A DNA stretch of 64,000 nt from a virus. Its lineage: Duplodnaviria > Caudoviricetes. Of this stretch, positions 1-64,000 are shown one piece after another. A model generated the notes under the pieces. It did no database searches. It had not been told where the DNA came from and saw only the letters and a program-made list of their open reading frames with translations. The translations under genes were made by a program, and so were the position numbers. Each line of letters opens with the position of its first letter. Position 1 is the first letter of the stretch. The stretch lies in the IMG/VR virus record IMGVR_UViG_3300049143_000045, positions 2,798 through 66,797 of that record; one strand, written 5' to 3'.

Positions 1-35
1 TCGTCGTCCAGGTCGAGGAGACCGGCAGGTGGGAC

Positions 36-413
36 GTGTCCTGCTTCAACGAGATCTGCGGGCACGGCCTGCATGGCGTGGGCGAAAGCGACTCCAAGGG
101 CAAGGCCGACGCGATGGCGAAGCGCCACCGTCTGGAGATCAGCAGACAGATCGCAGCCCAGGAGGAGCGGGCAGAGCAGGCAGACTCGAAGGACTGGCGA
201 GCCCGAGCGCTCAAGGCCGAGGAGCGTGCTCAGGCGTGGCGGGAACGCGCAGAGCAGGCCGAAGCCGCCATCGCCCGCGTTCGAGCGCAGCACACCCAGT
301 CCGACCACTACGCCACCTGCAAGGAGTGCTCGGAGAAGGACTACCCCTACTACGACGTCGCTTGGCCTTGCCCAACGATCGCCGCTCTCGAGGGCATCAA
401 GGCCGGCGACTAA
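36..413 (+). CDS. Hypothetical phage protein
   Basis: 125-aa ORF, coiled-coil stretch then Cys motif (CKECSEKDYPYYDVAWPCPT). Confidence 0.55.
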   Translation: MSCFNEICGHGLHGVGESDSKGKADAMAKRHRLEISRQIAAQEERAEQADSKDWRARALKAEERAQAWRERAEQAEAAIARVRAQHTQSDHYATCKECSEKDYPYYDVAWPCPTIAALEGIKAGD

Positions 414-631
414 GAGTTAGTCCCAGATGCCCGGATGGCGTCCGCGACGGATTCGAGTGCTGACGCTACCGCCAGGTATGCGTGCGTCTGAGCGCTCAAA
501 GCTTGGACGAGGGCGAGCGTTGAGCGCTCAGGCTGCAAGGCTGTCTCGGCGGCATGGCTGACCCAGTTCTCCGCCTTGGTGGTGTGGATCTGCGTGTCGT
601 GCAACATGCCCACGACACTACGAAGATCCAT
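410..631 (-). CDS. Hypothetical helical protein
   Basis: 73-aa ORF convergent on the previous gene. Confidence 0.45.
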   Translation of the reverse strand: MDLRSVVGMLHDTQIHTTKAENWVSHAAETALQPERSTLALVQALSAQTHAYLAVASALESVADAIRASGTNS

Positions 632-699
632 GCCAGCAGGGTATGGAAGCGCCTGTAATCCATCGGCCCGGCTATCTCCACCTCGCTTGAGAGGATCAC

Positions 700-933
700 A
701 TGTCCAACCCTGATGGTGTCCTCCTCGACCTTGACGAGCCTGCCACCCGCGCCCACGTAGTTCGCTGTGAGGCCTGCAAGCACACCCTCCGCACCCCAGA
801 GTCCAGGGCCCTCGGGTTGGGGCCAGACTGCGCGGCCAAGCTCGGCCTGGCCCCTCGAAAGCCCTTGCGGATCACCGGCGTCCCGCAAGGATGGGACTGC
901 GATGGACAGACCGACCTGCTGGAGGAGCAGTGA
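700..933 (+). CDS. DUF6011-like zinc-finger protein
   Basis: RCEACKHTLRTPESRALGLGPDC motif; GAGGA RBS. Confidence 0.65.
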   Translation: MSNPDGVLLDLDEPATRAHVVRCEACKHTLRTPESRALGLGPDCAAKLGLAPRKPLRITGVPQGWDCDGQTDLLEEQ

Positions 934-1472
934 CCCTGCGATTCACGATCGACACCTGCTGCGTCATCGACGGCGCTCAGCGCGAGTGCGATTGGGAAGA
1001 GGTGGAAGACCTCGTTGAACTCGCGAAACAAGGCGTCATCGAACTGTGGTTGACCGCAGGGTTCGGCGGCGACCAGCAGCGCGCCAAGCCAGACCGCTAC
1101 GAGGCCAACCGGCAATGGCTTGCTGAGCGCCCTGTCATACGGCAGACCCTCAATCCGGCTCGCCTCGACTACTCCCAAAGCTTTCTCGACGCCATGGTCC
1201 TGGTCGGCGACGACGATGCAGAAGCCGATCGAGTCATCCAAGAGCTCATTGAGAACAAGCCGCGGAGCCGCAAGCATGCGCCCGTGGCGGAGGGCATGCA
1301 CGCCAAGATCGACGATGTGCATCACCTTTCGTCGCACCGCATGCAAGGCAACGACATCTTCGTGACTCGCGATAAGGACATGCTCAATGTTCGAGCCGAA
1401 CTGCAGACGCGGGCGGGGATCGTCGTAAAGACCCCTGTGGAGGCTTTGGAAATTGCGCGGGCGATCGAATAA
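930..1472 (+). CDS. PIN-domain-like protein (putative RNase)
   Basis: GTG at 930 after GGAGGAG; N-terminal FTIDTCC, later DDVHHL and DIFVTRDKD acidic residues typical of PIN folds. Confidence 0.6.
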   Translation: MTLRFTIDTCCVIDGAQRECDWEEVEDLVELAKQGVIELWLTAGFGGDQQRAKPDRYEANRQWLAERPVIRQTLNPARLDYSQSFLDAMVLVGDDDAEADRVIQELIENKPRSRKHAPVAEGMHAKIDDVHHLSSHRMQGNDIFVTRDKDMLNVRAELQTRAGIVVKTPVEALEIARAIE

Positions 1473-1631
1473 CGGCCAGGCGGGAACACATGGGACGCCG
1501 AGCGCGCTACACACGCGAAAGCGGCTCCCCGCCCGCCAGCAGGAAGCCGCCTCGACCCCACAAACACCTCGCCAAGCCCACCAGCACCAGTGGTCTCCCG
1601 AACAGCGTAGCGACACACTCGGGGGAACACG

Positions 1632-2486
1632 TTGGCCATCGCCTGCCCGGTCTCCATCTGCGACCGCATCATGCCCGGCTCGGCCCGCATCTGCGGCGCC
1701 TGCTCGTCTGAACTCCGCCGCGAACTCGCCGCCGTCCCCGGCCTGTGGACGGACCTGGACCTCGCCATCAGCAGGCAAACGAGGCTCACCAGCGCCAGCG
1801 TCGGCGGTCGCAGCCCCGAAAAGCCGCTCCCGTGGAACGAACGCGCGAGCGAGGCCGCAGACCATCTGGCCGCGCTCCTCATCGGCTGGGCGCGCGTCCT
1901 CGTCGCGTCCGTCCACACCATCCAAGGGCCCACCTGCGGGTCGTGCCTACACCCGTCGTGCCTTTACGCGCAGCTCAGCTACGAGCCCCACCATCACCCC
2001 GCGGCTGTCTCACCCTGGCTGCACCGGCACGCCGGCGCTCTCATCGCCCACCCGGCCGGGCCCGACGCGGTCGAGGAGATCCTCACCGCAGTCCGTAACG
2101 CCCGCCACGCCGTCGACACCCCGCCGCGGGATCTCGTCTACGCCGGCCCATGCAGCCGCTGCGACGGCGGCCTGTACGCCAAGCCCGGCGCCGCAACCGT
2201 GGCCTGCCGATGGTGCGTTGACGACGAGGGCAAGCCTCTGCGCTACGAGGTGGCAGCCCGCCGCAAGTGGATGCTCGACTCCCTTAACGACCTCGAACTT
2301 CCCGCGCCGCTGATCGCCCGCGCTCTCACCAGCCTGGTCAGGCCGATCAAGCCCGCCCTCATCCACACGTGGGTGTCGAGGCAGCGACTCACACCCGCAG
2401 GGTTGGACGACCTCGACAGGATGGTGTTCCGCGTCGGCGACGTCGTGGACCTGATGCTGGCGACACCAGCGAAGAAGGCCAGCTAG
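1632..2486 (+). CDS. Zn-finger plus C-terminal HTH protein (possible late-gene regulator)
   Basis: Several CxxC pairs; C-terminal LIHTWVSRQRL...FRVGDVVDL HTH-like segment; lies before the late operon. Confidence 0.55.
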   Translation: MAIACPVSICDRIMPGSARICGACSSELRRELAAVPGLWTDLDLAISRQTRLTSASVGGRSPEKPLPWNERASEAADHLAALLIGWARVLVASVHTIQGPTCGSCLHPSCLYAQLSYEPHHHPAAVSPWLHRHAGALIAHPAGPDAVEEILTAVRNARHAVDTPPRDLVYAGPCSRCDGGLYAKPGAATVACRWCVDDEGKPLRYEVAARRKWMLDSLNDLELPAPLIARALTSLVRPIKPALIHTWVSRQRLTPAGLDDLDRMVFRVGDVVDLMLATPAKKAS

Positions 2487-2553
2487 CCACGTAGTTGCGT
2501 ACGCAACGATGATCTGACATGATCCGTTCTGATAGCTTCGGCGAAAGCCGTCG

Positions 2554-2579
2554 AAAAGCCCTCCATTCGGGGGGCTTTT
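2554..2579. terminator. Bidirectional intrinsic terminator
   Basis: AAAAGCCCTCC-ATTC-GGGGGGCTTTT. Confidence 0.75.
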
Positions 2580-2620
2580 CGCATGTCACGGCTCCTATAC
2601 GCCCCTAGATTTCCCCAGAC

Positions 2621-2797
2621 GCGCGACCCGCTTTCAACGGCGGGTCGCGCACGCTCCACAGCCGCTCCCCGACGCTGTGTAGAGCCCCAGGTGCCGGTCT
2701 GGTCGTCCTCGGGTGAGGGCCCATAGGAGGACGGCCAGACCGACACCCCCTTGATCGTGCGGCCCTGCCTGGCTGGGGGGTTGAGGCCGGGCCGCAC
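2621..2797 (+). ncRNA. Candidate structured RNA/DNA element (four consecutive hairpins)
   Basis: 11-bp, 6-bp, 21-bp and 9-bp stems in a non-coding gap. Confidence 0.3.
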
Positions 2798-2828
2798 TAC
2801 AACCCCCTGCAACCCCCTTGGAGCGAAC

Positions 2829-3122
2829 ATGCGTATCCCGTTCTGGCGCAGGCCGTACGTCGTCGTCGATGTCCACGCCAACAACAGCAAGGGCGAGTAC
2901 TACCCGTACGAGTCGTTCCTCGCCTGGATGCGCTCCGAGGGGCTCGACCCGGAAGATGGCCGCCGCTGCGAGGTGTACCAGGGCCTCCGGCCCTACGCGG
3001 TCTTGACGCTGTTCAAGCGCAACGAGGACGGCAGCAAAGTCGTGGATCGGGCGGTCGAGGAGTTCGAGACCTACACCAAGAGGGTGCAGCTGTCCTCGCT
3101 CCCTCCCTCCAAGGAGGCCTGA
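2829..3122 (+). CDS. Hypothetical protein
   Basis: ATG 2829 with GGAG RBS; followed closely by next gene. Confidence 0.6.
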   Translation: MRIPFWRRPYVVVDVHANNSKGEYYPYESFLAWMRSEGLDPEDGRRCEVYQGLRPYAVLTLFKRNEDGSKVVDRAVEEFETYTKRVQLSSLPPSKEA

Positions 3123-3123
3123 G

Positions 3124-3534
3124 ATGCGCATCCAGATCCTCCCTCTCCCCACGGTCGTCAAGGGCGACGACGTCACAGAGCCGTTCGCTCTCATCGTTGA
3201 TCGACATGAAGGCACGCATGAGCGGATCGCCGAAGACGCCTCTGTCCTCGCACGCTTCATGTACGACTGCGGCGCGCTGGCGCTCCTCGTCACGAAGGAG
3301 ACGGTCGAGGTCGTAGACCGGTACGCACAGCCCCCCGTGACCGTCACCATGACGGACACCGTCATCAAGGACGCCAAGCCCTTCCGAGCATGCACCGAGT
3401 GCGGCTTCGTCTACGAGACCCAAGACGACTGGAAGCGCGAGTACAACAGGGTCGCTCCGATCATGGTGATGCCGTGGCCGCTGCGCATGGTCCAGGCGGC
3501 GGACACTTGCCCTCGCTGCCTGCACACCTTCTAA
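3124..3534 (+). CDS. Hypothetical protein with C-terminal Zn ribbon
   Basis: CTECGF...CPRC. Confidence 0.6.
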   Translation: MRIQILPLPTVVKGDDVTEPFALIVDRHEGTHERIAEDASVLARFMYDCGALALLVTKETVEVVDRYAQPPVTVTMTDTVIKDAKPFRACTECGFVYETQDDWKREYNRVAPIMVMPWPLRMVQAADTCPRCLHTF

Positions 3535-3577
3535 GCCACTCGAATGCCTGTTCGATGCGCTGGGTAGGATCCTGCCC

Positions 3578-3802
3578 GTGCAAGACCCACCCCTCGTAGA
3601 CCTGATCGACCACCCGTCCCCACGCGGATGGCTCCTCGCCTGGCGCCTCAACGCCGACGAGACGTGGGACGCGCTGATCTCGTGGGTGGAAGTCCCGAAC
3701 GACCAGCGCCCGATCACCCGGCACGAGGAATGGCTACCCGCCGCACGAGTACAGCCCATCGACGGCTGGGACTACAGCCAGGTGCCACGAACCAAAACCT
3801 GA
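3578..3802 (+). CDS. Hypothetical Trp-rich protein
   Basis: 74-aa ORF in the rightward operon. Confidence 0.5.
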   Translation: MQDPPLVDLIDHPSPRGWLLAWRLNADETWDALISWVEVPNDQRPITRHEEWLPAARVQPIDGWDYSQVPRTKT

Positions 3803-3816
3803 TGGGAGGCCAACTC

Positions 3817-4068
3817 GTGAAGGTCTCCACCGACTCGATAATCGCCGCCATCCTGCACCCCAGCCTCCACCTGACGGGGGACGAAGACGGAGGCGTGGGA
3901 CTCCACTGCCGGGACCACTTCGACGGCGGACGTCCTCTCGCCCACTACGAACGCACCGGGAGCGACTACCCAGACCCTCTCGTGGCGCGCGTGGCCTCGA
4001 TCCCCAGCCTGTGGGCCGAGGCGGTCAAACACCTGGAGGCGTCCCACAAATCGGAGGCCAGGTCATGA
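3817..4068 (+). CDS. Hypothetical protein
   Basis: GTG 3817 after GGAGG; stop overlaps terminase small subunit start. Confidence 0.5.
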   Translation: MKVSTDSIIAAILHPSLHLTGDEDGGVGLHCRDHFDGGRPLAHYERTGSDYPDPLVARVASIPSLWAEAVKHLEASHKSEARS

Positions 4069-4685
4069 CGATGGACCCCGAGCAGCCCGGTCTTGACGGT
4101 AAGTGCGGCGCTCGGAAACGAGACGGCTCCGGCGAGCACTGTACGCAGACTGCTGGCTGGGGCACCGACCATGTGGGCACAGGGAAGTGCCGCCTGCACG
4201 GTGGTGCCACGAAGAGCCACGCCGCCGCGGCGAGGACGGAACGCGCTCGCCAGGCGGTGGCCACGTACGGCCTGCCCCGAGAGGTGGACCCGTCCGTCGC
4301 GTTGCTGGAGGAGGTGCACCGCAGCGCCGGCCACGTGGCGTGGCTGGCGGAGGTGGTCGCCGACTTGGATCGCGAGCAGCTGGTGTGGGGCGTCGTCGAA
4401 GAGGTCGACAAGGGCTCTGGCGAGTTCACAGGCACGGACACGACGTCCGCGGCGAAGCCGAACGTGTGGCTGGAGCTGTACCACCGGGAGCGTAAGCACC
4501 TTACGGACGTGTGCAAGGCGGCTCTGGCCGCGGGCATCGCGGAACGCCAAGTGCGTCTTGCGGAGCAGCAGGGCGCTCTCCTGGTGGGTGTGATTCAGCG
4601 GATCCTCGACGACCTGGCGTTGACCGCCGAGCAGCGCGAACTCGTGCCGACCGTGGTTCCTCGTCACCTCCGCGCAGTTTCGTAA
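4065..4685 (+). CDS. terS: Terminase small subunit (HGGxSTG-type)
   Basis: CGARKR...CRLHGGAT motif; directly upstream of TerL. Confidence 0.75.
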   Translation: MTMDPEQPGLDGKCGARKRDGSGEHCTQTAGWGTDHVGTGKCRLHGGATKSHAAAARTERARQAVATYGLPREVDPSVALLEEVHRSAGHVAWLAEVVADLDREQLVWGVVEEVDKGSGEFTGTDTTSAAKPNVWLELYHRERKHLTDVCKAALAAGIAERQVRLAEQQGALLVGVIQRILDDLALTAEQRELVPTVVPRHLRAVS

Positions 4686-4815
4686 CACTGCGTGAAAACG
4701 CTCCGGTTCAAGGGCGCCGCGATGGCTTACCCGCCCGTGAGCGAGTCTGACCCAGATCGAAGAGCGCGCAGGTCAGAGCGATAGGACTGCAAGTCACTGT
4801 GCGTGAGGAGCGGCC

Positions 4816-6303
4816 GTGACGTTGACCGCTTGGGAAGCCGCAGCCCGCATGTTCGAGCCGCCGAGGCGCCGCTGGGCCACACCTGGAGACCTCGCCCGCC
4901 ACCTCGACCCAAAGACCCGGCAGACCCCAGCGCTAGACCTGATCGACGCCGAGCTGGTCCGCCTTCTCGACACGCCTGACGGGCGCCTGGTCATCTCGAT
5001 GAGCCCGCAGGAGGGTAAGAGCCAGCGGACGTCTCGCCGGTTCCCGCTGTGGGCGCTCACTCAGCGCCCCGACACTCGGGTCGCGATCGCCTCCTACGAG
5101 CACGGTGTTGCCCGACGCTGGGGCCGCGCTATCCGAGACGACATCATCGTCCACGGCACCGAGCTTGGCCTGTCGGTCCGAGATGACCTGTCGGCCCAGC
5201 ACGAGTGGCAGCTGTCCGGACATGAAGGCGGCGTCTACGCGGCCGGCATCGGCGGCGCCCTGACGGGCCGCCCAGTCGACCTCATGGTGATCGACGACCC
5301 GATCAAAGACCGCGCCCAGGCCGACTCGCCGACCTACCGTGAGCGGGCTTGGGACTGGTGGACCGACGTCGCCGCGACCCGCCTCGCCCCTGGCGCTCCG
5401 GTGGTGCTGATCCTGACCCGCTGGCATGAGGACGACTTGGCCGGCCGTCTGCTCGCTGCCGAGGACGGCCACCTATGGCGCGTCGTCAACATCCCGGCCC
5501 AAGCCGACCACGACCCGAACAAGGGCGAGACCGACCCGCTCGGCCGCGAGCCTGGCGAGTTCATGGAGTCCGCCCGAGGCCGCACCGCCAAGCAGTGGGA
5601 AGCCATCAAAGTCCGCTCCGGTAGCCGAACGTGGGCCAGCCTCTACCAGGGCCGCCCCGCCCCCGCCGAGGGCGACATCTTCCTCCGCGACTGGTGGCGC
5701 GAATACACCTCGCCCCGCTGGGTCGAACGCCCCGACGGGTCCTGCTGGGCGCCCGGCGCCGACGAAGTCGCCATGTCGTGGGACATGGCGTTCAAAGCCA
5801 CCAGCGGCTCTGACTACGTCGTCGGACAGGTGTGGGCCCGCTACGGCATGGAGCTGTTCCTGCTCGACCAAGTCCACGACCGCCTCTCGTTCACCGACAC
5901 GTGCGCAGCGCTCAGGCAGCTGGCGGCCAAGTGGCCCCAAGCGGTAGCGAAGTACGTGGAAGACAAAGCCAACGGAACCGCGGTCATCAACTCGCTGTCC
6001 CGCCAGGTGCCCGGCCTGATCCCTGTCGAGCCTGACGGGTCGAAGGAATCCAGGGCGAGCGCCGTCACCCCGTTCGTCGAAGCCGGCCAAGTCCACGTGC
6101 CAGCTCCGGAGATCGCGCCGTGGATCGGCTCGTTCATCCTGGAGCACTCCGGTTTCCCGAACGGCTCCCACGACGACCAGGTGGACGCCTGCACTCAGGC
6201 GATCAACCGGATGCTGCTCGCGCCCATCCTCAACGGAACTCTGATCATCGACTCGGATGACCTGGACGACGAACTCGACGCATACGCCATCTCGCCTTAC
6301 TAG
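4816..6303 (+). CDS. terL: Terminase large subunit
   Basis: Walker A PQEGKS, Walker B MVIDDP, nuclease SWDMAFK, C-terminal HDDQVDA. Confidence 0.95.
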   Translation: MTLTAWEAAARMFEPPRRRWATPGDLARHLDPKTRQTPALDLIDAELVRLLDTPDGRLVISMSPQEGKSQRTSRRFPLWALTQRPDTRVAIASYEHGVARRWGRAIRDDIIVHGTELGLSVRDDLSAQHEWQLSGHEGGVYAAGIGGALTGRPVDLMVIDDPIKDRAQADSPTYRERAWDWWTDVAATRLAPGAPVVLILTRWHEDDLAGRLLAAEDGHLWRVVNIPAQADHDPNKGETDPLGREPGEFMESARGRTAKQWEAIKVRSGSRTWASLYQGRPAPAEGDIFLRDWWREYTSPRWVERPDGSCWAPGADEVAMSWDMAFKATSGSDYVVGQVWARYGMELFLLDQVHDRLSFTDTCAALRQLAAKWPQAVAKYVEDKANGTAVINSLSRQVPGLIPVEPDGSKESRASAVTPFVEAGQVHVPAPEIAPWIGSFILEHSGFPNGSHDDQVDACTQAINRMLLAPILNGTLIIDSDDLDDELDAYAISPY

Positions 6304-6318
6304 CTGAGGGAGGCCATC

Positions 6319-8013
6319 GTGGGTATCGCGTCCCGCCTGCAAGAGACCGTCTACCGGCTGACAGGCCGCACTGAGCTGGCTGAGGTAGTGCGGGCTGAGC
6401 GGCTGACGGTCGCTCACATCCAGGAGTCGATGGCCGATCTCGAGGCTCGCATGTACGAGCCCGGCTGGCAGCGGCTCACCGCCTACGCCGACGAGGAGTT
6501 CTCGCGGGCGGGTCTGCAGCAGATCACCTCGGTCTGCCGCATCATGGCGATCAAGTCGCCGCTCCTTCGCCGCGGCCTGTCCTTGCGGACTGGCTACGTG
6601 TGGGGGCAGGGCGTCCAGATCAGCGCCCGATCCACGGGCGAGCAGGGCCAGGACGTCAATAGCGTCGTGCAGAAGTTCCTCGACGACGCCGGCAACCGCC
6701 GCACCTTCACGGGCGACCAGGCGCACGAGGAGCTCGAGCGGGCCCTCTACACCGACGGCAACGTCTTCGTCGCACTGTTCACCAGGCCGGCAACCGGCCT
6801 GGTGCAGGTGCGCACCCTGCCGTGGGACGAGATCACGGATGTGATCACCAACCCGGAGGACCGCTCCGAGCCTTGGTTCTACCGCCGTGAATGGTGGCAG
6901 GACGAACGCACCGAGTCAGGCATCAAGCAGGTCCGCAAGGTCGCCTACTATCCGGCGCTCGGCTACAACCCGGTACTGAAACCCGGCAGGCTGACCTTCC
7001 CTGTGTATGGCGATGATGCTCTGGCCGAGGTGATGTGGGACGCGCCCGTCTACCACGTCAAGGTCAACTCTCAGCTGGGCTGGAAGTGGGGCATCCCCGA
7101 CTCGTACGCGGCGATCGACTGGGCGCAGGCGTACAAGGAGTTCCTCACCGACTGGGCCCGCCTCATCAAGGCCTTGTCGCGGTTCGCGTGGAAGCTCACC
7201 AGCAAGGGCAGCAAGCAGGCATCCGCTCGAGCCCGCATAGCCGCAGGCCCCGGCACCGACCGCTACACAGGCGACGCCCAGCACGCCGGCGCGACCGCCC
7301 TCATGACCCCCGACATGATGCTGGAAGCCGTCCCCAAGAGCGGCGCCACCATCGACTCGGAGTCGGGTAGGCCGCTCGCCGCCATGGTGGCTGCCGCTCT
7401 CGACGTGCCGGTGACGATGCTGCTGGGCGACCCCGGCACCACCGGAGCCCGCGCCACCGCCGAGACTCTCGACACCCCGACCGAGCGAAGCATGGAGCTC
7501 CGCAGGTCAGTGTGGGGCGAGGCGTACAGGCAGATCCTCGACTACGTCATCGACCAGGCCGTCAAGGCGCCGCAAGGCAAGCTCAAGGGCAAGGTGACCC
7601 GCGACGAAGACGGCAACGAAGTCTTCGAGCTCGCGCAGGACACCGACCGCACCATCGACGTGTCCTGGCCCGACATCGACGACCTCGACCCCGCGGTCAT
7701 CGTCGACTCCATCGTCAAGGCCGACGCCACCGGCTACCTGCCGCCCCTCACAGTCGTGCGTCTGCTCCTGGAGGCGCTCGGCGTCCGAGACGTCGACTCC
7801 ATCCTCGATGGGCTCACGGACGAGGCCGGCAACTTCCGGCCTCCTGAAGGGGCCGCGAAGGGCGCAGGCCAGGCAGCGGTGGACGCGTTCCGCCGCGGCG
7901 AAGACCCTGCCCCGCTCCTGGCCGGCCGACAGGCCGACCCGGAACAGGAGCCTGCGGAGGAGCCGGAACCCGACGAAGACGACACCTCACCCGAGGACGA
8001 AGACGAGGACTAG
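6319..8013 (+). CDS. Portal protein
   Basis: 564 aa directly after TerL; LYTDGNVF motif, acidic tail. Confidence 0.85.
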   Translation: MGIASRLQETVYRLTGRTELAEVVRAERLTVAHIQESMADLEARMYEPGWQRLTAYADEEFSRAGLQQITSVCRIMAIKSPLLRRGLSLRTGYVWGQGVQISARSTGEQGQDVNSVVQKFLDDAGNRRTFTGDQAHEELERALYTDGNVFVALFTRPATGLVQVRTLPWDEITDVITNPEDRSEPWFYRREWWQDERTESGIKQVRKVAYYPALGYNPVLKPGRLTFPVYGDDALAEVMWDAPVYHVKVNSQLGWKWGIPDSYAAIDWAQAYKEFLTDWARLIKALSRFAWKLTSKGSKQASARARIAAGPGTDRYTGDAQHAGATALMTPDMMLEAVPKSGATIDSESGRPLAAMVAAALDVPVTMLLGDPGTTGARATAETLDTPTERSMELRRSVWGEAYRQILDYVIDQAVKAPQGKLKGKVTRDEDGNEVFELAQDTDRTIDVSWPDIDDLDPAVIVDSIVKADATGYLPPLTVVRLLLEALGVRDVDSILDGLTDEAGNFRPPEGAAKGAGQAAVDAFRRGEDPAPLLAGRQADPEQEPAEEPEPDEDDTSPEDEDED

Positions 8014-8735
8014 CGTCGCTCGCACACCCGGCCGTCGCCGTCTCGGTCCTGGTACCAGCCGTACTCCTCGTGAACGCCTCGCACGTAATTGCCGTAGCCG
8101 TTGGCGTTCGCCTCACCGCAGGTGCCGAACCTCGGGTCGGTGTTCTTCACCGGCTCGGGCGGAGGCTCCTGCCGCTTCGGCTCTTCCTTCGGCTGCTCAT
8201 CCTGGGCGGGAGGCTCCGGCTGCTTGGAAGGCTTGGGCTGCTCGGTCGGCTTGAACCGGTCGAGCTTCAACGTCACCGACCCGCCAGCGGGGATCGCCGT
8301 ACCAGCAGCGGGGACCTGGTCGACGACCTGCCACATGCTGGCCATCAGGACGGCCTTCCCGTTCACTGCCTCCTGTCCGACGATCACGATGCCCGCTTCA
8401 CGCAGACGGTCCCGCGCGGTCTTACCGTCCAGGCCTCGCACGTCAGGCACCACGATGCTCGCCACCGGTGACTCGGTGACCGTCTGAGATGGGCTTTCGC
8501 TCGGAGACGCGGGTACGGAGGGCGACTCCGTGGACGACTGCACAGCGAGCGGGATCGGCTGCCTACCCGAGCTCGGCTCAGCAACAGAGCGGATCGCAGA
8601 GCCGACGGCAACCAAGACCGCGCACCCGCCCATGAGGGAACCCAGCACGATCAGCACGATCAGCAGCGCGGAGGGCTTACGCCGACGCGGCGGATGGGGC
8701 GGCGGCCACGGCGGGCGGGCAGGCGGATAACTCAC
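8010..8735 (-). CDS. Membrane-anchored PASTA plus Excalibur domain protein (moron)
   Basis: TM segment, VPDVRGLDGKTARDRLREAG (PASTA), CGEANANG...YQDRDGDGRVCE (Excalibur); antisense to head operon. Confidence 0.8.
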   Translation of the reverse strand: MSYPPARPPWPPPHPPRRRKPSALLIVLIVLGSLMGGCAVLVAVGSAIRSVAEPSSGRQPIPLAVQSSTESPSVPASPSESPSQTVTESPVASIVVPDVRGLDGKTARDRLREAGIVIVGQEAVNGKAVLMASMWQVVDQVPAAGTAIPAGGSVTLKLDRFKPTEQPKPSKQPEPPAQDEQPKEEPKRQEPPPEPVKNTDPRFGTCGEANANGYGNYVRGVHEEYGWYQDRDGDGRVCERR

Positions 8736-8844
8736 AGGAACTCCTCGCCCCCGAGGTCGACATGTGCCCCGTCAACGTACGTCGCTGCCTTAGGGCTGTC
8801 AGCTGCTTGCCGTATCGGTTCCGTCACGGGGAGCGGGGGCAGGC

Positions 8845-9921
8845 ATGCCGATCACATCGGAGACTCTTCGTCTCGTCGAACAGATGCGGCACGCGGTCGG
8901 CTCCATCCTCGATGAGATCACCAGAGGCCTGGTGACAGCGTGGGTGCAGGCATGGGACGGCGTTGCTTTCGACGTCGCGATCGGTATCGGCGAGATCCTC
9001 CAAGCAGGTGACGGCAAGTGGCCGTCCCGCCGAGTGATCGAACGCACCGCGCGAGCCATGTCCGCCCTGGACGTGATCGCCGCCGCGCTGACCCGCCTCG
9101 CAGACCTGACCCGCTCGCAGACGCTCATCGGCGTCGCACAGGCCGCCAGAATCGCGCTGGACGGGCAGGGAGAGCTGATCGCATCCCAACTCCCGTACGG
9201 CTCCACGCAGGCCTACGCAGCGCGCTACAGACGTCAGCAGCCCGACACAGTAGACGCGATCGTCCGGCGTACCGCTGAGCAGATCAACGCCACCCACTGG
9301 CCGCTCGCCGAAGAAGCGACCGCGGCCATGAAGCGCGAGCTGGTTAGAGGCGTGGTCGTGGGAGACAACCCACGCACCGCCGCAGCTCGCATGCTTCGCA
9401 ACCTGGAGGGCGAGTTCAACGGGGGCCTCGCCAGGGCCTTGAACCTGGCCCGCACCGAGACGCTCGACGCTCACCGCCAGGCCGCCCAGATCGGCCAGGA
9501 AGCCCACGAGGACGTCCTGGACGGCTGGGTGTGGATGGCCGAGCTGAACTCCAGCAGAGGCCGGACCTGCCCCGCCTGCTTTGCTCTCCATGGCACCGTG
9601 CACCCGCTCAGCGAGCCAGGCCCGCAAGGACACCAGCAGTGCCGCTGCAGCAGGGCACCTCAGACCAAGAGCTGGAAGGACCTCGGCTTCGGCATCGAGG
9701 AGCCCGCCAGCCTTGTGCAGGACGCCCGCGCGGTGTTCGACTCCCTCCCCGAAGCGGAACGCCTGGCGATCATGGGTCGCCGTCGTCTTGAGCTCCTGGA
9801 TGCGGGCGAGATCGCATGGGAGGACCTACCGCAGCTGCGGACTACACCTGGATGGCGCGACTCTTGGGGCGTGAGGCCCGTCAAGGACCTGGAGCGCATT
9901 GCCCGCGCCACCAACACCTAA
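8845..9921 (+). CDS. MuF-like minor head protein
   Basis: IARTET-like LARTET, TCPACFALHG, GHQQCRCS motifs. Confidence 0.85.
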   Translation: MPITSETLRLVEQMRHAVGSILDEITRGLVTAWVQAWDGVAFDVAIGIGEILQAGDGKWPSRRVIERTARAMSALDVIAAALTRLADLTRSQTLIGVAQAARIALDGQGELIASQLPYGSTQAYAARYRRQQPDTVDAIVRRTAEQINATHWPLAEEATAAMKRELVRGVVVGDNPRTAAARMLRNLEGEFNGGLARALNLARTETLDAHRQAAQIGQEAHEDVLDGWVWMAELNSSRGRTCPACFALHGTVHPLSEPGPQGHQQCRCSRAPQTKSWKDLGFGIEEPASLVQDARAVFDSLPEAERLAIMGRRRLELLDAGEIAWEDLPQLRTTPGWRDSWGVRPVKDLERIARATNT

Positions 9922-9927
9922 GGCCCG

Positions 9928-10034
9928 GCTGTCCCGTTCGCGTCCAGCGGGGTTATCACGCCCGTTGCGCCTTTCAAGCCGGATGGCCTCCGGTGCTGGG
10001 CGGGGCACTCGCCAGCCCGCAGCGGCGGGACAGC
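9928..10034 (+). ncRNA. Candidate four-way-junction structured RNA
   Basis: 9-bp closing stem GCTGTCCCG/CGGGACAGC enclosing three internal hairpins. Confidence 0.3.
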
Positions 10035-10058
10035 TGACATTCACACCTGGAGGTCCGA

Positions 10059-10202
10059 ATGGACGTCATCCACCTGCTCGCCCTCGTCGCGTTCCTCGCC
10101 GCTGGTATCTGGGCGGCGATCAGCCGGGCCTGGCCTCTCGCCCTGATCGCGGCTGGCCTATTCCTGCTCACGCTCGAGATGTCGGGCCTCATCAACTCCT
10201 GA
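10059..10202 (+). CDS. Small membrane peptide (47 aa, not in ORF track)
   Basis: GGAGG RBS; MDVIHLLALVAFLAAGIWAAISRAWPLALIAAGLFLLTLEMSGLINS. Confidence 0.65.
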   Translation: MDVIHLLALVAFLAAGIWAAISRAWPLALIAAGLFLLTLEMSGLINS

Positions 10203-10213
10203 CGGAGGTCACC

Positions 10214-12505
10214 GTGCCCGACCAGCTTGATGAGGGCCGTCACTCGTGGGATCCGGGCGAGCACCCGAGAGACGGCGACGGCAAGTTCGCTACCTCGCCT
10301 GGCGGCGGGAAGGACTCCGCTCCTTCGGCTGGTAAGAGCAAGCCCAGCTCGGGGCGCGGCATGCCGAAGACACTGGCCACCTCGCGCATTCAGCGGACAG
10401 GCGGCGGCACGCTCACCATGTCCCGCCACGCCGACGGCAGCCGGAACATCAGCGACGGCAAGCAGAACGTCACCCTCTCCCAGAAGCAGACCGACGACCT
10501 CATCTCCACGCTGACGGTCGCAGCCTCCGACGAGTGGCCGGCAGGCGAAACCGAGTCTGTGCCCGGCGTCGGCAAGGTCACCGCGCAGGGCCGTGGACGC
10601 TACGACGTCACCTTCGACAGCGGCGAAACCATCACCCTCACCGGGCGTGAAGTGTCCCGCGTCGAAGCCGCCAACCAGCAGCTCGACAAAGCGCACCGCA
10701 TCGACACCAGTTCGGGCCCGCTTGACGTGTACGCCGACGGCAACCGCAAGGTCGGCGTCCGCCACCTCGGCGACGACGGCAAGCCAGTCGACGTGGTGTT
10801 CAACCGCGGCTCGTTCGCGAAGGTCACCGACGCGGTCACCGACATCATCGACGGCCTCGACTTCCCCCAGCCGGGCGAGGAACCCGTCAGAACCAAGACG
10901 GTGAACACGAACGTCGGGCGGGTCTCTGTCGAGGTTGTCGGCGACTGGGGCAAGCCCGGGTCCGGCAACCGAATCGAGATCACCCCAGCAGACGGCGGCG
11001 ACTGGGGCCTCGTCATCGACGGCGCCCACCACAACGACTGGTTCGACGCCACCTCGAACATCCTGGACGAAGCGGAGAAGGTCATGCCCAGTCAGCAGGT
11101 ACTCACCGAGGCTCCACACAGCCTCAGCGAGGCCCGTCAGGGGCAGGCCAGCAAGGGCCGCTTCAAGGTGCTGCTGATCCAGGCCGGGTGGGGTTCGTCC
11201 GGCTACTACAGCGAGGCAGTCCTGAAGCGGGACGGGCCGAAGGTGTGGCCCAAGGGCACCCACATGTACCTCAACCACCCCACCCCGTCGGAGTCCGCCG
11301 AACGGCCCGAGGGTGACGTCCAAATGTGGGCGTCGATCACCACCAGCGACCCGGTCTGGGATCCGAACGAGCGCGGCCTCGTCGCCGAAATCCAGGTCTT
11401 CCCACAGTGGCGGAACCTCCTCAACGAGGTGTTCGCCAAGAACGTCGGCCTGTCGATCCGCGCCTCAGGCCAAGTCGAACGCGGCACCGCCGAAGGACGC
11501 GACGGGCTGATCGTCACCTCCCTCGATGAGGGCATCGCTGTCGACTGGGTCACACGCGCCGGAGCAGGAGGACGAGTTTTGCAGCTCATCGAATCAGCCC
11601 GTTCCGAAGGGAGCGGGCTGCTACGCAAGGCCACAGAAGCGCAGCAGCCCGCGGACCTGCAGGAGAAACGGAACGTCGGCAACTGGCTGGAGTCCCGCAT
11701 CCACGCGATGTTCACGCAGCTCGCCGACGACATGTTCGGGGAGGGACGCCTGACCCGCGACGAACGGATCGGCCTCTCCAACGCCATCGGTGAGGGCCTG
11801 ACCGCCTTCAACAACGTGGTCGCCGAGAACATCCCTCACCTGTACCAGCGCGACCTCTGGGACAACCCAGAGCCCGCGCCCGCCGAAGTCGTAGAGACCT
11901 CGGCCCCCATCGTGCCGGCGCCGCCGGTCACCACCCTGAAGGAGGTAGCCCCCGTGAGCGGAGGCACCAGCGCACAGGGCTCGCCGAACGGCGGCCCGAT
12001 CGAGCTGAGCGAGGCGGAACTGCGCACCTCTCTCGCCGAGACGAAGCAGCGCCTGGCTGAGGCGGAGCTGGAGATCGCCAAGCTGGGCGACCAGTCCCGC
12101 CAGCTGGCCGAGGCCAAGACCAAGCTGGCCGAGGCCGAGCGCACCAACCTGCGACTCGTCGCTAACAACGCCGCCCGCGACAAGGCCGCCGAGGCGCTCG
12201 CCGAGTCGACGCTGCCTGAGGTCGCCCACGCCAAGGTCATCGAGTCGGTGACCGGCGCCAACGTCCCCCTGAACGAGGACGGCGCGCTCGATGAGGCGGC
12301 ACTGGTCAAGACGATCAAGGCCGCGATCGAGCGCGAGCGCGACTACCTGTCGAAGTTCGCCGAGGCGGCCGGCATCGGGCAGGTCCGCGGTCTCGGCGGC
12401 GGCAGCGAGCCGCACGTCAACCTGGAGTCCGAGCTGGGCGACGTGTTCAAGTCGCTCGGCATGAACGAGAGTGCGGCGTCCGTGGCCGCGAAGGGACGTA
12501 GCTGA
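10214..12505 (+). CDS. Capsid maturation protease/scaffold with ~290-aa N-terminal extension
   Basis: GTG 10214 after GGAGG; HPRDGDGKFA motif; protease-like LIQAGWGSSGYY...YLNHP; coiled-coil scaffold C-terminus; precedes capsid genes. Confidence 0.75.
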   Translation: MPDQLDEGRHSWDPGEHPRDGDGKFATSPGGGKDSAPSAGKSKPSSGRGMPKTLATSRIQRTGGGTLTMSRHADGSRNISDGKQNVTLSQKQTDDLISTLTVAASDEWPAGETESVPGVGKVTAQGRGRYDVTFDSGETITLTGREVSRVEAANQQLDKAHRIDTSSGPLDVYADGNRKVGVRHLGDDGKPVDVVFNRGSFAKVTDAVTDIIDGLDFPQPGEEPVRTKTVNTNVGRVSVEVVGDWGKPGSGNRIEITPADGGDWGLVIDGAHHNDWFDATSNILDEAEKVMPSQQVLTEAPHSLSEARQGQASKGRFKVLLIQAGWGSSGYYSEAVLKRDGPKVWPKGTHMYLNHPTPSESAERPEGDVQMWASITTSDPVWDPNERGLVAEIQVFPQWRNLLNEVFAKNVGLSIRASGQVERGTAEGRDGLIVTSLDEGIAVDWVTRAGAGGRVLQLIESARSEGSGLLRKATEAQQPADLQEKRNVGNWLESRIHAMFTQLADDMFGEGRLTRDERIGLSNAIGEGLTAFNNVVAENIPHLYQRDLWDNPEPAPAEVVETSAPIVPAPPVTTLKEVAPVSGGTSAQGSPNGGPIELSEAELRTSLAETKQRLAEAELEIAKLGDQSRQLAEAKTKLAEAERTNLRLVANNAARDKAAEALAESTLPEVAHAKVIESVTGANVPLNEDGALDEAALVKTIKAAIERERDYLSKFAEAAGIGQVRGLGGGSEPHVNLESELGDVFKSLGMNESAASVAAKGRS

Positions 12506-12506
12506 C

Positions 12507-12881
12507 ATGGCGACCAACCGCGTGTTCGAGCACGGCACCCAGTTCGGGGCCGACGTGTCCGGCGTCACCGGCACCGGAGACAGCGGCCTGGTCCTGTCCG
12601 GTGACCCGGTCGTGATCGGCCAGCTCCCGGGCGTGGCGCTCACCAGCGAGGACGCTGACGGCATGGCCACCATCCAGACGGACGGCGTTTTCGACCTGCC
12701 CGTCAAGGGTGAGACCACCACGAACGCCGCCATCACTGTGGGCGCGATCGTCTACTACGACGCCGCCGCCACCCCGCACAAGCTCAACGCCGACAACACC
12801 AACGGTGTCCGCTTCGGCTACGCGCTGGAGGCCGTGAGCAGCGGCGCCACCGCGACCATCCGCGTCAAGGTCGGCTACTAA
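12507..12881 (+). CDS. Head decoration/capsid cement protein (DUF2190-like)
   Basis: LSGDPVVIGQLPGVA...TDGVFDL; position before major capsid gene. Confidence 0.75.
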   Translation: MATNRVFEHGTQFGADVSGVTGTGDSGLVLSGDPVVIGQLPGVALTSEDADGMATIQTDGVFDLPVKGETTTNAAITVGAIVYYDAAATPHKLNADNTNGVRFGYALEAVSSGATATIRVKVGY

Positions 12882-12901
12882 GAGCCGGAGAGGATCACAA
12901 C

Positions 12902-14089
12902 ATGTCGGATCTCACGATCCTTCCGGACGAGGGCAGCCGCCCCGCCGACAAGGCCACCCCGGGCTGGCTGCACGAGGGCGCCGGTAGCGGTATCCGCAGC
13001 CTGCGCGCCCGCCGCCAGCTCGACACCGGGTACAACAGCCGCCTGGTGGAGGCTGCCCGCCTGTACGAGCGCGCCACCACGGGGAACCGGCGGGCGCTGC
13101 TGGACTTCGAGGAGGCGATGACCACCTCCGATTTCGGCATCCTGTTCGCCGACATCCTGGACCGGCAGGTGCTCGGCTCCTACCAGGACTGGCCTTCCAC
13201 GTGGCAGCTGTACGCCCGCCGCGGCACCGTCCGCGACTTCCGTACGGTGAAGCGGTTCGCCTTGGATGGCGCATCCGCGACCCTGGAGGAGGTCCCGGAG
13301 CGGGGCGAGTACCCCGAGGCCGCGGTTGTCCCGTCCGAGTACGAGTACCGGGTCAGCAAGTACGGCCGCAGGCTCGACTGGACGTGGGAGATGCGCGTCA
13401 ACGACGACCTCGACAGCTTCCGCGAGCTGCCGCTGATCCTCGGCCGGGCTGCGCGGATGACGGAGGACAAGTTCGTCACCCAGCTCTACGCCGGCGCCAG
13501 CGGCCCCAACAGCACGTTTTTCTCCGGCGGTAACGGCAACGTCGTCACCGGCAACCCGGTCCTGTCCGTGGACGCCCTGGAAACCGCGATGATCGTCCTG
13601 GCGGCCCAGCGTGACAGCGACGGCAACCCGATCTTCATCGACCGGATGAACCTCGTCGTGCCGCCCGCCCTTGAGGTCGTGGCGAACAACATCCTCAACG
13701 CCGTCCAGATCGACGCCGCATCGGGCGGCGGCGACGGCACCGGCAACAACCAGCTCCGCGTCAACAACTGGCTGGCCCGCCGCATTAGCGTCGTGGTCAA
13801 TCCGTGGCTGCCGATCGTCTCTTCCACCGCCAACGGCAACACCTCCTGGTACCTGATCGGCCAGACCATGGCCGGACGCCCCGCCATGGAAGTCGGCTTC
13901 CTCCGAGGCCACGAAACCCCCGAAGTGTTCGTCAAGGCCCCGGACTCCATCCGTGTCGGCGGCGGCATGAGCCCCGTCGAGGACGGCGACTTCGAGACCG
14001 ACGCCATCCGCCACAAGGTCCGCATGGTCCTGGGCGGCACCCTGATGGACCCGAAGATGGCGGTCGCCTCCAACGGCACCGCCCCGTAA
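12902..14089 (+). CDS. Major capsid protein (Mu gpT-like)
   Basis: EAMTTSDF, VRDFRT, LEEVPERGEY, KYGRR...W motifs. Confidence 0.88.
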   Translation: MSDLTILPDEGSRPADKATPGWLHEGAGSGIRSLRARRQLDTGYNSRLVEAARLYERATTGNRRALLDFEEAMTTSDFGILFADILDRQVLGSYQDWPSTWQLYARRGTVRDFRTVKRFALDGASATLEEVPERGEYPEAAVVPSEYEYRVSKYGRRLDWTWEMRVNDDLDSFRELPLILGRAARMTEDKFVTQLYAGASGPNSTFFSGGNGNVVTGNPVLSVDALETAMIVLAAQRDSDGNPIFIDRMNLVVPPALEVVANNILNAVQIDAASGGGDGTGNNQLRVNNWLARRISVVVNPWLPIVSSTANGNTSWYLIGQTMAGRPAMEVGFLRGHETPEVFVKAPDSIRVGGGMSPVEDGDFETDAIRHKVRMVLGGTLMDPKMAVASNGTAP

Positions 14090-14322
14090 TGGGGAAGCTG
14101 CGTCCTCCGGTGAACGGCACGGAGGTATACCTGGCAGCGATCCACGACCGTCTCGGGCAGATCCTCGACCGTCTTCCGGCTCCTGCTTCGGCGCCGGAAG
14201 ACGGCACGGTGGAGCTGCGCGAACCGGACGCACCGGGCGAGAGTGCCGTGCCGCCTGCCGAGAAGCTCATAGAGCCAGCCACGCCGAAGCGCAGGCGGAC
14301 TCCGAAGACGAAGGGGGTCTGA
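14089..14322 (+). CDS. Hypothetical head-region protein
   Basis: ATG overlaps capsid stop. Confidence 0.55.
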   Translation: MGKLRPPVNGTEVYLAAIHDRLGQILDRLPAPASAPEDGTVELREPDAPGESAVPPAEKLIEPATPKRRRTPKTKGV

Positions 14323-14323
14323 C

Positions 14324-14656
14324 ATGGCCACCACTGCCAAGGGCGTGCCCGGCGGCCTCGCCACGCTCGACAGCGCAGGCCGAATCCCGGGCGCGCAGGT
14401 CATCCTGACCGCATCCGCGGCGCTGGACTTCGCGTCCATCGCTGCGGGCGCGGTCGGCACGCACAGCCACACCGTGACCGGAGCCGCCACGAGCGACTTC
14501 GTGATCGTGTCGCCGCCCGGCAACCTGACCGCAGGCCTGGTGTTCTGCGCCTACGTGTCCGCCGCGCACACGGTGACGATCCGCATCATCAACGGCACCG
14601 CCAGCCCCATCGATCCGGCGTCCGCCACCTGGCACATCGCCGTCCTGAAGGCGTAG
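14324..14656 (+). CDS. Hypothetical virion protein
   Basis: 110 aa beta-rich ORF in the structural operon. Confidence 0.6.
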   Translation: MATTAKGVPGGLATLDSAGRIPGAQVILTASAALDFASIAAGAVGTHSHTVTGAATSDFVIVSPPGNLTAGLVFCAYVSAAHTVTIRIINGTASPIDPASATWHIAVLKA

Positions 14657-14663
14657 CCCGCGC

Positions 14664-15023
14664 GTGGCGATCGACTACACCACGGATGTCGGCAAGGTCC
14701 GCCTGCTGATCCCCGACACGGACGAGGCCAACCTGCTGCTCGACGACGGGCAGGTCACCGCGTTCCTGGCGTTGGAAGGCGGCGGCGTCAAGCTTGCCGC
14801 CGCTCAGGCCCTGGACACGATCGCTTCGTCTGAGGCGCTCGTCTCCAAGGTGATCACCACGCAGGACCTGTCCACTGACGGCGCTAAGGTCGCGGCCGAG
14901 CTCCGAGCCCGCGCCGCGGCCCTGCGCCAACAGGTGGACGACGGCACCGGCGACGACTCGGTGGGCTTCGACATCGTCGACTTCGACAGATGGCTCGGCT
15001 ACCGCGGATACGAGTCCTGCTAG
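14664..15023 (+). CDS. Head-to-tail adaptor
   Basis: DYTTDVGKVRLLIPD motif and synteny. Confidence 0.7.
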   Translation: MAIDYTTDVGKVRLLIPDTDEANLLLDDGQVTAFLALEGGGVKLAAAQALDTIASSEALVSKVITTQDLSTDGAKVAAELRARAAALRQQVDDGTGDDSVGFDIVDFDRWLGYRGYESC

Positions 15024-15035
15024 GGGGTTCCACGC

Positions 15036-15464
15036 ATGCCCCTAGCCGGACATCGACCGGTCCCGGCGCGCTGGTCGGAACATCACCGGCCAGTCGCGTC
15101 AGGCACCCACACCGCGGCCTGCACGCTCCAACGGCAGACCGGCGACGGCTTCCTTGACGAGGACGGAGTCTGGCACCCGCCCACCTTCACGGCCCTCTAC
15201 ACAGGGCCGTGCAGGGTTATCCCGCAGGCGGGCGAGGCCCGCATCGTCGTCTCGGGCGAACGTCAGGTGTCGCTCCGCTCCTACGAAGTGGCCATCGAAT
15301 GGGACGCCGCCGAGGTGCAGGAAGACGACCTCCTGACGATCACCTCAGGGCACGACCCACACATCGCCGGCCTCGAGCTGATCGTGACCGACGTACGCCT
15401 GTCCGGAGAGACGTGGGAGCGGGTCCTCGTCTGCCAGCAGAACATGACGGAGGAGCCAGTATGA
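15036..15464 (+). CDS. Head-to-tail stopper (DUF6093-like)
   Basis: YTGPCRV motif and synteny. Confidence 0.65.
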   Translation: MPLAGHRPVPARWSEHHRPVASGTHTAACTLQRQTGDGFLDEDGVWHPPTFTALYTGPCRVIPQAGEARIVVSGERQVSLRSYEVAIEWDAAEVQEDDLLTITSGHDPHIAGLELIVTDVRLSGETWERVLVCQQNMTEEPV

Positions 15465-15814
15465 GCGACTTCGAGTTCAGCGAACTGCACGAGATCGAGC
15501 GGACCATCGACGCCTCAGGCCCGAAGGTCGAAGCGCTCGCCAAGGCAGTCGTCAGGAAGATGGGCTTCGACACCGTCGCCGAGGCTCAGGCGCTCGTGCC
15601 CGTTGACACCGGCAATCTGAAGAACAGCATCGGCGTGGACTTCGACGCGGACGGGCTTGGCTTCGAGGCAGGCCCCACCGCGAACTACGGTCACTTCGTA
15701 GAGTGGGGCACGAGCAGGATGTCGCCGCGCCCCTACATGCGGCCCGCCTTCGACAAGGTCACCGAACCTTTGGACGCGCTGATCGCCCAGATCGAGGCTA
15801 AGGCGCTCGAATGA
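15461..15814 (+). CDS. HK97 gp10-family tail component
   Basis: PVDTGNLKNSI...YGHFVEWGTSRMSPRPYMRPA. Confidence 0.85.
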   Translation: MSDFEFSELHEIERTIDASGPKVEALAKAVVRKMGFDTVAEAQALVPVDTGNLKNSIGVDFDADGLGFEAGPTANYGHFVEWGTSRMSPRPYMRPAFDKVTEPLDALIAQIEAKALE

Positions 15815-16242
15815 TCCCCGTCGCAGCGAGTATGCCGCACACTGACGCCGTCGTGGCCGCGATCTCCGCCATCCCTATGCTGGTCGGCCGCACTATCAAG
15901 CCTGCCGGGGGCGGGTGGACGGGCACTCCAGGCAGTTCCACGTATGTGAGATACGCCGTCGTCTACCCGTCGCCGGGATCCCCTGACGGGAACCTCGCGG
16001 AGCCGTACGAGTACCTGGACTATTCGGCGCAGGTCAACATATTCGGTGCCACCGCGTCCCAGGCTGAGGGCGCAATGGACGCGGTCCGATCTGCGCTGAT
16101 CGGCCAGCGGCTCACGGTCGTGGGCCGTGCGACCTATCCCGTGCAGTTCGTCGGCGGGCCGCCTGTCATCCGTGACGACTCGGTGACCCCTGCGGTGTTC
16201 ATGGCCGCCGTCGAGATCGCCTTCCTCACACAGCCTCTTTAG
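15811..16242 (+). CDS. Tail terminator
   Basis: Synteny after gp10; size and beta pattern. Confidence 0.6.
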   Translation: MIPVAASMPHTDAVVAAISAIPMLVGRTIKPAGGGWTGTPGSSTYVRYAVVYPSPGSPDGNLAEPYEYLDYSAQVNIFGATASQAEGAMDAVRSALIGQRLTVVGRATYPVQFVGGPPVIRDDSVTPAVFMAAVEIAFLTQPL

Positions 16243-16310
16243 ACCTCACTCGTTTTCAGCCCGTCACCAGCCGGTGTGCGGGCTCTTTGGCATGCCCTGG
16301 AGGAGCCCGC

Positions 16311-16643
16311 ATGGCTACCCGCACAGCTCAGGCGATCACGGTCGGAGGGGTAACGCCCACCTACCACGCCGCCACAGCCACCACCGGCGACAAGGTCCTC
16401 GCCGACTCTCGGACGTGGGTCCACGTCAAGAACGGGTCGGGCGGCGCGATCACCGTCACCGTGTCCGGCGCAGGCCAGACCCCGTACCTGGTGGACAACC
16501 CAGACAAGGTCTACAACGTCGCCACCGGCGCCGAGGTGTGGATCCCGATGCTGCCCGAATACGGCGACCCGGAAGACGGCCGCCATGTCCATTTCGTGTG
16601 CAGCCCCGTCACCAGCGTGACGTTCGCGGTTGGACGCATCTGA
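16311..16643 (+). CDS. Hypothetical virion protein
   Basis: GGAGGAG RBS, ATG 16311. Confidence 0.6.
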   Translation: MATRTAQAITVGGVTPTYHAATATTGDKVLADSRTWVHVKNGSGGAITVTVSGAGQTPYLVDNPDKVYNVATGAEVWIPMLPEYGDPEDGRHVHFVCSPVTSVTFAVGRI

Positions 16644-16855
16644 TGGCGCGCCCCAAGATTCGCGTCCGCTCCAAGACCAGCGGCGCCACTGCAGAGATTG
16701 CGCCCGAGGCGCTGCGGCACTTCCCCGACTACGAGCAGATCGACGACGCCCCAGAGGCGGCGTTCGTCGAGCCCGCGCTCCCGCCTGAAGAGGCGGTTGA
16801 GCCCCAGACCACTTCGCGCCGCAGCACGGCGGCCAAGACCACCGAGAAGGAGTAA
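16643..16855 (+). CDS. Hypothetical protein
   Basis: ATG overlaps previous stop (TGATG). Confidence 0.55.
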   Translation: MARPKIRVRSKTSGATAEIAPEALRHFPDYEQIDDAPEAAFVEPALPPEEAVEPQTTSRRSTAAKTTEKE

Positions 16856-16857
16856 CC

Positions 16858-17340
16858 ATGGCTGCCGACCTCCTGGGCGACGGTAACGTGAAAGCTACGT
16901 TCGTCCTGACCATTGCGAACGTCAGCGCTCCAACCGCCGCCGAACTCAATGCTGGCGTGGATCTGCAGGAGTACATCACCAAGGACGGTCTGGGCATTGC
17001 GCCGGAGCAGGCCGCGGTCGACAACACCGCGCTCGCTTCCCGCGACGAGACCGAGGACGCGGGCACGGTCAAGTACAGCATCGAGCTGACCGTGAAGCGC
17101 AAGGATGAGGCGGCCGAGGACATCGGCTGGAACACGCTCACCGACCGCACGCTCGGCTACCTGGTTGTCCGCCGTAACCTGCCCCATGAGACCGCCTACG
17201 CTGCCGGCCAGCGCGTCGAGGTGTACCCGGTCCGCTGCGGCCGGCCGAACATGCAGCCGCCCGAGTTGAACGCGGCTCAGCGGTTCATGTCGAAGCTGTT
17301 CAACCACACCACGGCTGACCCGGATGCGTTGGTGGCCTGA
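16858..17340 (+). CDS. Major tail protein
   Basis: APTAAELNAGVDL motif typical of actinophage tail tube proteins. Confidence 0.8.
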   Translation: MAADLLGDGNVKATFVLTIANVSAPTAAELNAGVDLQEYITKDGLGIAPEQAAVDNTALASRDETEDAGTVKYSIELTVKRKDEAAEDIGWNTLTDRTLGYLVVRRNLPHETAYAAGQRVEVYPVRCGRPNMQPPELNAAQRFMSKLFNHTTADPDALVA

Positions 17341-17882
17341 TGTCCGAGACCCCCTACGTTGAAGACATCGACGCGTTCCTCGAGGGGCTCAAGCTCCCTG
17401 AGACCGAAGTCCCGATCGTCATGCGCGGCGATCTGCAGGCCCGGTTCGAGGAGCTTGAGCGGGCGCTCGATGTGGCCCGCCGCAAGCCAGAGAGCGACTC
17501 TCTGGCGGGCGGCGGAAGCGAGGCTCGGCAGATCGCCGAGGAGATCGAGGCACTCAGGGCCGAGATGCAGGGATACGTGCGCGTGTTCCTGCTGCGTGCC
17601 CTGCCTCGTAAGGAGTGGTCTGACCTGCTCAAGGAGCACCCGGCCAGGAAGCAGGACGCGCCCGCGGACTTCAACCGGGAGACTCTGCCCATCTCCGCTT
17701 TGGCGGCATGCTCGGTGAAGCCGAAAATGAGCGAAGCTCAGGCTGGCAGGCTCGTCGATGCTGTCACTCAGGGCCAGTGGGCTGTGCTCTGGCAGGCCAT
17801 CCTGGGGCTGAATGGGGGTAGCGGGGAGGTCCCTTTCTCCGTGGCCGCCTCCGCGACTCTCAACAGCACCAGGACGAACTGA
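17340..17882 (+). CDS. Tail assembly chaperone (gpG-like)
   Basis: Between major tail and tape measure genes; contains slippery site. Confidence 0.8.
   Translation: MSETPYVEDIDAFLEGLKLPETEVPIVMRGDLQARFEELERALDVARRKPESDSLAGGGSEARQIAEEIEALRAEMQGYVRVFLLRALPRKEWSDLLKEHPARKQDAPADFNRETLPISALAACSVKPKMSEAQAGRLVDAVTQGQWAVLWQAILGLNGGSGEVPFSVAASATLNSTRTN
17831..17837 (+). other. -1 programmed frameshift site C CCT TTC giving a gpGT-like product ending at 18238
   Basis: X XXY YYZ heptamer in the correct frame; -1 frame reads FLRGRLRDSQQHQDELKLARAYRIPRSKLLGREP into ORF 17921-18238. Confidence 0.8.
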
Positions 17883-18260
17883 AACTCGCCCGCGCCTACC
17901 GCATCCCCCGCTCGAAGCTCTTGGGCCGCGAGCCTCGTAGCGTCACGACTTTCGAGTACGACGGGCGGGGGCGGCTGGTGCGGGCGATCACCGTCCGAGA
18001 GCCGGAGTGGCTGGAAGAGGACCGCGACTGGGCCACGGCTGACCTGCACGAGCAGGCCAGTAAGTGCTCCAGTGGATGCGGGCTGCCGCTGGATGAGACA
18101 ACCGACCCAGCGAACGAGGGAGCGTATGAGGCGCCGCTCCCTACCAGGTGCTTCGCGTGTACGACGCTGTCGGCTCGGCAGGCTGAGTACAAGGAAGACC
18201 CATCGAGCCTGCTGTTCCACGTTCGCAAGGTGCGATGACGACCGCTGCGTGCAGGAGTTT

Positions 18261-18683
18261 CTACCTAGGCAGGCTTAGCACGACCACTGCTGCGAGGGCG
18301 AGCAGCCCGAGCGCCATGCCAGCGCGCGACATACCGCGGTTCGACGCTGTGCCGATCTTGGCCTTTGTGAGGCCAACTCCTGAGAACAGCACGGCGAGGA
18401 CTCCAAGGCCGAAGCCAGCGCCCCCGAATCGGCCTATGACAGCCACGATCACGACCGCCACGATGCCGACTACAAGACCCGTGATTCCTACCCAGTTGTG
18501 CTCCGCGTATGGAGCTGATGGCGCTGGGGCCTGCGGGTGGGCTGGTGGTTGTCCTTGCCACTGCTGGGGCGGATACGGCTGTCCTGCTTGAGGGGCGTAG
18601 TTGGGCTGCTGGGGCGGAGACACCGGCGAGGGTTGCCATTGCTGCGGCCCTGGCTGGCCCTGCGGTGGTCCCTGATGCGTCAT
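18261..18683 (-). CDS. DUF4190-like membrane protein with Pro/Gln-rich N-terminus (moron)
   Basis: PQ-rich N-terminus, hydrophobic helices, GMSRAGMALG; antisense within tail operon. Confidence 0.65.
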   Translation of the reverse strand: MTHQGPPQGQPGPQQWQPSPVSPPQQPNYAPQAGQPYPPQQWQGQPPAHPQAPAPSAPYAEHNWVGITGLVVGIVAVVIVAVIGRFGGAGFGLGVLAVLFSGVGLTKAKIGTASNRGMSRAGMALGLLALAAVVVLSLPR

Positions 18684-18813
18684 GCGGGCCTCCTGAGGCG
18701 TAGGGGATGCGCGAGTAGGACGCGCAAAGCCGCGATCTGGTTTGCACTTTGACACGTCTGCGACTGATCCATCACGCGATCACCTGATTTCAAAGCCATG
18801 GAGGTGATCCGTC

Positions 18814-21800
18814 ATGGCCGACCGCACCGTAACAACCCGGCTGAAACTGTCCGTCGCCGACTGGACTACTGGGAAGAACGCGGTCAAGCGCGACCTCAAG
18901 GATCTCAATCGTCAGTTCGCCGACTCTGCGGGGGCCGCTGCCGGCTTCAGAAAGAAGCTTGAGGACGCGACTGCGCGGCTGCCGAAGATTGAGATCGACG
19001 CGAACTCCTCAGCGGCTGAGATCAAGCTTGCGGGTCTCCGCTCGGACCTGGAGAAGCTCGCAGCCAAGCGCGTCGGCATCGACATCGACGCGGGCGACGC
19101 GCTGGCGGAGATGGCCAGGCTGCAGGCCGAGCTCGCCGCGCTGGAGGACGGCGCCTCGTTTGAGGTGCGGGCCTCGGTTCAGGAAGCGCTCAACGATCTC
19201 GCGCAGGTCGATGCTGAGGTTGCGCGCCTGGTGGGTGAGCGACCCCGCATCACGGTGGATGTGGATACGCGGGGGGCGCTCGCTGGCCTCGGCAAGATCG
19301 GTGCAGGTATGGCTGCGCTCGGCACTGGAGTTCCGGTGGTCGCGAGCTTGGGCGCTGGGGCCGTCGCCCTCGGCAGCTCGTTCGCCGCAGCTGGGGCGGG
19401 AGCCGTCGCTTTCAGCACCGTCGCGACTGCCGCGATGGAGCGCGTCACGGAAGCGGTCGACAGCCAGGACTACAGCAAACTGAGCCCCGCAGAGTTCGAC
19501 CTGGCGCAGGAATGGCAGACGTTCTCCAACGTCTACCTTGCTTGGCAGCGGTCGCTGAACCCGCAGGTCATTCCCGCGATCTCCACGGGGCTCGGGCTGA
19601 TGGGCTCGACGCTGCCGAAGATCAGCCCTCTCGTGGCTGGCACCGCGGGCGCGTTCACCACGCTCGGGCGGGAAGCCCAGACCGCGCTAAACGGCCCGTT
19701 CTGGGACGAGTTCCTCACCAATATCGGCGTCGCTGGGCCACAGGCCGTCCTCGGTTTTGGTCGGTCCTTCGGCAACGTCGCCGGTGGCGTGGCGGGCGTG
19801 ATCAACGCCTTCCTGCCTTGGCAGGGCACCGTCGTGGGCGGGCTCGAGGACGCCACCGCGAAGTTCCGCGAGTGGGGGCAGTCGCTCGACAGCAACCCCC
19901 AGTTCAAGGAGTTCATGGCCTACGTTGAGCAGCACGCCCCCGAAGTGTGGGCGCTGATCAAGAACCTCGCGAGTGCTCTCCTCAACGTCGGCGAAGCCGT
20001 CGTGCCCCTCGGCGTCGGCTCCATGGCAGGGATCAACCTCCTGGCCACCATCGTTGCCGGCATGGACCCGCAGCACATACAGCTCATCGCAGCCGCGATC
20101 ATCGCTGTGAAGGTCGCGCAGGGCGGCCTGGCGGTGGCCTCATTCTGGGGAGACCTCACAGGCAAGCTCGATGGCCTGGGCCGCTCCGCCGATGGCGCTA
20201 AGGGCAAGCTGGCCGGACTGGCTAGCTCGCTCGCGGCGGGTGGTGTCGCCGCTCTGGTCGGAGCTGCAGCGATCGCTGTGGACAAGCTCACCGATGAGCT
20301 GTCCGGCCTTAATCCCAACATCGACGAGCTGGCCAAGCGCACCGTTGATCTCGCGCAAAAGGGTGCGCCGGCCAACGTGATGCTCAGCCAGTTCAGCACC
20401 ACCCTCGACACTCTCGCCGGAGACATGGGCAGGTCGGCCACCTGGTTCGCCCCCGCGATCGGCCAGTTCGAGTCTCTCAGCGACACCGTTCAGCGGCTGA
20501 CCAGCGGCGGCGTCTTGGACGGCTTCGCCACGGGCATCGGCGATATGGTCAGCTCGGTAACCGGCGACCTGTACACCATGGACACCGGCGTCCAGCGGCT
20601 CGGCAACGTCGACAAGACGCTGGCTCAGATGGTGCAGTCCGGCAACGGGCAGCAGGCCGCGGCGCTGTTCAACGAGCTGGCCAAGCAGTCGGGTCTCGCT
20701 GGCGCCGATGTCGACAAGCTGAAGGCGTTGCTCCCTGAGTACAGCGGGGCGATCACAGCGGCTCACCAGCCGACCGCCTCCACGGGTGACGCCCTGAAGG
20801 ACCTCGGCACGTCGGCGAGCACCGCGGCCGGGAACATCACCACCCTCAGGGGGGCGATCGGCCAGCTGGTCGGTATCACAACGAACGCGATGACTGCCGA
20901 GATCGGCTACAAGCAGGCCTTGGACGACGCAACGGCAGCGGCCAAGGCGAACGGCGAAGCGACCTCCACGAATACACAGAAGGGTCGCGACAACCGAGAA
21001 GCGCTGATCGCCCTGGCGCAGTCCGCTAACACCTACCGTCAGGCTCTGGTGGATCAGGGTGTGCCGCTCGACCAGGTCAACTCCAAGCTGGGCAGTCAGC
21101 GGGCCGCGTTCCAGAGGGCTGCTGAGGCCATGGGCTTCAGCAAGAAGGAAGCTCAGGACCTGGCGACGAAGCTCGGCCTTATCCCCGGCAACGTGAAGAC
21201 CGACGTAAAGACGCCAGGTGGCCGCGAGGCGCTCGCGCTGATCAAGGAATACGAGGCCAAGCTTCGGGCTCTGGACGGCAAGAACATCACGAACACGATC
21301 ACGACGATCCGATACACGCGCGAGCAGATTCTGCAGAAGAACCGCGAGGTTGGAGCGATCGACTACTACGAGTCGGGCGGCATCAGGGCTTTCGCTTCGG
21401 GCGGCATGACGACCGGGCCCAGGCCTGGTCCGCACATCGCGACCAGGCCGACAGTCCTGTACGGCGAGGGCCGAGCACCTGAGGCGTTCATTCCCTACGA
21501 CACGGCGTTTCGGCAGCGTGCCGTTGGCTTGCTTGGCCAGGTCGCCGACGATTTCGGGCTGTCTCTGTACAACAAGGAGGCTGCTCTGCAGGCGCGAGAC
21601 CTGACGGGCGGGCTCAAGGAGGCGAACACCGGCATCTCAACCAGCCTGGCGGCTGCTACGACGACGCTGGACGAGACGCTGGGCTCGGCGGGCACGCTCA
21701 CAGGGGCGATAGTCAACGTCGGTGATGTCGGCCAGGACCTGACCGCAGGCTGGGTTGAGGGTTCTACGGTGCTGGGCGACTCCGTGACTGACATGGGCGT

Positions 21801-22368
21801 GGCCGTTAAGGGGGCTGGGACGACGGTCTCGACTTCTCTTGGCGAGCTGGGCGACACGGTGCAGAACCTCGCAGCTGTGATCGGCGAGGCTGCGTCGTGG
21901 ACGGCCGGCGCGTCGAAGGGCAAGGGGTCGCCCCCTCCTGTGCAGACGGGTGACAAGTACGGGCCCACGGATGCTGAGATCCGGGCGCGGATGAAGAAGG
22001 CGCCCCCGACGCAGACCGGCGACAAGTACGGGCCGAGCGATGCGGAGATCCGTCGCCGGCTGGCTGCGCAGGCGGCTGTCGTCCCGGGCGGCAGCTTGCG
22101 CGAGGTGAACAGCGGAGGTTCTGCGGGGGTGTCTGCTCCGGTTAACACCTCGCGGGTGTCGAGGCCCCAGGCGATGCCCAGCGGCGGTTTCGTCGGCGGC
22201 TCTTACGGCTCGGGCGGCGGTACAGCGTTCACGGGCGGGCGTTCCTCGGCGGGTTCGGGTGGCGCTCCGGTCATCAACGTGGACATGTCGAACAGCGTGA
22301 TCCGCGAGCCGACGGACGTGCCCAAGTTGGCGGCTCAGTTCGGGTTCGAGTACACCTCGCGCGCCTGA
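18814..22368 (+). CDS. Tape measure protein
   Basis: 1184 aa, Ala/Gly-rich helical, LYGEGRAPEAFIP motif, position after chaperones. Confidence 0.92.
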   Translation: MADRTVTTRLKLSVADWTTGKNAVKRDLKDLNRQFADSAGAAAGFRKKLEDATARLPKIEIDANSSAAEIKLAGLRSDLEKLAAKRVGIDIDAGDALAEMARLQAELAALEDGASFEVRASVQEALNDLAQVDAEVARLVGERPRITVDVDTRGALAGLGKIGAGMAALGTGVPVVASLGAGAVALGSSFAAAGAGAVAFSTVATAAMERVTEAVDSQDYSKLSPAEFDLAQEWQTFSNVYLAWQRSLNPQVIPAISTGLGLMGSTLPKISPLVAGTAGAFTTLGREAQTALNGPFWDEFLTNIGVAGPQAVLGFGRSFGNVAGGVAGVINAFLPWQGTVVGGLEDATAKFREWGQSLDSNPQFKEFMAYVEQHAPEVWALIKNLASALLNVGEAVVPLGVGSMAGINLLATIVAGMDPQHIQLIAAAIIAVKVAQGGLAVASFWGDLTGKLDGLGRSADGAKGKLAGLASSLAAGGVAALVGAAAIAVDKLTDELSGLNPNIDELAKRTVDLAQKGAPANVMLSQFSTTLDTLAGDMGRSATWFAPAIGQFESLSDTVQRLTSGGVLDGFATGIGDMVSSVTGDLYTMDTGVQRLGNVDKTLAQMVQSGNGQQAAALFNELAKQSGLAGADVDKLKALLPEYSGAITAAHQPTASTGDALKDLGTSASTAAGNITTLRGAIGQLVGITTNAMTAEIGYKQALDDATAAAKANGEATSTNTQKGRDNREALIALAQSANTYRQALVDQGVPLDQVNSKLGSQRAAFQRAAEAMGFSKKEAQDLATKLGLIPGNVKTDVKTPGGREALALIKEYEAKLRALDGKNITNTITTIRYTREQILQKNREVGAIDYYESGGIRAFASGGMTTGPRPGPHIATRPTVLYGEGRAPEAFIPYDTAFRQRAVGLLGQVADDFGLSLYNKEAALQARDLTGGLKEANTGISTSLAAATTTLDETLGSAGTLTGAIVNVGDVGQDLTAGWVEGSTVLGDSVTDMGVAVKGAGTTVSTSLGELGDTVQNLAAVIGEAASWTAGASKGKGSPPPVQTGDKYGPTDAEIRARMKKAPPTQTGDKYGPSDAEIRRRLAAQAAVVPGGSLREVNSGGSAGVSAPVNTSRVSRPQAMPSGGFVGGSYGSGGGTAFTGGRSSAGSGGAPVINVDMSNSVIREPTDVPKLAAQFGFEYTSRA

Positions 22369-22408
22369 CCTCACTCATCTCACCGACCTCGAAGGAGGCG
22401 ATTCAGGC

Positions 22409-22666
22409 ATGTCCGGATACGACCCTGCAGTGCATGGCAGCTACGGCGCGTACCTGCGCAGTAAGGGCCTGCAAGTCCATGGCGGGCGGTCCACGCCCGT
22501 GCGGCGTGAGGCGGTGGACGAGGCCGGGCGGCGCCGCCGCGAGGTGACCGAGTTGACCCCCTCGGGGGCGGTTGCCACGGTCATCAACCGCTCCAGCGAG
22601 CGGGGCGACCACCAGGACGTGCATGTGCGCGCCCCCCTGGTGACCGGCAAGGCGGTGGCCAGGTGA
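22409..22666 (+). CDS. Hypothetical protein
   Basis: GAAGGAGG RBS. Confidence 0.55.
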   Translation: MSGYDPAVHGSYGAYLRSKGLQVHGGRSTPVRREAVDEAGRRRREVTELTPSGAVATVINRSSERGDHQDVHVRAPLVTGKAVAR

Positions 22667-23004
22667 GCCGCATCAAGGAGCGCGCAAAGGCTGAGCTGGT
22701 GCTGGCCTGCGCTGCCGTGACGGACAGGCTGGCCGAGGCAAAGGCCGTGCACGCCGAGCAGCCGACCGACGAGACGCGCGCCGCGCGCCGGCAGGCGATG
22801 GCCGTGGTTCACGAGACCCGCGCCTGGCTGCGCGCCAAGGCCGAGCTGGCACGGCTACCTCGAGAGATCGCCGTGCTGTCCGGTCTGACCGACCCTCGCA
22901 GCGTCGCCAAACGGCAGGCGGCCGAGCAGAAGCTGGCCCGCATCGAGCGCGACTACGGCGACCTTGTCGCTGCGATGGATGTCCTGGCTGGAGGTGGCCG
23001 CTGA
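22663..23004 (+). CDS. Hypothetical helical protein
   Basis: Translationally coupled ORF. Confidence 0.55.
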   Translation: MSRIKERAKAELVLACAAVTDRLAEAKAVHAEQPTDETRAARRQAMAVVHETRAWLRAKAELARLPREIAVLSGLTDPRSVAKRQAAEQKLARIERDYGDLVAAMDVLAGGGR

Positions 23005-23450
23005 TGGCTTGGTCTGCGAGTGGCCTGTTTGTGACCACCCACATCGACAAGTGGGATGACACCCAGTTGGCGATCGACCTCAGCTCGGAGACGCAGCTGA
23101 AGGCCGCGTTCTGGGGGTCGAGCGTCACACCGAACTTTGGCACTGACACCGCCTATGGTGTGGCGCCGTGGAACGCTGGCGAGTCCTCTGGAGCTGGCTA
23201 CGTGGCGGGCGGGGAGCCTGTGGTCAACACCACGCTCACGCACGTGTCCGGGTCGATGCGCTTCGACGCCGACAACTTCCAGATCGACGACTCGACGATC
23301 ATCGCGGAGGGCTACCTGCTGTACGCCGCTACCGTCGCCAACCGGGCGATCCTCGCGGTCTGGTTCGGCCAGGCGTACGAGACGCAGGACGGAACCTTCC
23401 TTGTAACGCATGACGCTGCCGGAATTGCGGTGCTTGATTGTACGCCGTGA
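23004..23450 (+). CDS. Hypothetical tail-region protein with a replaced 3' end
   Basis: GGAGG RBS; last 11 codons duplicated synonymously at 24385-24417. Confidence 0.7.
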   Translation: MAWSASGLFVTTHIDKWDDTQLAIDLSSETQLKAAFWGSSVTPNFGTDTAYGVAPWNAGESSGAGYVAGGEPVVNTTLTHVSGSMRFDADNFQIDDSTIIAEGYLLYAATVANRAILAVWFGQAYETQDGTFLVTHDAAGIAVLDCTP

Positions 23451-23480
23451 CCATCTGGTAAATAGTCTAGAATTACAGGC

Positions 23481-24284
23481 ATGCCTCCTCCCGTAAAAAA
23501 GCCATGCTCTTTCAATGAATGCGCCAAGATCGCCGTCGCTCTAGGCTTCTGCGGAGGCCATTGGAAACAGCAGAGCCGAGGGGAAGAGTTAACCCCGCTA
23601 CGTCCCCGCGAAGGGAACTTGGCAGTCGGCATATGCGACTTCGAAGGGTGCGAGAGGCAGCGAAAGTCCTGCGGCCTCTGCCGCGGCCACTACGGTCAAC
23701 TCCGGCGCGGAATAGAGCTGAAGCCGCTAGAGCGAATGCGCGAGCCGTGGGTTAATACGGCAGCTACATGCAGGGGGCCAGAGTGTGACCGTCGCCCCGA
23801 GAAGCAGCATCTTTGCAACACTCACTACCGCCAGCAGCAACGCAGCGGCGTGCTTAAGCCGATCAGGCGGCTCAAGGTCTGCGCGTTCGACACCTGCAAC
23901 AACGCAGCTGTGGCGCGCGGTCTATGCGGCGGGCACAACCAACAGCACAAGCGAGGACTCGAACTCAGGCCGCTGTGGGATCGCAAACCTCAGCCGGTTG
24001 TCAACTCCGAGGGCTACGTGTCGATCCTCGACCCCACGCATCCCAATGCGCGAAAGAGCGGCTACGTCTTCATCCACACCAAGGTCATGAGTGAGTTCCT
24101 TGGCCGCCCGCTATGGCCGGACGAGAACGTGCACCACAAGAATGGCGATCGCGCGGACAACCGGATCGAGAACTTGGAGCTGTGGAGTCGCTCGCAGCCA
24201 TCCGGGCAGCGAGCGGTAGACAAGTTGACCTGGGCGAGAGAGATCATCGCCCGCTATGGATCCGACCCGCGCTTCGCCTCTTAA
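23481..24284 (+). CDS. Freestanding HNH homing endonuclease with repeated Cys/His Zn motifs
   Basis: ENVHHKNGDRADNRIENLELW; four C-x4-C...CxxH repeats; lower GC than flanks. Confidence 0.9.
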   Translation: MPPPVKKPCSFNECAKIAVALGFCGGHWKQQSRGEELTPLRPREGNLAVGICDFEGCERQRKSCGLCRGHYGQLRRGIELKPLERMREPWVNTAATCRGPECDRRPEKQHLCNTHYRQQQRSGVLKPIRRLKVCAFDTCNNAAVARGLCGGHNQQHKRGLELRPLWDRKPQPVVNSEGYVSILDPTHPNARKSGYVFIHTKVMSEFLGRPLWPDENVHHKNGDRADNRIENLELWSRSQPSGQRAVDKLTWAREIIARYGSDPRFAS

Positions 24285-24300
24285 GCCACAGCCCACCACA

Positions 24301-24326
24301 AGCCCCTGGCCATGCTGGGGGCTTTT
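24301..24326 (+). terminator. Terminator-like hairpin after the HNH gene
   Basis: AGCCCCTGG-CCATG-CTGGGGGCT followed by TTT. Confidence 0.5.
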
Positions 24327-24339
24327 GTATTGGAGGAGC

Positions 24340-24417
24340 CACGTCCAGATGGTCACCTGCCGCCCACAATCACCACGCATCCTTGCCGGGATCGCCGTGC
24401 TCGACTGCACTCCGTAG
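24340..24417 (+). pseudogene. Relic original 3' end of the 23004-23450 gene
   Basis: GCC GGG ATC GCC GTG CTC GAC TGC ACT CCG TAG = AGIAVLDCTP*, identical peptide to 23418-23450. Confidence 0.75.
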
Positions 24418-24426
24418 GAGGCGACC

Positions 24427-24948
24427 ATGTCCACTGGATCGATCCTCCTGGCTCCAGGCGCTGCCCTTGTGCCCGACGGGTCAGCCTCCAACGCGGCCCC
24501 CGCCTTCCAGCGAGTCAAAAGCTCAGCGACCGCTCCAGCCCCCTACGTGCTGCAGGCCGCGTTCGATCAGACAACGCGCGAGCAGCTGCTGTGGAACTGG
24601 CGGATGCCAGCAGATTACGGCGGCTCGCCCGTGCTCAAGCTGCAGTGCCGGACCGCGCTCACTTCGGGCGCGGTCGTATGGGAAGGCCGTATCGCTGCCG
24701 TCACCCCGGCAGACGCCGTAGATGTCGGTACGAAGGCGTTCGGCTCGGCGAACACCTCGGCCGCGACCACGGTCCCGGCCAGCGCGGGCAGGTTGTTCGA
24801 AGTGTCCATCGCGATGGCGAACGCCGACTCGCTCGCCGCCGGCGACCTGGTCGTGCTGTACGTCGCCAGGGACGCCGCGCACGGCTCCGACACCGCAGCC
24901 GGTGATGTCGCCCTGGTGGCGGCGACGCTCGAATACACGACCACCTGA
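24427..24948 (+). CDS. Hypothetical tail protein
   Basis: GGAGG RBS; beta-rich, tail module. Confidence 0.65.
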   Translation: MSTGSILLAPGAALVPDGSASNAAPAFQRVKSSATAPAPYVLQAAFDQTTREQLLWNWRMPADYGGSPVLKLQCRTALTSGAVVWEGRIAAVTPADAVDVGTKAFGSANTSAATTVPASAGRLFEVSIAMANADSLAAGDLVVLYVARDAAHGSDTAAGDVALVAATLEYTTT

Positions 24949-24981
24949 CCAGGCCTGACCAGCAGAAAGGGGGTCGGGTAG

Positions 24982-26775
24982 GTGGCTCGCACATTCGACA
25001 ACGTCGACGACAGCGTGGGCTGCGCTACTGGGGCGCTGGCGTCGCAGACGGTGGCCAACGTCACCTGGGTGATGGTGCTGCGCCGCGCGGCCGACGGCAC
25101 AGCTGGCCTGATGCAAGCGTTCGGCGGCGGCAGCAACCGTTTCTGGCTGACCATCAATTCTTCCAACCAGTTGTCGCTCGGCGTCAGTTCGGAGGGCGGG
25201 TCGACGTCGGCTTTCACGGTGACCGCGGCCGAGGACTGGGTCCTGATCGCTCTCACCAAGGCGGCGGGTACGCAACCGGCGCGGTTCCACAAGCACGTCT
25301 ACGCCACCGGCGCGAGCACCCACAGCGCTGGTAGCGGCAGTGCCGGCGACGGCACCGCACCCGGATCCGGCACCTGGCGGTTCGGCTCTTTCTTCTCCAC
25401 CTACATCAACGGCGACCTCGCCGCTGCCGCGGTCTTCCCGAGGGTGCTCGACGATCAGGAGATCGACAACCTCGCGCACTCCCTGCACACCTGGCTGGCG
25501 TCGGCCCCGTCGGCGATGTGGGTGTTCGACCAGGCCACGGTAAGCCAGCCCGTGGTGGACTGGACGGGCGGCGGCGCCAACCAAAGCGACATCACCGGCA
25601 CGGCGGTGGCGGCCAGTAGCGCGCCGATCGGCTACGGCCACCCCACCCCGCTGCAGGTGAAGGGCAGCGTCCCAGCCTTCGCCGACCCGCCGCCGCTCGC
25701 CGCGTCGTGGACGCTACCGCCCCCCGCCCTATCGGTCGGTCTGGAAACCCAGCCCAGCTCTGTACTCGGGTCGTGGACACTACCGGCGCCAGACATCTTC
25801 GTCGGCAGCGCGCCACCCACCAACGTCCAGCCCAGCCCACTCGTGGCGCCGTGGACGGTGCCGCCTCCAGCAGTGTCGGTGTCGGTCACGATCCGCCCGG
25901 ACCCGCTCGTCGCCGTGTGGAGTGTGCCCACGCCGGACGTGAGCGTCCCCATCAACCCGGGCGATGACCTGGACGCCCCGGCGCAGCTCAGCTACAACGG
26001 CTTCAAGATCGGCTCGGGCACGCCGTACCTGATCGACCGGCTCAAGGGTTGGTACAGCGACATGCCTGGCATCGACAACGGCAACGTCGCGCACCCGTCC
26101 GGCGACGGCGCGATGTCCGGCCGTAAGCTGCCGCACCCCCGCACCGTCAGCGCCGAGATCAAGGTCGCGGCCACCCACGACAACATCGACCAGATCAATC
26201 TCGACTTCCTGGCGGGGCTGCCGCTGCCGGACTCTGATGAGGAACTGTCGCTGGCCGGACGGGTCGACGACCTCATCCTGACCGGCCTAGGGGCGTGCGT
26301 GCATCGTGAGCTCGCCCTGGACAGGACCCTGCGTGACGGATACATCCCCGGAATCGTCATCTGGGAGCTGGCAGACCCGCGGCTGTACTCCCGCGACCTG
26401 AGCTCGGCGACCGTGGCGGACGGTGGAACGGTGGAGGTCACCAACCCGGGCAACCGGTCCACGCGCCCCCTGGTGCGCTGCCCCGGGCCTGCGGTCACAC
26501 CCCGCCTGGAGGTGTACCGCAGGCTCGCCGACGGCACCGACGACCTGCGGGTGATCGAGTTCGACCTTGAGCTGGCGGACGGGGATCTGCTGATCATCGA
26601 CGTGGCTCTCGGCGTCGCGACCATCGGCGGCGACTCTCAGATCCGGTATCTGACCGGAGCGTCTGTCGGCCTGACGGACTGGGTGCTCGGCCGCGGAGTG
26701 TCCGAGGTCAGCTACGCGACCGTCGGGGGCGACGCACCACCTGCGGTTGTTCTGTGGCGACACGCCTACCTGTAA
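24982..26775 (+). CDS. LamG-like domain fused via Pro-rich repeats to a distal-tail-like domain
   Basis: N-terminal jelly-roll pattern (WVLIALTK...GDLAAAAVFPRVL); four PxPLxxxWxxPxP repeats; C-terminal Dit-like region (EVTNPGNRSTRP). Confidence 0.65.
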   Translation: MARTFDNVDDSVGCATGALASQTVANVTWVMVLRRAADGTAGLMQAFGGGSNRFWLTINSSNQLSLGVSSEGGSTSAFTVTAAEDWVLIALTKAAGTQPARFHKHVYATGASTHSAGSGSAGDGTAPGSGTWRFGSFFSTYINGDLAAAAVFPRVLDDQEIDNLAHSLHTWLASAPSAMWVFDQATVSQPVVDWTGGGANQSDITGTAVAASSAPIGYGHPTPLQVKGSVPAFADPPPLAASWTLPPPALSVGLETQPSSVLGSWTLPAPDIFVGSAPPTNVQPSPLVAPWTVPPPAVSVSVTIRPDPLVAVWSVPTPDVSVPINPGDDLDAPAQLSYNGFKIGSGTPYLIDRLKGWYSDMPGIDNGNVAHPSGDGAMSGRKLPHPRTVSAEIKVAATHDNIDQINLDFLAGLPLPDSDEELSLAGRVDDLILTGLGACVHRELALDRTLRDGYIPGIVIWELADPRLYSRDLSSATVADGGTVEVTNPGNRSTRPLVRCPGPAVTPRLEVYRRLADGTDDLRVIEFDLELADGDLLIIDVALGVATIGGDSQIRYLTGASVGLTDWVLGRGVSEVSYATVGGDAPPAVVLWRHAYL

Positions 26776-26814
26776 GCCTTCCACCTGCATAAACGCCTGA
26801 TCGGGGGTGATCTC

Positions 26815-28626
26815 ATGGTCGCCTCCGTCCGCTCCATCGCAGCGACCTCGCTCCGCCTGGTCGCATCCGGCACCGCGGCGCGCGGCGAAGTGCAGCCCGG
26901 TGATCTGATGCTCGCCTGGCACAGCTGCGACGAGGGCTCCACGCTCAACATGTCGATCGGCGGCGGCTGGACGCCGCTGGTGACCAAGTCGGGCATCGGA
27001 TGGACCGGCACGCGCATCTGGAAGCGGGTCGCGGGCGAGGGCGAACCTGCCACGTATCCGGTTGAGCAGGGCGACGCCGACGCCGCAGGTACCGTCATCA
27101 TCCTCGCCATCCGGCAGGGCGACACGGCCAACATCGCCATCACCTCAGCTGATGGCCAGGTGGCACCCGCCGCTACCCCGTCCACCCCGGCAGGGCTGGA
27201 GATCCGCTATGCGGCTGGTGAGGCGGTGGGCGCGTGCTCGTGGGCGACGCAGCCCGGCTACAGCGGCTTGGACATTCAGGCGGGGTCGTTCACCACCGCG
27301 ACGATCGCGGTGCGGACTTTCCTGTCGACGTCGCCGCTGTCCGCGCTGGACATGCGGCCGTCCCTGTCCAACATCAACCCGCATGCGTTCACCATCCTGG
27401 TCGGCTCGACCGACTCGGGAGGGCAGCCGCCTACCCCGCCCAGCTTCCCGGCCTTCACCCCCGGCAAGGGCGAGAGTCGTCTCAGATACACGGTGCACGA
27501 CTTCCTGACCGGCGCCTACCGCGGCGACATCAGCCCCTCCGGGGTGACCCTCGACAAGCGGATCGGCGAGCCCGGAACGTGGCGGGGACGCCTGTCGATC
27601 GCGAACGATGATGAAGGCGCGAAGATCGCCGAGATTTTCCCGGCAGACCCGGCTGACCTGCTCTCTGGGCCCGGCATGCTCGTCGTCCACACCTGGCGGT
27701 CCGGGGTGCTGTGGGGCATCCACTGGCTGCACACCACCCTCACCTCGCAGGACGGCCGTAGCGCCATCACCATGGACTTGCAGGGCTCCACCCTGGACGG
27801 CTACCTCTTGCACGTCAGTCTGGAGGAGGACCTCACCTTCGGCGGCGACCAGATCCAAAACGCCCGCGACCTGATCCTGCACATGCAGGCCACACCCGCC
27901 TCCAGTGCGGGCCTCAGCCTGATGCCGGGCGTGTCCGGGGTGGCCCGCCCGCTCGTCGCCGCAGTCAAGGACAACACGACTTACGGGCGGATCTTGCAGG
28001 AGTACGCCCGCGCTTCTGAAGGCTTCGAGTCGGTGGTCAACGCAAGGGTGGAGGACGGCGTCATCATCCGCTCGTGGGAGTGGGGATCGCCGAAGATCGT
28101 CGGCGATGGTGTGCACGTCTTCACCCAGGGCGAGGCTGGCGGCGACATCACCGGCTGGCGGGAAGAACGCTCAGCGCTGCGCGGCGGCACCCGGTGGGGC
28201 GTCATCGGCGGCACTCCTCAGCAGACTGACGCGACCGCCGCGGCGACCGCCGTACGGTCCGAGCTGGTCGCCACGCCCCACGTGGCTGCAGGCTGGCCGA
28301 TCATCGATCGGCGTCTCACCCACCCGGGCAACTCGACGAACCAGACGACAATCGACGACTACGCCACCTACTGGGCGAGCCGCGCTCCAGGCGCTCCGTC
28401 GGTGTTCAGCTTCGACGCGGTCATCGGTACCGGCGCCACCCTCGGGCCGAACTCGCTTGGGGATCAGGTGCGGGCGATCCTCAACAACCCAAGGTATCCG
28501 ATCAACGCTGACGGATCGGCCTCCTTCAACCGCTCCCAACGGCTGATCGGCTGGGAGCTTACCCCCGCCGACCGCGGACAGGGCGGCAAGGACAAGATCA
28601 AGCTCATCACCGAGGAGGCTGCGTGA
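26815..28626 (+). CDS. Minor tail/baseplate hub protein with N-terminal beta domain
   Basis: 603 aa after Dit-like gene; LRYTVHDFLTG...WRSGVLWG motif. Confidence 0.7.
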   Translation: MVASVRSIAATSLRLVASGTAARGEVQPGDLMLAWHSCDEGSTLNMSIGGGWTPLVTKSGIGWTGTRIWKRVAGEGEPATYPVEQGDADAAGTVIILAIRQGDTANIAITSADGQVAPAATPSTPAGLEIRYAAGEAVGACSWATQPGYSGLDIQAGSFTTATIAVRTFLSTSPLSALDMRPSLSNINPHAFTILVGSTDSGGQPPTPPSFPAFTPGKGESRLRYTVHDFLTGAYRGDISPSGVTLDKRIGEPGTWRGRLSIANDDEGAKIAEIFPADPADLLSGPGMLVVHTWRSGVLWGIHWLHTTLTSQDGRSAITMDLQGSTLDGYLLHVSLEEDLTFGGDQIQNARDLILHMQATPASSAGLSLMPGVSGVARPLVAAVKDNTTYGRILQEYARASEGFESVVNARVEDGVIIRSWEWGSPKIVGDGVHVFTQGEAGGDITGWREERSALRGGTRWGVIGGTPQQTDATAAATAVRSELVATPHVAAGWPIIDRRLTHPGNSTNQTTIDDYATYWASRAPGAPSVFSFDAVIGTGATLGPNSLGDQVRAILNNPRYPINADGSASFNRSQRLIGWELTPADRGQGGKDKIKLITEEAA

Positions 28627-29027
28627 GCCTCATCGACCCGTACCCGGTAGACCAGAACCGCATCATCCAGGCTCTGGAACGGCGGGTCGCCGCGCTGGAG
28701 GCGCAGATCCGCAACCGGCCCGGAGCGCCCGTCACCGAGGCGTCTGGGCCGTTGTTCCTGCCCAACTCTTCCCCGTCCACCCCGGCAGGTGGCTGCAAGG
28801 TGTACGCGGTCGGCGGTGACTTCCGGGTGATCAACTCGAACGGGGTTGTCCGGCAGATCCCCGGCACCGGTGCGGCGGTCGGAGGCCCGTCCTACGTCGT
28901 GGGTGACGCGCCGTCCAGCTACACCCCCGGATACGCGAACACCCAGTCAGCGGCGATCAACGACCAGAACAGCGTGATCACGGCGCTGCTCGCCTCCCTA
29001 CGCAACGCCGACATCATCGACGGCTGA
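28623..29027 (+). CDS. Minor tail protein
   Basis: LERRVAALE coiled coil typical of the gene after Tal. Confidence 0.6.
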   Translation: MSLIDPYPVDQNRIIQALERRVAALEAQIRNRPGAPVTEASGPLFLPNSSPSTPAGGCKVYAVGGDFRVINSNGVVRQIPGTGAAVGGPSYVVGDAPSSYTPGYANTQSAAINDQNSVITALLASLRNADIIDG

Positions 29028-29028
29028 C

Positions 29029-29083
29029 TTGGCCGCCCGCGCGGGCATGGATGCGCGCCCTAAAGGGAGCGCGGGCGGCCAAC
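29029..29083. other. Long inverted repeat between tail and lysis modules
   Basis: TTGGCCGCCCGCGC ... GCGCGGGCGGCCAA, 14-bp perfect stem. Confidence 0.5.
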
Positions 29084-29105
29084 CTCCACCACGGCGAGGA
29101 GCGAT

Positions 29106-29426
29106 GTGACAGATGCGCCTTCTCCAGGCGAGCTCAGTCGCCGGATCGATCAGGTGAACATGACGCTGACGCACCTGGTTCAACGCACCGAATACACCGC
29201 AGACCGGCGCTTCGACGACCGACGCTTCAACGAGGTCGAGTCGGACGTCGCCGAGCTGCGCCGCCAAATTGCTGACGAGATCAAAGCGCTCCGGGTGAGC
29301 CTCGACGCGGCGTCCGAGAAGCGCGGCACCAACGTGCGGCAGGCCGTCTACGCCGGCCTCATCCCCGCGGTGCTGCTGCTGTTGAGCATCGTGGTGCAAA
29401 TCTGGCTGGCCCGGCAGGGGGCGTGA
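29106..29426 (+). CDS. Membrane protein, lysis region
   Basis: Coiled coil plus C-terminal TM helix. Confidence 0.65.
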
Positions 29427-30016
29427 TGGGCGAACACGTGCGCAGGGTGCGCCACAACTGGCCGGTCATCGTTATCGCCGCTCTGGTGGCTGTGCTCGGG
29501 TTGTGGGCGTCGGTCCAGATCGGCGCGTTGGGTGATCAGCTGCGTAAGGCGGAGGAAGACAGTCTCACCCTGTCGGATCAGGTGGAGCGTCTGGGTGGTA
29601 CGCCGTTGGTGTCGGTGTCGCCTGGCCCTCCGGGGATGCCGGGGGAGCGCGGCGGTGTGGGCCCTTCGGGTCCGCCTGGCCCTGCCGGGGCTCGGGGTGT
29701 GCCTGGCCCTTCTGGGAGTCCTGGCCCGCGCGGTCCGGCGGGCGTGCCGGGGCCGGTTGGTCCGAGTGGCCCGCCTGGCGCGGTCGGCCCTTCCGGCGCT
29801 CCGGGCAAGGACGGCGCCGACGGCAAGGACGGAGCAGCCGGAGAACCAGGCCCTCGCGGCGAGCAGGGCGAACGCGGTCCCGCCGGCGAGCAAGGGCCCC
29901 GCGGTGAGACAGGCCCGCCGCCTGCTGGCTGGACGTTCACGGTGCTCGGCGTCACCTACCAGTGCGCCCCTGACGAGCCCGGATCCACCACCTACACCTG
30001 CAAGCCGGGAGGCTGA
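29423..30016 (+). CDS. Collagen-like membrane protein
   Basis: N-terminal TM helix, coiled coil, 33 consecutive Gly-X-Y triplets. Confidence 0.8.
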
Positions 30017-30017
30017 C

Positions 30018-30824
30018 ATGCAGCTCGTGAAGCGGTCCGCGTTCGGGTGGGGTGCCAGCGGCGCATCGTACGCCCGCCCGACCCGAGGCCTGGTCATCCA
30101 CTACGACGGCTCCAACCAGGGGCTCGTGGGCAAGCCACACAGTGCCTGCATCGAGTACTGGAAGAACACCCGCAAGTTCCACACGGGCCCCCACCGCGGG
30201 TGGGCGGACATCGGCTACAGCTTTGGGGCGTGTGCCCACGGCGAGGTGTTTGAGGGGCGCGGCCTCAACCGGCTGCAGGCAGCGCAGCCGGGCGGCAACG
30301 ACTCTTGGTATTCGGTGACGCTCATGTCGGGGCCGAACGAGGACCCCACACCCGCCCAGATCAACGCGGTGCGTGAGCTGCGCGCCTGGCTGATGTCCCA
30401 GGGTGTCGGCTCGCTGGTGAAGGGCCACCGCGACTTCTACAGCACGAGCTGCCCTGGCGACCGCCTGTACCGGCTGGTCAAGGACGGCACGTTCAGCAAG
30501 CTGCCGAGCGCAGCCGACAGAGAGGACGACGACGTGAGCGCCAAGGAACTGTGGCAGCACGAGCTGGCGGTGCCGTTCGGCAACAAGGAGAACCCGTCCT
30601 GGCAGGTGGGAAACGTCGTGGTGAACACGGCCAAGTGGGTGCACGAGATGCGCTCCACCCTGTCGGCACTCAGCGGCAAACTGGATGCCCAGTCGGTCGC
30701 GATTCGGGAGCTGGCGGGGGCGCTCGCCTCGCGCGACACGGAGATCGACGTGACTGCGCTGGTGGACCGGATCGAGTCGGCGATCGAGGGCATCAAGGTG
30801 CGGGTCGAGGTCGGCGACGAGTGA
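30018..30824 (+). CDS. Endolysin, N-acetylmuramoyl-L-alanine amidase (PGRP-like)
   Basis: LVIHY, GWADIGYSF, FEGRG, GHRDFYSTSCPG. Confidence 0.92.
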   Translation: MQLVKRSAFGWGASGASYARPTRGLVIHYDGSNQGLVGKPHSACIEYWKNTRKFHTGPHRGWADIGYSFGACAHGEVFEGRGLNRLQAAQPGGNDSWYSVTLMSGPNEDPTPAQINAVRELRAWLMSQGVGSLVKGHRDFYSTSCPGDRLYRLVKDGTFSKLPSAADREDDDVSAKELWQHELAVPFGNKENPSWQVGNVVVNTAKWVHEMRSTLSALSGKLDAQSVAIRELAGALASRDTEIDVTALVDRIESAIEGIKVRVEVGDE

Positions 30825-30958
30825 GCGACGGCATCTGGCGGCGGTACTGGCCGTACCAGGAGCGTCTACCGCGGCATCCGTGGCCGATCGACGAGTGGGT
30901 CGAGCCCACACACGAGCTTCCCGGCCGGGTCCCTGGCTGGGTCGACGAGAGCAACTGA
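30821..30958 (+). CDS. Small Trp/Pro-rich peptide (45 aa)
   Basis: GTG overlaps endolysin stop. Confidence 0.4.
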   Translation: MSDGIWRRYWPYQERLPRHPWPIDEWVEPTHELPGRVPGWVDESN

Positions 30959-31036
30959 CGAGCCCTGAGCGGCTCCTGGGCGGTCCCGATGGGCCGCCCT
31001 TTCGTATGTCCCCATCCTCGAGGAGTCACCCTCACC

Positions 31037-31528
31037 ATGCACATCAACAAGAGCGTCACCCTGCTCGCCGCCGCCCTCATCGCGGTGGGCGTCGCCGGTA
31101 TCGCCTCCGCCGCGGCGGACCCGGCGCTGTCGGTCACCCGCGTCAACTACAACGCCGTCGGCGCCGACACCCTCGCCAACAGGTGGCAGGAGGCCATCTA
31201 CCTGCGGAACACGTCCGGCGCGGAGCTGGACATCTCCGGCTGGAAGGTCCACGACTCGTACGCGAACGCGGACGGCGGGCACACCAACTCCTACACGTTC
31301 CCGGCCGGCACCGTCGTGAAGGCGGGCAGCCACGTCGTCGTCTCCTCGGCGGCGGGCGTCAACCGGACCGACCCGAACGCCACCCAGCTGTACTACATGG
31401 ACTTCAAGCGGGGCCTGGCGGGTCACTGGCTGAACAACGGCGGCGACACCGTCTACGTGGAGAAGGCCAACGGAGACCAGGTCACCCGGTTCGTCTACGA
31501 CTTCGACAACGGTTACTACGTCCGCTAG
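31037..31528 (+). CDS. Secreted lamin-tail-domain (LTD) protein
   Basis: Signal peptide; EAIYLRN...LDISGWKVHD...WLNNGGDTV. Confidence 0.85.
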   Translation: MHINKSVTLLAAALIAVGVAGIASAAADPALSVTRVNYNAVGADTLANRWQEAIYLRNTSGAELDISGWKVHDSYANADGGHTNSYTFPAGTVVKAGSHVVVSSAAGVNRTDPNATQLYYMDFKRGLAGHWLNNGGDTVYVEKANGDQVTRFVYDFDNGYYVR

Positions 31529-31536
31529 GAGCGGCT

Positions 31537-31947
31537 ATGAAAATCTTCGGAAGGGAACCGGTCATCTGGCTGGGCGCCATCTCGGCGGTCCTCGCTGTCC
31601 TCGTCACGATCCCTGAGGTGGGTCTGTCAGCCGTCGCCGCGGGCTGGATCATGACGATCGTCTCTGGCGCGTTCGCCGTCGCCGAGGCCATCATGACCAG
31701 GCCGTTCGTGGTAAGCGCGCTGACCGGCGGCGTCCGGACGGTTCTGACCGGCTTCATGTTCTTCGGCCTGCCGATCTCGGAGGAGACGGCGGGTATGGCT
31801 GTCGGCGCGATGAACGCCGTCCTCATGCTCGTGCTGGCCAACAGCGTCACCCCCGCTGCCGACCCGGCGCCTGGGTTCCTCAGGGATCACGGTGCGGCGC
31901 GGCCGGGTCATGGCGTGCACGCGGGCACGGATCTGGGCAAGCTGTAG
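31537..31947 (+). CDS. Holin
   Basis: MKIFGREPVIW start and several TM helices; typical of actinophage holins. Confidence 0.75.
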   Translation: MKIFGREPVIWLGAISAVLAVLVTIPEVGLSAVAAGWIMTIVSGAFAVAEAIMTRPFVVSALTGGVRTVLTGFMFFGLPISEETAGMAVGAMNAVLMLVLANSVTPAADPAPGFLRDHGAARPGHGVHAGTDLGKL

Positions 31948-32000
31948 CCGCCCGCCGTACGATCGTGGCGACCACCCTATGGTGCCGTCGCCTCGAACGG

Positions 32001-32036
32001 GAAGCCCCGCTCACCCTCAGGGGTGGGCGGGGCTTC
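32001..32036. terminator. Terminator between convergent lysis and accessory genes
   Basis: GAAGCCCCGCTCACCC-TCAG-GGGTGGGCGGGGCTTC. Confidence 0.75.
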
Positions 32037-32049
32037 CTCGTGTGTGCGG

Positions 32050-32499
32050 CTACTGCTCCTCGGAGTCGGCGATGGCGCGTACCCGGCGCGTGTACTCCTC
32101 CTTCAGCGCGACGGCACCAGGAGGGCTGCTGCGATCGAGCAGGCCGAAGCTGACAGGCTTGCCCTCCTGGCGCGGCTCGACCGGGCGGTCGAAATCCAGC
32201 CTGAAGAGGTAGGCGATGGCCTCGCTCCACCCTGCCAGCACAGGGAAGCGCTTGTGGAACTCCTCCGCCACCGCCTCGTCGCCGTAGTTGTAACCGAGGT
32301 GCATCTTGGCCAGCTCGCTCGTGGACATGTCCTGGATGCTCATGCTGCGCTCCTGGGGGATGAGGTTGATGGGGGCGATAGCGGCGACTCGGCGGCCGTG
32401 CCGGGTGATGTAGGTGACCTCTCCTGCGTACTCCGCACGGTTGACCAGGTCACCGAACTTGGCGCGTCCTTCGCGGAGGCCAATCTCGTTCTCGCTCAC
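32050..32499 (-). CDS. Phd/YefM-family antitoxin domain fused to a ~97-aa C-terminal domain
   Basis: IGLREGRAKFGDLVNRAEYAGEVTYITRHGRRVAAIAP. Confidence 0.75.
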   Translation of the reverse strand: MSENEIGLREGRAKFGDLVNRAEYAGEVTYITRHGRRVAAIAPINLIPQERSMSIQDMSTSELAKMHLGYNYGDEAVAEEFHKRFPVLAGWSEAIAYLFRLDFDRPVEPRQEGKPVSFGLLDRSSPPGAVALKEEYTRRVRAIADSEEQ

Positions 32500-32521
32500 A
32501 TCTAGAGGGTACGCAGTTGGC

Positions 32522-32535
32522 ATTGTGTACACAAT
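32522..32535. promoter_or_regulatory. Palindromic operator candidate for the Phd/YefM protein
   Basis: ATTGTGTACACAAT, perfect 14-bp palindrome with TGTACA core, 23 bp upstream of the start. Confidence 0.6.
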
Positions 32536-32625
32536 AGGTTTGGCCTTGTTTGTCGCGAGGACGCTGAGAGCCCTGCGCGCCCGCTCTCGCGAGGGGGTGG
32601 GCAGGGCTCTCTCGTGTGCTGGGGG

Positions 32626-33069
32626 TCAGCAGTTCTTGTAGTCGTACCTGGTGGAGTTGTACGAGCAGGAGTCGATCAGCTTGCCGCTGGCGTTCCGCAC
32701 GTACGCGGTGTCGCGGTCGTTGTTCCACACGTAGGCGCGGCGCCCCCAGTAGACGGTGGTGGTGCCGTCGCTGCCCTGCCCGGACCGGATGGTCAGCTTC
32801 TTCTTCGCGCCGAGGATGACGCCGCTGATCTCATAGGTGTAGCCGGTCTTGTCTTTGACCGTCCACCCCTCGAGGTCGATCGGGCGGGTGGTGGCGTTGT
32901 AGATGGTGACGTACTCGCCGTTGAGCGACGTGTTGGAGCGGCGGTCGCTGCCGGGCGAGTCGTAGAACACCTTCGTGATCTGTACGGCTGGGGCCGCGTG
33001 GGCGGGCAGCGTGGGGGCGAGTACAGCGGCCGCGGCGAGCGCAGCAGCGGCGAGCGGTAGAGGTCGCAC
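32626..33069 (-). CDS. Second secreted lamin-tail-domain protein
   Basis: Signal peptide ending AHA; NGEYVTIYN...IDLEGWTVKD...VWNNDRDTA. Confidence 0.85.
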   Translation of the reverse strand: MRPLPLAAAALAAAAVLAPTLPAHAAPAVQITKVFYDSPGSDRRSNTSLNGEYVTIYNATTRPIDLEGWTVKDKTGYTYEISGVILGAKKKLTIRSGQGSDGTTTVYWGRRAYVWNNDRDTAYVRNASGKLIDSCSYNSTRYDYKNC

Positions 33070-33278
33070 CGTCGAGTCCTCTGAGGGTGGGGGATAGGAA
33101 CGCTCCATGTGACGCCTGAATGTCACGGATGGTTGGCGGTGAACCACGTTCTGTTGGGGCTCCTCGTGGCACGCTCGGGATGCCGGGTCTTTGCCGTTCG
33201 CGGCGTTGAGGCGGGTTTCGCCCCGATCTGCGGCGGTCCTAGGATCGGCGCAGAACCGCGCACCACCTGGGGGAAACG

Positions 33279-33554
33279 ATGGCTGACCTCGACCTGCCGA
33301 CCGACGTGATCGAAGCTCAACGCGCCTACGACGCCGCCGACGCGCGGGTGCAGGAGCTGTCCGCGGCTCTGCCGTCGTCGGTGGCTGTGCTGGCGGGCGA
33401 GGCGACGTGGGACGAAAAGGCGGTGGCTGATCTGTTGGAGGCTCGAGCGGAGCGGCTGCGCATGCTTGAGGTGCTGCGGGACCTGCCGTGGTGGGAGACC
33501 GTCCCCAGCAAGCTGGACGCCGAACGGCAGCTGCGGGTCGCCGCCCGCGCCTGA
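33279..33554 (+). CDS. Hypothetical protein
   Basis: 91 aa, followed by terminator. Confidence 0.6.
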   Translation: MADLDLPTDVIEAQRAYDAADARVQELSAALPSSVAVLAGEATWDEKAVADLLEARAERLRMLEVLRDLPWWETVPSKLDAERQLRVAARA

Positions 33555-33563
33555 ACAACGTTA

Positions 33564-33598
33564 AGCGCCCTCGCCCCCCACGGGCGAGGGCGCTCTTT
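33564..33598. terminator. Intrinsic terminator
   Basis: AGCGCCCTCGCCC-CCCA-CGGGCGAGGGCGCT-CTTT. Confidence 0.75.
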
Positions 33599-33607
33599 CG
33601 CGTCCGG

Positions 33608-33859
33608 TCAGCCCTCCGGCCACGACTCCTTCGGTGCCACGAACGTCCCGCGGCCTTGCACGGTGACCGTCCACCCCTGCTCGCCCAGGAAAGCGACCGC
33701 CCGCCGTACCGTGCCGCGCGACACCCCATGCTCCTGCTGCAGGTGCGCCTCCGACGGCAGCACCTGTCTGGGTTGCAGGTCGCCGGCCTTGATGCGGTCG
33801 CGCAGGATCGCGGCGAGCTGCTCCCACAGCGGGGTCGGGTCGAGCTGGTCAACAGTCAC
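33608..33859 (-). CDS. Small GntR winged-helix-only regulator
   Basis: WEQLAAILRDRI...LPSEAHLQQEHGVSRGTVRRA...GRGTFV. Confidence 0.9.
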   Translation of the reverse strand: MTVDQLDPTPLWEQLAAILRDRIKAGDLQPRQVLPSEAHLQQEHGVSRGTVRRAVAFLGEQGWTVTVQGRGTFVAPKESWPEG

Positions 33860-33953
33860 GTACACAACGTTACGGACGACCATTCTGACCTGCTCAGACG
33901 GTCCGTATTGCACGGGCTGTACGAGTTGAACGAGTAGGACGTACTGTGCCGCC

Positions 33954-34211
33954 ATGTACTACCAGGACCCCGGCGACCCGGCCCTACTCAAAAACGCCCG
34001 CCTCAACGGCAGTGGCGACCACAAATGCGACGACTGCGGCCACACCGTCGTGCGCGCCTTCAGCATCCTGGGCGGATGGATGTGGCTGTCGCTCGCCGCG
34101 CAAGGCTCTGTGCCGGCCGCTCAATGCCCGGCCCGCGAGGGCGCGCTGGGCTTCGACTACGGCGCCCACCGGGTTCCGGCGAAGCTTGACGGCGAGGCGT
34201 CATCGGCCTGA
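33954..34211 (+). CDS. Hypothetical protein
   Basis: Divergent from GntR; CDDC motif. Confidence 0.5.
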   Translation: MYYQDPGDPALLKNARLNGSGDHKCDDCGHTVVRAFSILGGWMWLSLAAQGSVPAAQCPAREGALGFDYGAHRVPAKLDGEASSA

Positions 34212-34436
34212 CTGGCTCATCTGGCGTTTCGCTCTGACCGCCGCCAGCTCGACCACCTCAACCAGCTCGGCGAGGTCGACGTGCACGCTGACCTCGGCGG
34301 GGCTCCAGCAGTCGGCGACCCAGTAGAGGCGGCCGTTGACGCGGTGGGACACGCGGAGGCAGGGCCGTCCCTCGCGGATGATGTGCTCCACCTCGATCCC
34401 GTTCGGGGAGAGCCAGCGTGTCACGTCCGCGAGCAT
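34200..34436 (-). CDS. Hypothetical protein
   Basis: 78-aa ORF. Confidence 0.5.
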   Translation of the reverse strand: MLADVTRWLSPNGIEVEHIIREGRPCLRVSHRVNGRLYWVADCWSPAEVSVHVDLAELVEVVELAAVRAKRQMSQSGR

Positions 34437-34475
34437 ACGCCGAAACGGACATACGGGGCGTATCGTGGACAGCAG

Positions 34476-34509
34476 AACGCCCCGGCCAGGGGAAGCGGCC
34501 GGGGCGTTT
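34476..34509. terminator. Terminator ending the leftward small-gene operon
   Basis: AACGCCCCGGCC...GGCCGGGGCGTT. Confidence 0.7.
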
Positions 34510-34517
34510 GTCGTGCG

Positions 34518-34697
34518 CTACAGCTCGTCGGGGCTGACCTTCCGGTACGTCACCTTGACGCCCGCCTCCTTGGCGGCCTTCAGACGTCGGCGCAGGTCGG
34601 CTTCGCCGTACACGTAGATCGGACCGCCCATGATCTGCTCGGTGAGCGTCTCCTTGCCAGTCGGCTGGACGCTGAAGATGTACGTCGGCTTCGGCAT
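34518..34697 (-). CDS. Small hypothetical protein (59 aa, not in ORF track)
   Basis: GGGAG RBS; MPKPTYIFSVQPTG...KVSPDEL. Confidence 0.6.
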   Translation of the reverse strand: MPKPTYIFSVQPTGKETLTEQIMGGPIYVYGEADLRRRLKAAKEAGVKVTYRKVSPDEL

Positions 34698-34701
34698 CGG
34701 T

Positions 34702-34866
34702 TCACTCCCATGTGGTGAGGAGCTTCTTCAGCTCCTCGCGGGTGACATCGCCGTCAAGGTCTCGGGCGCGGCGGAGCAGCTTGTCGGACACGGCTGGCCA
34801 CGACTCGCGGTGGGCGGCCTGGCTCAGTTGCTGCCTTGCGATGTTGAGCGGCACCTTGGCTGCCAT
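34702..34866 (-). CDS. Small hypothetical protein (54 aa, not in ORF track)
   Basis: GAGGAG RBS; MAAKVPLNIARQQL...LLTTWE. Confidence 0.55.
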   Translation of the reverse strand: MAAKVPLNIARQQLSQAAHRESWPAVSDKLLRRARDLDGDVTREELKKLLTTWE

Positions 34867-34941
34867 CTCGCTCCTCGTTGGTGATCGGTGTGGCTGTAGG
34901 TTGTGCGGGTGGGTCCGGGGTCGATACCAGCGACCCCGGGC

Positions 34942-35100
34942 TCACCCGAGGATGCGGATCCGGTCCAGCCAGAGGGCGACCATGCCGCCGAAGCCGCCGA
35001 TGAGCACCACCAGCGGGTTGATCGGGGCTCCTTGCGCCAGGTAGCCGACTACGGCGAGCGTGGCGAAAGCGATGAACATGCTCGGGTAGGTGAGACGCAT
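34942..35100 (-). CDS. Small membrane peptide (52 aa, not in ORF track)
   Basis: AGGAGG RBS; MRLTYPSMFIAFATLAVVGYLAQGAPINPLVVLIGGFGGMVALWLDRIRILG. Confidence 0.6.
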   Translation of the reverse strand: MRLTYPSMFIAFATLAVVGYLAQGAPINPLVVLIGGFGGMVALWLDRIRILG

Positions 35101-35133
35101 CTGTCTGTCCTCCTAGAGATCGTTGCGAGCAGG

Positions 35134-35349
35134 TCAGCTGAGACCCTGTGCGCGCCGCGACGCGTCCTTCTTGAGTCGCTTCGCCTTCCTGGCGCCGACC
35201 GCCTGCTCCAATGCGGCGGCGGCCCTTTCTCGATCGACGCGGCTAACGCCGAACCCAGAGGCGACGTTCGCCAGGTTGTTGAGCTCGTTCGCGTTCGCCG
35301 ACTTGGCCCTGAGGGCGGCGAGCTGCTCGGGGGTCATCCTGCTGCGCAT
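35134..35349 (-). CDS. Small basic protein (71 aa)
   Basis: GAAGGAG RBS downstream of a leader repeat copy. Confidence 0.6.
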   Translation of the reverse strand: MRSRMTPEQLAALRAKSANANELNNLANVASGFGVSRVDRERAAAALEQAVGARKAKRLKKDASRRAQGLS

Positions 35350-35432
35350 GCTGTGCTCCTTCGGGGGATTGGTGGAGCTGCTGCTCCGGACGCCCGCCCG
35401 GCCGGGGAAGAACCGGGCGGGCATCCGCAACA

Positions 35433-35855
35433 TCAGCTGCCTGCCGCCGCGTCGACGGCGTCCCAATACGCGTCGTCGCAATACCAGACGACCGCCAGAC
35501 GCCCGCCGTGATCTTCGGCGACGTGCTGCTCAGCGGCGGACCGCGCGGCGTGATCGGTGACGTAGTTGCTGCCGGTCCACCGACAGCCGCCGCACCGCCA
35601 CGCGTAGTCGAAGCGGTGCGGGTTGGCCCACACGTCGATCCCGTGGCCCCACACGACGACCCCCAACGGGGTCGCGACGGTGGCGGCGAGCTGCTTGACG
35701 AGCACCTCCACGGCCTCCCGCTTGCCTTGTGTGGCGGCGTCGAAGTGGCTGCGGGCGCCTGGCAGGTCCTGGGCATCGAGCCGGTCGAGGATGGCATCCA
35801 CTGCCTGGTCGAGGGCGGCGGCGGCGACAGTCTTGATGAGCTCGCTCTTGTTCAT
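35433..35855 (-). CDS. Chimeric protein: HU-like first helix plus Zn-finger C-terminus
   Basis: Starts MNKSELIKTVA (HU: MNKSELIDTVA); WRCGGC...AEQHVAEDH. Confidence 0.7.
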   Translation of the reverse strand: MNKSELIKTVAAAALDQAVDAILDRLDAQDLPGARSHFDAATQGKREAVEVLVKQLAATVATPLGVVVWGHGIDVWANPHRFDYAWRCGGCRWTGSNYVTDHAARSAAEQHVAEDHGGRLAVVWYCDDAYWDAVDAAAGS

Positions 35856-35907
35856 GTGCTTCTCCTTTGATGGATGGGGTGGAGCAGGCGCTCCGGGCAC
35901 CCGCACG

Positions 35908-36120
35908 TCAGCGCTCCCAGTCCACGAGCGACGTATCGCAGTCGTCGCAGAGGTCCGCGCGGCCTCGTGTGCTGCCGGCCAGGAACGCGGCCACGATCGC
36001 AACGCCATACAGGGCGTCAGCGCCGAGGAGTATCCCGAGGGAGAAGGCGGTGAGGGCAAGCACGGTGACGGCCGTGCACTGCAGGGTGAAGCCGAGTCGA
36101 GCGGCGGCGGTCCGGATCAT
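35908..36120 (-). CDS. Small membrane protein with CxxC
   Basis: GAAAGGA RBS; two hydrophobic segments, CDDC. Confidence 0.6.
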   Translation of the reverse strand: MIRTAAARLGFTLQCTAVTVLALTAFSLGILLGADALYGVAIVAAFLAGSTRGRADLCDDCDTSLVDWER

Positions 36121-36180
36121 GATGGTTGTCCTTTCGAGGGGGTGGGGTGCCCGCCCAGTGTCGGGCGGGCACGAGGGACG

Positions 36181-36459
36181 TCAGGCGGCGCTGTTGACGG
36201 CCTGCTTGAACCCGGCGCCCGCCTTGAACGACGGGACATGCTTCGCCGCGACCTGGACGGTGCCGCCCTGCGGGTTGCGCCGCTCGCCGCCCTCACGGAA
36301 CCGACGCTCGAACACGCCGAACCCCTTAACCTCCATCCGATCGCCGGCGGCGACCGCGGCCTGAACCGTGTCGAGGGTGGCGTTGACGATCGCCGCCACG
36401 GCTGCCTTGGTCTGGCCGGTCTGCTTGGCGACGGTGTCGATCAGCTCGGACTTGTTCAT
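36181..36459 (-). CDS. hup: HU-family DNA-binding protein
   Basis: MNKSELIDTVA...GFGVFERR...RRNPQ...VPSFKAGAGFKQAV. Confidence 0.92.
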   Translation of the reverse strand: MNKSELIDTVAKQTGQTKAAVAAIVNATLDTVQAAVAAGDRMEVKGFGVFERRFREGGERRNPQGGTVQVAAKHVPSFKAGAGFKQAVNSAA

Positions 36460-36550
36460 GGGACTTCCTTTCGATGGATGGGTGGAGCGGACGCTCCGGG
36501 CCGCAGCCCCGGCAGGGGAAGTGTCGGGGCCGCACCCGCAACGGCCACCT

Positions 36551-36775
36551 TCAGCTGTGCGCCTTGGCGCAAGGGGCGCACATCGCGTCCCCGTGCCGCC
36601 TTGTTGTGGCCGGTCGGTCAGCGCACACCTCGCACGCCTTGGCGCACTTGGTGCAGTGGCCTGTGGAGGTGGTGGCGTAGTTGCCGCACCCACACAGCGG
36701 TTTGCCGTTGTAGGTGCCGGTACGGGCCATCTCGTGGGCTTCGGCCTCGGTGCGGGGGATCGGGCGTGTGGGCAT
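36551..36775 (-). CDS. Cys-rich Zn-finger peptide (74 aa)
   Basis: GGAGG RBS; CGCG, CTKC, CEVC, CAPC. Confidence 0.65.
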   Translation of the reverse strand: MPTRPIPRTEAEAHEMARTGTYNGKPLCGCGNYATTSTGHCTKCAKACEVCADRPATTRRHGDAMCAPCAKAHS

Positions 36776-36858
36776 TGGATGCCTCCTGGGTTGTGGTGGA
36801 GCGGACGCTCCGGGCCGCAGCCCCGGCTGCAACGTCGGGGCTGCGCCCGCAACAGCCG

Positions 36859-36996
36859 CTACTTCAGGAGCACACTGCCGGCCCCTTTGCACGCGGCGCA
36901 CTGCCTCTGGCCGAAGGAGCCGGGGGCGATGCCAGAGCCCTTGCATGTGCCGCACTTGACGACGTGGCCTGCACACTCCTGCTGCTTGTCACACAT
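36859..36996 (-). CDS. DnaJ-type Zn-finger peptide (45 aa)
   Basis: CGTCKGSG...CAACKGAG. Confidence 0.65.
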   Translation of the reverse strand: MCDKQQECAGHVVKCGTCKGSGIAPGSFGQRQCAACKGAGSVLLK

Positions 36997-37091
36997 CTGA
37001 ATCTCCCTGTACTGGATCGGATCAGGAGCTGGCTGCTCCGGGCACTCGCCCGACCGGGCCGGGCGGGCACCCGCAACCACCGCTCGATGTG

Positions 37092-37268
37092 TCACGGGAT
37101 TTCGCAGCAGGTGAGCGCGTGATTGTTGGCCACGTCCCGCTCCACTGGCCTGCTGGTGTGCCGGCAGCCGGAGCAGGTGTAGGGCCCCTCCTGCAGCACG
37201 CCTCTGTCGCGCGTGTGCGTCCAGGTGACGATTTCGCCGGCTCGCGTCCGGAACGTGCGCACCTTCAT
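37092..37268 (-). CDS. Zn-finger peptide resembling small AICE transfer-region proteins (58 aa)
   Basis: GAAGGAG RBS; YTCSGC...ANNHALTCCEIP. Confidence 0.6.
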   Translation of the reverse strand: MKVRTFRTRAGEIVTWTHTRDRGVLQEGPYTCSGCRHTSRPVERDVANNHALTCCEIP

Positions 37269-37383
37269 CGGGTCTCCTTCTGTCCTGATCGGTTGTGCAG
37301 GGTTTGTGGAGCGGACGCTCCGGGCGGCCCTCCCAGGAGGGTGGGAGAGCACCCGCAACAGCCGCTGCGAGGCGGGGTCGGAA

Positions 37384-37543
37384 GGTAGCCAGACCGCCTA
37401 ACCCGGTTAGTGATCTACCTCGCGGGCGAGAAGCAGCCAACCGGGCCGCGACCTGCGGAAAGTGACGAGCGTTAGCCAGTGAAGAGGGTTAGCCGGGAGC
37501 CCCTGAAACCCTCGAAAACCGGGTTCCATGAAGAGGTCAGCCA
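37384..37543. repeat. Imperfect 8-bp direct repeats, clt-like
   Basis: GGTAGCCA 37384, GTTAGCCA 37471, GTTAGCCG 37488, GTCAGCCA 37536, directly after the TraB stop. Confidence 0.4.
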
Positions 37544-37545
37544 CC

Positions 37546-39705
37546 TCACTCACCCGAGCCGCGCTGCGCCCGCACCTGCCGCAGATCGGCCGGGTCAAGC
37601 CGCAACACGTTGCCCGTGTTCGTGACCCGCACCCCGTGCTCGCGCGTCAAAATGTCGCGCAACTCGGTGCCGGTCAGCCGCTGGTACGGCAGCCAGCTCG
37701 GCGCGAGCTTCCGCAGCAGGCCAGGGATGTCCGCCAGCCGGATCCGCTCATGCCCCAGCACCTCGTCCAGGTCGTCCAGCAGATCCCGCGGCTTCTCAAC
37801 CTCGACGGCCCTTGAGCTGAGACCGGCCTGCTCGCGGAGCCTCATCGCACGCTCCACCACCGCGCCGACCTCGCCCTCCGACACGTAGAAGCAGCGCAGC
37901 AGGGCGGGCTTAGCCTCGAAGCTCTTGCCCATGCACGTGCCGACGTCGCCCATGCCTTCGTCGGTCTTCGGCTCCAGGCCGACGGCGGAGATGCCCGCCT
38001 TGTAGGAGCCGGTGCCGAGCACGGCATCATTGGACTGCTGGTCGCCGATCGCGAAGCACGCCTTGTTGGAGATGACCGTCATCAGCTTGCGCGGCAGAGA
38101 CGCTGATGACGGCTCCGGCGTAGCGAAAATCATCGTGTAGCCGTACTTGCGGGCCGCGTTGAGCAGCCTCACCGCGAGGCTGATGGCCTCCTCGCCGTAC
38201 TCCTCGTGCATGAACAGCGCCTGGCACTCGTCCACCACGATGATCCGTGGGCGCAGACGCGCGTCCTTCTCGGCGACGGCATGGTTGACGGCGCGCACGC
38301 CGTGCTCCTGCAGCGCCTTGCCGCGCACGTCGAGGTCGGCGTACTCCTTGCGCAGCCTGTTGAGGCAGGCTTCTACGATCTCGTCGCCGGTGCCGGTCAG
38401 CAGGGTCCGCAGCCGCGGCCTGATCGGTTCGTAGTCGGCGTTGACGGCCATCACGAACACGTCCGCTTCGACCAGCGGGTCGAGGATCGCGCCGAGCAGC
38501 AGGTCGATGATGAGGGTGGACTTGCCGGACCCCATCATCCCGGCGAGCGCGTAGTTCGCCTCGGACAGGCGGCCGATGATGGTCTTGCCGCGGATGTTGA
38601 CGCCCACCGGAACGCCCACGAAGTAGTCGGTGGTGCCCTCGTGGAGGAGGGGCCACGGGTCTACTGGTCCGGTGAGTGCGCCCTGGTCGGCGACCCACAG
38701 GTCCATGACGCCGGGCTTTGGTTCGGTCGGCCACACCTCGATCGGGAAGCGAACGAGGTTGTGGGCGAGCAGCTTCTTCTTCTGGTTGATCATTTCGACG
38801 GTGACGCCGGCGGGGAGTTCCAGCTGGGTGCGGTAGCCCTTGCCGTCGCGGTGGGTGGGCATCGGAAAGCGGGGACGCCACCCGTCCTTGAACGCCTTGT
38901 TGAGGGTGCTGATGTTGAGGTTGCGCAGGGCGTTGAGGATGGCACCCTCGTCGGGGATGACGTCGCGTCCTTCGGGGTCGTCGTCCGCGGACCCGACCAG
39001 CCATGTCGGTGTGCCAGCGCGGCGCCCCTCCTTCCACGCGGCGACCAGCACGGCGATCGGCGCCCCGACCGTCAGCGCAGGCCACAGCCACGCCAGGACG
39101 GTCAGCACGGCCTTGATGAGCCCGCCGACCCACAGCCACACCGCGCCGAATGAGCCCACCCCCGTGGCCCATACAGCGATGCTGAGCAGCAGCATGAGCA
39201 CGAGGAAACCGACGATGCTGATCGCGGCCACCTTGAGGATCCCGAGCACCTTCACCGGCAAGTCCATCAGCCGCGAGTGCCGCTGGTCAGCTGCCCGCTG
39301 CTTGAGCTCGATCCACTTGACCAGCGCCTCCTGGTCGCCCATTGCTTCGGCGGCGCGGATCTGCCGCCGGTAGACGCCGAGGGTGAGGCCGTCCCAGGCG
39401 CGCACCCACCAGGAGTGCCAGCCCTGCGCGATGGTGACGGTGGTGGCGACGGCACCCTGCGCGACCGCCGCAGTGCCCGGCGAGGGGCGGACCGCGATCT
39501 GACGCCCGGCGATCCGGACAGGAAGCCGCAGGCCAGGCGCGTCGTCGACGACTTCGCCCTCGTAAATCTTCTCCTCAAGCTCGCGGCTGGTGCGCGGCTC
39601 CAGTTCGGTGCTCATCTCGCCGTCTTCCGGGCGGGGCAGGGGCAGGTCTGGGGCGTCGGCGCTGTCGCGGACGAGGTACAGGGCGCGTTCCTGGATTTCG
39701 CTCAC
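37546..39705 (-). CDS. FtsK/SpoIIIE-family DNA translocase, TraB/TraSA-like
   Basis: N-terminal TM segments, Walker A AGMMGSGKST, Walker B IIVVDECQ, C-terminal wHTH-like domain; GTG 39705. Confidence 0.9.
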   Translation of the reverse strand: MSEIQERALYLVRDSADAPDLPLPRPEDGEMSTELEPRTSRELEEKIYEGEVVDDAPGLRLPVRIAGRQIAVRPSPGTAAVAQGAVATTVTIAQGWHSWWVRAWDGLTLGVYRRQIRAAEAMGDQEALVKWIELKQRAADQRHSRLMDLPVKVLGILKVAAISIVGFLVLMLLLSIAVWATGVGSFGAVWLWVGGLIKAVLTVLAWLWPALTVGAPIAVLVAAWKEGRRAGTPTWLVGSADDDPEGRDVIPDEGAILNALRNLNISTLNKAFKDGWRPRFPMPTHRDGKGYRTQLELPAGVTVEMINQKKKLLAHNLVRFPIEVWPTEPKPGVMDLWVADQGALTGPVDPWPLLHEGTTDYFVGVPVGVNIRGKTIIGRLSEANYALAGMMGSGKSTLIIDLLLGAILDPLVEADVFVMAVNADYEPIRPRLRTLLTGTGDEIVEACLNRLRKEYADLDVRGKALQEHGVRAVNHAVAEKDARLRPRIIVVDECQALFMHEEYGEEAISLAVRLLNAARKYGYTMIFATPEPSSASLPRKLMTVISNKACFAIGDQQSNDAVLGTGSYKAGISAVGLEPKTDEGMGDVGTCMGKSFEAKPALLRCFYVSEGEVGAVVERAMRLREQAGLSSRAVEVEKPRDLLDDLDEVLGHERIRLADIPGLLRKLAPSWLPYQRLTGTELRDILTREHGVRVTNTGNVLRLDPADLRQVRAQRGSGE

Positions 39706-40022
39706 TGGAGCACCGCCCTCGCGCTGGTGGTGCGGTAGACCCGCAGGTGCCGGCCGTCCATGGCAAGCCAGGAGGCGAGGCGGACGGCGATCCAGGCGAC
39801 GATGACGCTGGCGAGGTAGAGGGCGGTGCGGGCCGCGTACCAGGCCACCACGAACGGCGGGTCGACGAGCACCTGGAGCAGCCACCATGCCCGCTGCCGC
39901 CAGGTGGAGCGGCGGACGGCGGCGTAGAGCTGGCTGGCGGTGCGGTCATCCGCCTGCGGCTTGCAGATCGACGCGAGCGTGAGCAGGGCGAACACGAGCA
40001 CGAGCGTCAGGGCGGAGTTCAT
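39702..40022 (-). CDS. Membrane protein, Spd-like
   Basis: Hydrophobic ORF coupled to TraB. Confidence 0.55.
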   Translation of the reverse strand: MNSALTLVLVFALLTLASICKPQADDRTASQLYAAVRRSTWRQRAWWLLQVLVDPPFVVAWYAARTALYLASVIVAWIAVRLASWLAMDGRHLRVYRTTSARAVLQ

Positions 40023-40261
40023 CGGAGCTCACCTCTCATACGCGCGCGTTCGATGCGGCGCGCCGTGCGGTAGCCGAAGAGGACGGACACGGTCAGGAGT
40101 GACGCCACGAGGGCGACGGCGGCGGGCAGCACCAACGCGGTCACGAACGTGAGCGCGACGACGGCGGCGAAGTACGCCAGCATTTCGAGAAGGTCAAGGA
40201 TGATGTAGGCGAGGACCCTTGCCGCGACCCTCATAGCCGCGAACACCACGGCGCTGCTCAC
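40019..40261 (-). CDS. Membrane protein, Spd-like
   Basis: Hydrophobic 80-aa coupled ORF. Confidence 0.55.
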   Translation of the reverse strand: MSSAVVFAAMRVAARVLAYIILDLLEMLAYFAAVVALTFVTALVLPAAVALVASLLTVSVLFGYRTARRIERARMRGELR

Positions 40262-41622
40262 GCTTCAGCCCTCCTTTTCGACTCGAGGGCGCGCCTGGTG
40301 CGGCCGTCCATCTCAGCCAGCCACTGCCGCGCCTTCTTCGCCCCCCACTGGGGGCTGCACCTGCCGGCCGCGGCCAACTCGGCGCCGTTGGGGATACGCC
40401 GCTCTACCTCGACGATCTCCTGCCAGCGACGCCACATCGCGTCGGTGGCGCGTGTTTCATTCGCGGTTTCATCACCGGTTTCGGCGGCATCCTGCGGAGG
40501 CGTGTCGCGCAACCTGTCGATCAACTCGTCGATGTCGCCAGGCGAAACCTCGACCTCAACACCGCGGACCGTTTCACCCGGCGTTTCGATCGAAGGCAGT
40601 TCGCGACCTTCCAGGCGGGCGATGTAGGCGGCCATCGACTGGATCGCAGCTTGCGTTTCGGGGTCGCGCTGCGCCTGGATGGCTGTCGTCCACTCCCGCA
40701 TCGCGTCGGCCAGCTTCACGGCTTCGTGGTGCTTGGCGGCGCCGGTGACGGCGGGGTGGTCGATGTGCGCCCACGGGGCAACCTCTGGCAGGTCGAGGAG
40801 ACTGGCCCCGCCGTACAGGGCGGTGATCTGGTCGAGCAGCGCCCACTGCATGCGCTCGTCGCGCGGCAGCCCGGTGTGCTCGACCGCCTTGTCCAGCGCC
40901 CGATCCAGCTTGGCCATCGCGGCGCGCAGCTTGCGGTCGGAGACGCCCTGATCGCGCAGCGCCCGCGCCTTCTTGGCGGCCAGGGCCACGCGGGTCAGCC
41001 TGCGGTGCGCGTCGACCTCGGAGGCGCTGCGGTCCTTAGCTTCGGCCAGACCGAGCCAGACCAGCGCACGCTCAGGGGTGATCCGCCAGTGGATGCCGGA
41101 CAGGCCAGTGACGCGGCGCCGCTCCAACCGCATGCCGCGCTCCCACAACCACGCCGCAACGAGCGGGGCGGCAAGCCTGAACACGACCTCGCCGAAGTTG
41201 CGCGCGTCGATCGCGGAAAGAGCGGCGGTGAGGCAGGCGAGCGCCCACACGGCGACCCCGTCGACGCCAGCCGAGTAGTTGTCGCGCATCGACTTGCGGG
41301 CGCGCAACGCGGAGATGACGATGGCGCCTTCGATGAACGCGAAGCCGAGGACCCGCATGGGGCCGTCGACGCCGAGAACGTCGGCGAAGAACTTCCACAT
41401 GCCTTGGGCGGAGACGCTGGTGGCGATGCCCGCCATGACCCAGGTCAGCCAGTCTTCGGGCGCGTGCCTCTTGACGGTGGTGCGGGGCTTGCGTGCTCGC
41501 CGTGCTGCGCGGGCTGCGTTGACCGCGGCTCGGGCGAGGATCCAGGTGGCGGTGAGGGCGCAGACTCCGCCGACGATCCACACCACCCAGGTGGGTGGAA
41601 GGTAGGCATCCATATCGTTCAC
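40258..41622 (-). CDS. DUF2637/SpdB2-like multi-TM spreading protein with C-terminal HTH
   Basis: About 4-5 TM helices, basic coiled coil, C-terminal IPNGAELAAAGRCSPQWG HTH-like segment; in TraB operon. Confidence 0.65.
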   Translation of the reverse strand: MNDMDAYLPPTWVVWIVGGVCALTATWILARAAVNAARAARRARKPRTTVKRHAPEDWLTWVMAGIATSVSAQGMWKFFADVLGVDGPMRVLGFAFIEGAIVISALRARKSMRDNYSAGVDGVAVWALACLTAALSAIDARNFGEVVFRLAAPLVAAWLWERGMRLERRRVTGLSGIHWRITPERALVWLGLAEAKDRSASEVDAHRRLTRVALAAKKARALRDQGVSDRKLRAAMAKLDRALDKAVEHTGLPRDERMQWALLDQITALYGGASLLDLPEVAPWAHIDHPAVTGAAKHHEAVKLADAMREWTTAIQAQRDPETQAAIQSMAAYIARLEGRELPSIETPGETVRGVEVEVSPGDIDELIDRLRDTPPQDAAETGDETANETRATDAMWRRWQEIVEVERRIPNGAELAAAGRCSPQWGAKKARQWLAEMDGRTRRALESKRRAEA

Positions 41623-41762
41623 TGCTCCGTTTCCGGGTGCTGCAGGTGCGGTGGTTTGGTGGCCCGGCGCGGGCTGCTGGGCTGGGTGTGGTGCCCGCGC
41701 CGGGCGGCTGGTTGGGTGGCCCCGCCCCCGTCCCTCCAGATCCCAGGGCGGGACCACCCGGT

Positions 41763-42011
41763 CTATGAGGCGCGGCGGGCGGCTTCTGCCAGATCGGCCA
41801 TGTCGTACGGAGGCCGGCGCATGCGGTGCACGGTCGGGCGCGCCCGATCAGCGGCTGCTTCGATCTGGGTGTGGATGGCGAGCAGCGCGTGGCCGATGCC
41901 GAGGAGGGAGGCGCGGACGGCGACCATGTCGCCTTCGTGGGTGGAGTGGTAGCTGCTGGCCAGGTGCAGGTAGTCGGCGGCCTGCTCGGCGTGGGTGTCG
42001 TGCTGGCACAT
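41763..42011 (-). CDS. Hypothetical protein
   Basis: 82-aa ORF in the leftward operon. Confidence 0.5.
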   Translation of the reverse strand: MCQHDTHAEQAADYLHLASSYHSTHEGDMVAVRASLLGIGHALLAIHTQIEAAADRARPTVHRMRRPPYDMADLAEAARRAS

Positions 42012-42027
42012 GTCGGATCCCTCAGGG

Positions 42028-42291
42028 TTAGGCGGTTCGGTTACGACGCCAGTCGGCGAGCTGGACGACGGTGGCGGGCTGCGACGGGGTGGCGATGGGC
42101 CGCTGGTATCCGGCCGACTTCAGGAGCTCGATGTCCTCGCGCCTGCTGTCGATCACCTGCTGTCGCAAGACGACCATCTGCCTCTTCACGTCGACGATCT
42201 GCTGCTTGAGCTCCTCGAACAGCTCCATGTACGCGCGGTCACAGCTCATGTGGCGCTCACCCTGGGCGGCAGCGGCCGTAGACTCGTTCAC
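42028..42291 (-). CDS. Hypothetical coiled-coil protein
   Basis: AGGAGG RBS; ends VVQLADWRRNRTA. Confidence 0.55.
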   Translation of the reverse strand: MNESTAAAAQGERHMSCDRAYMELFEELKQQIVDVKRQMVVLRQQVIDSRREDIELLKSAGYQRPIATPSQPATVVQLADWRRNRTA

Positions 42292-42378
42292 CGGATCTCT
42301 CCTCCTGTAGGCAGGTGGTGGGGATCAAGGGCGGGTCTTGGTGTTCCAGCACCGGACTCGCCCGTTTGCGTCTGCGGG

Positions 42379-42672
42379 CTACGAGGCCGACAGCTGAGAC
42401 TCGGCAAGCCACTGGGCGGCGAACTCGTCGACGTCAACGGGGCGACCGGAGTTGATCTCGGCGGCCAGGTCGTCGACGAACCGCGTCAGGATTTTGATGG
42501 AGCGGCCGAACTTGCGGCCGGGAAATCGGTTGGCGTGGTAGCGGCGGTAGACGCTGAGCGGGCTTACGCCGAGGAGGTCGGCGGTGTCCTTGACGGGCAA
42601 GTACGGCGGGCGCTTCGCGCTCCCGTTTATCTCCTGGCTCACGTCATCCGTAGGGCGCTGGGTGCTCTGCAT
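42379..42672 (-). CDS. Xis-like HTH DNA-binding protein
   Basis: LPVKDTADLLGVSPLSVYRR...GRKFGRSIKI. Confidence 0.75.
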   Translation of the reverse strand: MQSTQRPTDDVSQEINGSAKRPPYLPVKDTADLLGVSPLSVYRRYHANRFPGRKFGRSIKILTRFVDDLAAEINSGRPVDVDEFAAQWLAESQLSAS

Positions 42673-42730
42673 GCTCTGGACAATATAAGGACTACGTAGT
42701 GGCTGCAAGGCTGAGTAAGCGGATCTAACC

Positions 42731-42762
42731 AAAAAGAAAGCCCCCGGCGAGGCCGAGGGCTT
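42731..42762 (-). terminator. Intrinsic terminator after GntR
   Basis: Minus strand AAGCCCTCGGC...CCGGGGGCTTTCTTTTT. Confidence 0.7.
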
Positions 42763-42779
42763 GGACGTAGCGGAGGACT

Positions 42780-43493
42780 TCAGGAGACAGGTTGGCGGTA
42801 TCGCACCTGGTAGAGGTGCGCACCCTTGATCATGATGGACGCCTCCACGGGCTCGCCGGCTGGCCCATAGATCACGCGGAACTGGCGGATCACCGGGACG
42901 CCAGGCAGATCCAGCAACTCGACCTCCTCCGTCGTCGGCATGCGCGCCGAGATCGTGTCCACCATGTCCGTCTCGGCATGCCCCAGCTCGGCGAGGACCC
43001 GCGGCGCGCCACCCTTGATCTTCGCCTTGGCTTCCAGCGCAGTACCCTCGGCGATCTCGACGGGATAGAACGACCAGTCCAGCTCGACCGGCCGGTCGTT
43101 GTGCCGCAGCAGTCGCTTGCGCAGGAGCGCCACGCTGGCCTCCGGCAAGCCGAGCGCATCCCGGACCTCGCCGGGAGGCTGCTCCCGACCCACCTGCAGA
43201 AGCTCGTAGCTGTAGCCACCCGGAGACGGCGCAAAGTAGGAGGAGACGTCCACGATGAACGGCTGCCGGTTCTCCACGAAGACGCCCTTACCTCGGCGAC
43301 TCGACAGGAACCCCTCGCTCTTCAGCGCGTCGACCGCCCGCTGGATGGTGGGATTGGACGCATCGAATTCCTCGACCAGCTGCGAGTTGCTCGGTAGCTG
43401 GTCGCCTGGCTTGAGGTCGCCCGCCATGATCCTGGCCCTCAACTCGGCGGCGACCCGATCGGAAAGAAGCCGCGTGTCCTCGCGCTTCGCCAT
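42780..43493 (-). CDS. GntR-family regulator with UTRA domain (KorSA/TraR-like)
   Basis: LKPGDQLPS...SNPTIQRAVDALKSEG...GKGVFV plus UTRA domain. Confidence 0.9.
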   Translation of the reverse strand: MAKREDTRLLSDRVAAELRARIMAGDLKPGDQLPSNSQLVEEFDASNPTIQRAVDALKSEGFLSSRRGKGVFVENRQPFIVDVSSYFAPSPGGYSYELLQVGREQPPGEVRDALGLPEASVALLRKRLLRHNDRPVELDWSFYPVEIAEGTALEAKAKIKGGAPRVLAELGHAETDMVDTISARMPTTEEVELLDLPGVPVIRQFRVIYGPAGEPVEASIMIKGAHLYQVRYRQPVS

Positions 43494-43497
43494 GCGG

Positions 43498-44034
43498 TTA
43501 CCCGACCTTCAACTGGTAGCTGAGGGCTCGCCCCTCGGGCAGCATCGCCATGTCCGTCACCTCGAAGGGGACGCCGTCAGCGTCGAGCGTGACCCGCAGC
43601 AGCGTGAGTAGGGGAGCGCCCTCCTCCACGCCAAGTAGTTCCGCCTCCGCTCCGGTTGCCCGCCGAGCGCTGACGTCCTCGTGAACGTCATGCACCACAT
43701 GGCCGAGTTCGGCGAGCAGCGTCACCGCGCCGCCCTTGATCTTCTCGGGGCGGCTCAAGGCTGTGCCGTCGGCAATCGACGGGGGGTACCAGGAATCGGC
43801 CAACTCGACCGGCCGGTCGTCCAAGAGGATCAGGCGTCGGCGCACCACAGCCTCTATGTCAGGGGCGATCTGTAGGCCGGCCGCTACATGTGCCGGGGGT
43901 CGAGCATGACCTACCTCGAGCAGGCGCTGCCCTCCTGAGTGCCCTGCGGCTGCGGCTTCCTCGGACCACGCGTCACCGCGGCCCTCACGCCGGGGCGTTA
44001 CGTAAGGCGTTGAGCTGGCTGTCCACACAGGCAC
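43498..44034 (-). CDS. UTRA-domain protein lacking the HTH
   Basis: VVRRRLILLDDRPVELADSWYP...KIKGGA; clear paralog of the UTRA half of the next gene. Confidence 0.8.
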   Translation of the reverse strand: MPVWTASSTPYVTPRREGRGDAWSEEAAAAGHSGGQRLLEVGHARPPAHVAAGLQIAPDIEAVVRRRLILLDDRPVELADSWYPPSIADGTALSRPEKIKGGAVTLLAELGHVVHDVHEDVSARRATGAEAELLGVEEGAPLLTLLRVTLDADGVPFEVTDMAMLPEGRALSYQLKVG

Positions 44035-44400
44035 TCCTCTCGATCGAGACGTGCCTCAACCTTATAAGAGAACCGTTAAAGCAACATGGTGTGGATCAGC
44101 CGCCCACAGCATGTGGATGATGCGGGCGGCCTCCCACCGTCCGGTCATCCGTCCGCGAACTGGAGGGTGGAAGGCCGCCCCTGGCCGGCTGTCGCAGCGA
44201 CTGCGCTCGCTGGACGGCCGGGGCTTATCTCATGCTGGTGTCAAGCCGCTCACGGAAGCATGGCTTGATCGACTGTCCGGCATGTGTGAAAAATGAGGGT
44301 GCGGCAGCAAATAGCGCACCCGTCGCAAGGGAACACCATCGCTGCCGCACCCGGTCTTACACCTCCACCCTCGTGGAGGTAGCTTGATCGCAGCTGTGCC

Positions 44401-44439
44401 ATGCCCGGTCATGCCCGGTCACGATATGGCATGCCCGGT
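44401..44439 (+). repeat. Helically phased direct repeats, operator candidate
   Basis: ATGCCCGGT at 44401, 44411, 44431, upstream of small GntR. Confidence 0.55.
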
Positions 44440-44482
44440 GCGAGACGTTTAGGCACTGGCATGCGCCACTACGGTCTCTCCC

Positions 44483-44752
44483 ATGATCAAATGGGAGAGA
44501 GGGGAAGCCGTCTGGGATGGGGACAGAGCTGTGTGGAAGCAGGTCGCCGACGAGCTCCGCAACCGCATCAAAGACGGCGTCTACCGCCCCAGGAACGCCA
44601 TCCCCAGCCTCACCTCGCTGGTCGAAGAGTTCGGCATCGCGCGCAACACGGTCCGCAAAGTCGTCGAGCACCTGGAGCGTGAAGGCTACGTCCGCCGCGA
44701 GATGGGCGTCGGCACGTTCGTCACCCCCAAGGATGAGTGGCCGAAGCAGTAG
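44483..44752 (+). CDS. Small GntR winged-helix-only regulator
   Basis: WKQVADELRNRI...IPSLTSLVEEFGIARNTVRK...GVGTFV. Confidence 0.9.
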   Translation: MIKWERGEAVWDGDRAVWKQVADELRNRIKDGVYRPRNAIPSLTSLVEEFGIARNTVRKVVEHLEREGYVRREMGVGTFVTPKDEWPKQ

Positions 44753-44754
44753 CG

Positions 44755-44970
44755 TCACGGCACAACGCCCGACAGCCGCAGCTCCTCCTCGCGCAGACGG
44801 TCGCGCAGCTGCGCGACGCCGTCGCCCTCGAGGAACAACTTCGCCCCCGCCTTGATCTCGGCGGTAGTCGGCAGGTCAGTACGCATCACCCATAGGCGGC
44901 TGGCGCCGGACTGGTTGAACTCCCAACGCGGGAATTCGTCCCGAAGCTCCTGCATGCTCTGTTGCGCCAT
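44755..44970 (-). CDS. Hypothetical protein divergent from XRE
   Basis: AGGAG RBS; 71 aa. Confidence 0.6.
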   Translation of the reverse strand: MAQQSMQELRDEFPRWEFNQSGASRLWVMRTDLPTTAEIKAGAKLFLEGDGVAQLRDRLREEELRLSGVVP

Positions 44971-45106
44971 GATGGGGTGACTCCTGTTATAGGGGAGGAT
45001 CTAGGCCATACTCTGAGTGCAGCAAGCAAAATGCAATAGGCGAAACGAAAAAGGCGAATAGTCCTGTATGTACCGCAAAGGGGCATCTCGTCACGAGGAG
45101 GCTGCA

Positions 45107-45955
45107 ATGACGTCATCAAGCCCGACGGTCAAGCGTCGCCGACTGTCAACAGAGCTCCGCAAACTCCGCGTCGCCGCAGGCCTCGAAGTCAAAGACGCCG
45201 CCCGCCGCCTCGAATGGGACCCCACCAAGATCCACCGCATGGAGCGCAACAAATGGCTGCGCCCCGACCCACGCGACGTCCGCGACCTACTCGACCTGTA
45301 CGGCCTCGCCGACGAACCCACCCGCGAAGCGATGCTCACCCTCGCCCGCGAATCCCGAGAACGCGGCTGGTGGGCCGACTACCAAGACGTCTTCCGCGGC
45401 TCACTGCCCGACTTCGAAGCCAGTGCCACCCTCATCCGCACCTACGAGGCCATGTTCGTGCCCGGCCTCCTGCAGACCGCGGACTACACGCGCGCCATCA
45501 TGCGCGCCGGCTGCTGCCTTGACGACGCCACCATCGAGCGCCGCGTCGAGGCGCGCCAGGGGCGGCAGGCGATCCTCGACCGCGATGCCCCGCCGCAACT
45601 GTGGGCGGTCATCGATGAGGCAGCCCTGCAGAAGATGGTGGGCGGCGCGGATGTGATGCGCGCGCAACTCGAGCACATTCTCAAACTCGCTGAGCGGCCG
45701 GACGTTGCCATTCAGGTGCTGCCGAACTCGGCGGGCGCGCACGCTGCTATGTGTGGCGGGTTCGTTGTACTTGACTTCGCTTCCGAACTCGACCCTAGCC
45801 TCGTAGTGATCGAGACTGCGACCGACAGCCTCTATCTTGAGCAGGCGGAGGAACTTCGTCGTTACACGGTGATTTACAGCCATGTGCAGGCACTCGCTCT
45901 TTCGGCTGCCGAGTCGGCGAAGTTTATGGAGTCGATGATCCGACAACTGCAGTAG
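45107..45955 (+). CDS. XRE HTH plus DUF5753 protein (WhiJ/Scr1-like)
   Basis: RRRLSTELRKLR...GWW..Y...VPGLLQTADY...LWAVIDEAAL. Confidence 0.92.
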   Translation: MTSSSPTVKRRRLSTELRKLRVAAGLEVKDAARRLEWDPTKIHRMERNKWLRPDPRDVRDLLDLYGLADEPTREAMLTLARESRERGWWADYQDVFRGSLPDFEASATLIRTYEAMFVPGLLQTADYTRAIMRAGCCLDDATIERRVEARQGRQAILDRDAPPQLWAVIDEAALQKMVGGADVMRAQLEHILKLAERPDVAIQVLPNSAGAHAAMCGGFVVLDFASELDPSLVVIETATDSLYLEQAEELRRYTVIYSHVQALALSAAESAKFMESMIRQLQ

Positions 45956-45965
45956 AGAGGCGAGG

Positions 45966-46160
45966 ATGGATCACAGCACTCTCGTCTGGCGGAAGAGTAA
46001 GCATTCCGGCCAGGGGGACAACTGCGTGGAGGTCGCGAAGCTGCCTGACGGCGGCCGTGGCATCCGCGACTCGAAGGATCCGTCAGGTCCGCAGCTGTTC
46101 TTCACTCCGGGGGAGTGGGCCGCCTTCCGTAGCGGCATGGCGGACGGCGAGTTCGACTGA
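45966..46160 (+). CDS. DUF397 protein (BldB/Scr2-like)
   Basis: WRKSKHSG...CVEVA...IRDSKDP...EWAAF. Confidence 0.93.
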   Translation: MDHSTLVWRKSKHSGQGDNCVEVAKLPDGGRGIRDSKDPSGPQLFFTPGEWAAFRSGMADGEFD

Positions 46161-46173
46161 CCCTCAGCGCACC

Positions 46174-46211
46174 GTAGGCCCCGCGGCTCCTCTCGGAGCG
46201 GCGGGGCCTAC
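46174..46211. terminator. Terminator-like hairpin
   Basis: GTAGGCCCCGC...GCGGGGCCTAC. Confidence 0.65.
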
Positions 46212-46285
46212 CTGTTGTATCGAGGTGCGTCGATGCGGACGCGGCGCGGCGGGCTCTCCTTCTCCCTTTCGGTCACGCGGGAGAG

Positions 46286-46530
46286 TGGGAGGAATTTGGG
46301 AGGAGCGGGTCCCTCCAGAACCCCCTAAGACGCACTACGACTATCCCTCTGACCAGGCATAATCCTTGATTTACCTGGCCGTCAAGGTGGCCTAACGTTG
46401 TTTGCAAGCAGGATGTCAGGAGTTCGAATCTCCTAGGCTCCACCCATTCCTAGCCTCCTGACCAGGCTAAACAGCTTGCCCGAACTGCATAGGAATGATC
46501 TTCGCCCCCCCAATGGGAGGAATTTGGGAG
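46286..46530. repeat. Integrase arm-type repeats flanking the att core
   Basis: TGGGAGGAATTTGGGAG exact at 46286-46302 and 46514-46530; CTGACCAGGC also on both sides. Confidence 0.7.
46401..46444 (+). other. att core: 3' half of tRNA-Ala(TGC), not an intact tRNA
   Basis: TTTGCAAGCAGGATGTCAGGAGTTCGAATCTCCTAGGCTCCACC gives anticodon loop, T-arm and acceptor 3' strand; no D-arm upstream. Confidence 0.85.
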
Positions 46531-47873
46531 ATCAACTCCCACGGGCCTAGATGGGGCTCCAACAGCTCCTGCAATACGGGCAGCATCGAAGGCCCCATTC
46601 GGGCACGACGCCGGAGCGTCTCCTCCCATAGCCCCTGAAGGCCGACGACGATCTCCTGGCGCATCTCCGGCGTCACGTGCGAGTACCGGCCGCTGATCCC
46701 TGGCAGCTTGTGAGCGAGCCGCTCAGCCTGAGCCACCTCCGGGATCCGCAGGCCGATCAGCATCACCTTCTGCGAGTGCTTGAAGTCGTGCGGCGTGAAG
46801 CCCTCCACGACCGGCAGCCACGTCTGCACCGCACAGCCACCGCCGAGCCGCCTCGGAGACGACATCTGGTCGACCGTCTCCGACCGGCGCCGCAGGACAT
46901 ACTTGCCCAAATCGTCCACCATGATCCGCGCCTGCGGACGGTCGCCCTTGGCCGGCAGCCGCGCGTCAGAAGCCTTGTGGATGAGGGCGGCCATGTCTGT
47001 CCGCTTCCAGTGGTCCTGCGTCCGTGAGCGGAACACGTAGTCGCCCTTGTGCTGAGCGCAGCCGCACGGACGGGACTCGGTGCGCTGCAGATGCTCCGAC
47101 ATCAGCCGCGCCAAGAACGGCGGCAGCGGGATCTTCCTGCGCCGGTTGTGCTTCGGCGGCGCCTTCAGGAATTGCCCCCGGACCTCGCGCAGCTGCCACT
47201 GCACGTCGATCAGCCCCAGCTTGCAGTACTTCCGCTCAAGACCGCGGACCTCACCGAGCCGCATCCCCGTGTACGCCGACAGCAACGTCGACACGAACTC
47301 GTCAGCCCGGCCAGTCAGCAGGCCGGCACGCTCGGCGATGATGAGCGCCTGGTACGGCGAGCACCACAGGCTCTCCTCCTCCACATGGATGTCCTGCCGT
47401 CCGCGCTGGCGTCGCTGATGGGCGGGATTTGCATCGATGACCTTCGCGACGGCAGCGTCATCGAGGATCGTGCTGAGAATCGATCTGGCCTTCTTCGCCG
47501 AGGAGACAGCGAAGCCGCGCTTCACGATGTCGCGCTCCCAGGCGTTGATCTGGCTGAGCGACAGCGACCACATCGGTTCGTCGCCAAGGCGGGGGATGAT
47601 GTGCGTCCAGAGGTGGTAGGCGTAGTTTTCCTCGGTGGTCTCCGCGACGTTCTGTGAGGGCAGCCACTCATCAGCGATGAACTGCCGGAGGGTCATCTCG
47701 CCCTTGACCGGATCGTTCCAGCGCTTCGCCCGCGCCTTCGCCTCCTGCTCCCTGCCCCAGTCGAGGGCATCCTGCTTGGTCTCGAACCCCGGGCGGCTGC
47801 GCTCGCCGGTCGGGGTCTGGTACTTGACGCGCCAGGGCGTAGGCCCGTTTCCACGCTTCTCGGCGTAGGCCAT
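46467..47873 (-). CDS. int: Tyrosine integrase
   Basis: MAYAEKRG..WRVKY arm-binding N-terminus, YTGMRLGE, HDFKH, LAH, RYSH. Confidence 0.93.
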   Translation of the reverse strand: MAYAEKRGNGPTPWRVKYQTPTGERSRPGFETKQDALDWGREQEAKARAKRWNDPVKGEMTLRQFIADEWLPSQNVAETTEENYAYHLWTHIIPRLGDEPMWSLSLSQINAWERDIVKRGFAVSSAKKARSILSTILDDAAVAKVIDANPAHQRRQRGRQDIHVEEESLWCSPYQALIIAERAGLLTGRADEFVSTLLSAYTGMRLGEVRGLERKYCKLGLIDVQWQLREVRGQFLKAPPKHNRRRKIPLPPFLARLMSEHLQRTESRPCGCAQHKGDYVFRSRTQDHWKRTDMAALIHKASDARLPAKGDRPQARIMVDDLGKYVLRRRSETVDQMSSPRRLGGGCAVQTWLPVVEGFTPHDFKHSQKVMLIGLRIPEVAQAERLAHKLPGISGRYSHVTPEMRQEIVVGLQGLWEETLRRRARMGPSMLPVLQELLEPHLGPWELISQIPPIGGAKIIPMQFGQAV

Positions 47874-47890
47874 GTGCGTCTCGCTCCTCC

Positions 47891-48664
47891 TCAGTGGTGG
47901 TCCGGCACCACGTCGTCGACCACGGAGTGGACCTCGGACAGCAGATCTACGACCGGCTCCGCGGGGACGTCGACGTGGACGTCGCCCGGCTCTTCGGGCT
48001 GCACCCCGGCGTCCCCCGTGGGGGCGGCGGTCTGCGCCGGCGCCGAGCTGACGGGGTCCAGCGTAGGCGTGTCCGACGGCGCCGGAGAGTCGATAGGAGA
48101 CGGCCCCGTGGTAGACGCTGACGACGCTGACGGGGTCTCTGCGGCAGGGGAGTCCGCGGTGGGAGTTCCCGCGGACGGGGTTTCCGCGACGGGGGTGGGC
48201 GGCCACTCCTCCGCCACCCTCTCGCGCTCCTTCGCCTTCGCCCGCTGCGGCTGAGGGGATGGCCGCGCGGGACGGGTCAGGCGGAAAGCCGGGCTCGGCT
48301 CGGCCGCCCTGTCCAGGGTCCGCGTCGCAACAGCGGGCGGACTGGCCCGCGCCGGCGACTCCGTGCTGTTGCTCAGGACGGCGGCGCCGCCCGCTCCTGC
48401 CACCACCATGACGCCACACGCGACTGCGGCCGTCTGCTCGGTGGCGAGCCGCCGGAGCGGCTCTCCCAGCAGTTGCACGACGGGCAGGCAGCTGAGCAGG
48501 CCCTTGTGCAGGATGGCGCGGACGGCGGTGACGGCGCTGCTGTGCGGCTGCTCGCTGTTGACGACGATGATCGGGTTTTCGCCGGTGTCGTCGTCATCGA
48601 CGAACGCTGCGACCTCGGGCTCGAGTTCGGTCCGGCGGAATCCGCCGGGGTCGGCGGCGCTCAT
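47891..48664 (-). CDS. Single-TM protein with Pro/Ser/Thr-rich C-terminus
   Basis: MSAADPGG start at 48664; one hydrophobic helix then low-complexity tail. Confidence 0.55.
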   Translation of the reverse strand: MSAADPGGFRRTELEPEVAAFVDDDDTGENPIIVVNSEQPHSSAVTAVRAILHKGLLSCLPVVQLLGEPLRRLATEQTAAVACGVMVVAGAGGAAVLSNSTESPARASPPAVATRTLDRAAEPSPAFRLTRPARPSPQPQRAKAKERERVAEEWPPTPVAETPSAGTPTADSPAAETPSASSASTTGPSPIDSPAPSDTPTLDPVSSAPAQTAAPTGDAGVQPEEPGDVHVDVPAEPVVDLLSEVHSVVDDVVPDHH

Positions 48665-49032
48665 GCCGCGGCCGAGTTGGGGGTGAGGGTGCACAGCTGG
48701 ATCCAGACGGCTCGCTCCCGTGCAGGGTCTGGATAGCCGAGCGGGTTGATCACGGCGCGGGTGGATCTGCCGTGAATGGTCAGGCGGACCAGTTGCTGAA
48801 CGCCTGGAGTAGCTCGGAGTGCGTGGACGAGCTCGGCTGGCGGCTCGCCGACGCTGGTGGCCACGCTCAGGCGGTCGATCTCCGCCTGTGTGCGTTCGTC
48901 CTCGACCTTGCCTTTGTCGATGTGTTCGGCTAGCGCGGTGAAGCCTTGCCGCCCCACTGCGGCGAGGGCTTTGCCTACGAGCCTGTTGATGCTCTGGGAT
49001 GACGGGGTTTGGGACGTCACGTCCACCTCCAT
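48661..49032 (-). CDS. Hypothetical protein in the repressor operon
   Basis: Coupled to the next leftward gene; start uncertain. Confidence 0.5.
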   Translation of the reverse strand: MEVDVTSQTPSSQSINRLVGKALAAVGRQGFTALAEHIDKGKVEDERTQAEIDRLSVATSVGEPPAELVHALRATPGVQQLVRLTIHGRSTRAVINPLGYPDPARERAVWIQLCTLTPNSAAA

Positions 49033-49175
49033 AGTGCGGTGGCAGATGCTGATCCCTCGCGACGGGTGCTGCTGGAGTGCCCACAAGACGTCACGAAATG
49101 CGTGTCCGTCTAGACCGAAAAACTCTTTGTAATGCGTTCGTGATGCAACGTTCCAATTGGTGGGGGAATGCCCCG

Positions 49176-49688
49176 TTATCCCGCCTTGCCATGGTTTGGG
49201 TGGTTCGGGTCGTTTTTGCGTTCGCGTAGTGCCCGCACCTCGTCTCGGAGTTCGGCGAGCGCCTCCTCATGCTGACGCGCCATGCCCTGGATCGCCTCTT
49301 CCTGTTGGCGAGCCAACTCCTGAAGGGGTTCGAGTTCGGCCCGCAGTGCGGCGCGGAACGCATCGACCTGCGCCATGGCCACCTTCTCTGCGTCGCTGAT
49401 TCGCGGCTTCGGCTCGGCGGGTGTGTCGTCCGCCGCTCCGGAGTAGACGACGGACGCCACTTCGTCGGGCCCGAGACCGAGGGCCGGGTAGCGGAGCTGG
49501 AGTGCCTTGCCGAGTGCGATCAGGCTCTCGTACTTCGGCTTGCTGGTGCCGGACTTCCAGCGGGACAGCTGCGACTGGTCCATGGGGACGAGTGCGGCGA
49601 GTTGCACCTGCGAAATGTTCGTCTCGTCGAGGATGCGGTCGAGTAGCGCCCTGAAGGCGTCAGCAGGCCATGGCGGCGTCTTGACCAT
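49176..49688 (-). CDS. CI-like immunity repressor (XRE HTH)
   Basis: ISQVQLAALVPMDQSQLSRWKSGTSKP; divergent from Cro-like gene. Confidence 0.8.
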   Translation of the reverse strand: MVKTPPWPADAFRALLDRILDETNISQVQLAALVPMDQSQLSRWKSGTSKPKYESLIALGKALQLRYPALGLGPDEVASVVYSGAADDTPAEPKPRISDAEKVAMAQVDAFRAALRAELEPLQELARQQEEAIQGMARQHEEALAELRDEVRALRERKNDPNHPNHGKAG

Positions 49689-49878
49689 GTACAAGACCAT
49701 ACGGCTATGCACATAGGCCTGTCCAATATGCAGATCTGCAAACACCCAGGCCAGCACGATGATCGTTGGGTCTCATGCATAATCCCAGGTGTACAGCCGT
49801 ACCAACGTTGGGTTCTGGAACAAGTCAATCTGCCAAGGGTCTTGCGTTGGGCTTGAGCCCAAGACTATGTTCATTTGC

Positions 49879-50142
49879 ATGAGGCAAGACGACCGGACCT
49901 CCCCCACCATCCGACTACGAGACGGAGCAGACGAGCGCCTCAAGAGCGAGTTCAAGGTCGCTAAAGACACCGACCTGGCCGAACTCCTTGGCGTCGACCC
50001 GAGCCACTACAGCCGGGTCAAGAACGGACGCTCAGACCCCGGCCCCTACTTCCAGGCCCGGCTGCTCACCGCCATCCGACCCCTCGACCTCGACTGGTAC
50101 GACGTGTTCGAGGTCGCTCCCGCCAGCAAGAACGCGGCCTGA
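49879..50142 (+). CDS. Cro-like HTH protein
   Basis: DTDLAELLGVDPSHYSRVKNGRSDPG. Confidence 0.75.
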   Translation: MRQDDRTSPTIRLRDGADERLKSEFKVAKDTDLAELLGVDPSHYSRVKNGRSDPGPYFQARLLTAIRPLDLDWYDVFEVAPASKNAA

Positions 50143-50143
50143 C

Positions 50144-50506
50144 ATGACGCGGCCCGAACGATGGCTCGACAAAGAAGAGCTCGCCCAACGCTTCGGCCTC
50201 GTCAACAAAGCCGGCCAGCCCAGCACCCACCAGATCAAACGCAAAGCAGCCACCGGCGAATGGCCCAGCCACCTCGTCATGGGCAAGCTCCGCTTCAGTC
50301 CCGAAGACGTCGCCGCCATCGAAGAAAAGCTGCGTCACCCGGCGACCGCCCAGCGGGTGGTGGCAGCACCGAAGCCCCCCGCAGAGAAGAAGCCGAAGAG
50401 CACCCGCCGCACCACGAAGGCGCAGACGGCCAACACCGGACTACCCAAATTCGGGTTCGCCGCCCTCGAAGAGCGACTGCGGAGCGACCACCGATCCGCG
50501 TCCTGA
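50144..50506 (+). CDS. Excisionase-like HTH protein
   Basis: WLDKEELAQRFG...GKLRFSPEDVAA. Confidence 0.6.
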   Translation: MTRPERWLDKEELAQRFGLVNKAGQPSTHQIKRKAATGEWPSHLVMGKLRFSPEDVAAIEEKLRHPATAQRVVAAPKPPAEKKPKSTRRTTKAQTANTGLPKFGFAALEERLRSDHRSAS

Positions 50507-50581
50507 CATGCCGCGGGCCCACCCGCTGGAACCGGATGAGCCCGCTACAGCCCGCTCAATCCCTAGAAGAGAGCAAGGCCA

Positions 50582-51103
50582 ATGACCATCATCGCACCTA
50601 CCGCAGCCACCGCCAGTCTCACCGAGCTGCTGCACAAGGCCGCGTTCACCCGCCTCCAGGACGACGAGCGCGACGTGCTGCGCTGCTTCCTGGACGATGC
50701 GGTCGGCAGCCTCACCGAGCTGGAGACGCTCGCCGTCAGCGAGTCCATCGCAGGCTGGCAGCCGGACATGTGCCGCGCCATGATCCTCAACGCGCTGGCT
50801 GCCCGCCTGACTAAGCCCGCCGAGACGCACCCCGTGCTGGTCACTCTCGCCGCCTACGCGATCGAGCGGCCCGGCGAGTCCGAGCGCAGCATGCTGCTGG
50901 CCGCCATCCTCACCATCAGCCACGGCGTCACCGACGGAGCTGTCGAACTGGCCCTGTACGGCGGCCGCACCAGCGCGGAGTACGACCAGCTGAAAGCCGC
51001 AGGGGATGAGCGAGAGAGGCTGCTCGAGCAGGCCCGCCGCCAGGCGCAGGCCGCCGAGTACGAGCCGCAGCCGACCGCCGCAGAGCAGGCGGTCGCAGCA
51101 TGA
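50582..51103 (+). CDS. Hypothetical protein
   Basis: 173-aa early-operon ORF. Confidence 0.55.
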   Translation: MTIIAPTAATASLTELLHKAAFTRLQDDERDVLRCFLDDAVGSLTELETLAVSESIAGWQPDMCRAMILNALAARLTKPAETHPVLVTLAAYAIERPGESERSMLLAAILTISHGVTDGAVELALYGGRTSAEYDQLKAAGDERERLLEQARRQAQAAEYEPQPTAAEQAVAA

Positions 51104-51288
51104 CCCTCCGACTCTGGCCCGACGAGTGGTGGCTCGACTACGAGCCGATGACCTCGGACGAGAAGGCGATCGTCGACAGATTCATCGCCTCAAACCCGGA
51201 CACCTCGTGGGCTCTCGCGAAAGCCCAGGTCGACGTACGCCGCCGACGCCACGCAGCAAACCAGCGCCCGTCTCGGGAGGACCGATGA
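51100..51288 (+). CDS. Hypothetical protein
   Basis: Coupled ORF. Confidence 0.5.
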   Translation: MTLRLWPDEWWLDYEPMTSDEKAIVDRFIASNPDTSWALAKAQVDVRRRRHAANQRPSREDR

Positions 51289-51485
51289 ACGCCGTACACC
51301 TGCACGCAGGCCAGATCGTTTCCACGCCGCTGTGGGAAGGCGGCCAGCCGGTCCGCATCCGCGACGCGGTCCGCGACGGCAACCGCATGTCGGTCGACTT
51401 CCAGGACGTCCGCTGCCACCACCGCGCGCAGCGGGTCGAGGTGCCGTTCGGGTTCGAAGTCGACCTCGTCGGCGGTGCGCGATGA
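51285..51485 (+). CDS. Hypothetical protein
   Basis: GGAGG RBS; coupled ORF. Confidence 0.5.
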   Translation: MNAVHLHAGQIVSTPLWEGGQPVRIRDAVRDGNRMSVDFQDVRCHHRAQRVEVPFGFEVDLVGGAR

Positions 51486-51700
51486 CTGGAGCCGAGCACT
51501 ACCGGCAGGCGGAGGAGTACCTGGAGGCGGCCCGCGGGAGCCTGAACGCCGAATACGACGGCTACGTGTCCCGCGCGCAGGTCCACGCGACCCTCGCCCT
51601 GGCCGCCGCCACCGCGCTCAGCGGTAACGGCCACGGGATGCCCGTCCGGGACTACAACGCCTGGCACGACACCGTCGGAACTCAGGACGGCGCGCGATGA
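51482..51700 (+). CDS. Hypothetical protein
   Basis: EHYRQAEEYL...AQVHATLALAAAT. Confidence 0.55.
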   Translation: MTGAEHYRQAEEYLEAARGSLNAEYDGYVSRAQVHATLALAAATALSGNGHGMPVRDYNAWHDTVGTQDGAR

Positions 51701-51825
51701 CCGCCCGCGCGAAGCCCAAGACGCCTGAGCTGCCGTGGCTACCGCCCTCCACCCCATCCACATGGGTGTGCGCGAAAGGCCACATCAACCCGCTCACCCA
51801 GCCGCACTGCCGGGTGTGCCGATGA
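51697..51825 (+). CDS. Small Zn-ribbon peptide (42 aa, not in ORF track)
   Basis: WVCAKGH...HCRVCR; overlaps both neighbours by ATGA. Confidence 0.45.
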   Translation: MTARAKPKTPELPWLPPSTPSTWVCAKGHINPLTQPHCRVCR

Positions 51826-51980
51826 GACGCCTCATCCGCGCCTACATCGCCCGCCGCGACCAGGACAACGAGCGCAAGGTCGCCGCCTGGCTCGCCACCA
51901 TGCGCCCCTTCCAAGGCCACCCGTACCCCGCCGAAGCCGCGCGCGTAATCGTCGGCCACGTCATCCAGGAGGAGCAGTGA
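51822..51980 (+). CDS. Hypothetical protein
   Basis: Coupled ORF MRRLIRAY. Confidence 0.45.
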   Translation: MRRLIRAYIARRDQDNERKVAAWLATMRPFQGHPYPAEAARVIVGHVIQEEQ

Positions 51981-52456
51981 GCACCCCGTACAAGGCCGGC
52001 GAGATCGTCACCATCACCCTCACCGACGTGCGCGTGACCGACGTGGCCGACGGCTGGATCGACGTTGAACTCGCCGCCGAGCGAGAAGTCACACTCCGAA
52101 CCGACGAAGGCCGCATCGAGATCACCCGGCACGGCGAAGCAAAGCAGAGCGATCGCATCGCCGCTGTGCTCACCTTCCTCGACAGCCTCGAAGCCGAAAC
52201 CAGCATCGAACCGTACGTCGCCGCCGGAGTCCGCCGAGAGCTCGGGCTGCCACCCCGCCACTGGCCGCCACAGCCCGGCGACGTGTGGGAAGACGTCTGG
52301 AGCGAGCCATGGTTCGCGCGGGTCTGCCACAGCCGCAACCCCAGCGAGACCGTCATGGTGTCGGGCTACAGCGGCGGCACGAAGAAGCCGGACGAACTGC
52401 TCACGTCAACCGTCGCACCCACGCTCGTCTACCGCCGAGAGGGTGCTCCTTGGTGA
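51977..52456 (+). CDS. Hypothetical protein
   Basis: GGAGGAG RBS; WPPQPGDVW motif. Confidence 0.6.
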   Translation: MSTPYKAGEIVTITLTDVRVTDVADGWIDVELAAEREVTLRTDEGRIEITRHGEAKQSDRIAAVLTFLDSLEAETSIEPYVAAGVRRELGLPPRHWPPQPGDVWEDVWSEPWFARVCHSRNPSETVMVSGYSGGTKKPDELLTSTVAPTLVYRREGAPW

Positions 52457-53385
52457 CCGAACTCCTCGACCGGCCAGCCACCCCCACCGGGATCCTCCTC
52501 GGCACCTGGACACCCGACGACCCCGCCTGGCACGCCGCCCGCATGCCCGGCATCACCGGCAGCGAAATCGCCGCCGTCGAAGGCCTGTCCAAATGGGAAT
52601 CGCCGTTCTCCCTCTGGCACCGCAAAAGAGGACTGACCAGCGACACCGTCGAAAACGACGAGATGAAGTGGGGCACGCTCCTCGAACCCGTCGTCCTCGC
52701 CGAATTCGCCGCCGCACACCCCGAACTCCACATCACCAAGGGCGGCACCTACCACCACGTCGACCGGCCGTGGCAGATCGGCACCCCCGACGGCATCGCC
52801 CACCCCCTCAACGCCGGCCCCGCCTCCGTCGTCGAAGTCAAAACCGCGCGAGACGACTGGGAATGGGGCGAGCCCGGCACCGACGACATCCCCGTCTACT
52901 ACCGCGCCCAAGTCCTCTGGTACCTCGACGCCCTCGGCCTCCACCACGCCCACATTCCCGTGCTGATCGGCGGCTCCGACTACCGCGAATACCAGATCAC
53001 CCTCCGCCCCGACGACAAGGCAGCCCAAGCCGAGATCGCCCGCATGCGGGCCTCCGCCCACGCCTTCCTTGAGTCCGTCCGGCTCAACCAGCGGCCCAGC
53101 CTCGACGGCCACACCGCCACCTATCAGACGGTGCGCGAACTGCCCGACGGGATGGACGACATCGACGTCGAAGTCAGCCCCGAACTGGCCGCCCGCTACG
53201 ACACGGCCCGCGCCGCATTCACCGCAGCGGAAAAGGAGAAGCGGCACGCCGCCGCCCTCCTCCTCGACGAGATCGGCACCGGCCGCCGCGCCACCTGCCA
53301 AGGCAAAACCGTCGCCACCCGCACCGTCCGCGACGGCCGCACCTACAGCCTCCAGCCCGCCCGCACCCCAAGGAGCAGCGCATGA
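52453..53385 (+). CDS. YqaJ-like viral recombinase exonuclease
   Basis: GITGSEIAAV, GTPDG, VVEVKT, QVLWYL. Confidence 0.9.
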   Translation: MTELLDRPATPTGILLGTWTPDDPAWHAARMPGITGSEIAAVEGLSKWESPFSLWHRKRGLTSDTVENDEMKWGTLLEPVVLAEFAAAHPELHITKGGTYHHVDRPWQIGTPDGIAHPLNAGPASVVEVKTARDDWEWGEPGTDDIPVYYRAQVLWYLDALGLHHAHIPVLIGGSDYREYQITLRPDDKAAQAEIARMRASAHAFLESVRLNQRPSLDGHTATYQTVRELPDGMDDIDVEVSPELAARYDTARAAFTAAEKEKRHAAALLLDEIGTGRRATCQGKTVATRTVRDGRTYSLQPARTPRSSA

Positions 53386-54191
53386 CCGTCAACACCAGCA
53401 CCGCCATCGCGCGCCGCGACACCGGGCCAGCCGCCATGGTCGAGCAGTACAAAGCCGACCTCGCCATGGTCATGCCGTCCCACGTCAAAGCCGACACCTG
53501 GGTGCGGCTCGCCGTCGGCGTCCTCCGCCGCGACCCCAAGCTGGCCGAAGCCGCCAACAACAACCCGGCAGCGCTGATGGGCGCCCTCATGGACGCCGCC
53601 CAGCTCGGACTCACCCCCGGCACCGAGCAGTACTACCTCACCCCCCGCAAGGTGAAAGGCCGCCTCGAGGTCCAGGGCATCCGCGGCTACCAGGGCGAAA
53701 TCGAGCTCATCTACCGGGCCGGCGCCGTCTCCTCCGTCATCGTCGAAGTGGTCCGCGCGGGCGACCAGTTCCGGTTCGCGCCCGGCCGCGACGAGCGGCC
53801 CGTCCACGAAATCGACTGGATGGCCGAAGACCGCGGCGAACTGCGGCTCGTCTACGCCTACGCCGTCATGAAGGACAGCGCCACCAGCAAGGTCGTCGTC
53901 CTCAACCGCAAGCAGGTGATGGAGGCGAAAGCCCTGTCGACCGGATCGGACTCGCCGTACTCGCCGTGGAACCGGCACGAAGAGGCGATGTGGCTGAAGA
54001 CCGCCGCCCACCGGCTCACCAAGTGGGTGCCCACCAGCGCCGAGTACATCCGCGAGCAGCTGCGCGCTGCCCGCGAGGTCGCCGCCGAGACGACTCCTCC
54101 GCCGGTCATGCCGGCGGCTCCGTACCCGACTGTCGACATGGACATCGACGAGGTGGCCGACGCCGAGATCGTCGACGAGGACGGCCACTGA
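53382..54191 (+). CDS. recT: RecT single-strand annealing protein
   Basis: AAQLGLTP...YYLTP...GYQGEIEL...MWLKTAAHRLTKWVP. Confidence 0.92.
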   Translation: MTVNTSTAIARRDTGPAAMVEQYKADLAMVMPSHVKADTWVRLAVGVLRRDPKLAEAANNNPAALMGALMDAAQLGLTPGTEQYYLTPRKVKGRLEVQGIRGYQGEIELIYRAGAVSSVIVEVVRAGDQFRFAPGRDERPVHEIDWMAEDRGELRLVYAYAVMKDSATSKVVVLNRKQVMEAKALSTGSDSPYSPWNRHEEAMWLKTAAHRLTKWVPTSAEYIREQLRAAREVAAETTPPPVMPAAPYPTVDMDIDEVADAEIVDEDGH

Positions 54192-54922
54192 TGGGCTGGC
54201 ACAAGGGAAACATGGTCGCCTTCGACCTGGAAAGTACTGGCGTCTCAACCGAGAACGACAGGATCGTCACCGGCTGCGTCGCCCTCATCAACGGCACCAC
54301 CGGCGAAACCAACATCGTCACTCTCCTTGCCAACCCAGGCGTCGACATCCCCGAGCAGGCGACCGCCGTACACGGCATCACCACCGCCCACGCCGTCGAG
54401 CACGGCCAGGACGCCGCCAAGGTGGTCGCCGCGCTCGCCAACACCCTGATGATTCAGGTGTTCGAGGGCGTCCCGATCGTCGGCTGCAACCTGCAGTACG
54501 ACTTCACCCTCCTCGACCGCGAGACCCGCCGGCACGGCCTCCACCCGTTCGGCGACCGCTTCACCACGGCGAACGGCGTGGCGATCGACGCCTACGTGCT
54601 CGACAAGGCCACGGACCGCTACAGGCCCGGCTCGCGCAAGCTGACCGACCTGTGCACCCACTACAAGGTGCGCATCGACGGCGCCCACGACGCCTCCCAC
54701 GACGCGATCGCCGCGGCACGCGTCGTGTACCGGATCGCCCAGCGGAACCCGCAGATCGCGGCGATGCCGCTGCACGAACTGCACGCCTTCCAGGTGAAGG
54801 CGAAGGCCGACCAGTCGCAGTCCTTCCGCGACTACAAGGCAACGAGGGGCGAGTCGACAGAAGGCATCCGCGACGAGTGGCCGCTCGTCCCGGCCGACGT
54901 GGTCGAGGGCGTGATCGTGTGA
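54191..54922 (+). CDS. DEDDh 3'-5' exonuclease (DnaQ-like)
   Basis: AFDLESTG, YDFTLL, AHDASHD. Confidence 0.9.
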   Translation: MGWHKGNMVAFDLESTGVSTENDRIVTGCVALINGTTGETNIVTLLANPGVDIPEQATAVHGITTAHAVEHGQDAAKVVAALANTLMIQVFEGVPIVGCNLQYDFTLLDRETRRHGLHPFGDRFTTANGVAIDAYVLDKATDRYRPGSRKLTDLCTHYKVRIDGAHDASHDAIAAARVVYRIAQRNPQIAAMPLHELHAFQVKAKADQSQSFRDYKATRGESTEGIRDEWPLVPADVVEGVIV

Positions 54923-55074
54923 CCAGCCTTTTCGCCCGCCCGCGCGGCCGCCACGTCCGCTCCAGCCAGTCCTGGGGCGCCCTCGCCCACGCGGTAGCTG
55001 ACGCGAGCCGTCACCCGGTCGTCGACCTGGCGACCGCCTGCCCTGCACTCCTCCGACGCACCCCCACGAGGTGA
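54919..55074 (+). CDS. Hypothetical protein
   Basis: GTG overlaps previous stop. Confidence 0.35.
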   Translation: MTSLFARPRGRHVRSSQSWGALAHAVADASRHPVVDLATACPALLRRTPTR

Positions 55075-55078
55075 ACCC

Positions 55079-55444
55079 ATGAACGCACTCGACAAGATCG
55101 CCCCGTACCCGAAGCGGGAAGAGGACGCGACCGCAGCGACGCTGGCGAAGGCCACCGCCGCTCACGCCTACCTCATCCTGGCGCGCGACACGCTGGACAC
55201 CGAGCCCATCGACAGGGCCACGTTCAACGTCATGGTGTGCGAGTACGGCATCGCCTTCCTGCTGCGAGCCCTCATCGCAGCCAACCCCGAGGCCGCCGAT
55301 AAGGCTGCCCAGGAGCTGTGGGCGGAGTGGGACGGCGGCGACGGCCTCGGGCCAGACCTCTATGGGTGGCTGGCCGAGTGGGGCATTGCAGGGAACGACA
55401 TCGCCGCTGCTATCCAGACGAAGCAGTCGGGCTGTGCGCGATGA
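55079..55444 (+). CDS. Hypothetical protein
   Basis: GAGG RBS. Confidence 0.55.
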   Translation: MNALDKIAPYPKREEDATAATLAKATAAHAYLILARDTLDTEPIDRATFNVMVCEYGIAFLLRALIAANPEAADKAAQELWAEWDGGDGLGPDLYGWLAEWGIAGNDIAAAIQTKQSGCAR

Positions 55445-55695
55445 CCACCACCCTCGACCTCACCCCCGACCGGATTGCGGAGATCCGCGCCGATGAGCGT
55501 CGCCGCTGCATCGCCGAGCTGCGCGCCTACTCCCAGAAGCGCATGAACGAGGCCGTGGACAAGGTGACGGCTGGCGATGACGCCGGGTTCGTCGCCGTCT
55601 CGCATGCCGCCGCCGTCGGCCGCGCCGCCCAGCTTCTGGAGTCCGGCGAACTGTCCACCCCGACGCCCGCCGCGCGGGAGGTGACGGTTCGATGA
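55441..55695 (+). CDS. Hypothetical protein
   Basis: Coupled ORF. Confidence 0.5.
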   Translation: MTTTLDLTPDRIAEIRADERRRCIAELRAYSQKRMNEAVDKVTAGDDAGFVAVSHAAAVGRAAQLLESGELSTPTPAAREVTVR

Positions 55696-56021
55696 TGCTG
55701 CCGCCCGAGCACGTCGAGCACTTCCTCAAGCGGGAGCGCGACGAGTACGAGCCGCGCCGCGAGTGCTGGAACACCGTGGATGACGTCCTGGACGCCTTCC
55801 GCCTCCACATGGTCACCGGCACCCCGCTCACGGAGCCGAGGCCGCACGAGGGCTCTGAGCCGTCCGGCGTGGGCCCAGAGCATCTCACCGAGGCGGAGGA
55901 ACTGCGCGCCGAGGTTGAGCGTCTCCGCGCCCAGGTGGAGCTGATGGGCAAGCACCTTCAGCGCGAGTCGCTCGACGCGATCGACAAGGCCCTGGCAGCA
56001 CAGAAGGGCGGCCAGGCGTGA
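55692..56021 (+). CDS. Hypothetical protein
   Basis: GGAGG RBS. Confidence 0.55.
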   Translation: MMLPPEHVEHFLKRERDEYEPRRECWNTVDDVLDAFRLHMVTGTPLTEPRPHEGSEPSGVGPEHLTEAEELRAEVERLRAQVELMGKHLQRESLDAIDKALAAQKGGQA

Positions 56022-56245
56022 GGCTCCCGCTGTACGTGATCGCGGTCGGTTTCACGATCGCGGCCACCCTCACCACCGCTGTCGGCGGCTACGTCGGCTG
56101 GGAGCTCGGCCTCCGGGCGGGCGTCCTGGCCGCCGCTGGCACCTTCGTCGTCATCGGCGCAGCCGCCATCACCGGGTTCCTGCTCGGGCGGGCGCAGCTG
56201 GCCGCCGACGTCCACGACGTGTTCCCCGCAGAGGAGGGCGACTGA
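56018..56245 (+). CDS. Small membrane protein
   Basis: Two hydrophobic helices. Confidence 0.55.
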   Translation: MRLPLYVIAVGFTIAATLTTAVGGYVGWELGLRAGVLAAAGTFVVIGAAAITGFLLGRAQLAADVHDVFPAEEGD

Positions 56246-57081
56246 TGGCACGTGACCACGGGTACGCCCGCTACAAGCTCGACGGCTGTCGCTGCTACAC
56301 CTGCGGATACGCCAACGCCGTCTACTGCGAGCGTCGTGCCCGCGCTATCGCCTACGGGACGTGGCAGCCGTTCGTGGACGCCGAACCGGTCCGGCAGCAC
56401 ATCCTCGACCTCCGATCCTGTGACCTCGGACTGCGCCGTATCGCCGAGGCGGCGGGCGTGGACCGCAAGCGCCTACAGGCCATCCTGACCGGCCGGCCCG
56501 AGCGGGGCACCGGACCGCAGGAGAAGATCCGCCCCGAGATCGCCGCCGCGGTCCTCGCCGTGGAGCCTTCGTTCGACCTGCTCGGCGACACCACGGTCAT
56601 CGAAGCGACCGGCACTCGCCGCCGTCTTCAAGCGCTGGTGACGCTCGGCTGGTCTCAGGCGAAGCTGGCTGAGCGGCTCGGCTGGACACCGGGCAACTTC
56701 ACCGTGCTGATGCGCGAGCCTCAGACGTTCGTGAGGACGGCCCGCAAGGTGCGCGCCCTCTACGACGAGCTGTGGGACCAGGCTCCGCCGGAGGACTCCC
56801 ACCGCGACAAGATCTCCACCTCGCGAGCCCGGAACATGGCCCAGGCTCGCGGCTGGGTGCCGCCACAAGCCTGGGATGACGACACCATCGACGACCCCAC
56901 AGCCTGCCCCGACGTCGGCGCCACGACGTCGCGTGCACGAGCGGTCGCGGAGAACGCCGAAGAGCTGGTCGTCGGCCAGGGCTACACGACCGAGCACGCC
57001 GCCGAACGGCTCGGCGTCAGCGTCAGCTACGTGCAGGAGGCTCTCCGTGCTGCCCGTCGCCGAGAGGCGGTGTCGGCGTGA
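56245..57081 (+). CDS. Zn-finger/multi-HTH DNA-binding protein
   Basis: GCRCYTC, FVDAEPVRQH, TGTRRRLQAL, WVPPQAWDD. Confidence 0.65.
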   Translation: MARDHGYARYKLDGCRCYTCGYANAVYCERRARAIAYGTWQPFVDAEPVRQHILDLRSCDLGLRRIAEAAGVDRKRLQAILTGRPERGTGPQEKIRPEIAAAVLAVEPSFDLLGDTTVIEATGTRRRLQALVTLGWSQAKLAERLGWTPGNFTVLMREPQTFVRTARKVRALYDELWDQAPPEDSHRDKISTSRARNMAQARGWVPPQAWDDDTIDDPTACPDVGATTSRARAVAENAEELVVGQGYTTEHAAERLGVSVSYVQEALRAARRREAVSA

Positions 57082-57497
57082 ACGCCCCTCGCCGCCCCTA
57101 CTGCTGCTCTGTCGCCGAGCTTGACGGCATCCCCGAGGAGACGCACCGCAAGGTGTGCCGGCAGCCTGCCCCTGCCGTTGTCCGCGTCCAGGTGGACGAG
57201 GAGCGTCTGGCCGCGTCGGTGGGCCACCACATCGAGGCCCACCGAGACCACATCCGCGGCCAGGCGTACGCCGACATGTCCGCTCACGCCGCGGCTCGGG
57301 CAGCCGAGCTGCGCGCCTCAGGCGGCCTCCAGGACGCGATCGCCTACGCGTTGACGCAGCGCTGCCACATGCAGGACGGCGTCGTTCACGCGGCTCCGCA
57401 CGTCGTCGCAGCAGTCGCGTGGGAGGTGCTGGCGGTGGTCCTGGCGTTCGGGCCGGACCCGGCCGGCCAGTCCCGGACGGAGGACGCCCGTGGCTAG
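57078..57497 (+). CDS. Hypothetical protein
   Basis: Coupled ORF. Confidence 0.45.
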   Translation: MNAPRRPYCCSVAELDGIPEETHRKVCRQPAPAVVRVQVDEERLAASVGHHIEAHRDHIRGQAYADMSAHAAARAAELRASGGLQDAIAYALTQRCHMQDGVVHAAPHVVAAVAWEVLAVVLAFGPDPAGQSRTEDARG

Positions 57498-57936
57498 CTG
57501 GGGGTGGCAGGACGACGCCGAATGCCGCGGCGAGGGCCTGTGGCTGTTCTTCGGGCAGCCGGGAGAGAGGACGTTCGAGCGCGACCGCCGCGAGCGGGCA
57601 GCCAAGGCGATCTGCGCGTTCTGCCCGGTGCGCCGTGAGTGCCTCGACTACGCCCTGCATAAGCCTGAGGGGGATGGCCTGTGGGGCGGCCTGAACGAGG
57701 ACGAGCGGGCCGCGGAGCGTCGGCGCCGGCAGCGGAGAGCACATCGGGAGTCGGTCACCCGCCCCGAGGCCGACGATGTCCCGGACAAGCGCTGCCGCGC
57801 CTGCCAGCAGGACAAGCCCGCCACCGACTACGGGCCCGCCAGGCAGAACGCGGACGGGTTGAACTCGGCGTGCAAGGCGTGCACCGCGGCGATGGCCAAG
57901 GAGCGGCGTCACGCGCGGAAGGCGGTGGCGTCCTGA
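57490..57936 (+). CDS. whiB: WhiB-family transcription factor with extra C-terminal Zn finger
   Basis: AECRGE...AKAICAFCPVRRECL...GLWGG; then CRAC...SACKAC. Confidence 0.9.
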   Translation: MASWGWQDDAECRGEGLWLFFGQPGERTFERDRRERAAKAICAFCPVRRECLDYALHKPEGDGLWGGLNEDERAAERRRRQRRAHRESVTRPEADDVPDKRCRACQQDKPATDYGPARQNADGLNSACKACTAAMAKERRHARKAVAS

Positions 57937-58754
57937 TGGCCGAGCACCCGCACGGCACCCTGAACCGCTACGTGTCCGGGCGTTGCCGGTGCCAGCCGTG
58001 CCGAGACGCCAAGTCGGCCTATGCGCGTCACCGGAACCGTCAGCTGGCGTACGGGCGTTGGGAGGGCTACGTCGATGCGTGGCCCTGCCGTGTACATGTG
58101 CAGGGCCTGCTCGACGCGGGCGTGACGCTAGGCCGTATCGCGGTGCTGGCCGGTCTCTCGGCCAGCACCGTCAAGCGGCTCATGCAGGGGATCCCGCGCT
58201 CTGGTGGTGTGCGGGCGGAGCGCGTGCGGGCTGAGACCGCGGAGGCTCTCCTCAACGTCCGTGCCGACCTCGACGGCTTGCAGGACACGGCGTGGATCGA
58301 CTCAACCGGGACGCGCCGCCGCATTCAGGCCCTGGCAGCCCTCGGCTACTCGCTGAAGGAGCAGGCCGAGGCGATAGGCCGGCACGCCACCAACTTCAGG
58401 CTGGTCCTCGCCCGGGAAACGGTCTTGGTGGGGACGGCCCGCATGGTGCGCGACTTGTACAGCGCCTGGTCGATGACGCCCGCGCCTGCAACGTGGATGG
58501 CTGACCGGACCCGCCGTCGGGCGGCAAGTCAGGGTTGGCTGCCGCCGTTGGCGTGGGACGACCTGATCGACCTGCCTGACGGCGAGCTGGAGGAGGAGCT
58601 TCGCCGCCGTGTCGCCCTGATGGACCGGTACGAGCTTCAGCAGTGCAGCGAGGCCGCTTACCGGCATGGCGACAAGTCGCCGTTGGTGGTGGCCGCGGCC
58701 CGCGAGTTCGAGAAGCGCAAGTTCGCCAGGCGCGGCACTAAGGCGGCGTCGTGA
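57936..58754 (+). CDS. Paralog of 56245-57081 DNA-binding protein
   Basis: CRCQPC, YVDAWPCRVH, TGTRRRIQAL, WLPPLAWDD. Confidence 0.65.
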   Translation: MAEHPHGTLNRYVSGRCRCQPCRDAKSAYARHRNRQLAYGRWEGYVDAWPCRVHVQGLLDAGVTLGRIAVLAGLSASTVKRLMQGIPRSGGVRAERVRAETAEALLNVRADLDGLQDTAWIDSTGTRRRIQALAALGYSLKEQAEAIGRHATNFRLVLARETVLVGTARMVRDLYSAWSMTPAPATWMADRTRRRAASQGWLPPLAWDDLIDLPDGELEEELRRRVALMDRYELQQCSEAAYRHGDKSPLVVAAAREFEKRKFARRGTKAAS

Positions 58755-58759
58755 CCAGG

Positions 58760-58987
58760 TCAGGAGTCGAAGGAGCTAGCTGCGCGCTTGCGAGCGTCGA
58801 CAACCTTGCGGCGCACCCACTCGCGGGTGAAGCCGATCTCTCGAACGATATCGACCTGCGGTTCGCCATCGTCGAGCGCAGCAAGGACCTCGGCGACCAA
58901 CTCGTCATGAGCTGCTTCGGCGGCCTCGGTGCGGCGCTTGTAGGCGGCTGCGAGGCGGCGAAGGCGCTGCTGGCGGTCCTTGTCCAC
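58760..58987 (-). CDS. Small HTH protein, divergent from the replication operon (start uncertain)
   Basis: QVDIVREIGFTREWVRRKV. Confidence 0.6.
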   Translation of the reverse strand: MDKDRQQRLRRLAAAYKRRTEAAEAAHDELVAEVLAALDDGEPQVDIVREIGFTREWVRRKVVDARKRAASSFDS

Positions 58988-59199
58988 GGGTTCATGTTCG
59001 CACATGGGGCGTGGCATCACGGCATGGCTGGGGCCCATGGTCTCAGTCTAGCCAACAATATTGGCCATTAGTCAATGCCATGACCCATGGCATAGGATGA
59101 AGTCGTAACTAGTGATCAGGGGGACTGAAGTGGCTACACCCCGAAGACGGGCCCAGCTCCGAGCCAACGTGAACCACTAGACCAACTGGAGCGCCGAAC

Positions 59200-60219
59200 G
59201 TGGCGGGAAGCTACGCCAAGATCTACGCCAAGATCTGGGCTGACCCGGACTTTAGGTCCCTGTCCTGGGACGAGCAGTGGCTGTTCTTCGTGCTGATCAG
59301 TCAGCCGGAGCTGAACTTCGCCGGCGTCGTCACGACGACCGAGCGGCGCCTGACCGGCTGCGCGAAAGGCTTCTCCGTGGAGGACCTACGCACGGCGCTG
59401 GCGGGGTTGCACGCCCGCAGGTACATCGTCCACGACGAGGAGCACGACGAGATCCTGGTCCGTTCGTATGTCCGCCACGACGGCGCTTGGCGGACTCCGA
59501 ACACTCTGATCAGCATCGTGCGTGCCGCGGATGGCGTCCGGTCCCTCATGATCCGGGCGACCCTGGCGGAGGAGTTGTCGCGGCTGCCCTTGGACGAGCT
59601 GTCGGGGAAGCGGGCCGAGGAGATGCGGCGGTCCGTCGAAGAGATCATCGCAACCCTTAGGCCAAGGGTTAGCGCAACCCTTCCCGCAAGGGTTAGCGCA
59701 ACCCATGCGGTGAGGGTTACCGAAACCATTCAGCAAGGGTTGGCCCAACCCATCACCCAACCCATTGCCCAACCCACCGTTGTAGTTGCTGTTGTAGGTG
59801 AAGAGTCTTTCCCTTGTAGTTCAGTAACTGTCCCTCAAAATCCTTCGTCTCCTTCGGAGCCGGAGAGTGAGGGAGTCCTTCTCAAGCTTCCGAGGGCACA
59901 GCCCAAACCGGAGTGCGGCAGCGATGAGGACCCCGACTTCGTCGCCTTCTGGAAGAACTACCCCAACAAGGTCGGCAAGCCCTCCGCCCGAGCCGCATGG
60001 CGCAAGGCGATCAAGGCCAAGGTCGACCCCCGGCTCATCATCGCCGCCGCCGAGGCGTTCAGGGACAGCCCTGCACGGCGCCGTAGCGGCAAGCAGTTCA
60101 CGCCCCACCCGTCGACCTGGCTCAACGATGAGCGCTACATGCCGCCCGAGGACGACGAGGCAGATGACGTCTGGACGTGGGACAGCGTCCAGGAGTCCGC
60201 GCCTGGGGAGTTCAACTGA
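59200..60219 (+). CDS. Phage replication initiator (lambda O-like)
   Basis: YAKIWADPDF N-terminus, internal iterons, FVAFWKNYPNKVGK...PHPSTWLNDERY C-terminus. Confidence 0.8.
   Translation: MAGSYAKIYAKIWADPDFRSLSWDEQWLFFVLISQPELNFAGVVTTTERRLTGCAKGFSVEDLRTALAGLHARRYIVHDEEHDEILVRSYVRHDGAWRTPNTLISIVRAADGVRSLMIRATLAEELSRLPLDELSGKRAEEMRRSVEEIIATLRPRVSATLPARVSATHAVRVTETIQQGLAQPITQPIAQPTVVVAVVGEESFPCSSVTVPQNPSSPSEPESEGVLLKLPRAQPKPECGSDEDPDFVAFWKNYPNKVGKPSARAAWRKAIKAKVDPRLIIAAAEAFRDSPARRRSGKQFTPHPSTWLNDERYMPPEDDEADDVWTWDSVQESAPGEFN
59650..59775 (+). repeat. Origin-like iterons inside the initiator gene
   Basis: CAAGGGTTAGCGCAACCC twice plus variants (CAAGGGTTGGCCCAACCC, CCCAACCC). Confidence 0.7.
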
Positions 60220-61472
60220 TGAGCGACTTCCGCGAGCTGCCCCACGACGTCGAGGCCGAGATGTGCGCTCTCGGCGCGGCCATGCTGTCGCCGAACGCGG
60301 CCAACGTGGTCTTCTCCAGCCTGTCGGAGGATCACTTCTACCGGCCCCAGCACCGGCCGATCTTCCGGGCGATCGTTGACCTGTACCGCCGCGGCGAAGG
60401 TGTCGACGGCGTCAGCGTCCGTGCTGAGCTGGAGACGACCCGCAAGCTGGCGCAGGCCGGTGGAGAGTTCTACCTCCACGACCTGCTCGCCGCGGTGCCG
60501 ACCGCCACGAACGTTGGCTTCTACGTCAGCCGGATCCGCGAGCTCGGCACCAAGGCGATCACGATCGAGGAGCTCAACCGGATCGCCGAGCAGGGCTACC
60601 ACGACCACATCACCTCGGACGAGATGCTGGTCGCCACCGAGGACGCACTCACCCGCTTCCGCGCCCTGTCAACGGACGAGGACCAGATCGAGGGCTTCTC
60701 GACGCTGGGCTCGTTCATCGACGAGGCCGACTCCGAGTACGACTGGCTGATCCCGGGCGTGCTCGAGCGGATGGACCGCGTCATCGTCGTGGCCAGCGAG
60801 GGCGCCGGCAAGACGACGCTCGCGCGGATGATCGCCGTGATGCTCGCCGCGGGCGTGCACCCGTTCTCGCCGCACACCCGGATCGAGCCGGTGCGGACGC
60901 TGTACATCGACTTGGAGAATCCGCCTGCTCTCGTGCGGCGCAAGGTCCGCCAGCTCGTAAACCTCGGCAGGGAGCATTCCGGCTGGGACGACGACCGCGC
61001 CTGGCGGTGGACCCGCCCGGGCGGCATCGACCTACGCAAGCCGCACGACCAGCACCTCGTGGACCGGGTGATCGAGACCAGCCGAGCCGAGTTCGTGGCG
61101 TTGGGCCCGCTCTACAAGAGCTTCCTCGAGGGCGACGCGAAGGCCGAGACCGTCAACGGCCACGTCGCCCGCGTCCTCGACGGCTTCCGCGCCCGACACG
61201 GCGTCGCTCTCTGGCTGGAGACGCACGCCCCGATGGAGCAGCAGGGCATGCGCTCGTTGCGGCCGATGGGGTCGGGCGTGTGGTCCCGCTGGCCCGAGTT
61301 CGGTCTGGCGCTGCGCAAGTCGAAGGACAACCCTCACCGCGTCCACCTCGAGCGGTTCCGTGGTGACCGCGACGAACGCGCCTGGCCCCACCACCTCGAA
61401 CGCTCGAGCCCGTGGCCGTGGAGAGCCGTTTGGGACGGCGGCATCCCCGTTGAGGAGGCCACGAGCGCATGA
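60219..61472 (+). CDS. Replicative helicase (DnaB N-terminal domain plus AAA domain)
   Basis: PHDVEAEMCALGA...DHFYRPQH; Walker A ASEGAGKTT; GSGVWSRWPE. Confidence 0.85.
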   Translation: MSDFRELPHDVEAEMCALGAAMLSPNAANVVFSSLSEDHFYRPQHRPIFRAIVDLYRRGEGVDGVSVRAELETTRKLAQAGGEFYLHDLLAAVPTATNVGFYVSRIRELGTKAITIEELNRIAEQGYHDHITSDEMLVATEDALTRFRALSTDEDQIEGFSTLGSFIDEADSEYDWLIPGVLERMDRVIVVASEGAGKTTLARMIAVMLAAGVHPFSPHTRIEPVRTLYIDLENPPALVRRKVRQLVNLGREHSGWDDDRAWRWTRPGGIDLRKPHDQHLVDRVIETSRAEFVALGPLYKSFLEGDAKAETVNGHVARVLDGFRARHGVALWLETHAPMEQQGMRSLRPMGSGVWSRWPEFGLALRKSKDNPHRVHLERFRGDRDERAWPHHLERSSPWPWRAVWDGGIPVEEATSA

Positions 61473-61600
61473 GCCTTCCAGCCGACCTTCACAAAGCGAT
61501 CACGGCGCGGGACATTCGGAGTTTAGTTGCGCACATAGCGGACCGATTCGCGCTCCCAGACGTCCCCGCAAAGGACGTGACCCCCAACAAGGAGAGCCTC

Positions 61601-62257
61601 ATGAATGAGCCCATCAAGCCCATCGAAACCCACTACGCCGGATGCCGCTTCCGATCGAGACTCGAAGCTCGCTGGGCGGTGTTCTTCGACACCCTCGGTG
61701 TTCGGTGGCAGTACGAGCCGCAGGGCTATGTCGTCAACGGGCGTCCCTACCTCCCGGACTTCGTTCTGCCTGACCTCAATGCGTCGGTCGAGGTCAAAGG
61801 TGACGCCACCCAGCTCGACCTGGCCATGCTGGCGGATGCAGTGGGAGAGCACTGGGTGTACACGCTGGTACTGGGCCCCATTCCGCAGATGGACACGCTG
61901 AAGGTCCCGACGCATACCCTTCTCGTGCCAGCGATCGATGTCCGTCCCGATCCTCAGACGTTTGCCGTAGTTCAAGCCTTCATTGAGGCACTCCAGACTG
62001 TTCAGGACCCCGCTGCGCGCGCCGCGATCGAGCGAATGGCGCAGGCGCGACACGGCATTGTTGTCACCATCGCGCACGCCGTCTGGATCACGACGCGCGA
62101 CTCGGCAGCCTTCATCGCGCTGGGTCCCTCGGCGGTGAGGAGCGCCGCTGAAGCCCTGGAGCCGGGAACGGTTTGGCCGATTATGCCCATGCCGAAGGTG
62201 CAGGCGGCCTATGAGGCCGCTCGCTCTGCCCGCTTCGAACACGGCGAGTCTGGATGA
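61601..62257 (+). CDS. PD-(D/E)xK-like nuclease
   Basis: FRSRLEARWAVFF...YEPQG...YLPDF...VEVKG. Confidence 0.75.
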   Translation: MNEPIKPIETHYAGCRFRSRLEARWAVFFDTLGVRWQYEPQGYVVNGRPYLPDFVLPDLNASVEVKGDATQLDLAMLADAVGEHWVYTLVLGPIPQMDTLKVPTHTLLVPAIDVRPDPQTFAVVQAFIEALQTVQDPAARAAIERMAQARHGIVVTIAHAVWITTRDSAAFIALGPSAVRSAAEALEPGTVWPIMPMPKVQAAYEAARSARFEHGESG

Positions 62258-62614
62258 TCCACCGTCGGGTCCTGTCCGCACGGTCTCGCCTCGCCCACTT
62301 GGGCGGGGCGGTGGCCACGGTCCGCGGCCTGTCGGAGGAGCAGTCCGAGCCGGACCGCTCTGGTGGATCTCTCAGTGGGTCCCGTACACCAAGCGTCCGC
62401 GGCGGCGAGTTCGACTGCGCGACGCTCGGGGTGGTGGACGGTCCGGACGGAGATGCCCCGGGAAGCCGCCCAGGGTCCGCAGGGAGCGATTTGGGGGCAG
62501 TTCCGGTCCACGGATAGCGCCGGGGGTCTGCTGAGGGCTCCTGAGGGGCTCTCAGCGCTCCAAGATCGGAACTGGTTAGCGACTCAAGATCGTAGATAGG
62601 AACTGGAGTTCCCA

Positions 62615-62893
62615 ATGCGTCCCATGAACGTCTACCTGCGCGACCCCGAGACCGGACAAGACCGGCCGTACCAGCTCGCGCCCGATGAGTACCCCAGCCA
62701 GATCAGCGTCTTCTGCGACGGATGCGGCACCACCGTCACGCGGGACTACGTCGTCTCCGAGACCATGTCGCGGCCCGAACGGCTGGAGGTCGCACGGGCG
62801 AGCCTCCGTGGGGAGGGGTGGCGGTGCGACGAGTCCGGCGACTGGTGCCCCACCTGCAAGATCGCCGCCGAGCAGTCCGGGGATGCGTCATGA
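62615..62893 (+). CDS. Hypothetical Zn-binding protein
   Basis: CDGCG...GWRC...WCPTC. Confidence 0.6.
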   Translation: MRPMNVYLRDPETGQDRPYQLAPDEYPSQISVFCDGCGTTVTRDYVVSETMSRPERLEVARASLRGEGWRCDESGDWCPTCKIAAEQSGDAS

Positions 62894-63342
62894 CGCCCGA
62901 AGAGGCGGCATGGGTTCGCGAGCACGCCTGGACCCCGACCATGCGCAAGACGCACGCCGAGGTACCCGGTTTCTACCTGACGTGCGCCTGCCAGTGGAAC
63001 GGCCCATGCCTCAACTCGCGCGACCCCGGCCGGCACCAGCGCTGCCACATGGGCACGCCGATGTACGAGTACGAGACGATCATCGGCACGCGCGGCGGGA
63101 TGGGGGTCGCTTCCTTCCGCCAGGCGCACCGGTACCCCACAGCGTCAGCGACCGGCTGGCACCGCAGCCACCTGGCCATGGTGTGGATCGCCGACCGCCG
63201 ATGCCGCTGGGTCTGCGCCTGCGACTGTGGCCACCCTCGGACCGACATCGCGCACGCGCCTGAGCGGAACCCGGCCCGGCCGGTCCGCTACGAGCTGGTG
63301 ATGCTGCCCGGCCTGGAGCTGGCCGGCGCGCGGGTGGGGTAG
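62890..63342 (+). CDS. DUF6248-like protein
   Basis: AAWVREHAW...CACQW..C...VWIADRRCRWVCAC. Confidence 0.55.
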   Translation: MTPEEAAWVREHAWTPTMRKTHAEVPGFYLTCACQWNGPCLNSRDPGRHQRCHMGTPMYEYETIIGTRGGMGVASFRQAHRYPTASATGWHRSHLAMVWIADRRCRWVCACDCGHPRTDIAHAPERNPARPVRYELVMLPGLELAGARVG

Positions 63343-63358
63343 CGATGGGCGCCTGGCG

Positions 63359-63580
63359 CTACTTGCCGGCGTCCTTGACCTTGCCGTCGCGGATCTGGGA
63401 CACGTACTCGCGCGTGAATCCGGAGGCCTTGGAGACCTTGGCGAGCCAGCCTCTGACCGGCGGTTCGCCGCGGTTCTCGTGGAAGGCGTCGTGGATCTCG
63501 CGGAAGTACTCGGCGCGGAGGGCGGCGATCTTGTCGCGGAGTTCCGCGATGCGTTCCAGGCGCTCCTGGTCGGTTGTCAT
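63359..63580 (-). CDS. Small HTH protein, paralog-like to 58760-58987
   Basis: LAKVSKASGFTREYVSQIRDG. Confidence 0.6.
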   Translation of the reverse strand: MTTDQERLERIAELRDKIAALRAEYFREIHDAFHENRGEPPVRGWLAKVSKASGFTREYVSQIRDGKVKDAGK

Positions 63581-63697
63581 GGACCACATGCTCCCATAAA
63601 CAACTTGGCCAAGAAAGTTCGCCAAAGGGGTTGCTGTCGATCATCAATGGTGAACATACTTGGCCAACAGAGTTGGCCAAACGCCAGGGAGAACAAG

Positions 63698-63961
63698 ATG
63701 ACCGCCACCGCCACCGCGCCGATCGTGAAGCTCACCGCCCCCCACGTGATGGAGATCGAGCTCGAACCCCAGCACAAGGTGGTCATCACCAAGCAGGCAG
63801 CCGGCTGGCAGGCCACCTTCCTCGCCCCCACCCTGACGCTCGTCTTCACCACCGAATGCCGCTGGGTGCAGCCCACCGACGCCGAGCTCGCCACCGGCGA
63901 CGGCATCACCTGGGCGGACGGCCAGGCGCTCACCGCCGCGGTCACCGACACCCTCCAGTAG
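63698..63961 (+). CDS. Hypothetical protein
   Basis: GGGAG RBS, ATG 63698. Confidence 0.55.
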   Translation: MTATATAPIVKLTAPHVMEIELEPQHKVVITKQAAGWQATFLAPTLTLVFTTECRWVQPTDAELATGDGITWADGQALTAAVTDTLQ

Positions 63962-64000
63962 CAGCCCCGGCCGGGGGCGACCCGGGCCCCGCTCCACCCC

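Follow-up and report, generated by a model that had tools for sequence, protein, structure and literature searches.

A Temperate Phage of Streptosporangiaceae with a Putative Actinomycete-Type DNA Transfer Module

Does a tailed phage carry a transfer system of the kind found on actinomycete plasmids and AICEs, does that system belong to the phage, and could it move phage DNA? The questions are raised by a 64,000-nucleotide stretch of DNA (the window), the greater part of a phage contig of 66.8 kb in IMG/VR (IMGVR_UViG_3300049143_000045, positions 2,798 to 66,797); at 87% completeness, this record may lack some genes.

The Phage and Its Integration Site

The phage is a temperate siphovirus of the Streptosporangiaceae (mycelial soil actinomycetes, Streptosporangium/Nonomuraea group). 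The window encodes a full siphovirus virion gene set and an endolysin, and the phage replication genes comprise a DnaB-type helicase and a RecE/RecT-like pair. The virion and lysis genes (4816..30824, plus strand) form the context of the module:

4816–6303, plus strand: terminase
6319–8013, plus strand: portal
8845–9921, plus strand: MuF-like protein
9899–12505, plus strand: protease
12902–14089, plus strand: capsid
16858–17340, plus strand: major tail protein
18814–22368, plus strand: tape measure
24982–28626, plus strand: minor tail proteins
29532–30824, plus strand: amidase

The module occupies an accessory slot with the lysis genes on one side and attP on the other, and it runs leftward, with the late genes on the opposite strand. 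The contig has the configuration of an excised phage, and phage genes flank the module on both sides. The elements for integration are as follows:

46401..46447, plus strand: attP core, the 3′ part of tRNA-Ala(TGC) from anticodon loop to acceptor end
46467..48419 (longest ORF), minus strand: tyrosine integrase (PHROG 1 integrase, 3e-39; weak Pfam Phage_int_M and Phage_integrase matches), conserved over residues 181–623 or thereabouts

Matches to the attP core occur in 115 of 151 Streptosporangiaceae genomes, in many of them over 44–47 bp at 100% identity, and are located in tRNA-Ala(TGC) genes; the phage is predicted to integrate there by means of its tyrosine integrase. The window holds no tRNA gene; the link to a tRNA is the 44–47-bp core, which is identical to the 3′ end of the host tRNA-Ala(TGC) gene.

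Organization of the Module

All of the predicted module genes were found on the minus strand, at or near their predicted positions. Their upstream portion, with two neighboring loci on the plus strand, comprises:

45068..46160, plus strand: HTH_31/DUF5753 regulator and DUF397 small protein, between module and attP (Pfam DUF5753, 4.2e-60; DUF397, 1.3e-22)
44483..44752, plus strand: short GntR-type wHTH protein, 89 aa (Pfam GntR, 2.8e-18)
43498..44034, minus strand: UTRA-only paralog of the repressor, without HTH (Pfam UTRA, 5.1e-26)
42780..43493, minus strand: TraR/KorA-like GntR-family repressor (wHTH + UTRA), first operon gene (Pfam GntR, 1.6e-18; UTRA, 1e-14)
42379..42732, minus strand: small HTH_17 (MerR/Xis-like, "excisionase-like") DNA-binding protein
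41763..42291, minus strand: two GC3-supported ORFs for small soluble proteins of 87 aa and 82 aa
40258..41613, minus strand: 451-aa protein with multiple predicted TM segments
40019..40261, minus strand: 80-aa protein with two TM helices, overlapping each neighbor by 4 nt
39702..40022, minus strand: 106-aa membrane protein in the position of pSVH1 orf108, its stop overlapping the tra start
37546..39705, minus strand: Tra, a TraB-like FtsK-fold dsDNA translocase of 719 aa, assigned by Walker A/B motifs, fold, and homology

The repressor aligns along its entire length with the GntR-type regulator (TraR) of pSVH1, at 29% identity (1e-24), and the UTRA-only paralog, which DNA repeats D2, D4, and D8 tie to positions 42977–43099, aligns to TraR residues 99–252. 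The excisionase-like protein matches Pfam HTH_17 weakly (2.2e-4; 21.9 bits, under the cut-off of 27) and PHROG 66, "excisionase and transcriptional regulator," at 3e-4. The 87-aa and 82-aa proteins have no match in Pfam, PHROG, or NCBIfam. The DUF5753/DUF397 pair also adjoins distant Tra genes (L019, L021, L053, and G184).

The leftward operon is translationally coupled, with start/stop overlaps of 4 nt each at 40258–40261, 40019–40022, and 39702–39705 in the ORF table. Homologs of the 106-aa protein lie immediately upstream of tra in four compared loci (L022, L033, L036, and L038). The ORF of the large membrane protein spans 40258–41757, the gene-caller product being the 451-aa form; its homologs in Nonomuraea and Streptosporangium are 60–71% identical, and UniRef names some of them DUF2637, which is also the nearest named ESM Atlas cluster (score 0.95). 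The multi-TM gene is present as predicted, but its DUF2637/SpdB2 label is weak: a six-frame match to Pfam DUF2637 reaches 12 bits (E 0.0055), short of the Pfam threshold, none of 26 family members matches Pfam, and hhalign against SpdB2 was negative. We regard the protein as an SpdB2 analog by position and topology, not demonstrably a homolog.

A close known counterpart is the tra-spd locus of the Streptomyces venezuelae plasmid pSVH1, which consists of TraR, SpdB3-Spd79-SpdB2-Orf108-TraB, and clt (Thoma et al. 2015, PMC4447253). The order traR, spdB3-spd79-spdB2-orf108-traB, spd genes (PMC4447253) is that found here, and both loci have a GntR-type repressor, a series of small translationally coupled genes (among them one for a large multi-TM protein and, immediately ahead of tra, one for a protein of roughly 100 aa), and an FtsK-like pump of about 720–770 aa, beyond whose gene lie 8-bp repeats and small genes. 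The two differ in that the repressor gene is divergent in pSVH1 and codirectional with the operon in the phage, in the lack of detectable homology between the large membrane protein of the phage and SpdB2, and in that pSVH1 is a 12.6-kb rolling-circle plasmid with a Rep, whereas the phage is an integrative element of 60–70 kb.

The Tra Translocase

Tra comprises N-terminal helices with TM segments (159–221), a motor (about 250–630), and a C-terminal winged-helix-like domain (642–716) whose winged-helix matches are weak (E 0.1 or worse). The Walker A (GMMGSGKS, 389–396) and Walker B (VIDECQ, 490–495) motifs, predicted to be intact, are invariant across 28 homologs. The AF2 model has a pLDDT of 77, and its best Foldseek match is the FtsK motor 2IUS (2.8e-16).

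Sequence comparisons group the translocase with the conjugative Tra proteins of true AICEs; chromosomal FtsK is more distant from it than is pSVH1 TraB. Blastp gave 305 bits to the Tra of pCM32 from Saccharopolyspora endophytica (43% identity, 1e-79), 83 bits to pSVH1 TraB (27% identity in the motor), and 42 bits or nothing to chromosomal FtsK of the host family; in a tree, Tra and pCM32 Tra share a clade with 100/100 support. Tra proteins of Saccharothrix and Actinosynnema, whose loci carry Tra-PrimPol-Rep-Int, are 49–59% identical; pCM32-type AICEs provide the closest non-phage Tra proteins (43–59% identity). These AICEs share with the phage a tyrosine integrase and, upstream of tra, a gene for a large hypothetical protein; unlike it, they have Prim-Pol and Rep beside tra and are without virion genes. 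The phage element, which has no such Rep, falls outside the definition of an AICE as Int+Tra+Rep (Ghinet et al. 2011, PMC3218068).

Other actinophages encode ATPases of the FtsK/SpoIIIE superfamily (Cluster J mycobacteriophages; Streptomyces phages Geonosis, Jaresh, and AndoPrime). These are weakly related to pSVH1 TraB (none above 59 bits), and a search of 50,697 phage records with the phage Tra found none of the FtsK-like translocases of isolated actinophages at 1e-5; the papers examined link them to replication or development rather than to a tra-spd-clt module.

Repeats and Small Genes Downstream of tra

The operon continues past tra with a noncoding array and about 11 tiny genes, ending at a short GntR-type protein:

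37384..37545, minus strand: clt-like noncoding locus, a ~160-nt array directly after the tra stop
35134..37268, minus strand: seven small genes (37092–37268, 36859–36996, 36551–36775, HU at 36181–36459, 35908–36120, 35433–35855, and 35134–35349)
33608..35100 region, minus strand: operon tail with four tiny genes (34942–35100, with 2 TM; 34702–34866; 34518–34697; and 34200–34436)
33608–33955, minus strand: short GntR-type wHTH protein at the operon end

The clt-like array consists of four to five direct 8-mers (GGCTGACC, GGCTAACC, GGCTAACG, CACTAACC, and GGCTACCT) flanking a central TTTCCGCAGGTC. The repeat word is yTAACC-like and presumably differs from that of pSVH1. Enrichment in the window alone is modest (at most four loose 6-mer hits per 170 nt, with up to five in simulations); the 8-mers are conserved in register in nine relatives (alignment A2). 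There are three repeat types, and each goes with one of three groups of Tra C-terminal domain sequences, an agreement confounded by shared descent.

The HU protein matches Pfam Bac_DNA_binding (1.3e-23), and the product of 34200–34436 has homologs in L036, L039, and L040. Most of the seven small genes are preceded by a conserved leader with the palindrome GGAGCG-N2-CGCTCC, of which the gene array has five copies, one of them with a single mismatch and the rest exact, against 1.06 expected; the motif is shared with L031, L033, L039, and L040. A sixth match lies outside the array, at 46611.

The Module in Related Phages

The Tra module is a conserved part of the phage's own genome. A survey of related phages found it at the same position, with Tra convergent with the lysis/tail genes, in about 11 viral contigs. 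In one relative (G160) the capsid is 91.5% identical but Tra, in the same place, just 58%. An HK97 capsid is encoded by 16 of 33 Tra-bearing viral records, among them a complete one with 127-bp terminal repeats (G184). More distant Tra genes are present in other phage types, the complete G184 contig included, and in the circular phage genomes pPaSha2 and PhiNon1 this slot holds genes for a DUF2637 protein and an FtsK-like one. In a Nonomuraea typhae prophage, the attL and attR sites at tRNA-Val match perfectly over 47 bp, lie 97.6 kb apart, have no third copy, and enclose int, the tail genes, and the Tra module.

The absences noted in the original prediction hold over the whole 66.8-kb record. 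It contains no RepSA/RepAM-like initiator (no Prim-Pol and no homolog of pSVH1 Rep or of pCM32 Prim-Pol/Rep) and no recombinase beyond the one tyrosine integrase (PF00589; no resolvase-type PF00239 match), and the attP core occurs in it once. ParA/ParB are absent as well. Nor is the module bounded by att repeats of its own: direct repeats of at least 12 bp flanking it were absent, the longest exact match was 11 bp, compared with a mean of 12 in shuffled sequence. The phage supplies replication and integration, so an AICE Rep or a second integrase would be unneeded.

Possible Function

The module matches actinomycete transfer regions in gene order (as in pSVH1 tra-spd), in the grouping of Tra with AICE Tra, and in the clt-like repeats after tra. 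It probably represents a complete actinomycete-type system for double-stranded DNA transfer, by which phage DNA would be moved between hyphae while the virion route is retained. Gene content, family relations, the att site, and the conservation of layout and repeats are observed; we infer that Tra binds and pumps DNA, that transfer takes place, and when the module is expressed, in the following scheme. Once the prophage had excised, or was replicating in circular form, and the repressor was relieved, Tra, as a hexameric pump, would dock on the clt-like 8-bp repeats. It would drive the phage DNA, double-stranded and unprocessed, across the envelope where hyphae touch; with the membrane proteins (Spd counterparts), it would also carry DNA across septal cross-walls. 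A recipient mycelium could then be lysogenized or infected without virions, the virion route still being usable, and the phage may in this manner also spread as naked DNA.

It is possible, though unlikely, that the module acts solely within one mycelium, passing replicating or excised phage DNA through septal cross-walls without mating between separate mycelia; the area infected or lysogenized would grow in this way. Small membrane proteins are abundant in the module, phages of compartmented hyphae would profit from crossing septa, and the Spd proteins of pSVH1 form a complex with TraB for intramycelial spreading; against this, TraB alone suffices for intermycelial transfer in characterized systems (PMC4447253), and the sequence offers nothing to separate spreading from transfer.

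Somewhat more doubtful is a role as cargo for another use, such as mobilization of the host chromosome from the integrated prophage, kil/exclusion, or pore-aided lysis, with the phage genome itself not moved. The moron slot beside attP, on the strand opposite the late genes, would suit such cargo; pSVH1 SpdB2 forms pores and gives lysozyme access to the wall (PMC4447253), and AICE Tra is reported to mobilize chromosomal DNA (PMC11571958). However, a conserved cis-acting repeat array adjoins tra in the phage genome, which makes phage DNA itself the most direct substrate, and the full set of repressor, pump, and membrane proteins is conserved across diverged phages.

That the module is a separate AICE or remnant merely lying beside the phage (through tandem integration, insertion into the phage, or chimeric assembly) is highly improbable. 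In its favor, Tra is equally close to true AICE Tra and to phage-borne Tra, and the window is part of a contig that is incomplete and classed as "linear"; against it, the module is without its own integrase, Rep, or att repeats, the same junctions recur in independent assemblies from isolates and metagenomes, the single att pair of N. typhae has no internal copy, and the ORFs are intact and coupled, with invariant motifs.

Precedents for a Phage with Transfer Functions

Precedents for phages with transfer functions exist in pZL12, pFP4, and PhiNon1. Streptomyces pZL12/phiZL12 (attributed to Zhong et al. 2010) and pFP4 (attributed to Chen et al. 2012) reportedly combine virion genes and transfer functions on one replicon. 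Both are said to be extrachromosomal plasmid prophages. pZL12 has ParA/ParB, as cited in PMC4487206; the phage described here, predicted to integrate at a tRNA gene, differs from pZL12 and pFP4 in having no ParA/ParB and in its host family.

PhiNon1, a 59-kb phage of Nonomuraea gerenzanensis ATCC 39727 (NZ_LT559120.1), was shown by PCR to occur in two forms, circular (copy number 17) and integrated at the 3′ end of tRNA (Val-CAC) (D'Argenio et al. 2016, PMC5431353). Between its integrase and tail end we found genes for a DUF2637 protein, scoring 24.3 bits, and for a weakly FtsK-like protein of 654 aa (Pfam, 16 bits; 66% probability by hhalign against the Tra profile) that is too remote for tblastn with the phage Tra; the published description of PhiNon1 mentions neither transfer genes nor a transfer assay (PMC5431353). 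It shares with the present phage the host family, tRNA 3′-end integration, and the DUF2637 and FtsK-like genes, and differs in its head and tail module (HK97 type). The idea that no tRNA-integrating version had been characterized is weakened by this phage (PMC5431353), with its tRNA-Val integration, DUF2637 gene, and weakly FtsK-like gene.

At 60–70 kb, the phage genome is far larger than the small plasmids and AICEs known as TraB substrates, which counts against transfer. pZL12, of about 90 kb, is said to transfer.

Phage genome and integration site

Gene content and organization mark the element as a temperate siphovirus whose genome includes a TraR-Tra-clt cassette as a native part. The gene map, built from GC3-guided gene calling and family scans, includes a terminase, portal, protease, capsid, major tail protein, tape measure, minor tail proteins, endolysin, integrase with attP, and repressor.

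Phage genes and main blocks of the window
4816-6303, plus strand, terminase (family scans)
6319-8013, plus strand, portal (PHROG 10963, 3.9e-131)
plus strand, MuF-like protein (family scans)
plus strand, 868-aa protein with head-maturation protease (family scans)
12902-14089, plus strand, capsid (family scans)
16858-17340, plus strand, major tail protein (family scans)
18814-22368, plus strand, tape measure (family scans)
plus strand, minor tail proteins (family scans)
29532-30824, plus strand, amidase, the endolysin (family scans)
32050-43493, minus strand, minus-strand gene block (gene calling)
46467-48419, minus strand, tyrosine integrase (family scans)
49176-49757, repressor-like helix-turn-helix (HTH) protein
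right of the repressor-like protein, plus strand, early genes: YqaJ-type exonuclease, RecT, and DnaB-type helicase

The window spans bases 2798-66797 of a 66,797-bp IMG/VR virus record, which is classed as linear, with a CheckV completeness of 87%; a sequence scan found neither a tRNA gene nor a terminal repeat in the window. GC content stays at 63-72% along the whole window, with no break in composition at the module. The integrase and att region lie amid phage genes, so the contig has the arrangement of an excised phage or circle, cut open in the early region. The attP core (46401-46447), 20 nt beyond the integrase stop, is the 3′ part of a tRNA-Ala(TGC) gene. Many genomes match it at 100% identity over 44-47 bp, and 115 of 151 sampled Streptosporangiaceae genomes have some match, which points to this family as the host. 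In many of these genomes the core recurs three to four times within 4-16 kb (for example G038:C3:166444-170142 and G060:C20:1524-17838), which reflects either grouped tRNA-Ala genes or elements inserted in tandem at this site. One of the 151 sampled genomes, G129, is unpublished, and none of the conclusions depends on it.

The head genes and the module both lack megablast matches among GenBank phages; a tail protein of the window matches only distant Streptomyces siphophages (23-26% identity) and has no plasmid match. A 140-bp direct repeat (85% identical) links the contig start (823-961 of the full record, upstream of the window) with the early region (51480-51618). In one relative (G158:C1:28175-29667) the terminase homolog runs across two overlapping frames and has one in-frame TGA; a frameshift, a sequencing error, or an intein or intron could account for this.

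The transfer module

Between the lysis genes and attP lies a leftward operon headed by a GntR-UTRA regulator.

Genes of the module and its borders
45068-46160, HTH_31/DUF5753 and DUF397 pair, adjoining attP
plus strand, upstream of the operon, second short GntR-type protein
43498-44034, upstream of the operon, UTRA-only paralog
42780-43493, minus strand, GntR+UTRA regulator, head of the operon
42379-42732, minus strand, HTH_17 protein (weak match)
minus strand, two small proteins after the HTH_17 protein
40258-41613, minus strand, 451-aa protein with multiple transmembrane (TM) segments
minus strand, 80-aa protein with two TM helices
minus strand, 106-aa membrane protein
37546-39705, minus strand, 719-aa ATPase (Tra)
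minus strand, after a 160-nt non-coding stretch, seven small genes, HU among them
minus strand, downstream of these, four further tiny genes
33608-33955, minus strand, short GntR-type winged-HTH protein, end of the operon

The 451-aa, 80-aa, 106-aa, and Tra genes are coupled by 4-nt overlaps. The regulator is 29% identical to TraR of plasmid pSVH1 over its full length (1e-24), and its pairing with Tra resembles the TraR/KorA (kil-kor) type. Gene order also follows pSVH1, where traR, small genes, spdB2, orf108, traB, and small genes succeed one another (PMC4447253); by position, the 451-aa protein corresponds to SpdB2.

The 451-aa protein had been predicted to be DUF2637/SpdB2-like. Its multiple TM segments and its position just upstream of tra in the coupled operon stand, and the arrangement is kept in four related loci (L022, L032, L036, and L039), but the family match does not: the protein has no Pfam match, DUF2637 (PF10935) included, a six-frame PF10935 match at the locus scores 12.1 bits where the cut-off is 22.8, and none of the 26 family members matches Pfam. 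Alignment of the family by hhalign with pSVH1 SpdB2 and with the DUF2637 protein of pPaSha2 was likewise negative (2% probabilities). Two leads run toward DUF2637: some homologs carry that name in UniRef, and DUF2637 is the nearest named ESM Atlas cluster (0.95, a score among language-model neighbors). The label is thus not established; since SpdB2/DUF2637 homology is not detectable, we call the protein an SpdB2 analog by position and topology. Nonomuraea, Streptosporangium, and allied genera commonly encode it.

A pair similar to the HTH_31/DUF5753 and DUF397 genes also adjoins distant Tra genes, both in Lentzea genomes (L019 and L021) and in viral contigs (L053 and G184), which suggests a link with the transfer module.

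The Tra protein

Tra falls under threshold in Pfam (P-loop and FtsK matches) and matches the PHROG family of FtsK/SpoIIIE-like proteins (PHROG 1358, 1.2e-19). The translocase was said to have intact Walker motifs; Walker A (GMMGSGKS, residues 389-396) and Walker B (VIDECQ, 490-495) are in fact invariant across an alignment of 28 homologs. An AlphaFold (AF2) model (pLDDT 77; 85-95 over residues 250-630) has the FtsK motor 2IUS as its best Foldseek match (E 2.8e-16, TM 0.66 on the target), followed after the FtsK motors by the conjugative coupling protein TcpA and then EccC. The N-terminus is a predicted membrane region, with hydrophobic segments at 159-221 and long helices at 76-229 in the model. 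The C-terminal 90 residues (pLDDT 85) have the topology H-H-H-strand-strand-H; their top Foldseek matches are winged-helix proteins (forkhead, ArsR, MarR, and TubR), all weak, with E values of 0.1 or worse.

The sequence relations of Tra point to conjugation. Every one of its 28 PLSDB matches is a Tra/FtsK gene from an actinomycete plasmid, pSVH1 (TraB) and pSG5 among them, and the best is the integrative plasmid pCM32 (43%, 1e-79). In the comparison with host FtsK proposed by the original prediction, Tra groups with plasmid and AICE Tra proteins: blastp gives 305 bits with pCM32, 179 with pPaSha2, and 83 with pSVH1 TraB, against 42 bits or no match with the two chromosomal FtsK paralogs of N. 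typhae. A maximum-likelihood tree places Tra with pCM32 Tra in a clade of 100/100 support; deeper nodes are unreliable because of long branches, and one chromosomal FtsK paralog joins pSVH1 TraB there at 80/74 support, so our reading rests on the shallow clade, which is well supported, and on pairwise scores.

The two closest homologs are in Streptosporangium sp. NPDC005286 (77%, a 45.7-kb contig) and S. sandarakinum (71%, a 66-kb contig). In Saccharothrix and Actinosynnema, relatives sharing 49-59% identity have Prim-Pol, Rep, and integrase genes after them, making these loci classical AICEs. Among 50,697 GenBank phage records, tblastn with Tra gave no match at 1e-5; pSVH1 TraB found only weak FtsK-like genes among GenBank phages, mostly in Cluster J mycobacteriophages and Bacillus phages.

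A clt-like repeat array

The 160 nt after the tra stop are non-coding and contain GGCTGACC, GGCTAACC, GGCTAACG, CACTAACC, and GGCTACCT in the same orientation around a central TTTCCGCAGGTC. These four to five direct 8-mers of the yTAACC type form a putative clt, a clt-like array that is a candidate cis-acting site beside tra. Minus-strand CTAAC[CG] sites number eight in the 64-kb window, three of them within 85 nt after tra; a looser 6-mer showed no clear enrichment at the array within the same window. Conservation weighs more than these counts: a non-coding stretch with four to five repeats lies 3′ of tra in 10 related loci as well, and in the nine that align with the window the repeats are in register, with the central motif and one TAAC invariant. 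The repeat word has three flavors (CTAACC, CTAACT, and TTAACCC), matching the three groups into which the Tra C-terminal domain falls by sequence. TraB-clt specificity would predict such agreement; shared ancestry could also yield it.

The module as part of the phage

The original prediction held that the module lacks an integrase, an initiator, and att repeats of its own, and each point is borne out. The full 66.8-kb record has one tyrosine integrase, no resolvase-type recombinase, no Prim-Pol (PF09250 profile), and no homolog of pSVH1 Rep, the pCM32 Prim-Pol, or the pCM32 532-aa Rep; no direct repeat of at least 12 bp brackets the module.

Tra relatives occur in 32 IMG/VR records, and related phages carry the module at the same position. 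In most of the 11 closest records (56-66% identity), endolysin, lamin-tail-domain, or tail homologs converge downstream of tra, and several have a repressor and the 451-aa gene upstream. An HK97-type capsid is present in 16 of 33 Tra-bearing viral records, and the terminase type of the window in three more; one Tra-bearing contig (G184, 62.2 kb, with 127-bp terminal repeats) is a complete phage. A sister phage (G160, a 53.9-kb metagenomic contig, 94% complete) has a capsid 91.5%, a major tail protein 89%, and a portal 75% identical to those of the window. Its module, at the same place, is far more diverged (Tra 58%, 451-aa protein 63%), which is a sign of cassette exchange. Given also the 57-59% identity to Tra of true AICEs, modules appear to be exchanged between AICE Tra cassettes and phages.

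The clearest boundaries are found in Nonomuraea typhae p1410 (L023/L024, G003:C8:49253-146861), where a 97.6-kb element has a perfect 47-bp boundary repeat: attL is the 3′ end of tRNA-Val(CAC), the other copy lies 97.6 kb away, and there is no third copy between. Inside the att pair are an integrase beside attL, early genes, tail genes homologous to those of the window, and a Tra module beside attR, the order expected from integration of the window's circle. The 451-aa protein is 60% and Tra 35% identical to the window's. Tra and integrase thus share one att-bounded element in both cases, through attP in the window and the att pair in N. typhae. Nothing in the window corresponds to this tRNA-Val att core. 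About 14 kb separate the N. typhae tail genes from the Tra module, and several GntR paralogs lie between module and attR.

Comparison with plasmids, AICEs, and plasmid-phages

AICEs combine Int, Tra, and Rep (Ghinet et al. 2011); the element shares integrase and Tra with them and differs in having no Rep/Prim-Pol match, and because no Rep was found with PF09250, pSVH1 Rep, or the pCM32 Prim-Pol and 532-aa Rep, we do not regard it as an AICE. Tra modules in tailed phages are absent from the AICE reviews consulted, and work on isolated Streptomyces phages touches on FtsK-like genes only in passing. Our literature search found no paper on pCM32 and nothing joining prophage, AICE, FtsK, and capsid.

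Thoma et al. (2014, PMC4170104) cite Streptomyces plasmid-phages, namely pFP4, as capable both of conjugating as episomes and of forming infective particles. The other known plasmid-phage of this kind is pZL12. ParA/ParB are attributed to pZL12 and its relative pSLE1 in PMC4487206, whereas neither PF02195 nor PF13614 matches in the 66.8-kb record (87% complete); since it lacks ParAB and integrates at a tRNA gene, the element is not a plasmid prophage of the pZL12 type.

For PhiNon1 of Nonomuraea gerenzanensis, a 59-kb "plasmid-phage," PCR has demonstrated a circular form as well as integration at tRNA-Val(CAC), in a paper that does not mention FtsK or TraB (PMC5431353). Its record (L084, NZ_LT559120.1) has a DUF2637 protein (24.3 bits) and a 654-aa weakly FtsK-like protein, annotated merely as hypothetical, in the equivalent slot. 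A Tra match in the N. gerenzanensis chromosome was considered as PhiNon1 and rejected; it is an AICE-like locus near tRNA-Ile. The Pseudonocardia alni "plasmid" pPaSha2 (L014/L015, CP052773.1) is a 41.9-kb circular molecule with a full HK97-type phage genome and has DUF2637 and FtsK genes between integrase and holin. Both pPaSha2 and PhiNon1 were deposited as plasmids yet are complete phage genomes, each with a DUF2637 gene and then an FtsK-like gene on the side running from integrase to lysis or tail genes.

Predicted role of the module

The module itself was found as originally described, and the proposal that it transfers the phage by conjugation passes every test that could be run on sequence. 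By the paradigm of pSVH1 and AICEs, Tra would dock on the clt-like repeats and pump the excised double-stranded phage circle between hyphae or compartments, a reading we consider reasonably likely. Its main rivals are that the module serves spreading within one mycelium only, or that it is cargo with a role such as chromosome mobilization or a kil function.

If transfer works as in plasmids, a tailed phage could enter further hyphae with no need for particles, receptors, or lysis; phages and conjugative elements would then be less sharply separable, and models of host range, superinfection, and prophage spread in antibiotic-producing mycelial bacteria would need to change. Tra modules extend across several phage lineages, with clean att evidence. 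It is conceivable, although we hold this more tentatively, that chromosomally integrating "conjugative prophages" are widespread among mycelial actinomycetes (Streptosporangiaceae, Pseudonocardiaceae, and Streptomyces) and have been overlooked as a class, spreading both by virions and by TraB-driven transfer of double-stranded DNA and swapping tra-clt cassettes with AICEs. With clt in cis in the integrated prophage, they might also drive Hfr-like mobilization of the host chromosome. Test systems exist in PhiNon1, with its demonstrated circular and integrated forms, and in the cleanly bounded N. typhae p1410 prophage.

Small genes near the module

Two lamin-tail-domain proteins, each with an N-terminal hydrophobic segment, are encoded between endolysin and module (30989-31528, plus strand, and approximately 32626-33100, minus strand; Pfam LTD 4e-16 and 5e-24), with homologs at the same place in L032, L038, L039, and L040. 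A 160-aa protein (32050-32532, minus strand) has a weak Phd/YefM antitoxin N-terminus (4e-5, under the cut-off).

Within the small-gene array, HU (36181-36459) is identified by Pfam (1.3e-23, 83.5 bits). Two genes beyond it, a 140-aa gene (35433-35855) has near-identical first 11 residues and the same leader, but the rest of its product is an unrelated Cys-rich protein. A leader palindrome, GGAGCG-N2-CGCTCC, occurs five times in 35134-37341 (1.06 expected), each copy 20-40 nt before a small gene, and also precedes small genes, HU included, in L031, L033, L039, and L040. It was rejected as a clt candidate, as it accompanies small genes (upstream of HU in L031, for instance) and not tra; traveling with them as it does, it is probably an operator or promoter common to the small-gene array.

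What the first reader, a model, noticed from the sequence alone, without database searches (positions are those of the whole stretch)
35134..37359. Array of tiny genes, most preceded by a conserved two-hairpin leader repeat
Seen: six copies (35372, 35879, 36482, 36796, 37025, 37306). In the sense direction each reads GTTGCGGRYG-(variable stem-loop)-CCCGGAGC-N4/5-GCTCCAC, lies just after the previous gene's stop (or the clt-like region for the first copy) and ends 21-38 nt before an ATG with a strong RBS. The variable stem differs in sequence but keeps pairing (GCCCGCCCGG/CCGGGCGGGC; GCAGCCCCGGC/GTCGGGGCTGC; CTCCCA/TGGGAG) and is absent from the 35879 copy; the GGAGC/GCTCC stem is invariant while its loop varies. 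Inference: selection acts on RNA or ssDNA structure, so this could be an mRNA processing/stabilising or translational element, or a recombination site that shuffles [repeat-RBS-ORF] cassettes. Loose analogues are mycobacteriophage cluster K start-associated sequences and T4 PeSL elements, but I cannot match this motif to a named family.
Basis: partly seen in the sequence, partly recalled or inferred. Interest (0 to 1): 0.85.

Follow-up and report, generated by a model that had tools for sequence, protein, structure and literature searches.

The report
Switchable hairpin repeats between phage genes
A soil actinomycete phage that carries a plasmid-type DNA-transfer module separates its tiny accessory genes with copies of a conserved, previously undescribed folded element of 62-69 bases (one 36-base copy lacks the main stem), which can adopt two exclusive shapes and marks the points where related phages have swapped genes.

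Summary
Exactly six copies lie at 35372-37365 on the minus strand, and there are none elsewhere in the 64 kb.

I changed the anatomy in one respect. The element starts 6-8 nt upstream of GTTGCGG, at a GCKGNN box that often holds the previous gene's stop codon. With this box included, the most stable fold is one long imperfect hairpin.

The same element occurs in about 30 IMG/VR contigs, with 3-6 clustered copies per record, mostly just downstream of an FtsK-like Tra gene.
- Covariation is strong: 13 of 21 pairs show compensatory changes.
- G-U pairs are about 4 times commoner on the sense strand, so selection acts on the sense-strand RNA, or on that strand as ssDNA.
- Nearly identical copies sit between unrelated genes on both sides. 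Identity starts at -6 and ends at GCTCC.

There is no sigma-70 promoter, no U-tract terminator, no Rfam match, no integron integrase and no target-site duplication. No RNA data were available, so function is inferred.

My best guess (0.4) is an intercistronic mRNA processing and stability module that also serves as a gene-swap junction.

The scan has noted analogous hairpin-punctuated gene arrays on two other actinobacterial elements, but a sequence look-up of one copy found no look-alike in the scan's index.

The parts
37306..37365 (-). Element copy A, the first of the array. It follows the non-coding stretch after Tra. A 37-nt leader separates it from the ATG at 37268.
   Evidence: R1 72.1 bits; R2 78.2 bits. 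The long hairpin is the MFE fold at -40.1 kcal/mol, z -4.7. Its leader is homologous to that of the first copy in L014, L059 and L010.
37023..37083 (-). Element copy B. Its loop is AGCCA and it ends GCTCCTG.
   Evidence: R1 43.4 bits. Long-hairpin MFE -43.2 kcal/mol, z -4.2.
36796..36859 (-). Element copy C. Its upstream box GCGGCT overlaps the TAG stop of the 45-aa gene by one base.
   Evidence: R1 62.2 bits. Long-hairpin MFE -46.6 kcal/mol, z -5.2.
36482..36548 (-). Element copy D, in front of the HU gene.
   Evidence: R1 64 bits. Long-hairpin MFE -43.4 kcal/mol, z -2.9.
35879..35912 (-). Element copy E, truncated. It has no variable stem and its tail reads GTGCGG. It sits in front of the 140-aa gene, whose leader and first codons copy those of HU.
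   Evidence: R1 27.3 bits. Its fold is not better than shuffles, z -0.45. Leader and start compared with HU.
35372..35437 (-). Element copy F. Its upstream box GCTGAT contains the TGA stop of the 140-aa gene.
   Evidence: R1 59.5 bits. Long-hairpin MFE -51.3 kcal/mol, z -7.6.
36149..36170 (-). Plain hairpin GCCCGCCC-GACACT-GGGCGGGC between HU and the 70-aa gene. It has the same stem as copies B and F but no conserved boxes. It is possibly a remnant copy.
   Evidence: Read from the sequence. The models did not report it.
37092..37268 (-). Gene 1, 58 aa, Cys-rich.
   Evidence: ORF with an RBS. No Pfam or PHROG family.
36859..36996 (-). Gene 2, 45 aa, with two CxxCxGxG zinc-finger-like motifs.
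   Evidence: Weak DnaJ_CXXCXGXG match, E 0.013. A homologue lies behind an element in L098.
36551..36775 (-). Gene 3, 74 aa, Cys-rich.
36181..36459 (-). Gene 4, an HU-type DNA-binding protein of 92 aa.
   Evidence: PF00216, E 1.3e-23. Homologues follow an element in several of the nine related loci that hold them.
35908..36120 (-). Gene 5, 70 aa, hydrophobic.
35433..35855 (-). Gene 6, 140 aa, with an N-terminus copied from HU.
35134..35349 (-). Gene 7, 71 aa, a basic protein. Its family is the most widespread small gene of these arrays and is usually the first gene after Tra.
   Evidence: Homologues in 14 of 35 loci. Position in relatives.
37546..39888 (-). FtsK/SpoIIIE-like Tra protein of 780 aa, directly upstream of the array.
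   Evidence: Pfam and PHROG FtsK/SpoIIIE matches. Closest annotated relatives are Tra proteins of actinomycete plasmids, e.g. pCM32 at 43% identity.

Best explanation
**What it is.** Each repeat is a cis-acting structured module of the leftward Tra-to-small-gene transcript. It is 62-69 nt long, or 36 nt in the truncated copy.

**Shown:**
- The module runs from a GCKGNN box, through G(U/C)UG(C/G)GG, a hypervariable but always paired stem, CCGGAGC and a 3-6-nt 'loop', to GCUCC(AC).
- It can fold in two mutually exclusive ways.
- Fold (i) is one long imperfect hairpin. The box pairs with the 'loop' plus GC, and GYU pairs with AGC. It keeps a conserved G-G mismatch and a second small internal loop.

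**Inferred:**
- The long hairpin is an intercistronic target for a double-strand-specific RNase of the RNase III type, as in the T7 early region.
- Cleavage in the conserved lower stem separates the cistrons.
- The variable hairpin stays on the upstream message as a 3' protective cap.
- The freed 3' strand then folds into GGAGC/GCUCC at the 5' end of the downstream message, ahead of its C-rich spacer and strong RBS. This stabilises the message and insulates its translation start.

**Second role.** Because every copy shares the same ends, the modules are also the junctions at which related elements gain, lose and reorder genes.
For: **Real and specific.**
- Six copies, all in this one array.
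- Related copies in about 30 viral contigs, clustered at 3-6 per record within 1-7 kb.

**Structure under selection.**
- 13 of 21 pairs of the long hairpin have compensatory changes. 91% of cells are paired, against 36-53% in slid controls.
- The lower-stem pair between box position -4 and the last 'loop' base is G-C 30 times and U-A 20 times.
- Base-of-stem pairs switch G-C to A-U or C-G in divergent copies.

**Sense strand.**
- 119 G-U pairs on the sense strand against 32 on the antisense. The sense strand is more stable in 59 of 65 copies, p = 4e-10.
- Half-site spacing of 3-6 nt is unlike a dimeric dsDNA operator.

**Two folds.**
- The long hairpin is the MFE fold in 5 of 6 window copies.
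- It is more stable in 63 of 67 family copies, by a mean 6.6 kcal/mol. Native upstream boxes stabilise it more than permuted ones: -6.63 against -4.89 +/- 0.34.
- The GCUCC arm, which the long hairpin does not need, is still present in 57 of 71 matches that were selected without it.

**Placement fits an intercistronic mRNA element.** Copies start 1-14 nt after a stop codon, end 16-40 nt before an RBS and ATG, and are always co-oriented with the genes.

**Junction role.**
- 27 of 33 near-identical element pairs have unrelated flanks on both sides. Identity rises at -6 and falls right after GCUCC.
- Gene order is permuted among relatives.
- The HU leader and start were copied onto gene 6.
Against: - No RNA ends, cleavage or expression data exist (one search lists no RNA holder), so the RNase step is pure inference.
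- RNase III does not by itself explain why the lower stem is nearly invariant in sequence, rather than merely paired.
- G-T-tolerant ssDNA hairpins would give the same strand asymmetry.
- The islands of identity with sharp edges on both sides look more like a discrete mobile or site-specific unit than a passively retained RNA signal.
- Copy E lacks the long stem, yet it sits in the same position.
- Ascertainment used the conserved boxes, so their 'invariance' is partly built in.
- The alignments behind searches were fitted to the models' structures.
Confidence: 0.4

Rival explanations
1. Structure-specific recombination site or small mobile palindromic unit acting as folded single-stranded DNA. 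This would be like integron attC sites or Vibrio VCRs: a hairpin with a conserved base and a variable top that flanks promoterless small ORFs and lets cassettes be excised, captured and reordered.
For: - The anatomy matches: an imperfect hairpin with a conserved 13-nt base, conserved mismatches and a variable top, structured on one strand only.
- All copies are co-oriented, between small orphan ORFs, with stop codons often inside the 5' arm.
- Near-identical copies lie between unrelated genes on both sides, with sharp identity edges at -6 and after GCTCC.
- Cargo order differs among relatives.
Against: - The attC core sites RYYYAAC...GTTRRRY are not present in that order. GTT lies at the 5' end and its partner is AGC, not AAC (sequence).
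- No integron-type integrase or other recombinase lies next to the arrays. The only tyrosine integrase is a phage-type gene about 9 kb away.
- No resolvase and no Y1 transposase. No target-site duplication.
- The T-G wobble conserved in 58 of 63 copies is more natural in RNA.
- TraB-type transfer is thought to move double-stranded DNA (established knowledge).
Confidence: 0.2
2. Binding site on the nascent RNA for a regulator encoded by the element. This could be a lambda N/nut-like antiterminator or a translational repressor. The small basic gene-7 family, usually the first gene after the first copy, is a candidate.
For: - There is near-invariant primary sequence around a freely covarying stem, with a conserved G-G mismatch and conserved unpaired bases.
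- The gene-7 family is the most widespread small gene of these arrays (14 of 35 loci) and typically follows the first copy.
Against: - No RNA-binding domain is recognisable in any array protein.
- Gene 7 is absent from many element-bearing loci, and from the complete phage G408, within the DNA held.
- No U-tract terminators exist for an antiterminator to overcome.
Confidence: 0.13
3. Translation-sensing switch. A ribosome terminating at the upstream stop codon, which lies in or just before the 5' arm, melts the lower stem. The freed 3' strand then forms GGAGC/GCUCC, and expression of the next gene is thereby coupled to the previous one.
For: - There are two exclusive folds whose shared strand is GGAGC.
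- Stop codons lie 1-14 nt before, or inside, the 5' arm.
- GCUCC is complementary to GGAG-type RBSs. Without the upstream box, the two states are near-isoenergetic: mean difference 0.7 +/- 2.8 kcal/mol.
Against: - Modelled RBS accessibility does not change when the 5' arm is masked: 0.51 against 0.50, p = 0.44.
- First copies of arrays have no upstream ORF.
- Complementarity of the GUUGC tail to GGAGC is only 4 of 5 positions, about 8% by chance (my own calculation).
Confidence: 0.1
4. Composite terminator/promoter unit, of the kind seen in T4 PeSLs or in the U-less terminators followed by early promoters in phiC31. The hairpin would stop upstream transcription and the conserved flank would restart it.
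For: - The layout resembles PeSLs: a stem-loop plus a conserved sequence in front of small genes in a plastic region, with gene swaps at the repeats (PMC2839356, PMC4122927).
- Terminators without a poly-U tail are reported for actinophage phiC31 (Ingham et al. 1995, as listed in PMC3993855; paper not held).
Against: - No sigma-70-like promoter and no U-tract terminator lie in 34600-37700.
- The spacer to the RBS is variable and holds no conserved -10.
- Mycobacterial RNA polymerase needs a U-tract to terminate (PMC3993855).
- The model finds nothing in phiC31.
Confidence: 0.1
5. Double-stranded DNA operator or TraB recognition site, that is, a distributed clt.
For: - GGAGC-N-GCTCC is a palindrome.
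- CCCGGA resembles part of the pSVH1 TraB recognition octamer GACCCGGA (from memory).
- The arrays lie next to Tra.
Against: - Half-site spacing varies from 3 to 6 nt.
- G-U-type one-sided changes keep pairing on one strand only.
- Elements also occur in phages without a Tra gene in the DNA held, e.g. G408.
- A separate set of GGCTNNC repeats lies directly behind Tra.
Confidence: 0.04

Closest known systems
PeSL (promoter-early stem-loop) cassettes of T4-type phages (PMC2839356, PMC4122927)
   Same: Short conserved repeats with a stem-loop lie between small, mostly orphan genes of a plastic region. Copies are co-oriented with the genes. Unrelated genes are exchanged at the repeats.
   Different: PeSLs carry a sigma-70 early promoter and a terminator. 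Here there is no promoter or U-tract, the conserved part is itself the base of the hairpin, and there are two exclusive folds. The host is an actinomycete rather than a Gram-negative bacterium, and there is no sequence relation.
SAS / ESAS of cluster K mycobacteriophages (Pope et al. 2011, as described in PMC12699233)
   Same: Actinophage-specific motifs lie in front of many start codons. ESAS is a pair of imperfect inverted repeats with a variable spacer. Their function is still untested.
   Different: The SAS consensus GGGATAGGAGCCC includes the RBS and abuts the start codon. Here the element ends 16-40 nt upstream of the ATG, has a different sequence, and is confined to one 1-7-kb array per genome.
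Integron attC sites / Vibrio cholerae repeats
   Same: Strand-specific imperfect hairpins with a conserved base, conserved irregularities and a variable top separate small promoterless ORFs. Near-identical sites have unrelated neighbours.
   Different: The core-site consensus and its order are not met. No IntI, attI or Pc is adjacent. No evidence of excision exists.
RNase III processing hairpins between T7 early genes (established knowledge)
   Same: Long imperfect hairpins with internal loops lie in each intercistronic gap of a phage operon of small genes. The hairpin remains as a 3' stabiliser after cutting.
   Different: Cleavage is not shown here. The sequence of the lower stem is far more conserved than RNase III would need. 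The refolding small hairpin has no T7 counterpart.
REP/BIME elements with RAYT transposases
   Same: Palindromic intergenic repeats are transcribed within operons, where they stabilise upstream mRNA. They are mobilised as ssDNA hairpins.
   Different: REPs are spread over the host chromosome and come with a RAYT gene. These elements are confined to the mobile element: the class-level genome scan was at chance level except for one prophage. No Y1 transposase was found.

Membership tests
Integron attC | Core sites 5'-RYYYAAC ... GTTRRRY-3' that pair with each other | tested here: not met
   The sense strand reads 5'-GYTGCGG ... CCGGAGC-3'. The antisense strand reads 5'-GCTCCGG ... CCGCARC-3'. 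GTT is at the wrong end and pairs with AGC.
Integron attC | Imperfect hairpin with a conserved base and variable terminal structure, functional on one strand | tested here: met
Integron attC | Adjacent IntI-type tyrosine recombinase with attI and Pc | tested here: not met
   Only a phage-type integrase at 46470-48419, about 9 kb away. Tra lies upstream of the array.
T4 PeSL | Sigma-70 early promoter (-35/-10) inside the repeat | tested here: not met
   0 promoter-like sites in 34600-37700. No conserved -10 in the spacers.
T4 PeSL | Repeats flank unrelated ORFs and mark exchange points | tested here: met
Cluster K SAS/ESAS | SAS consensus GGGATAGGAGCCC within a few bases of the start codon | tested here: not met
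   The leaders shown lack it. The consensus is taken from PMC12699233.
Intrinsic terminator | GC-rich hairpin followed by a U-tract | tested here: not met
   0 terminator-like sites. The bases after the hairpin are A/C-rich.
Any Rfam 15 family | Match at or near the gathering score | tested here: not met
   No hit at the gathering score in the window. Only noise at E up to 5 in 34700-37600.
REP/RAYT | Many copies across the host chromosome plus a Y1 (RAYT) gene | tested here: not met
   The scan of 401 Actinomycetes genomes was at control level, except for the prophage in G002. PF01797 is absent from the record.
RNase III processing site (T7 type) | Intercistronic imperfect hairpin of about 20 bp or more | tested here: met
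   Predicted 25-33-bp hairpins.
RNase III processing site (T7 type) | Cleavage by RNase III in vivo or in vitro | not testable with these tools
   No RNA run holds the stretch.

The most novel reading that the evidence does not exclude
The arrays are an integron-like gene-cassette system of temperate actinophages and AICEs. The folded sense-strand hairpin would be a new kind of structure-specific recombination site, with its own core sequence and a recombinase that is not yet identified. Through it, small accessory genes would be captured, excised and reordered next to the TraB transfer module.
Probability: 0.15. Interest if true: 0.9.

Novelty: new variant of a known kind. Interest (0 to 1): 0.62.

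Why it matters
**A well-supported structured element.** Few structured elements have been characterised in actinomycete phages. This one has clear covariation, a defined pair of exclusive folds and sharp boundaries. It is therefore a ready candidate for a new RNA family, and a tractable model for how high-GC phages and AICEs organise polycistronic expression without canonical promoters and terminators.

**A window on gene exchange.** It marks the exact junctions of gene exchange in a lineage of tailed phages that carry a plasmid-type TraB module. This makes the mechanism of accessory-gene turnover in these hybrids directly testable.

**Possible use as a genetic part.** If the element is a processing or insulation part, it could also be used as one in Streptomyces-type hosts.

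Tried and rejected
- **RNA evidence.** No RNA holder is listed for the stretch. Laying the four DNA runs gave only contig pieces. Contigs of the source runs break at copies C and D because these copies are repeats. Parts without cover in the two foreign runs are not used as evidence.
- **Genome-wide scans.** The 401-genome Actinomycetes scan was at control level except for G002, Nonomuraea sp. SBT364.
- **Annotated collections.**
  - The 2.7-kb array has no DNA match in 'phages' beyond two 80-nt chance hits.
  - Tra has no protein match in 'phages'.
  - Gene 7 has no match in 'phages' or 'plasmids'.
  - The model finds nothing in phiC31, pCM32 or pPaSha2.
- **More distant Tra modules.** L257 and L258 (44-45% Tra identity) have no such element and no analogous repeat. 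The Tra alignment was too divergent for the search for related loci.
- **RBS sequestration as the output of the switch.** Modelling does not support it.
- **Register of the upstream box.** A fixed-register test of pairing between the upstream box and the loop was not significant (680 of 5000 permutations), because loops of 5 nt pair in a shifted register. The structure-aware alignment and the energy permutation were used instead.
- **RNA-specific tetraloops.** UUCG or GNRA loops are not enriched at the apex (7 of 67 with UUCG).
- **Target-site duplications.** None found.
- **Protein clues.** The small proteins gave nothing from Pfam, PHROGs or the ESM Atlas.
- **Literature.** No description of this motif was found. 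Ingham et al. 1995 could not be read.
Full report
**Context**

The window is 64 kb of a 66.8-kb linear IMG/VR virus record, estimated 87% complete, with 67.6% G+C.
- The left part encodes a tailed-phage virion and lysis set on the + strand: terminase, capsid and amidase, plus an 1184-aa ORF placed like a tape-measure gene.
- From about 44 kb down to 32 kb a leftward block encodes a GntR-UTRA regulator, a 499-aa protein of no known family, and a 780-aa FtsK/SpoIIIE-like protein.
- The closest annotated relatives of that 780-aa protein are Tra proteins of actinomycete plasmids and AICEs (pCM32 of Saccharopolyspora at 43% identity, then Pseudonocardia, Streptomyces and Nonomuraea).
- The finding lies directly downstream of this Tra gene. 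A tyrosine integrase and HTH regulators lie at 45-50 kb.

**Observation**

Eight short genes follow Tra on the minus strand.
- The palindrome GGAGC-N4/5-GCTCC occurs six times in the window, all in their intergenic gaps, against 0.75 expected.
- Exact GTTGCGGRYG occurs five times, all in the same gaps.
- A covariance model built from relatives (R1) and run without filters finds these six copies at 72-27 bits and nothing else above 18.6 bits.

**Family**

An exact-pattern scan of IMG/VR returned 95 stretches. After filtering for a real hairpin, and with cmsearch, about 70 copies in about 30 contigs are genuine.
- Whole-record searches of five relatives give 3-6 copies each, always clustered within 1-7 kb.
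- One of these relatives is a complete phage with direct terminal repeats.
- In 19 of 35 loci a Tra homologue is present. The first copy then typically lies roughly 100-350 nt behind its stop codon.
- Ten loci also hold a homologue of one conserved 268-aa family that my script grouped and I read as a lysin (not checked against Pfam), so 'tailed phage plus TraB module' appears to be a recurrent architecture.
- One carrier is a named genome, Nonomuraea sp. SBT364.
- The element is absent from Tra modules at 44-45% identity, from pCM32, from pPaSha2 and from phiC31. It is not in Rfam.
- The scan's own index holds no look-alike of copy D, the one copy looked up. It does hold two reports of analogous hairpin-punctuated small-gene arrays in other actinobacterial mobile elements.

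**Structure**

RNAalifold on 21 copies gives a 5-nt unpaired tail, a hairpin closed by G-C/G-C, and the abutting GGAGC/GCUCC hairpin.
- On 84 distinct sequences, 10 of 11 pairs of the variable hairpin show compensatory changes. 94% of cells pair, against 38-57% when partners are slid.
- Copies found only by the model show G-C changed to A-U and to C-G at the very base of the stem. In the small hairpin they show only G-U-type one-sided changes.
- The sense strand holds 119 G-U pairs against 32 on the antisense strand, and folds better in 59 of 65 copies. Selection is therefore on the sense strand as RNA, or as ssDNA.

**Revised anatomy**

Base frequencies show that conservation starts 6-8 nt upstream of GTTGCGG: G 76%, C 72%, G/T 91%, G 87% at positions -6 to -3.
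- There are two box types. GCGG goes with 'loops' ending CC. GCUG, which often supplies the previous gene's TGA, goes with 'loops' ending CA.
- With this box included, the minimum-energy fold of five window copies is a single long hairpin, with z-scores from -2.9 to -7.6.
- In this fold the box pairs with the 'loop' plus GC, GYU pairs with AGC, and a G-G mismatch and a second small internal loop are kept.
- Across the family this fold beats the two-hairpin fold in 63 of 67 copies, by 6.6 kcal/mol on average.
- Native boxes stabilise it more than boxes permuted among copies.
- A second model with this structure (R2) gives 13 of 21 pairs with compensatory changes. The lower-stem pair is G-C in 30 copies and U-A in 20.
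- This alignment was fitted to the model, and copies are related, so the counts lean towards the structure.
- The last bases of GCUCC are not needed by the long hairpin. They are nevertheless present in 57 of 71 matches chosen without reference to them, and most of the 14 exceptions are chance hits or decayed copies.

The element therefore encodes two mutually exclusive folds that share the strand GGAGC.

**Evolutionary behaviour**

Cargo differs widely among relatives, and shared gene families occur in different orders.
- One 61-nt variant, 93-100% identical including its otherwise free-to-vary stem, lies between four different pairs of unrelated genes in four contigs.
- Of 33 pairs of elements at least 90% identical in different loci, 27 have unrelated flanks on both sides. 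Identity jumps to 85% at -6 and falls to background right after GCUCC.
- There is no target-site duplication.
- In the window, gene 6 has acquired a copy of the HU leader and the first 7 codons of HU (6 identical residues). The first copy keeps the leader that precedes gene-7 homologues in relatives, although a different gene follows it here.

**What it is not**

- It is not a promoter or a terminator. There are no sigma-70-like promoters or U-tract terminators in the array, and the spacers to the RBS are variable, A/C-rich and G-poor.
- It is not a dsDNA operator. The half-site spacing of 3-6 nt argues against one.
- It has no adjacent recombinase. The attC core consensus is not met, no IntI-like gene is adjacent, and there is no resolvase or Y1 transposase.

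**Mechanism**

Nothing beyond structure, placement and turnover is shown.

I rank first (0.4) an intercistronic processing and stability module. In this reading the long hairpin is a double-strand RNase target. The variable stem stays as a 3' cap, and GGAGC/GCUCC forms at the new 5' end ahead of the RBS. This uses every conserved feature, but no RNA data are available.

| Rival | Weight | Main point |
|---|---|---|
| attC-like ssDNA recombination site or mobile unit | 0.2 | Favoured by the sharp-edged islands of identity; weakened by the missing recombinase |
| Site for an element-encoded RNA-binding regulator | 0.13 | |
| Translation-sensing switch | 0.1 | Modelled RBS accessibility does not respond |
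| PeSL-like terminator/promoter | 0.1 | |
| dsDNA operator or TraB site | 0.04 | |

**Verdict**

This is a real, well-delimited, previously undescribed structured repeat family. It is a new variant of the known kind 'conserved hairpin repeats that punctuate and shuffle small-gene arrays of mobile elements'.

Noticed in passing
window 37546-43493 (minus strand); also L006, L010, L014, L022, L032, L035, L039, L052, L059: A tailed-phage genome carries a plasmid/AICE-type module of a GntR regulator, a 499-aa protein and an FtsK-like Tra. Ten related loci also hold a homologue of one conserved 268-aa family that I read as a lysin (not checked against Pfam), so this hybrid architecture appears to be recurrent.
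   Followed up: partly
window 35833-35912 versus 36437-36548: Gene 6 (140 aa) begins with a copy of the HU gene's leader and first 7 codons (MNKSELI). Its homologues in L098 and L022 start differently. This looks like a recombination that moved element, leader and start codon onto another ORF.
   Followed up: partly
window 37366-37545 (minus strand): The non-coding stretch between the Tra stop codon and the first element holds about five co-oriented GGCT(A/G)(A/C/T)C words and two short palindromes (AACCCGGTT, CTAACCGGGTTAG). This is a possible clt, and it is unrelated in sequence to the element boxes.
   Followed up: no
window 36149-36170: A hairpin with the same stem as copies B and F, but without the conserved boxes, fills the one gap of the array that has no element.
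   Followed up: no
L022, about 65-145 nt upstream of its HU gene (HU at 2651-2920, minus strand); same DNA as Nonomuraea sp. SBT364, G002:C155: This is a decayed copy: GTTCGGGG..., CCCGGGGC-GACC-GGTCA. The small hairpin can no longer form, and the models did not report it. Copy numbers from the models are therefore lower bounds.
   Followed up: partly
G408 (record of L076), 2924-8107: In a complete 43.7-kb phage with direct terminal repeats, the four copies lie near the left end. They sit in front of larger genes, one of which starts like a Ku protein, and no Tra gene is in the DNA held.
   Followed up: no
window 46470-48419 and 45068-45955: There is a tyrosine integrase whose longest ORF is unusually long (650 aa) with weak Pfam scores. 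Next to it is an HTH_31/DUF5753 regulator.
   Followed up: no
window 33608-33955: A 115-aa protein consists of little more than a GntR-type HTH. It has paralogue-like copies in several related loci, up to three in L034.
   Followed up: no
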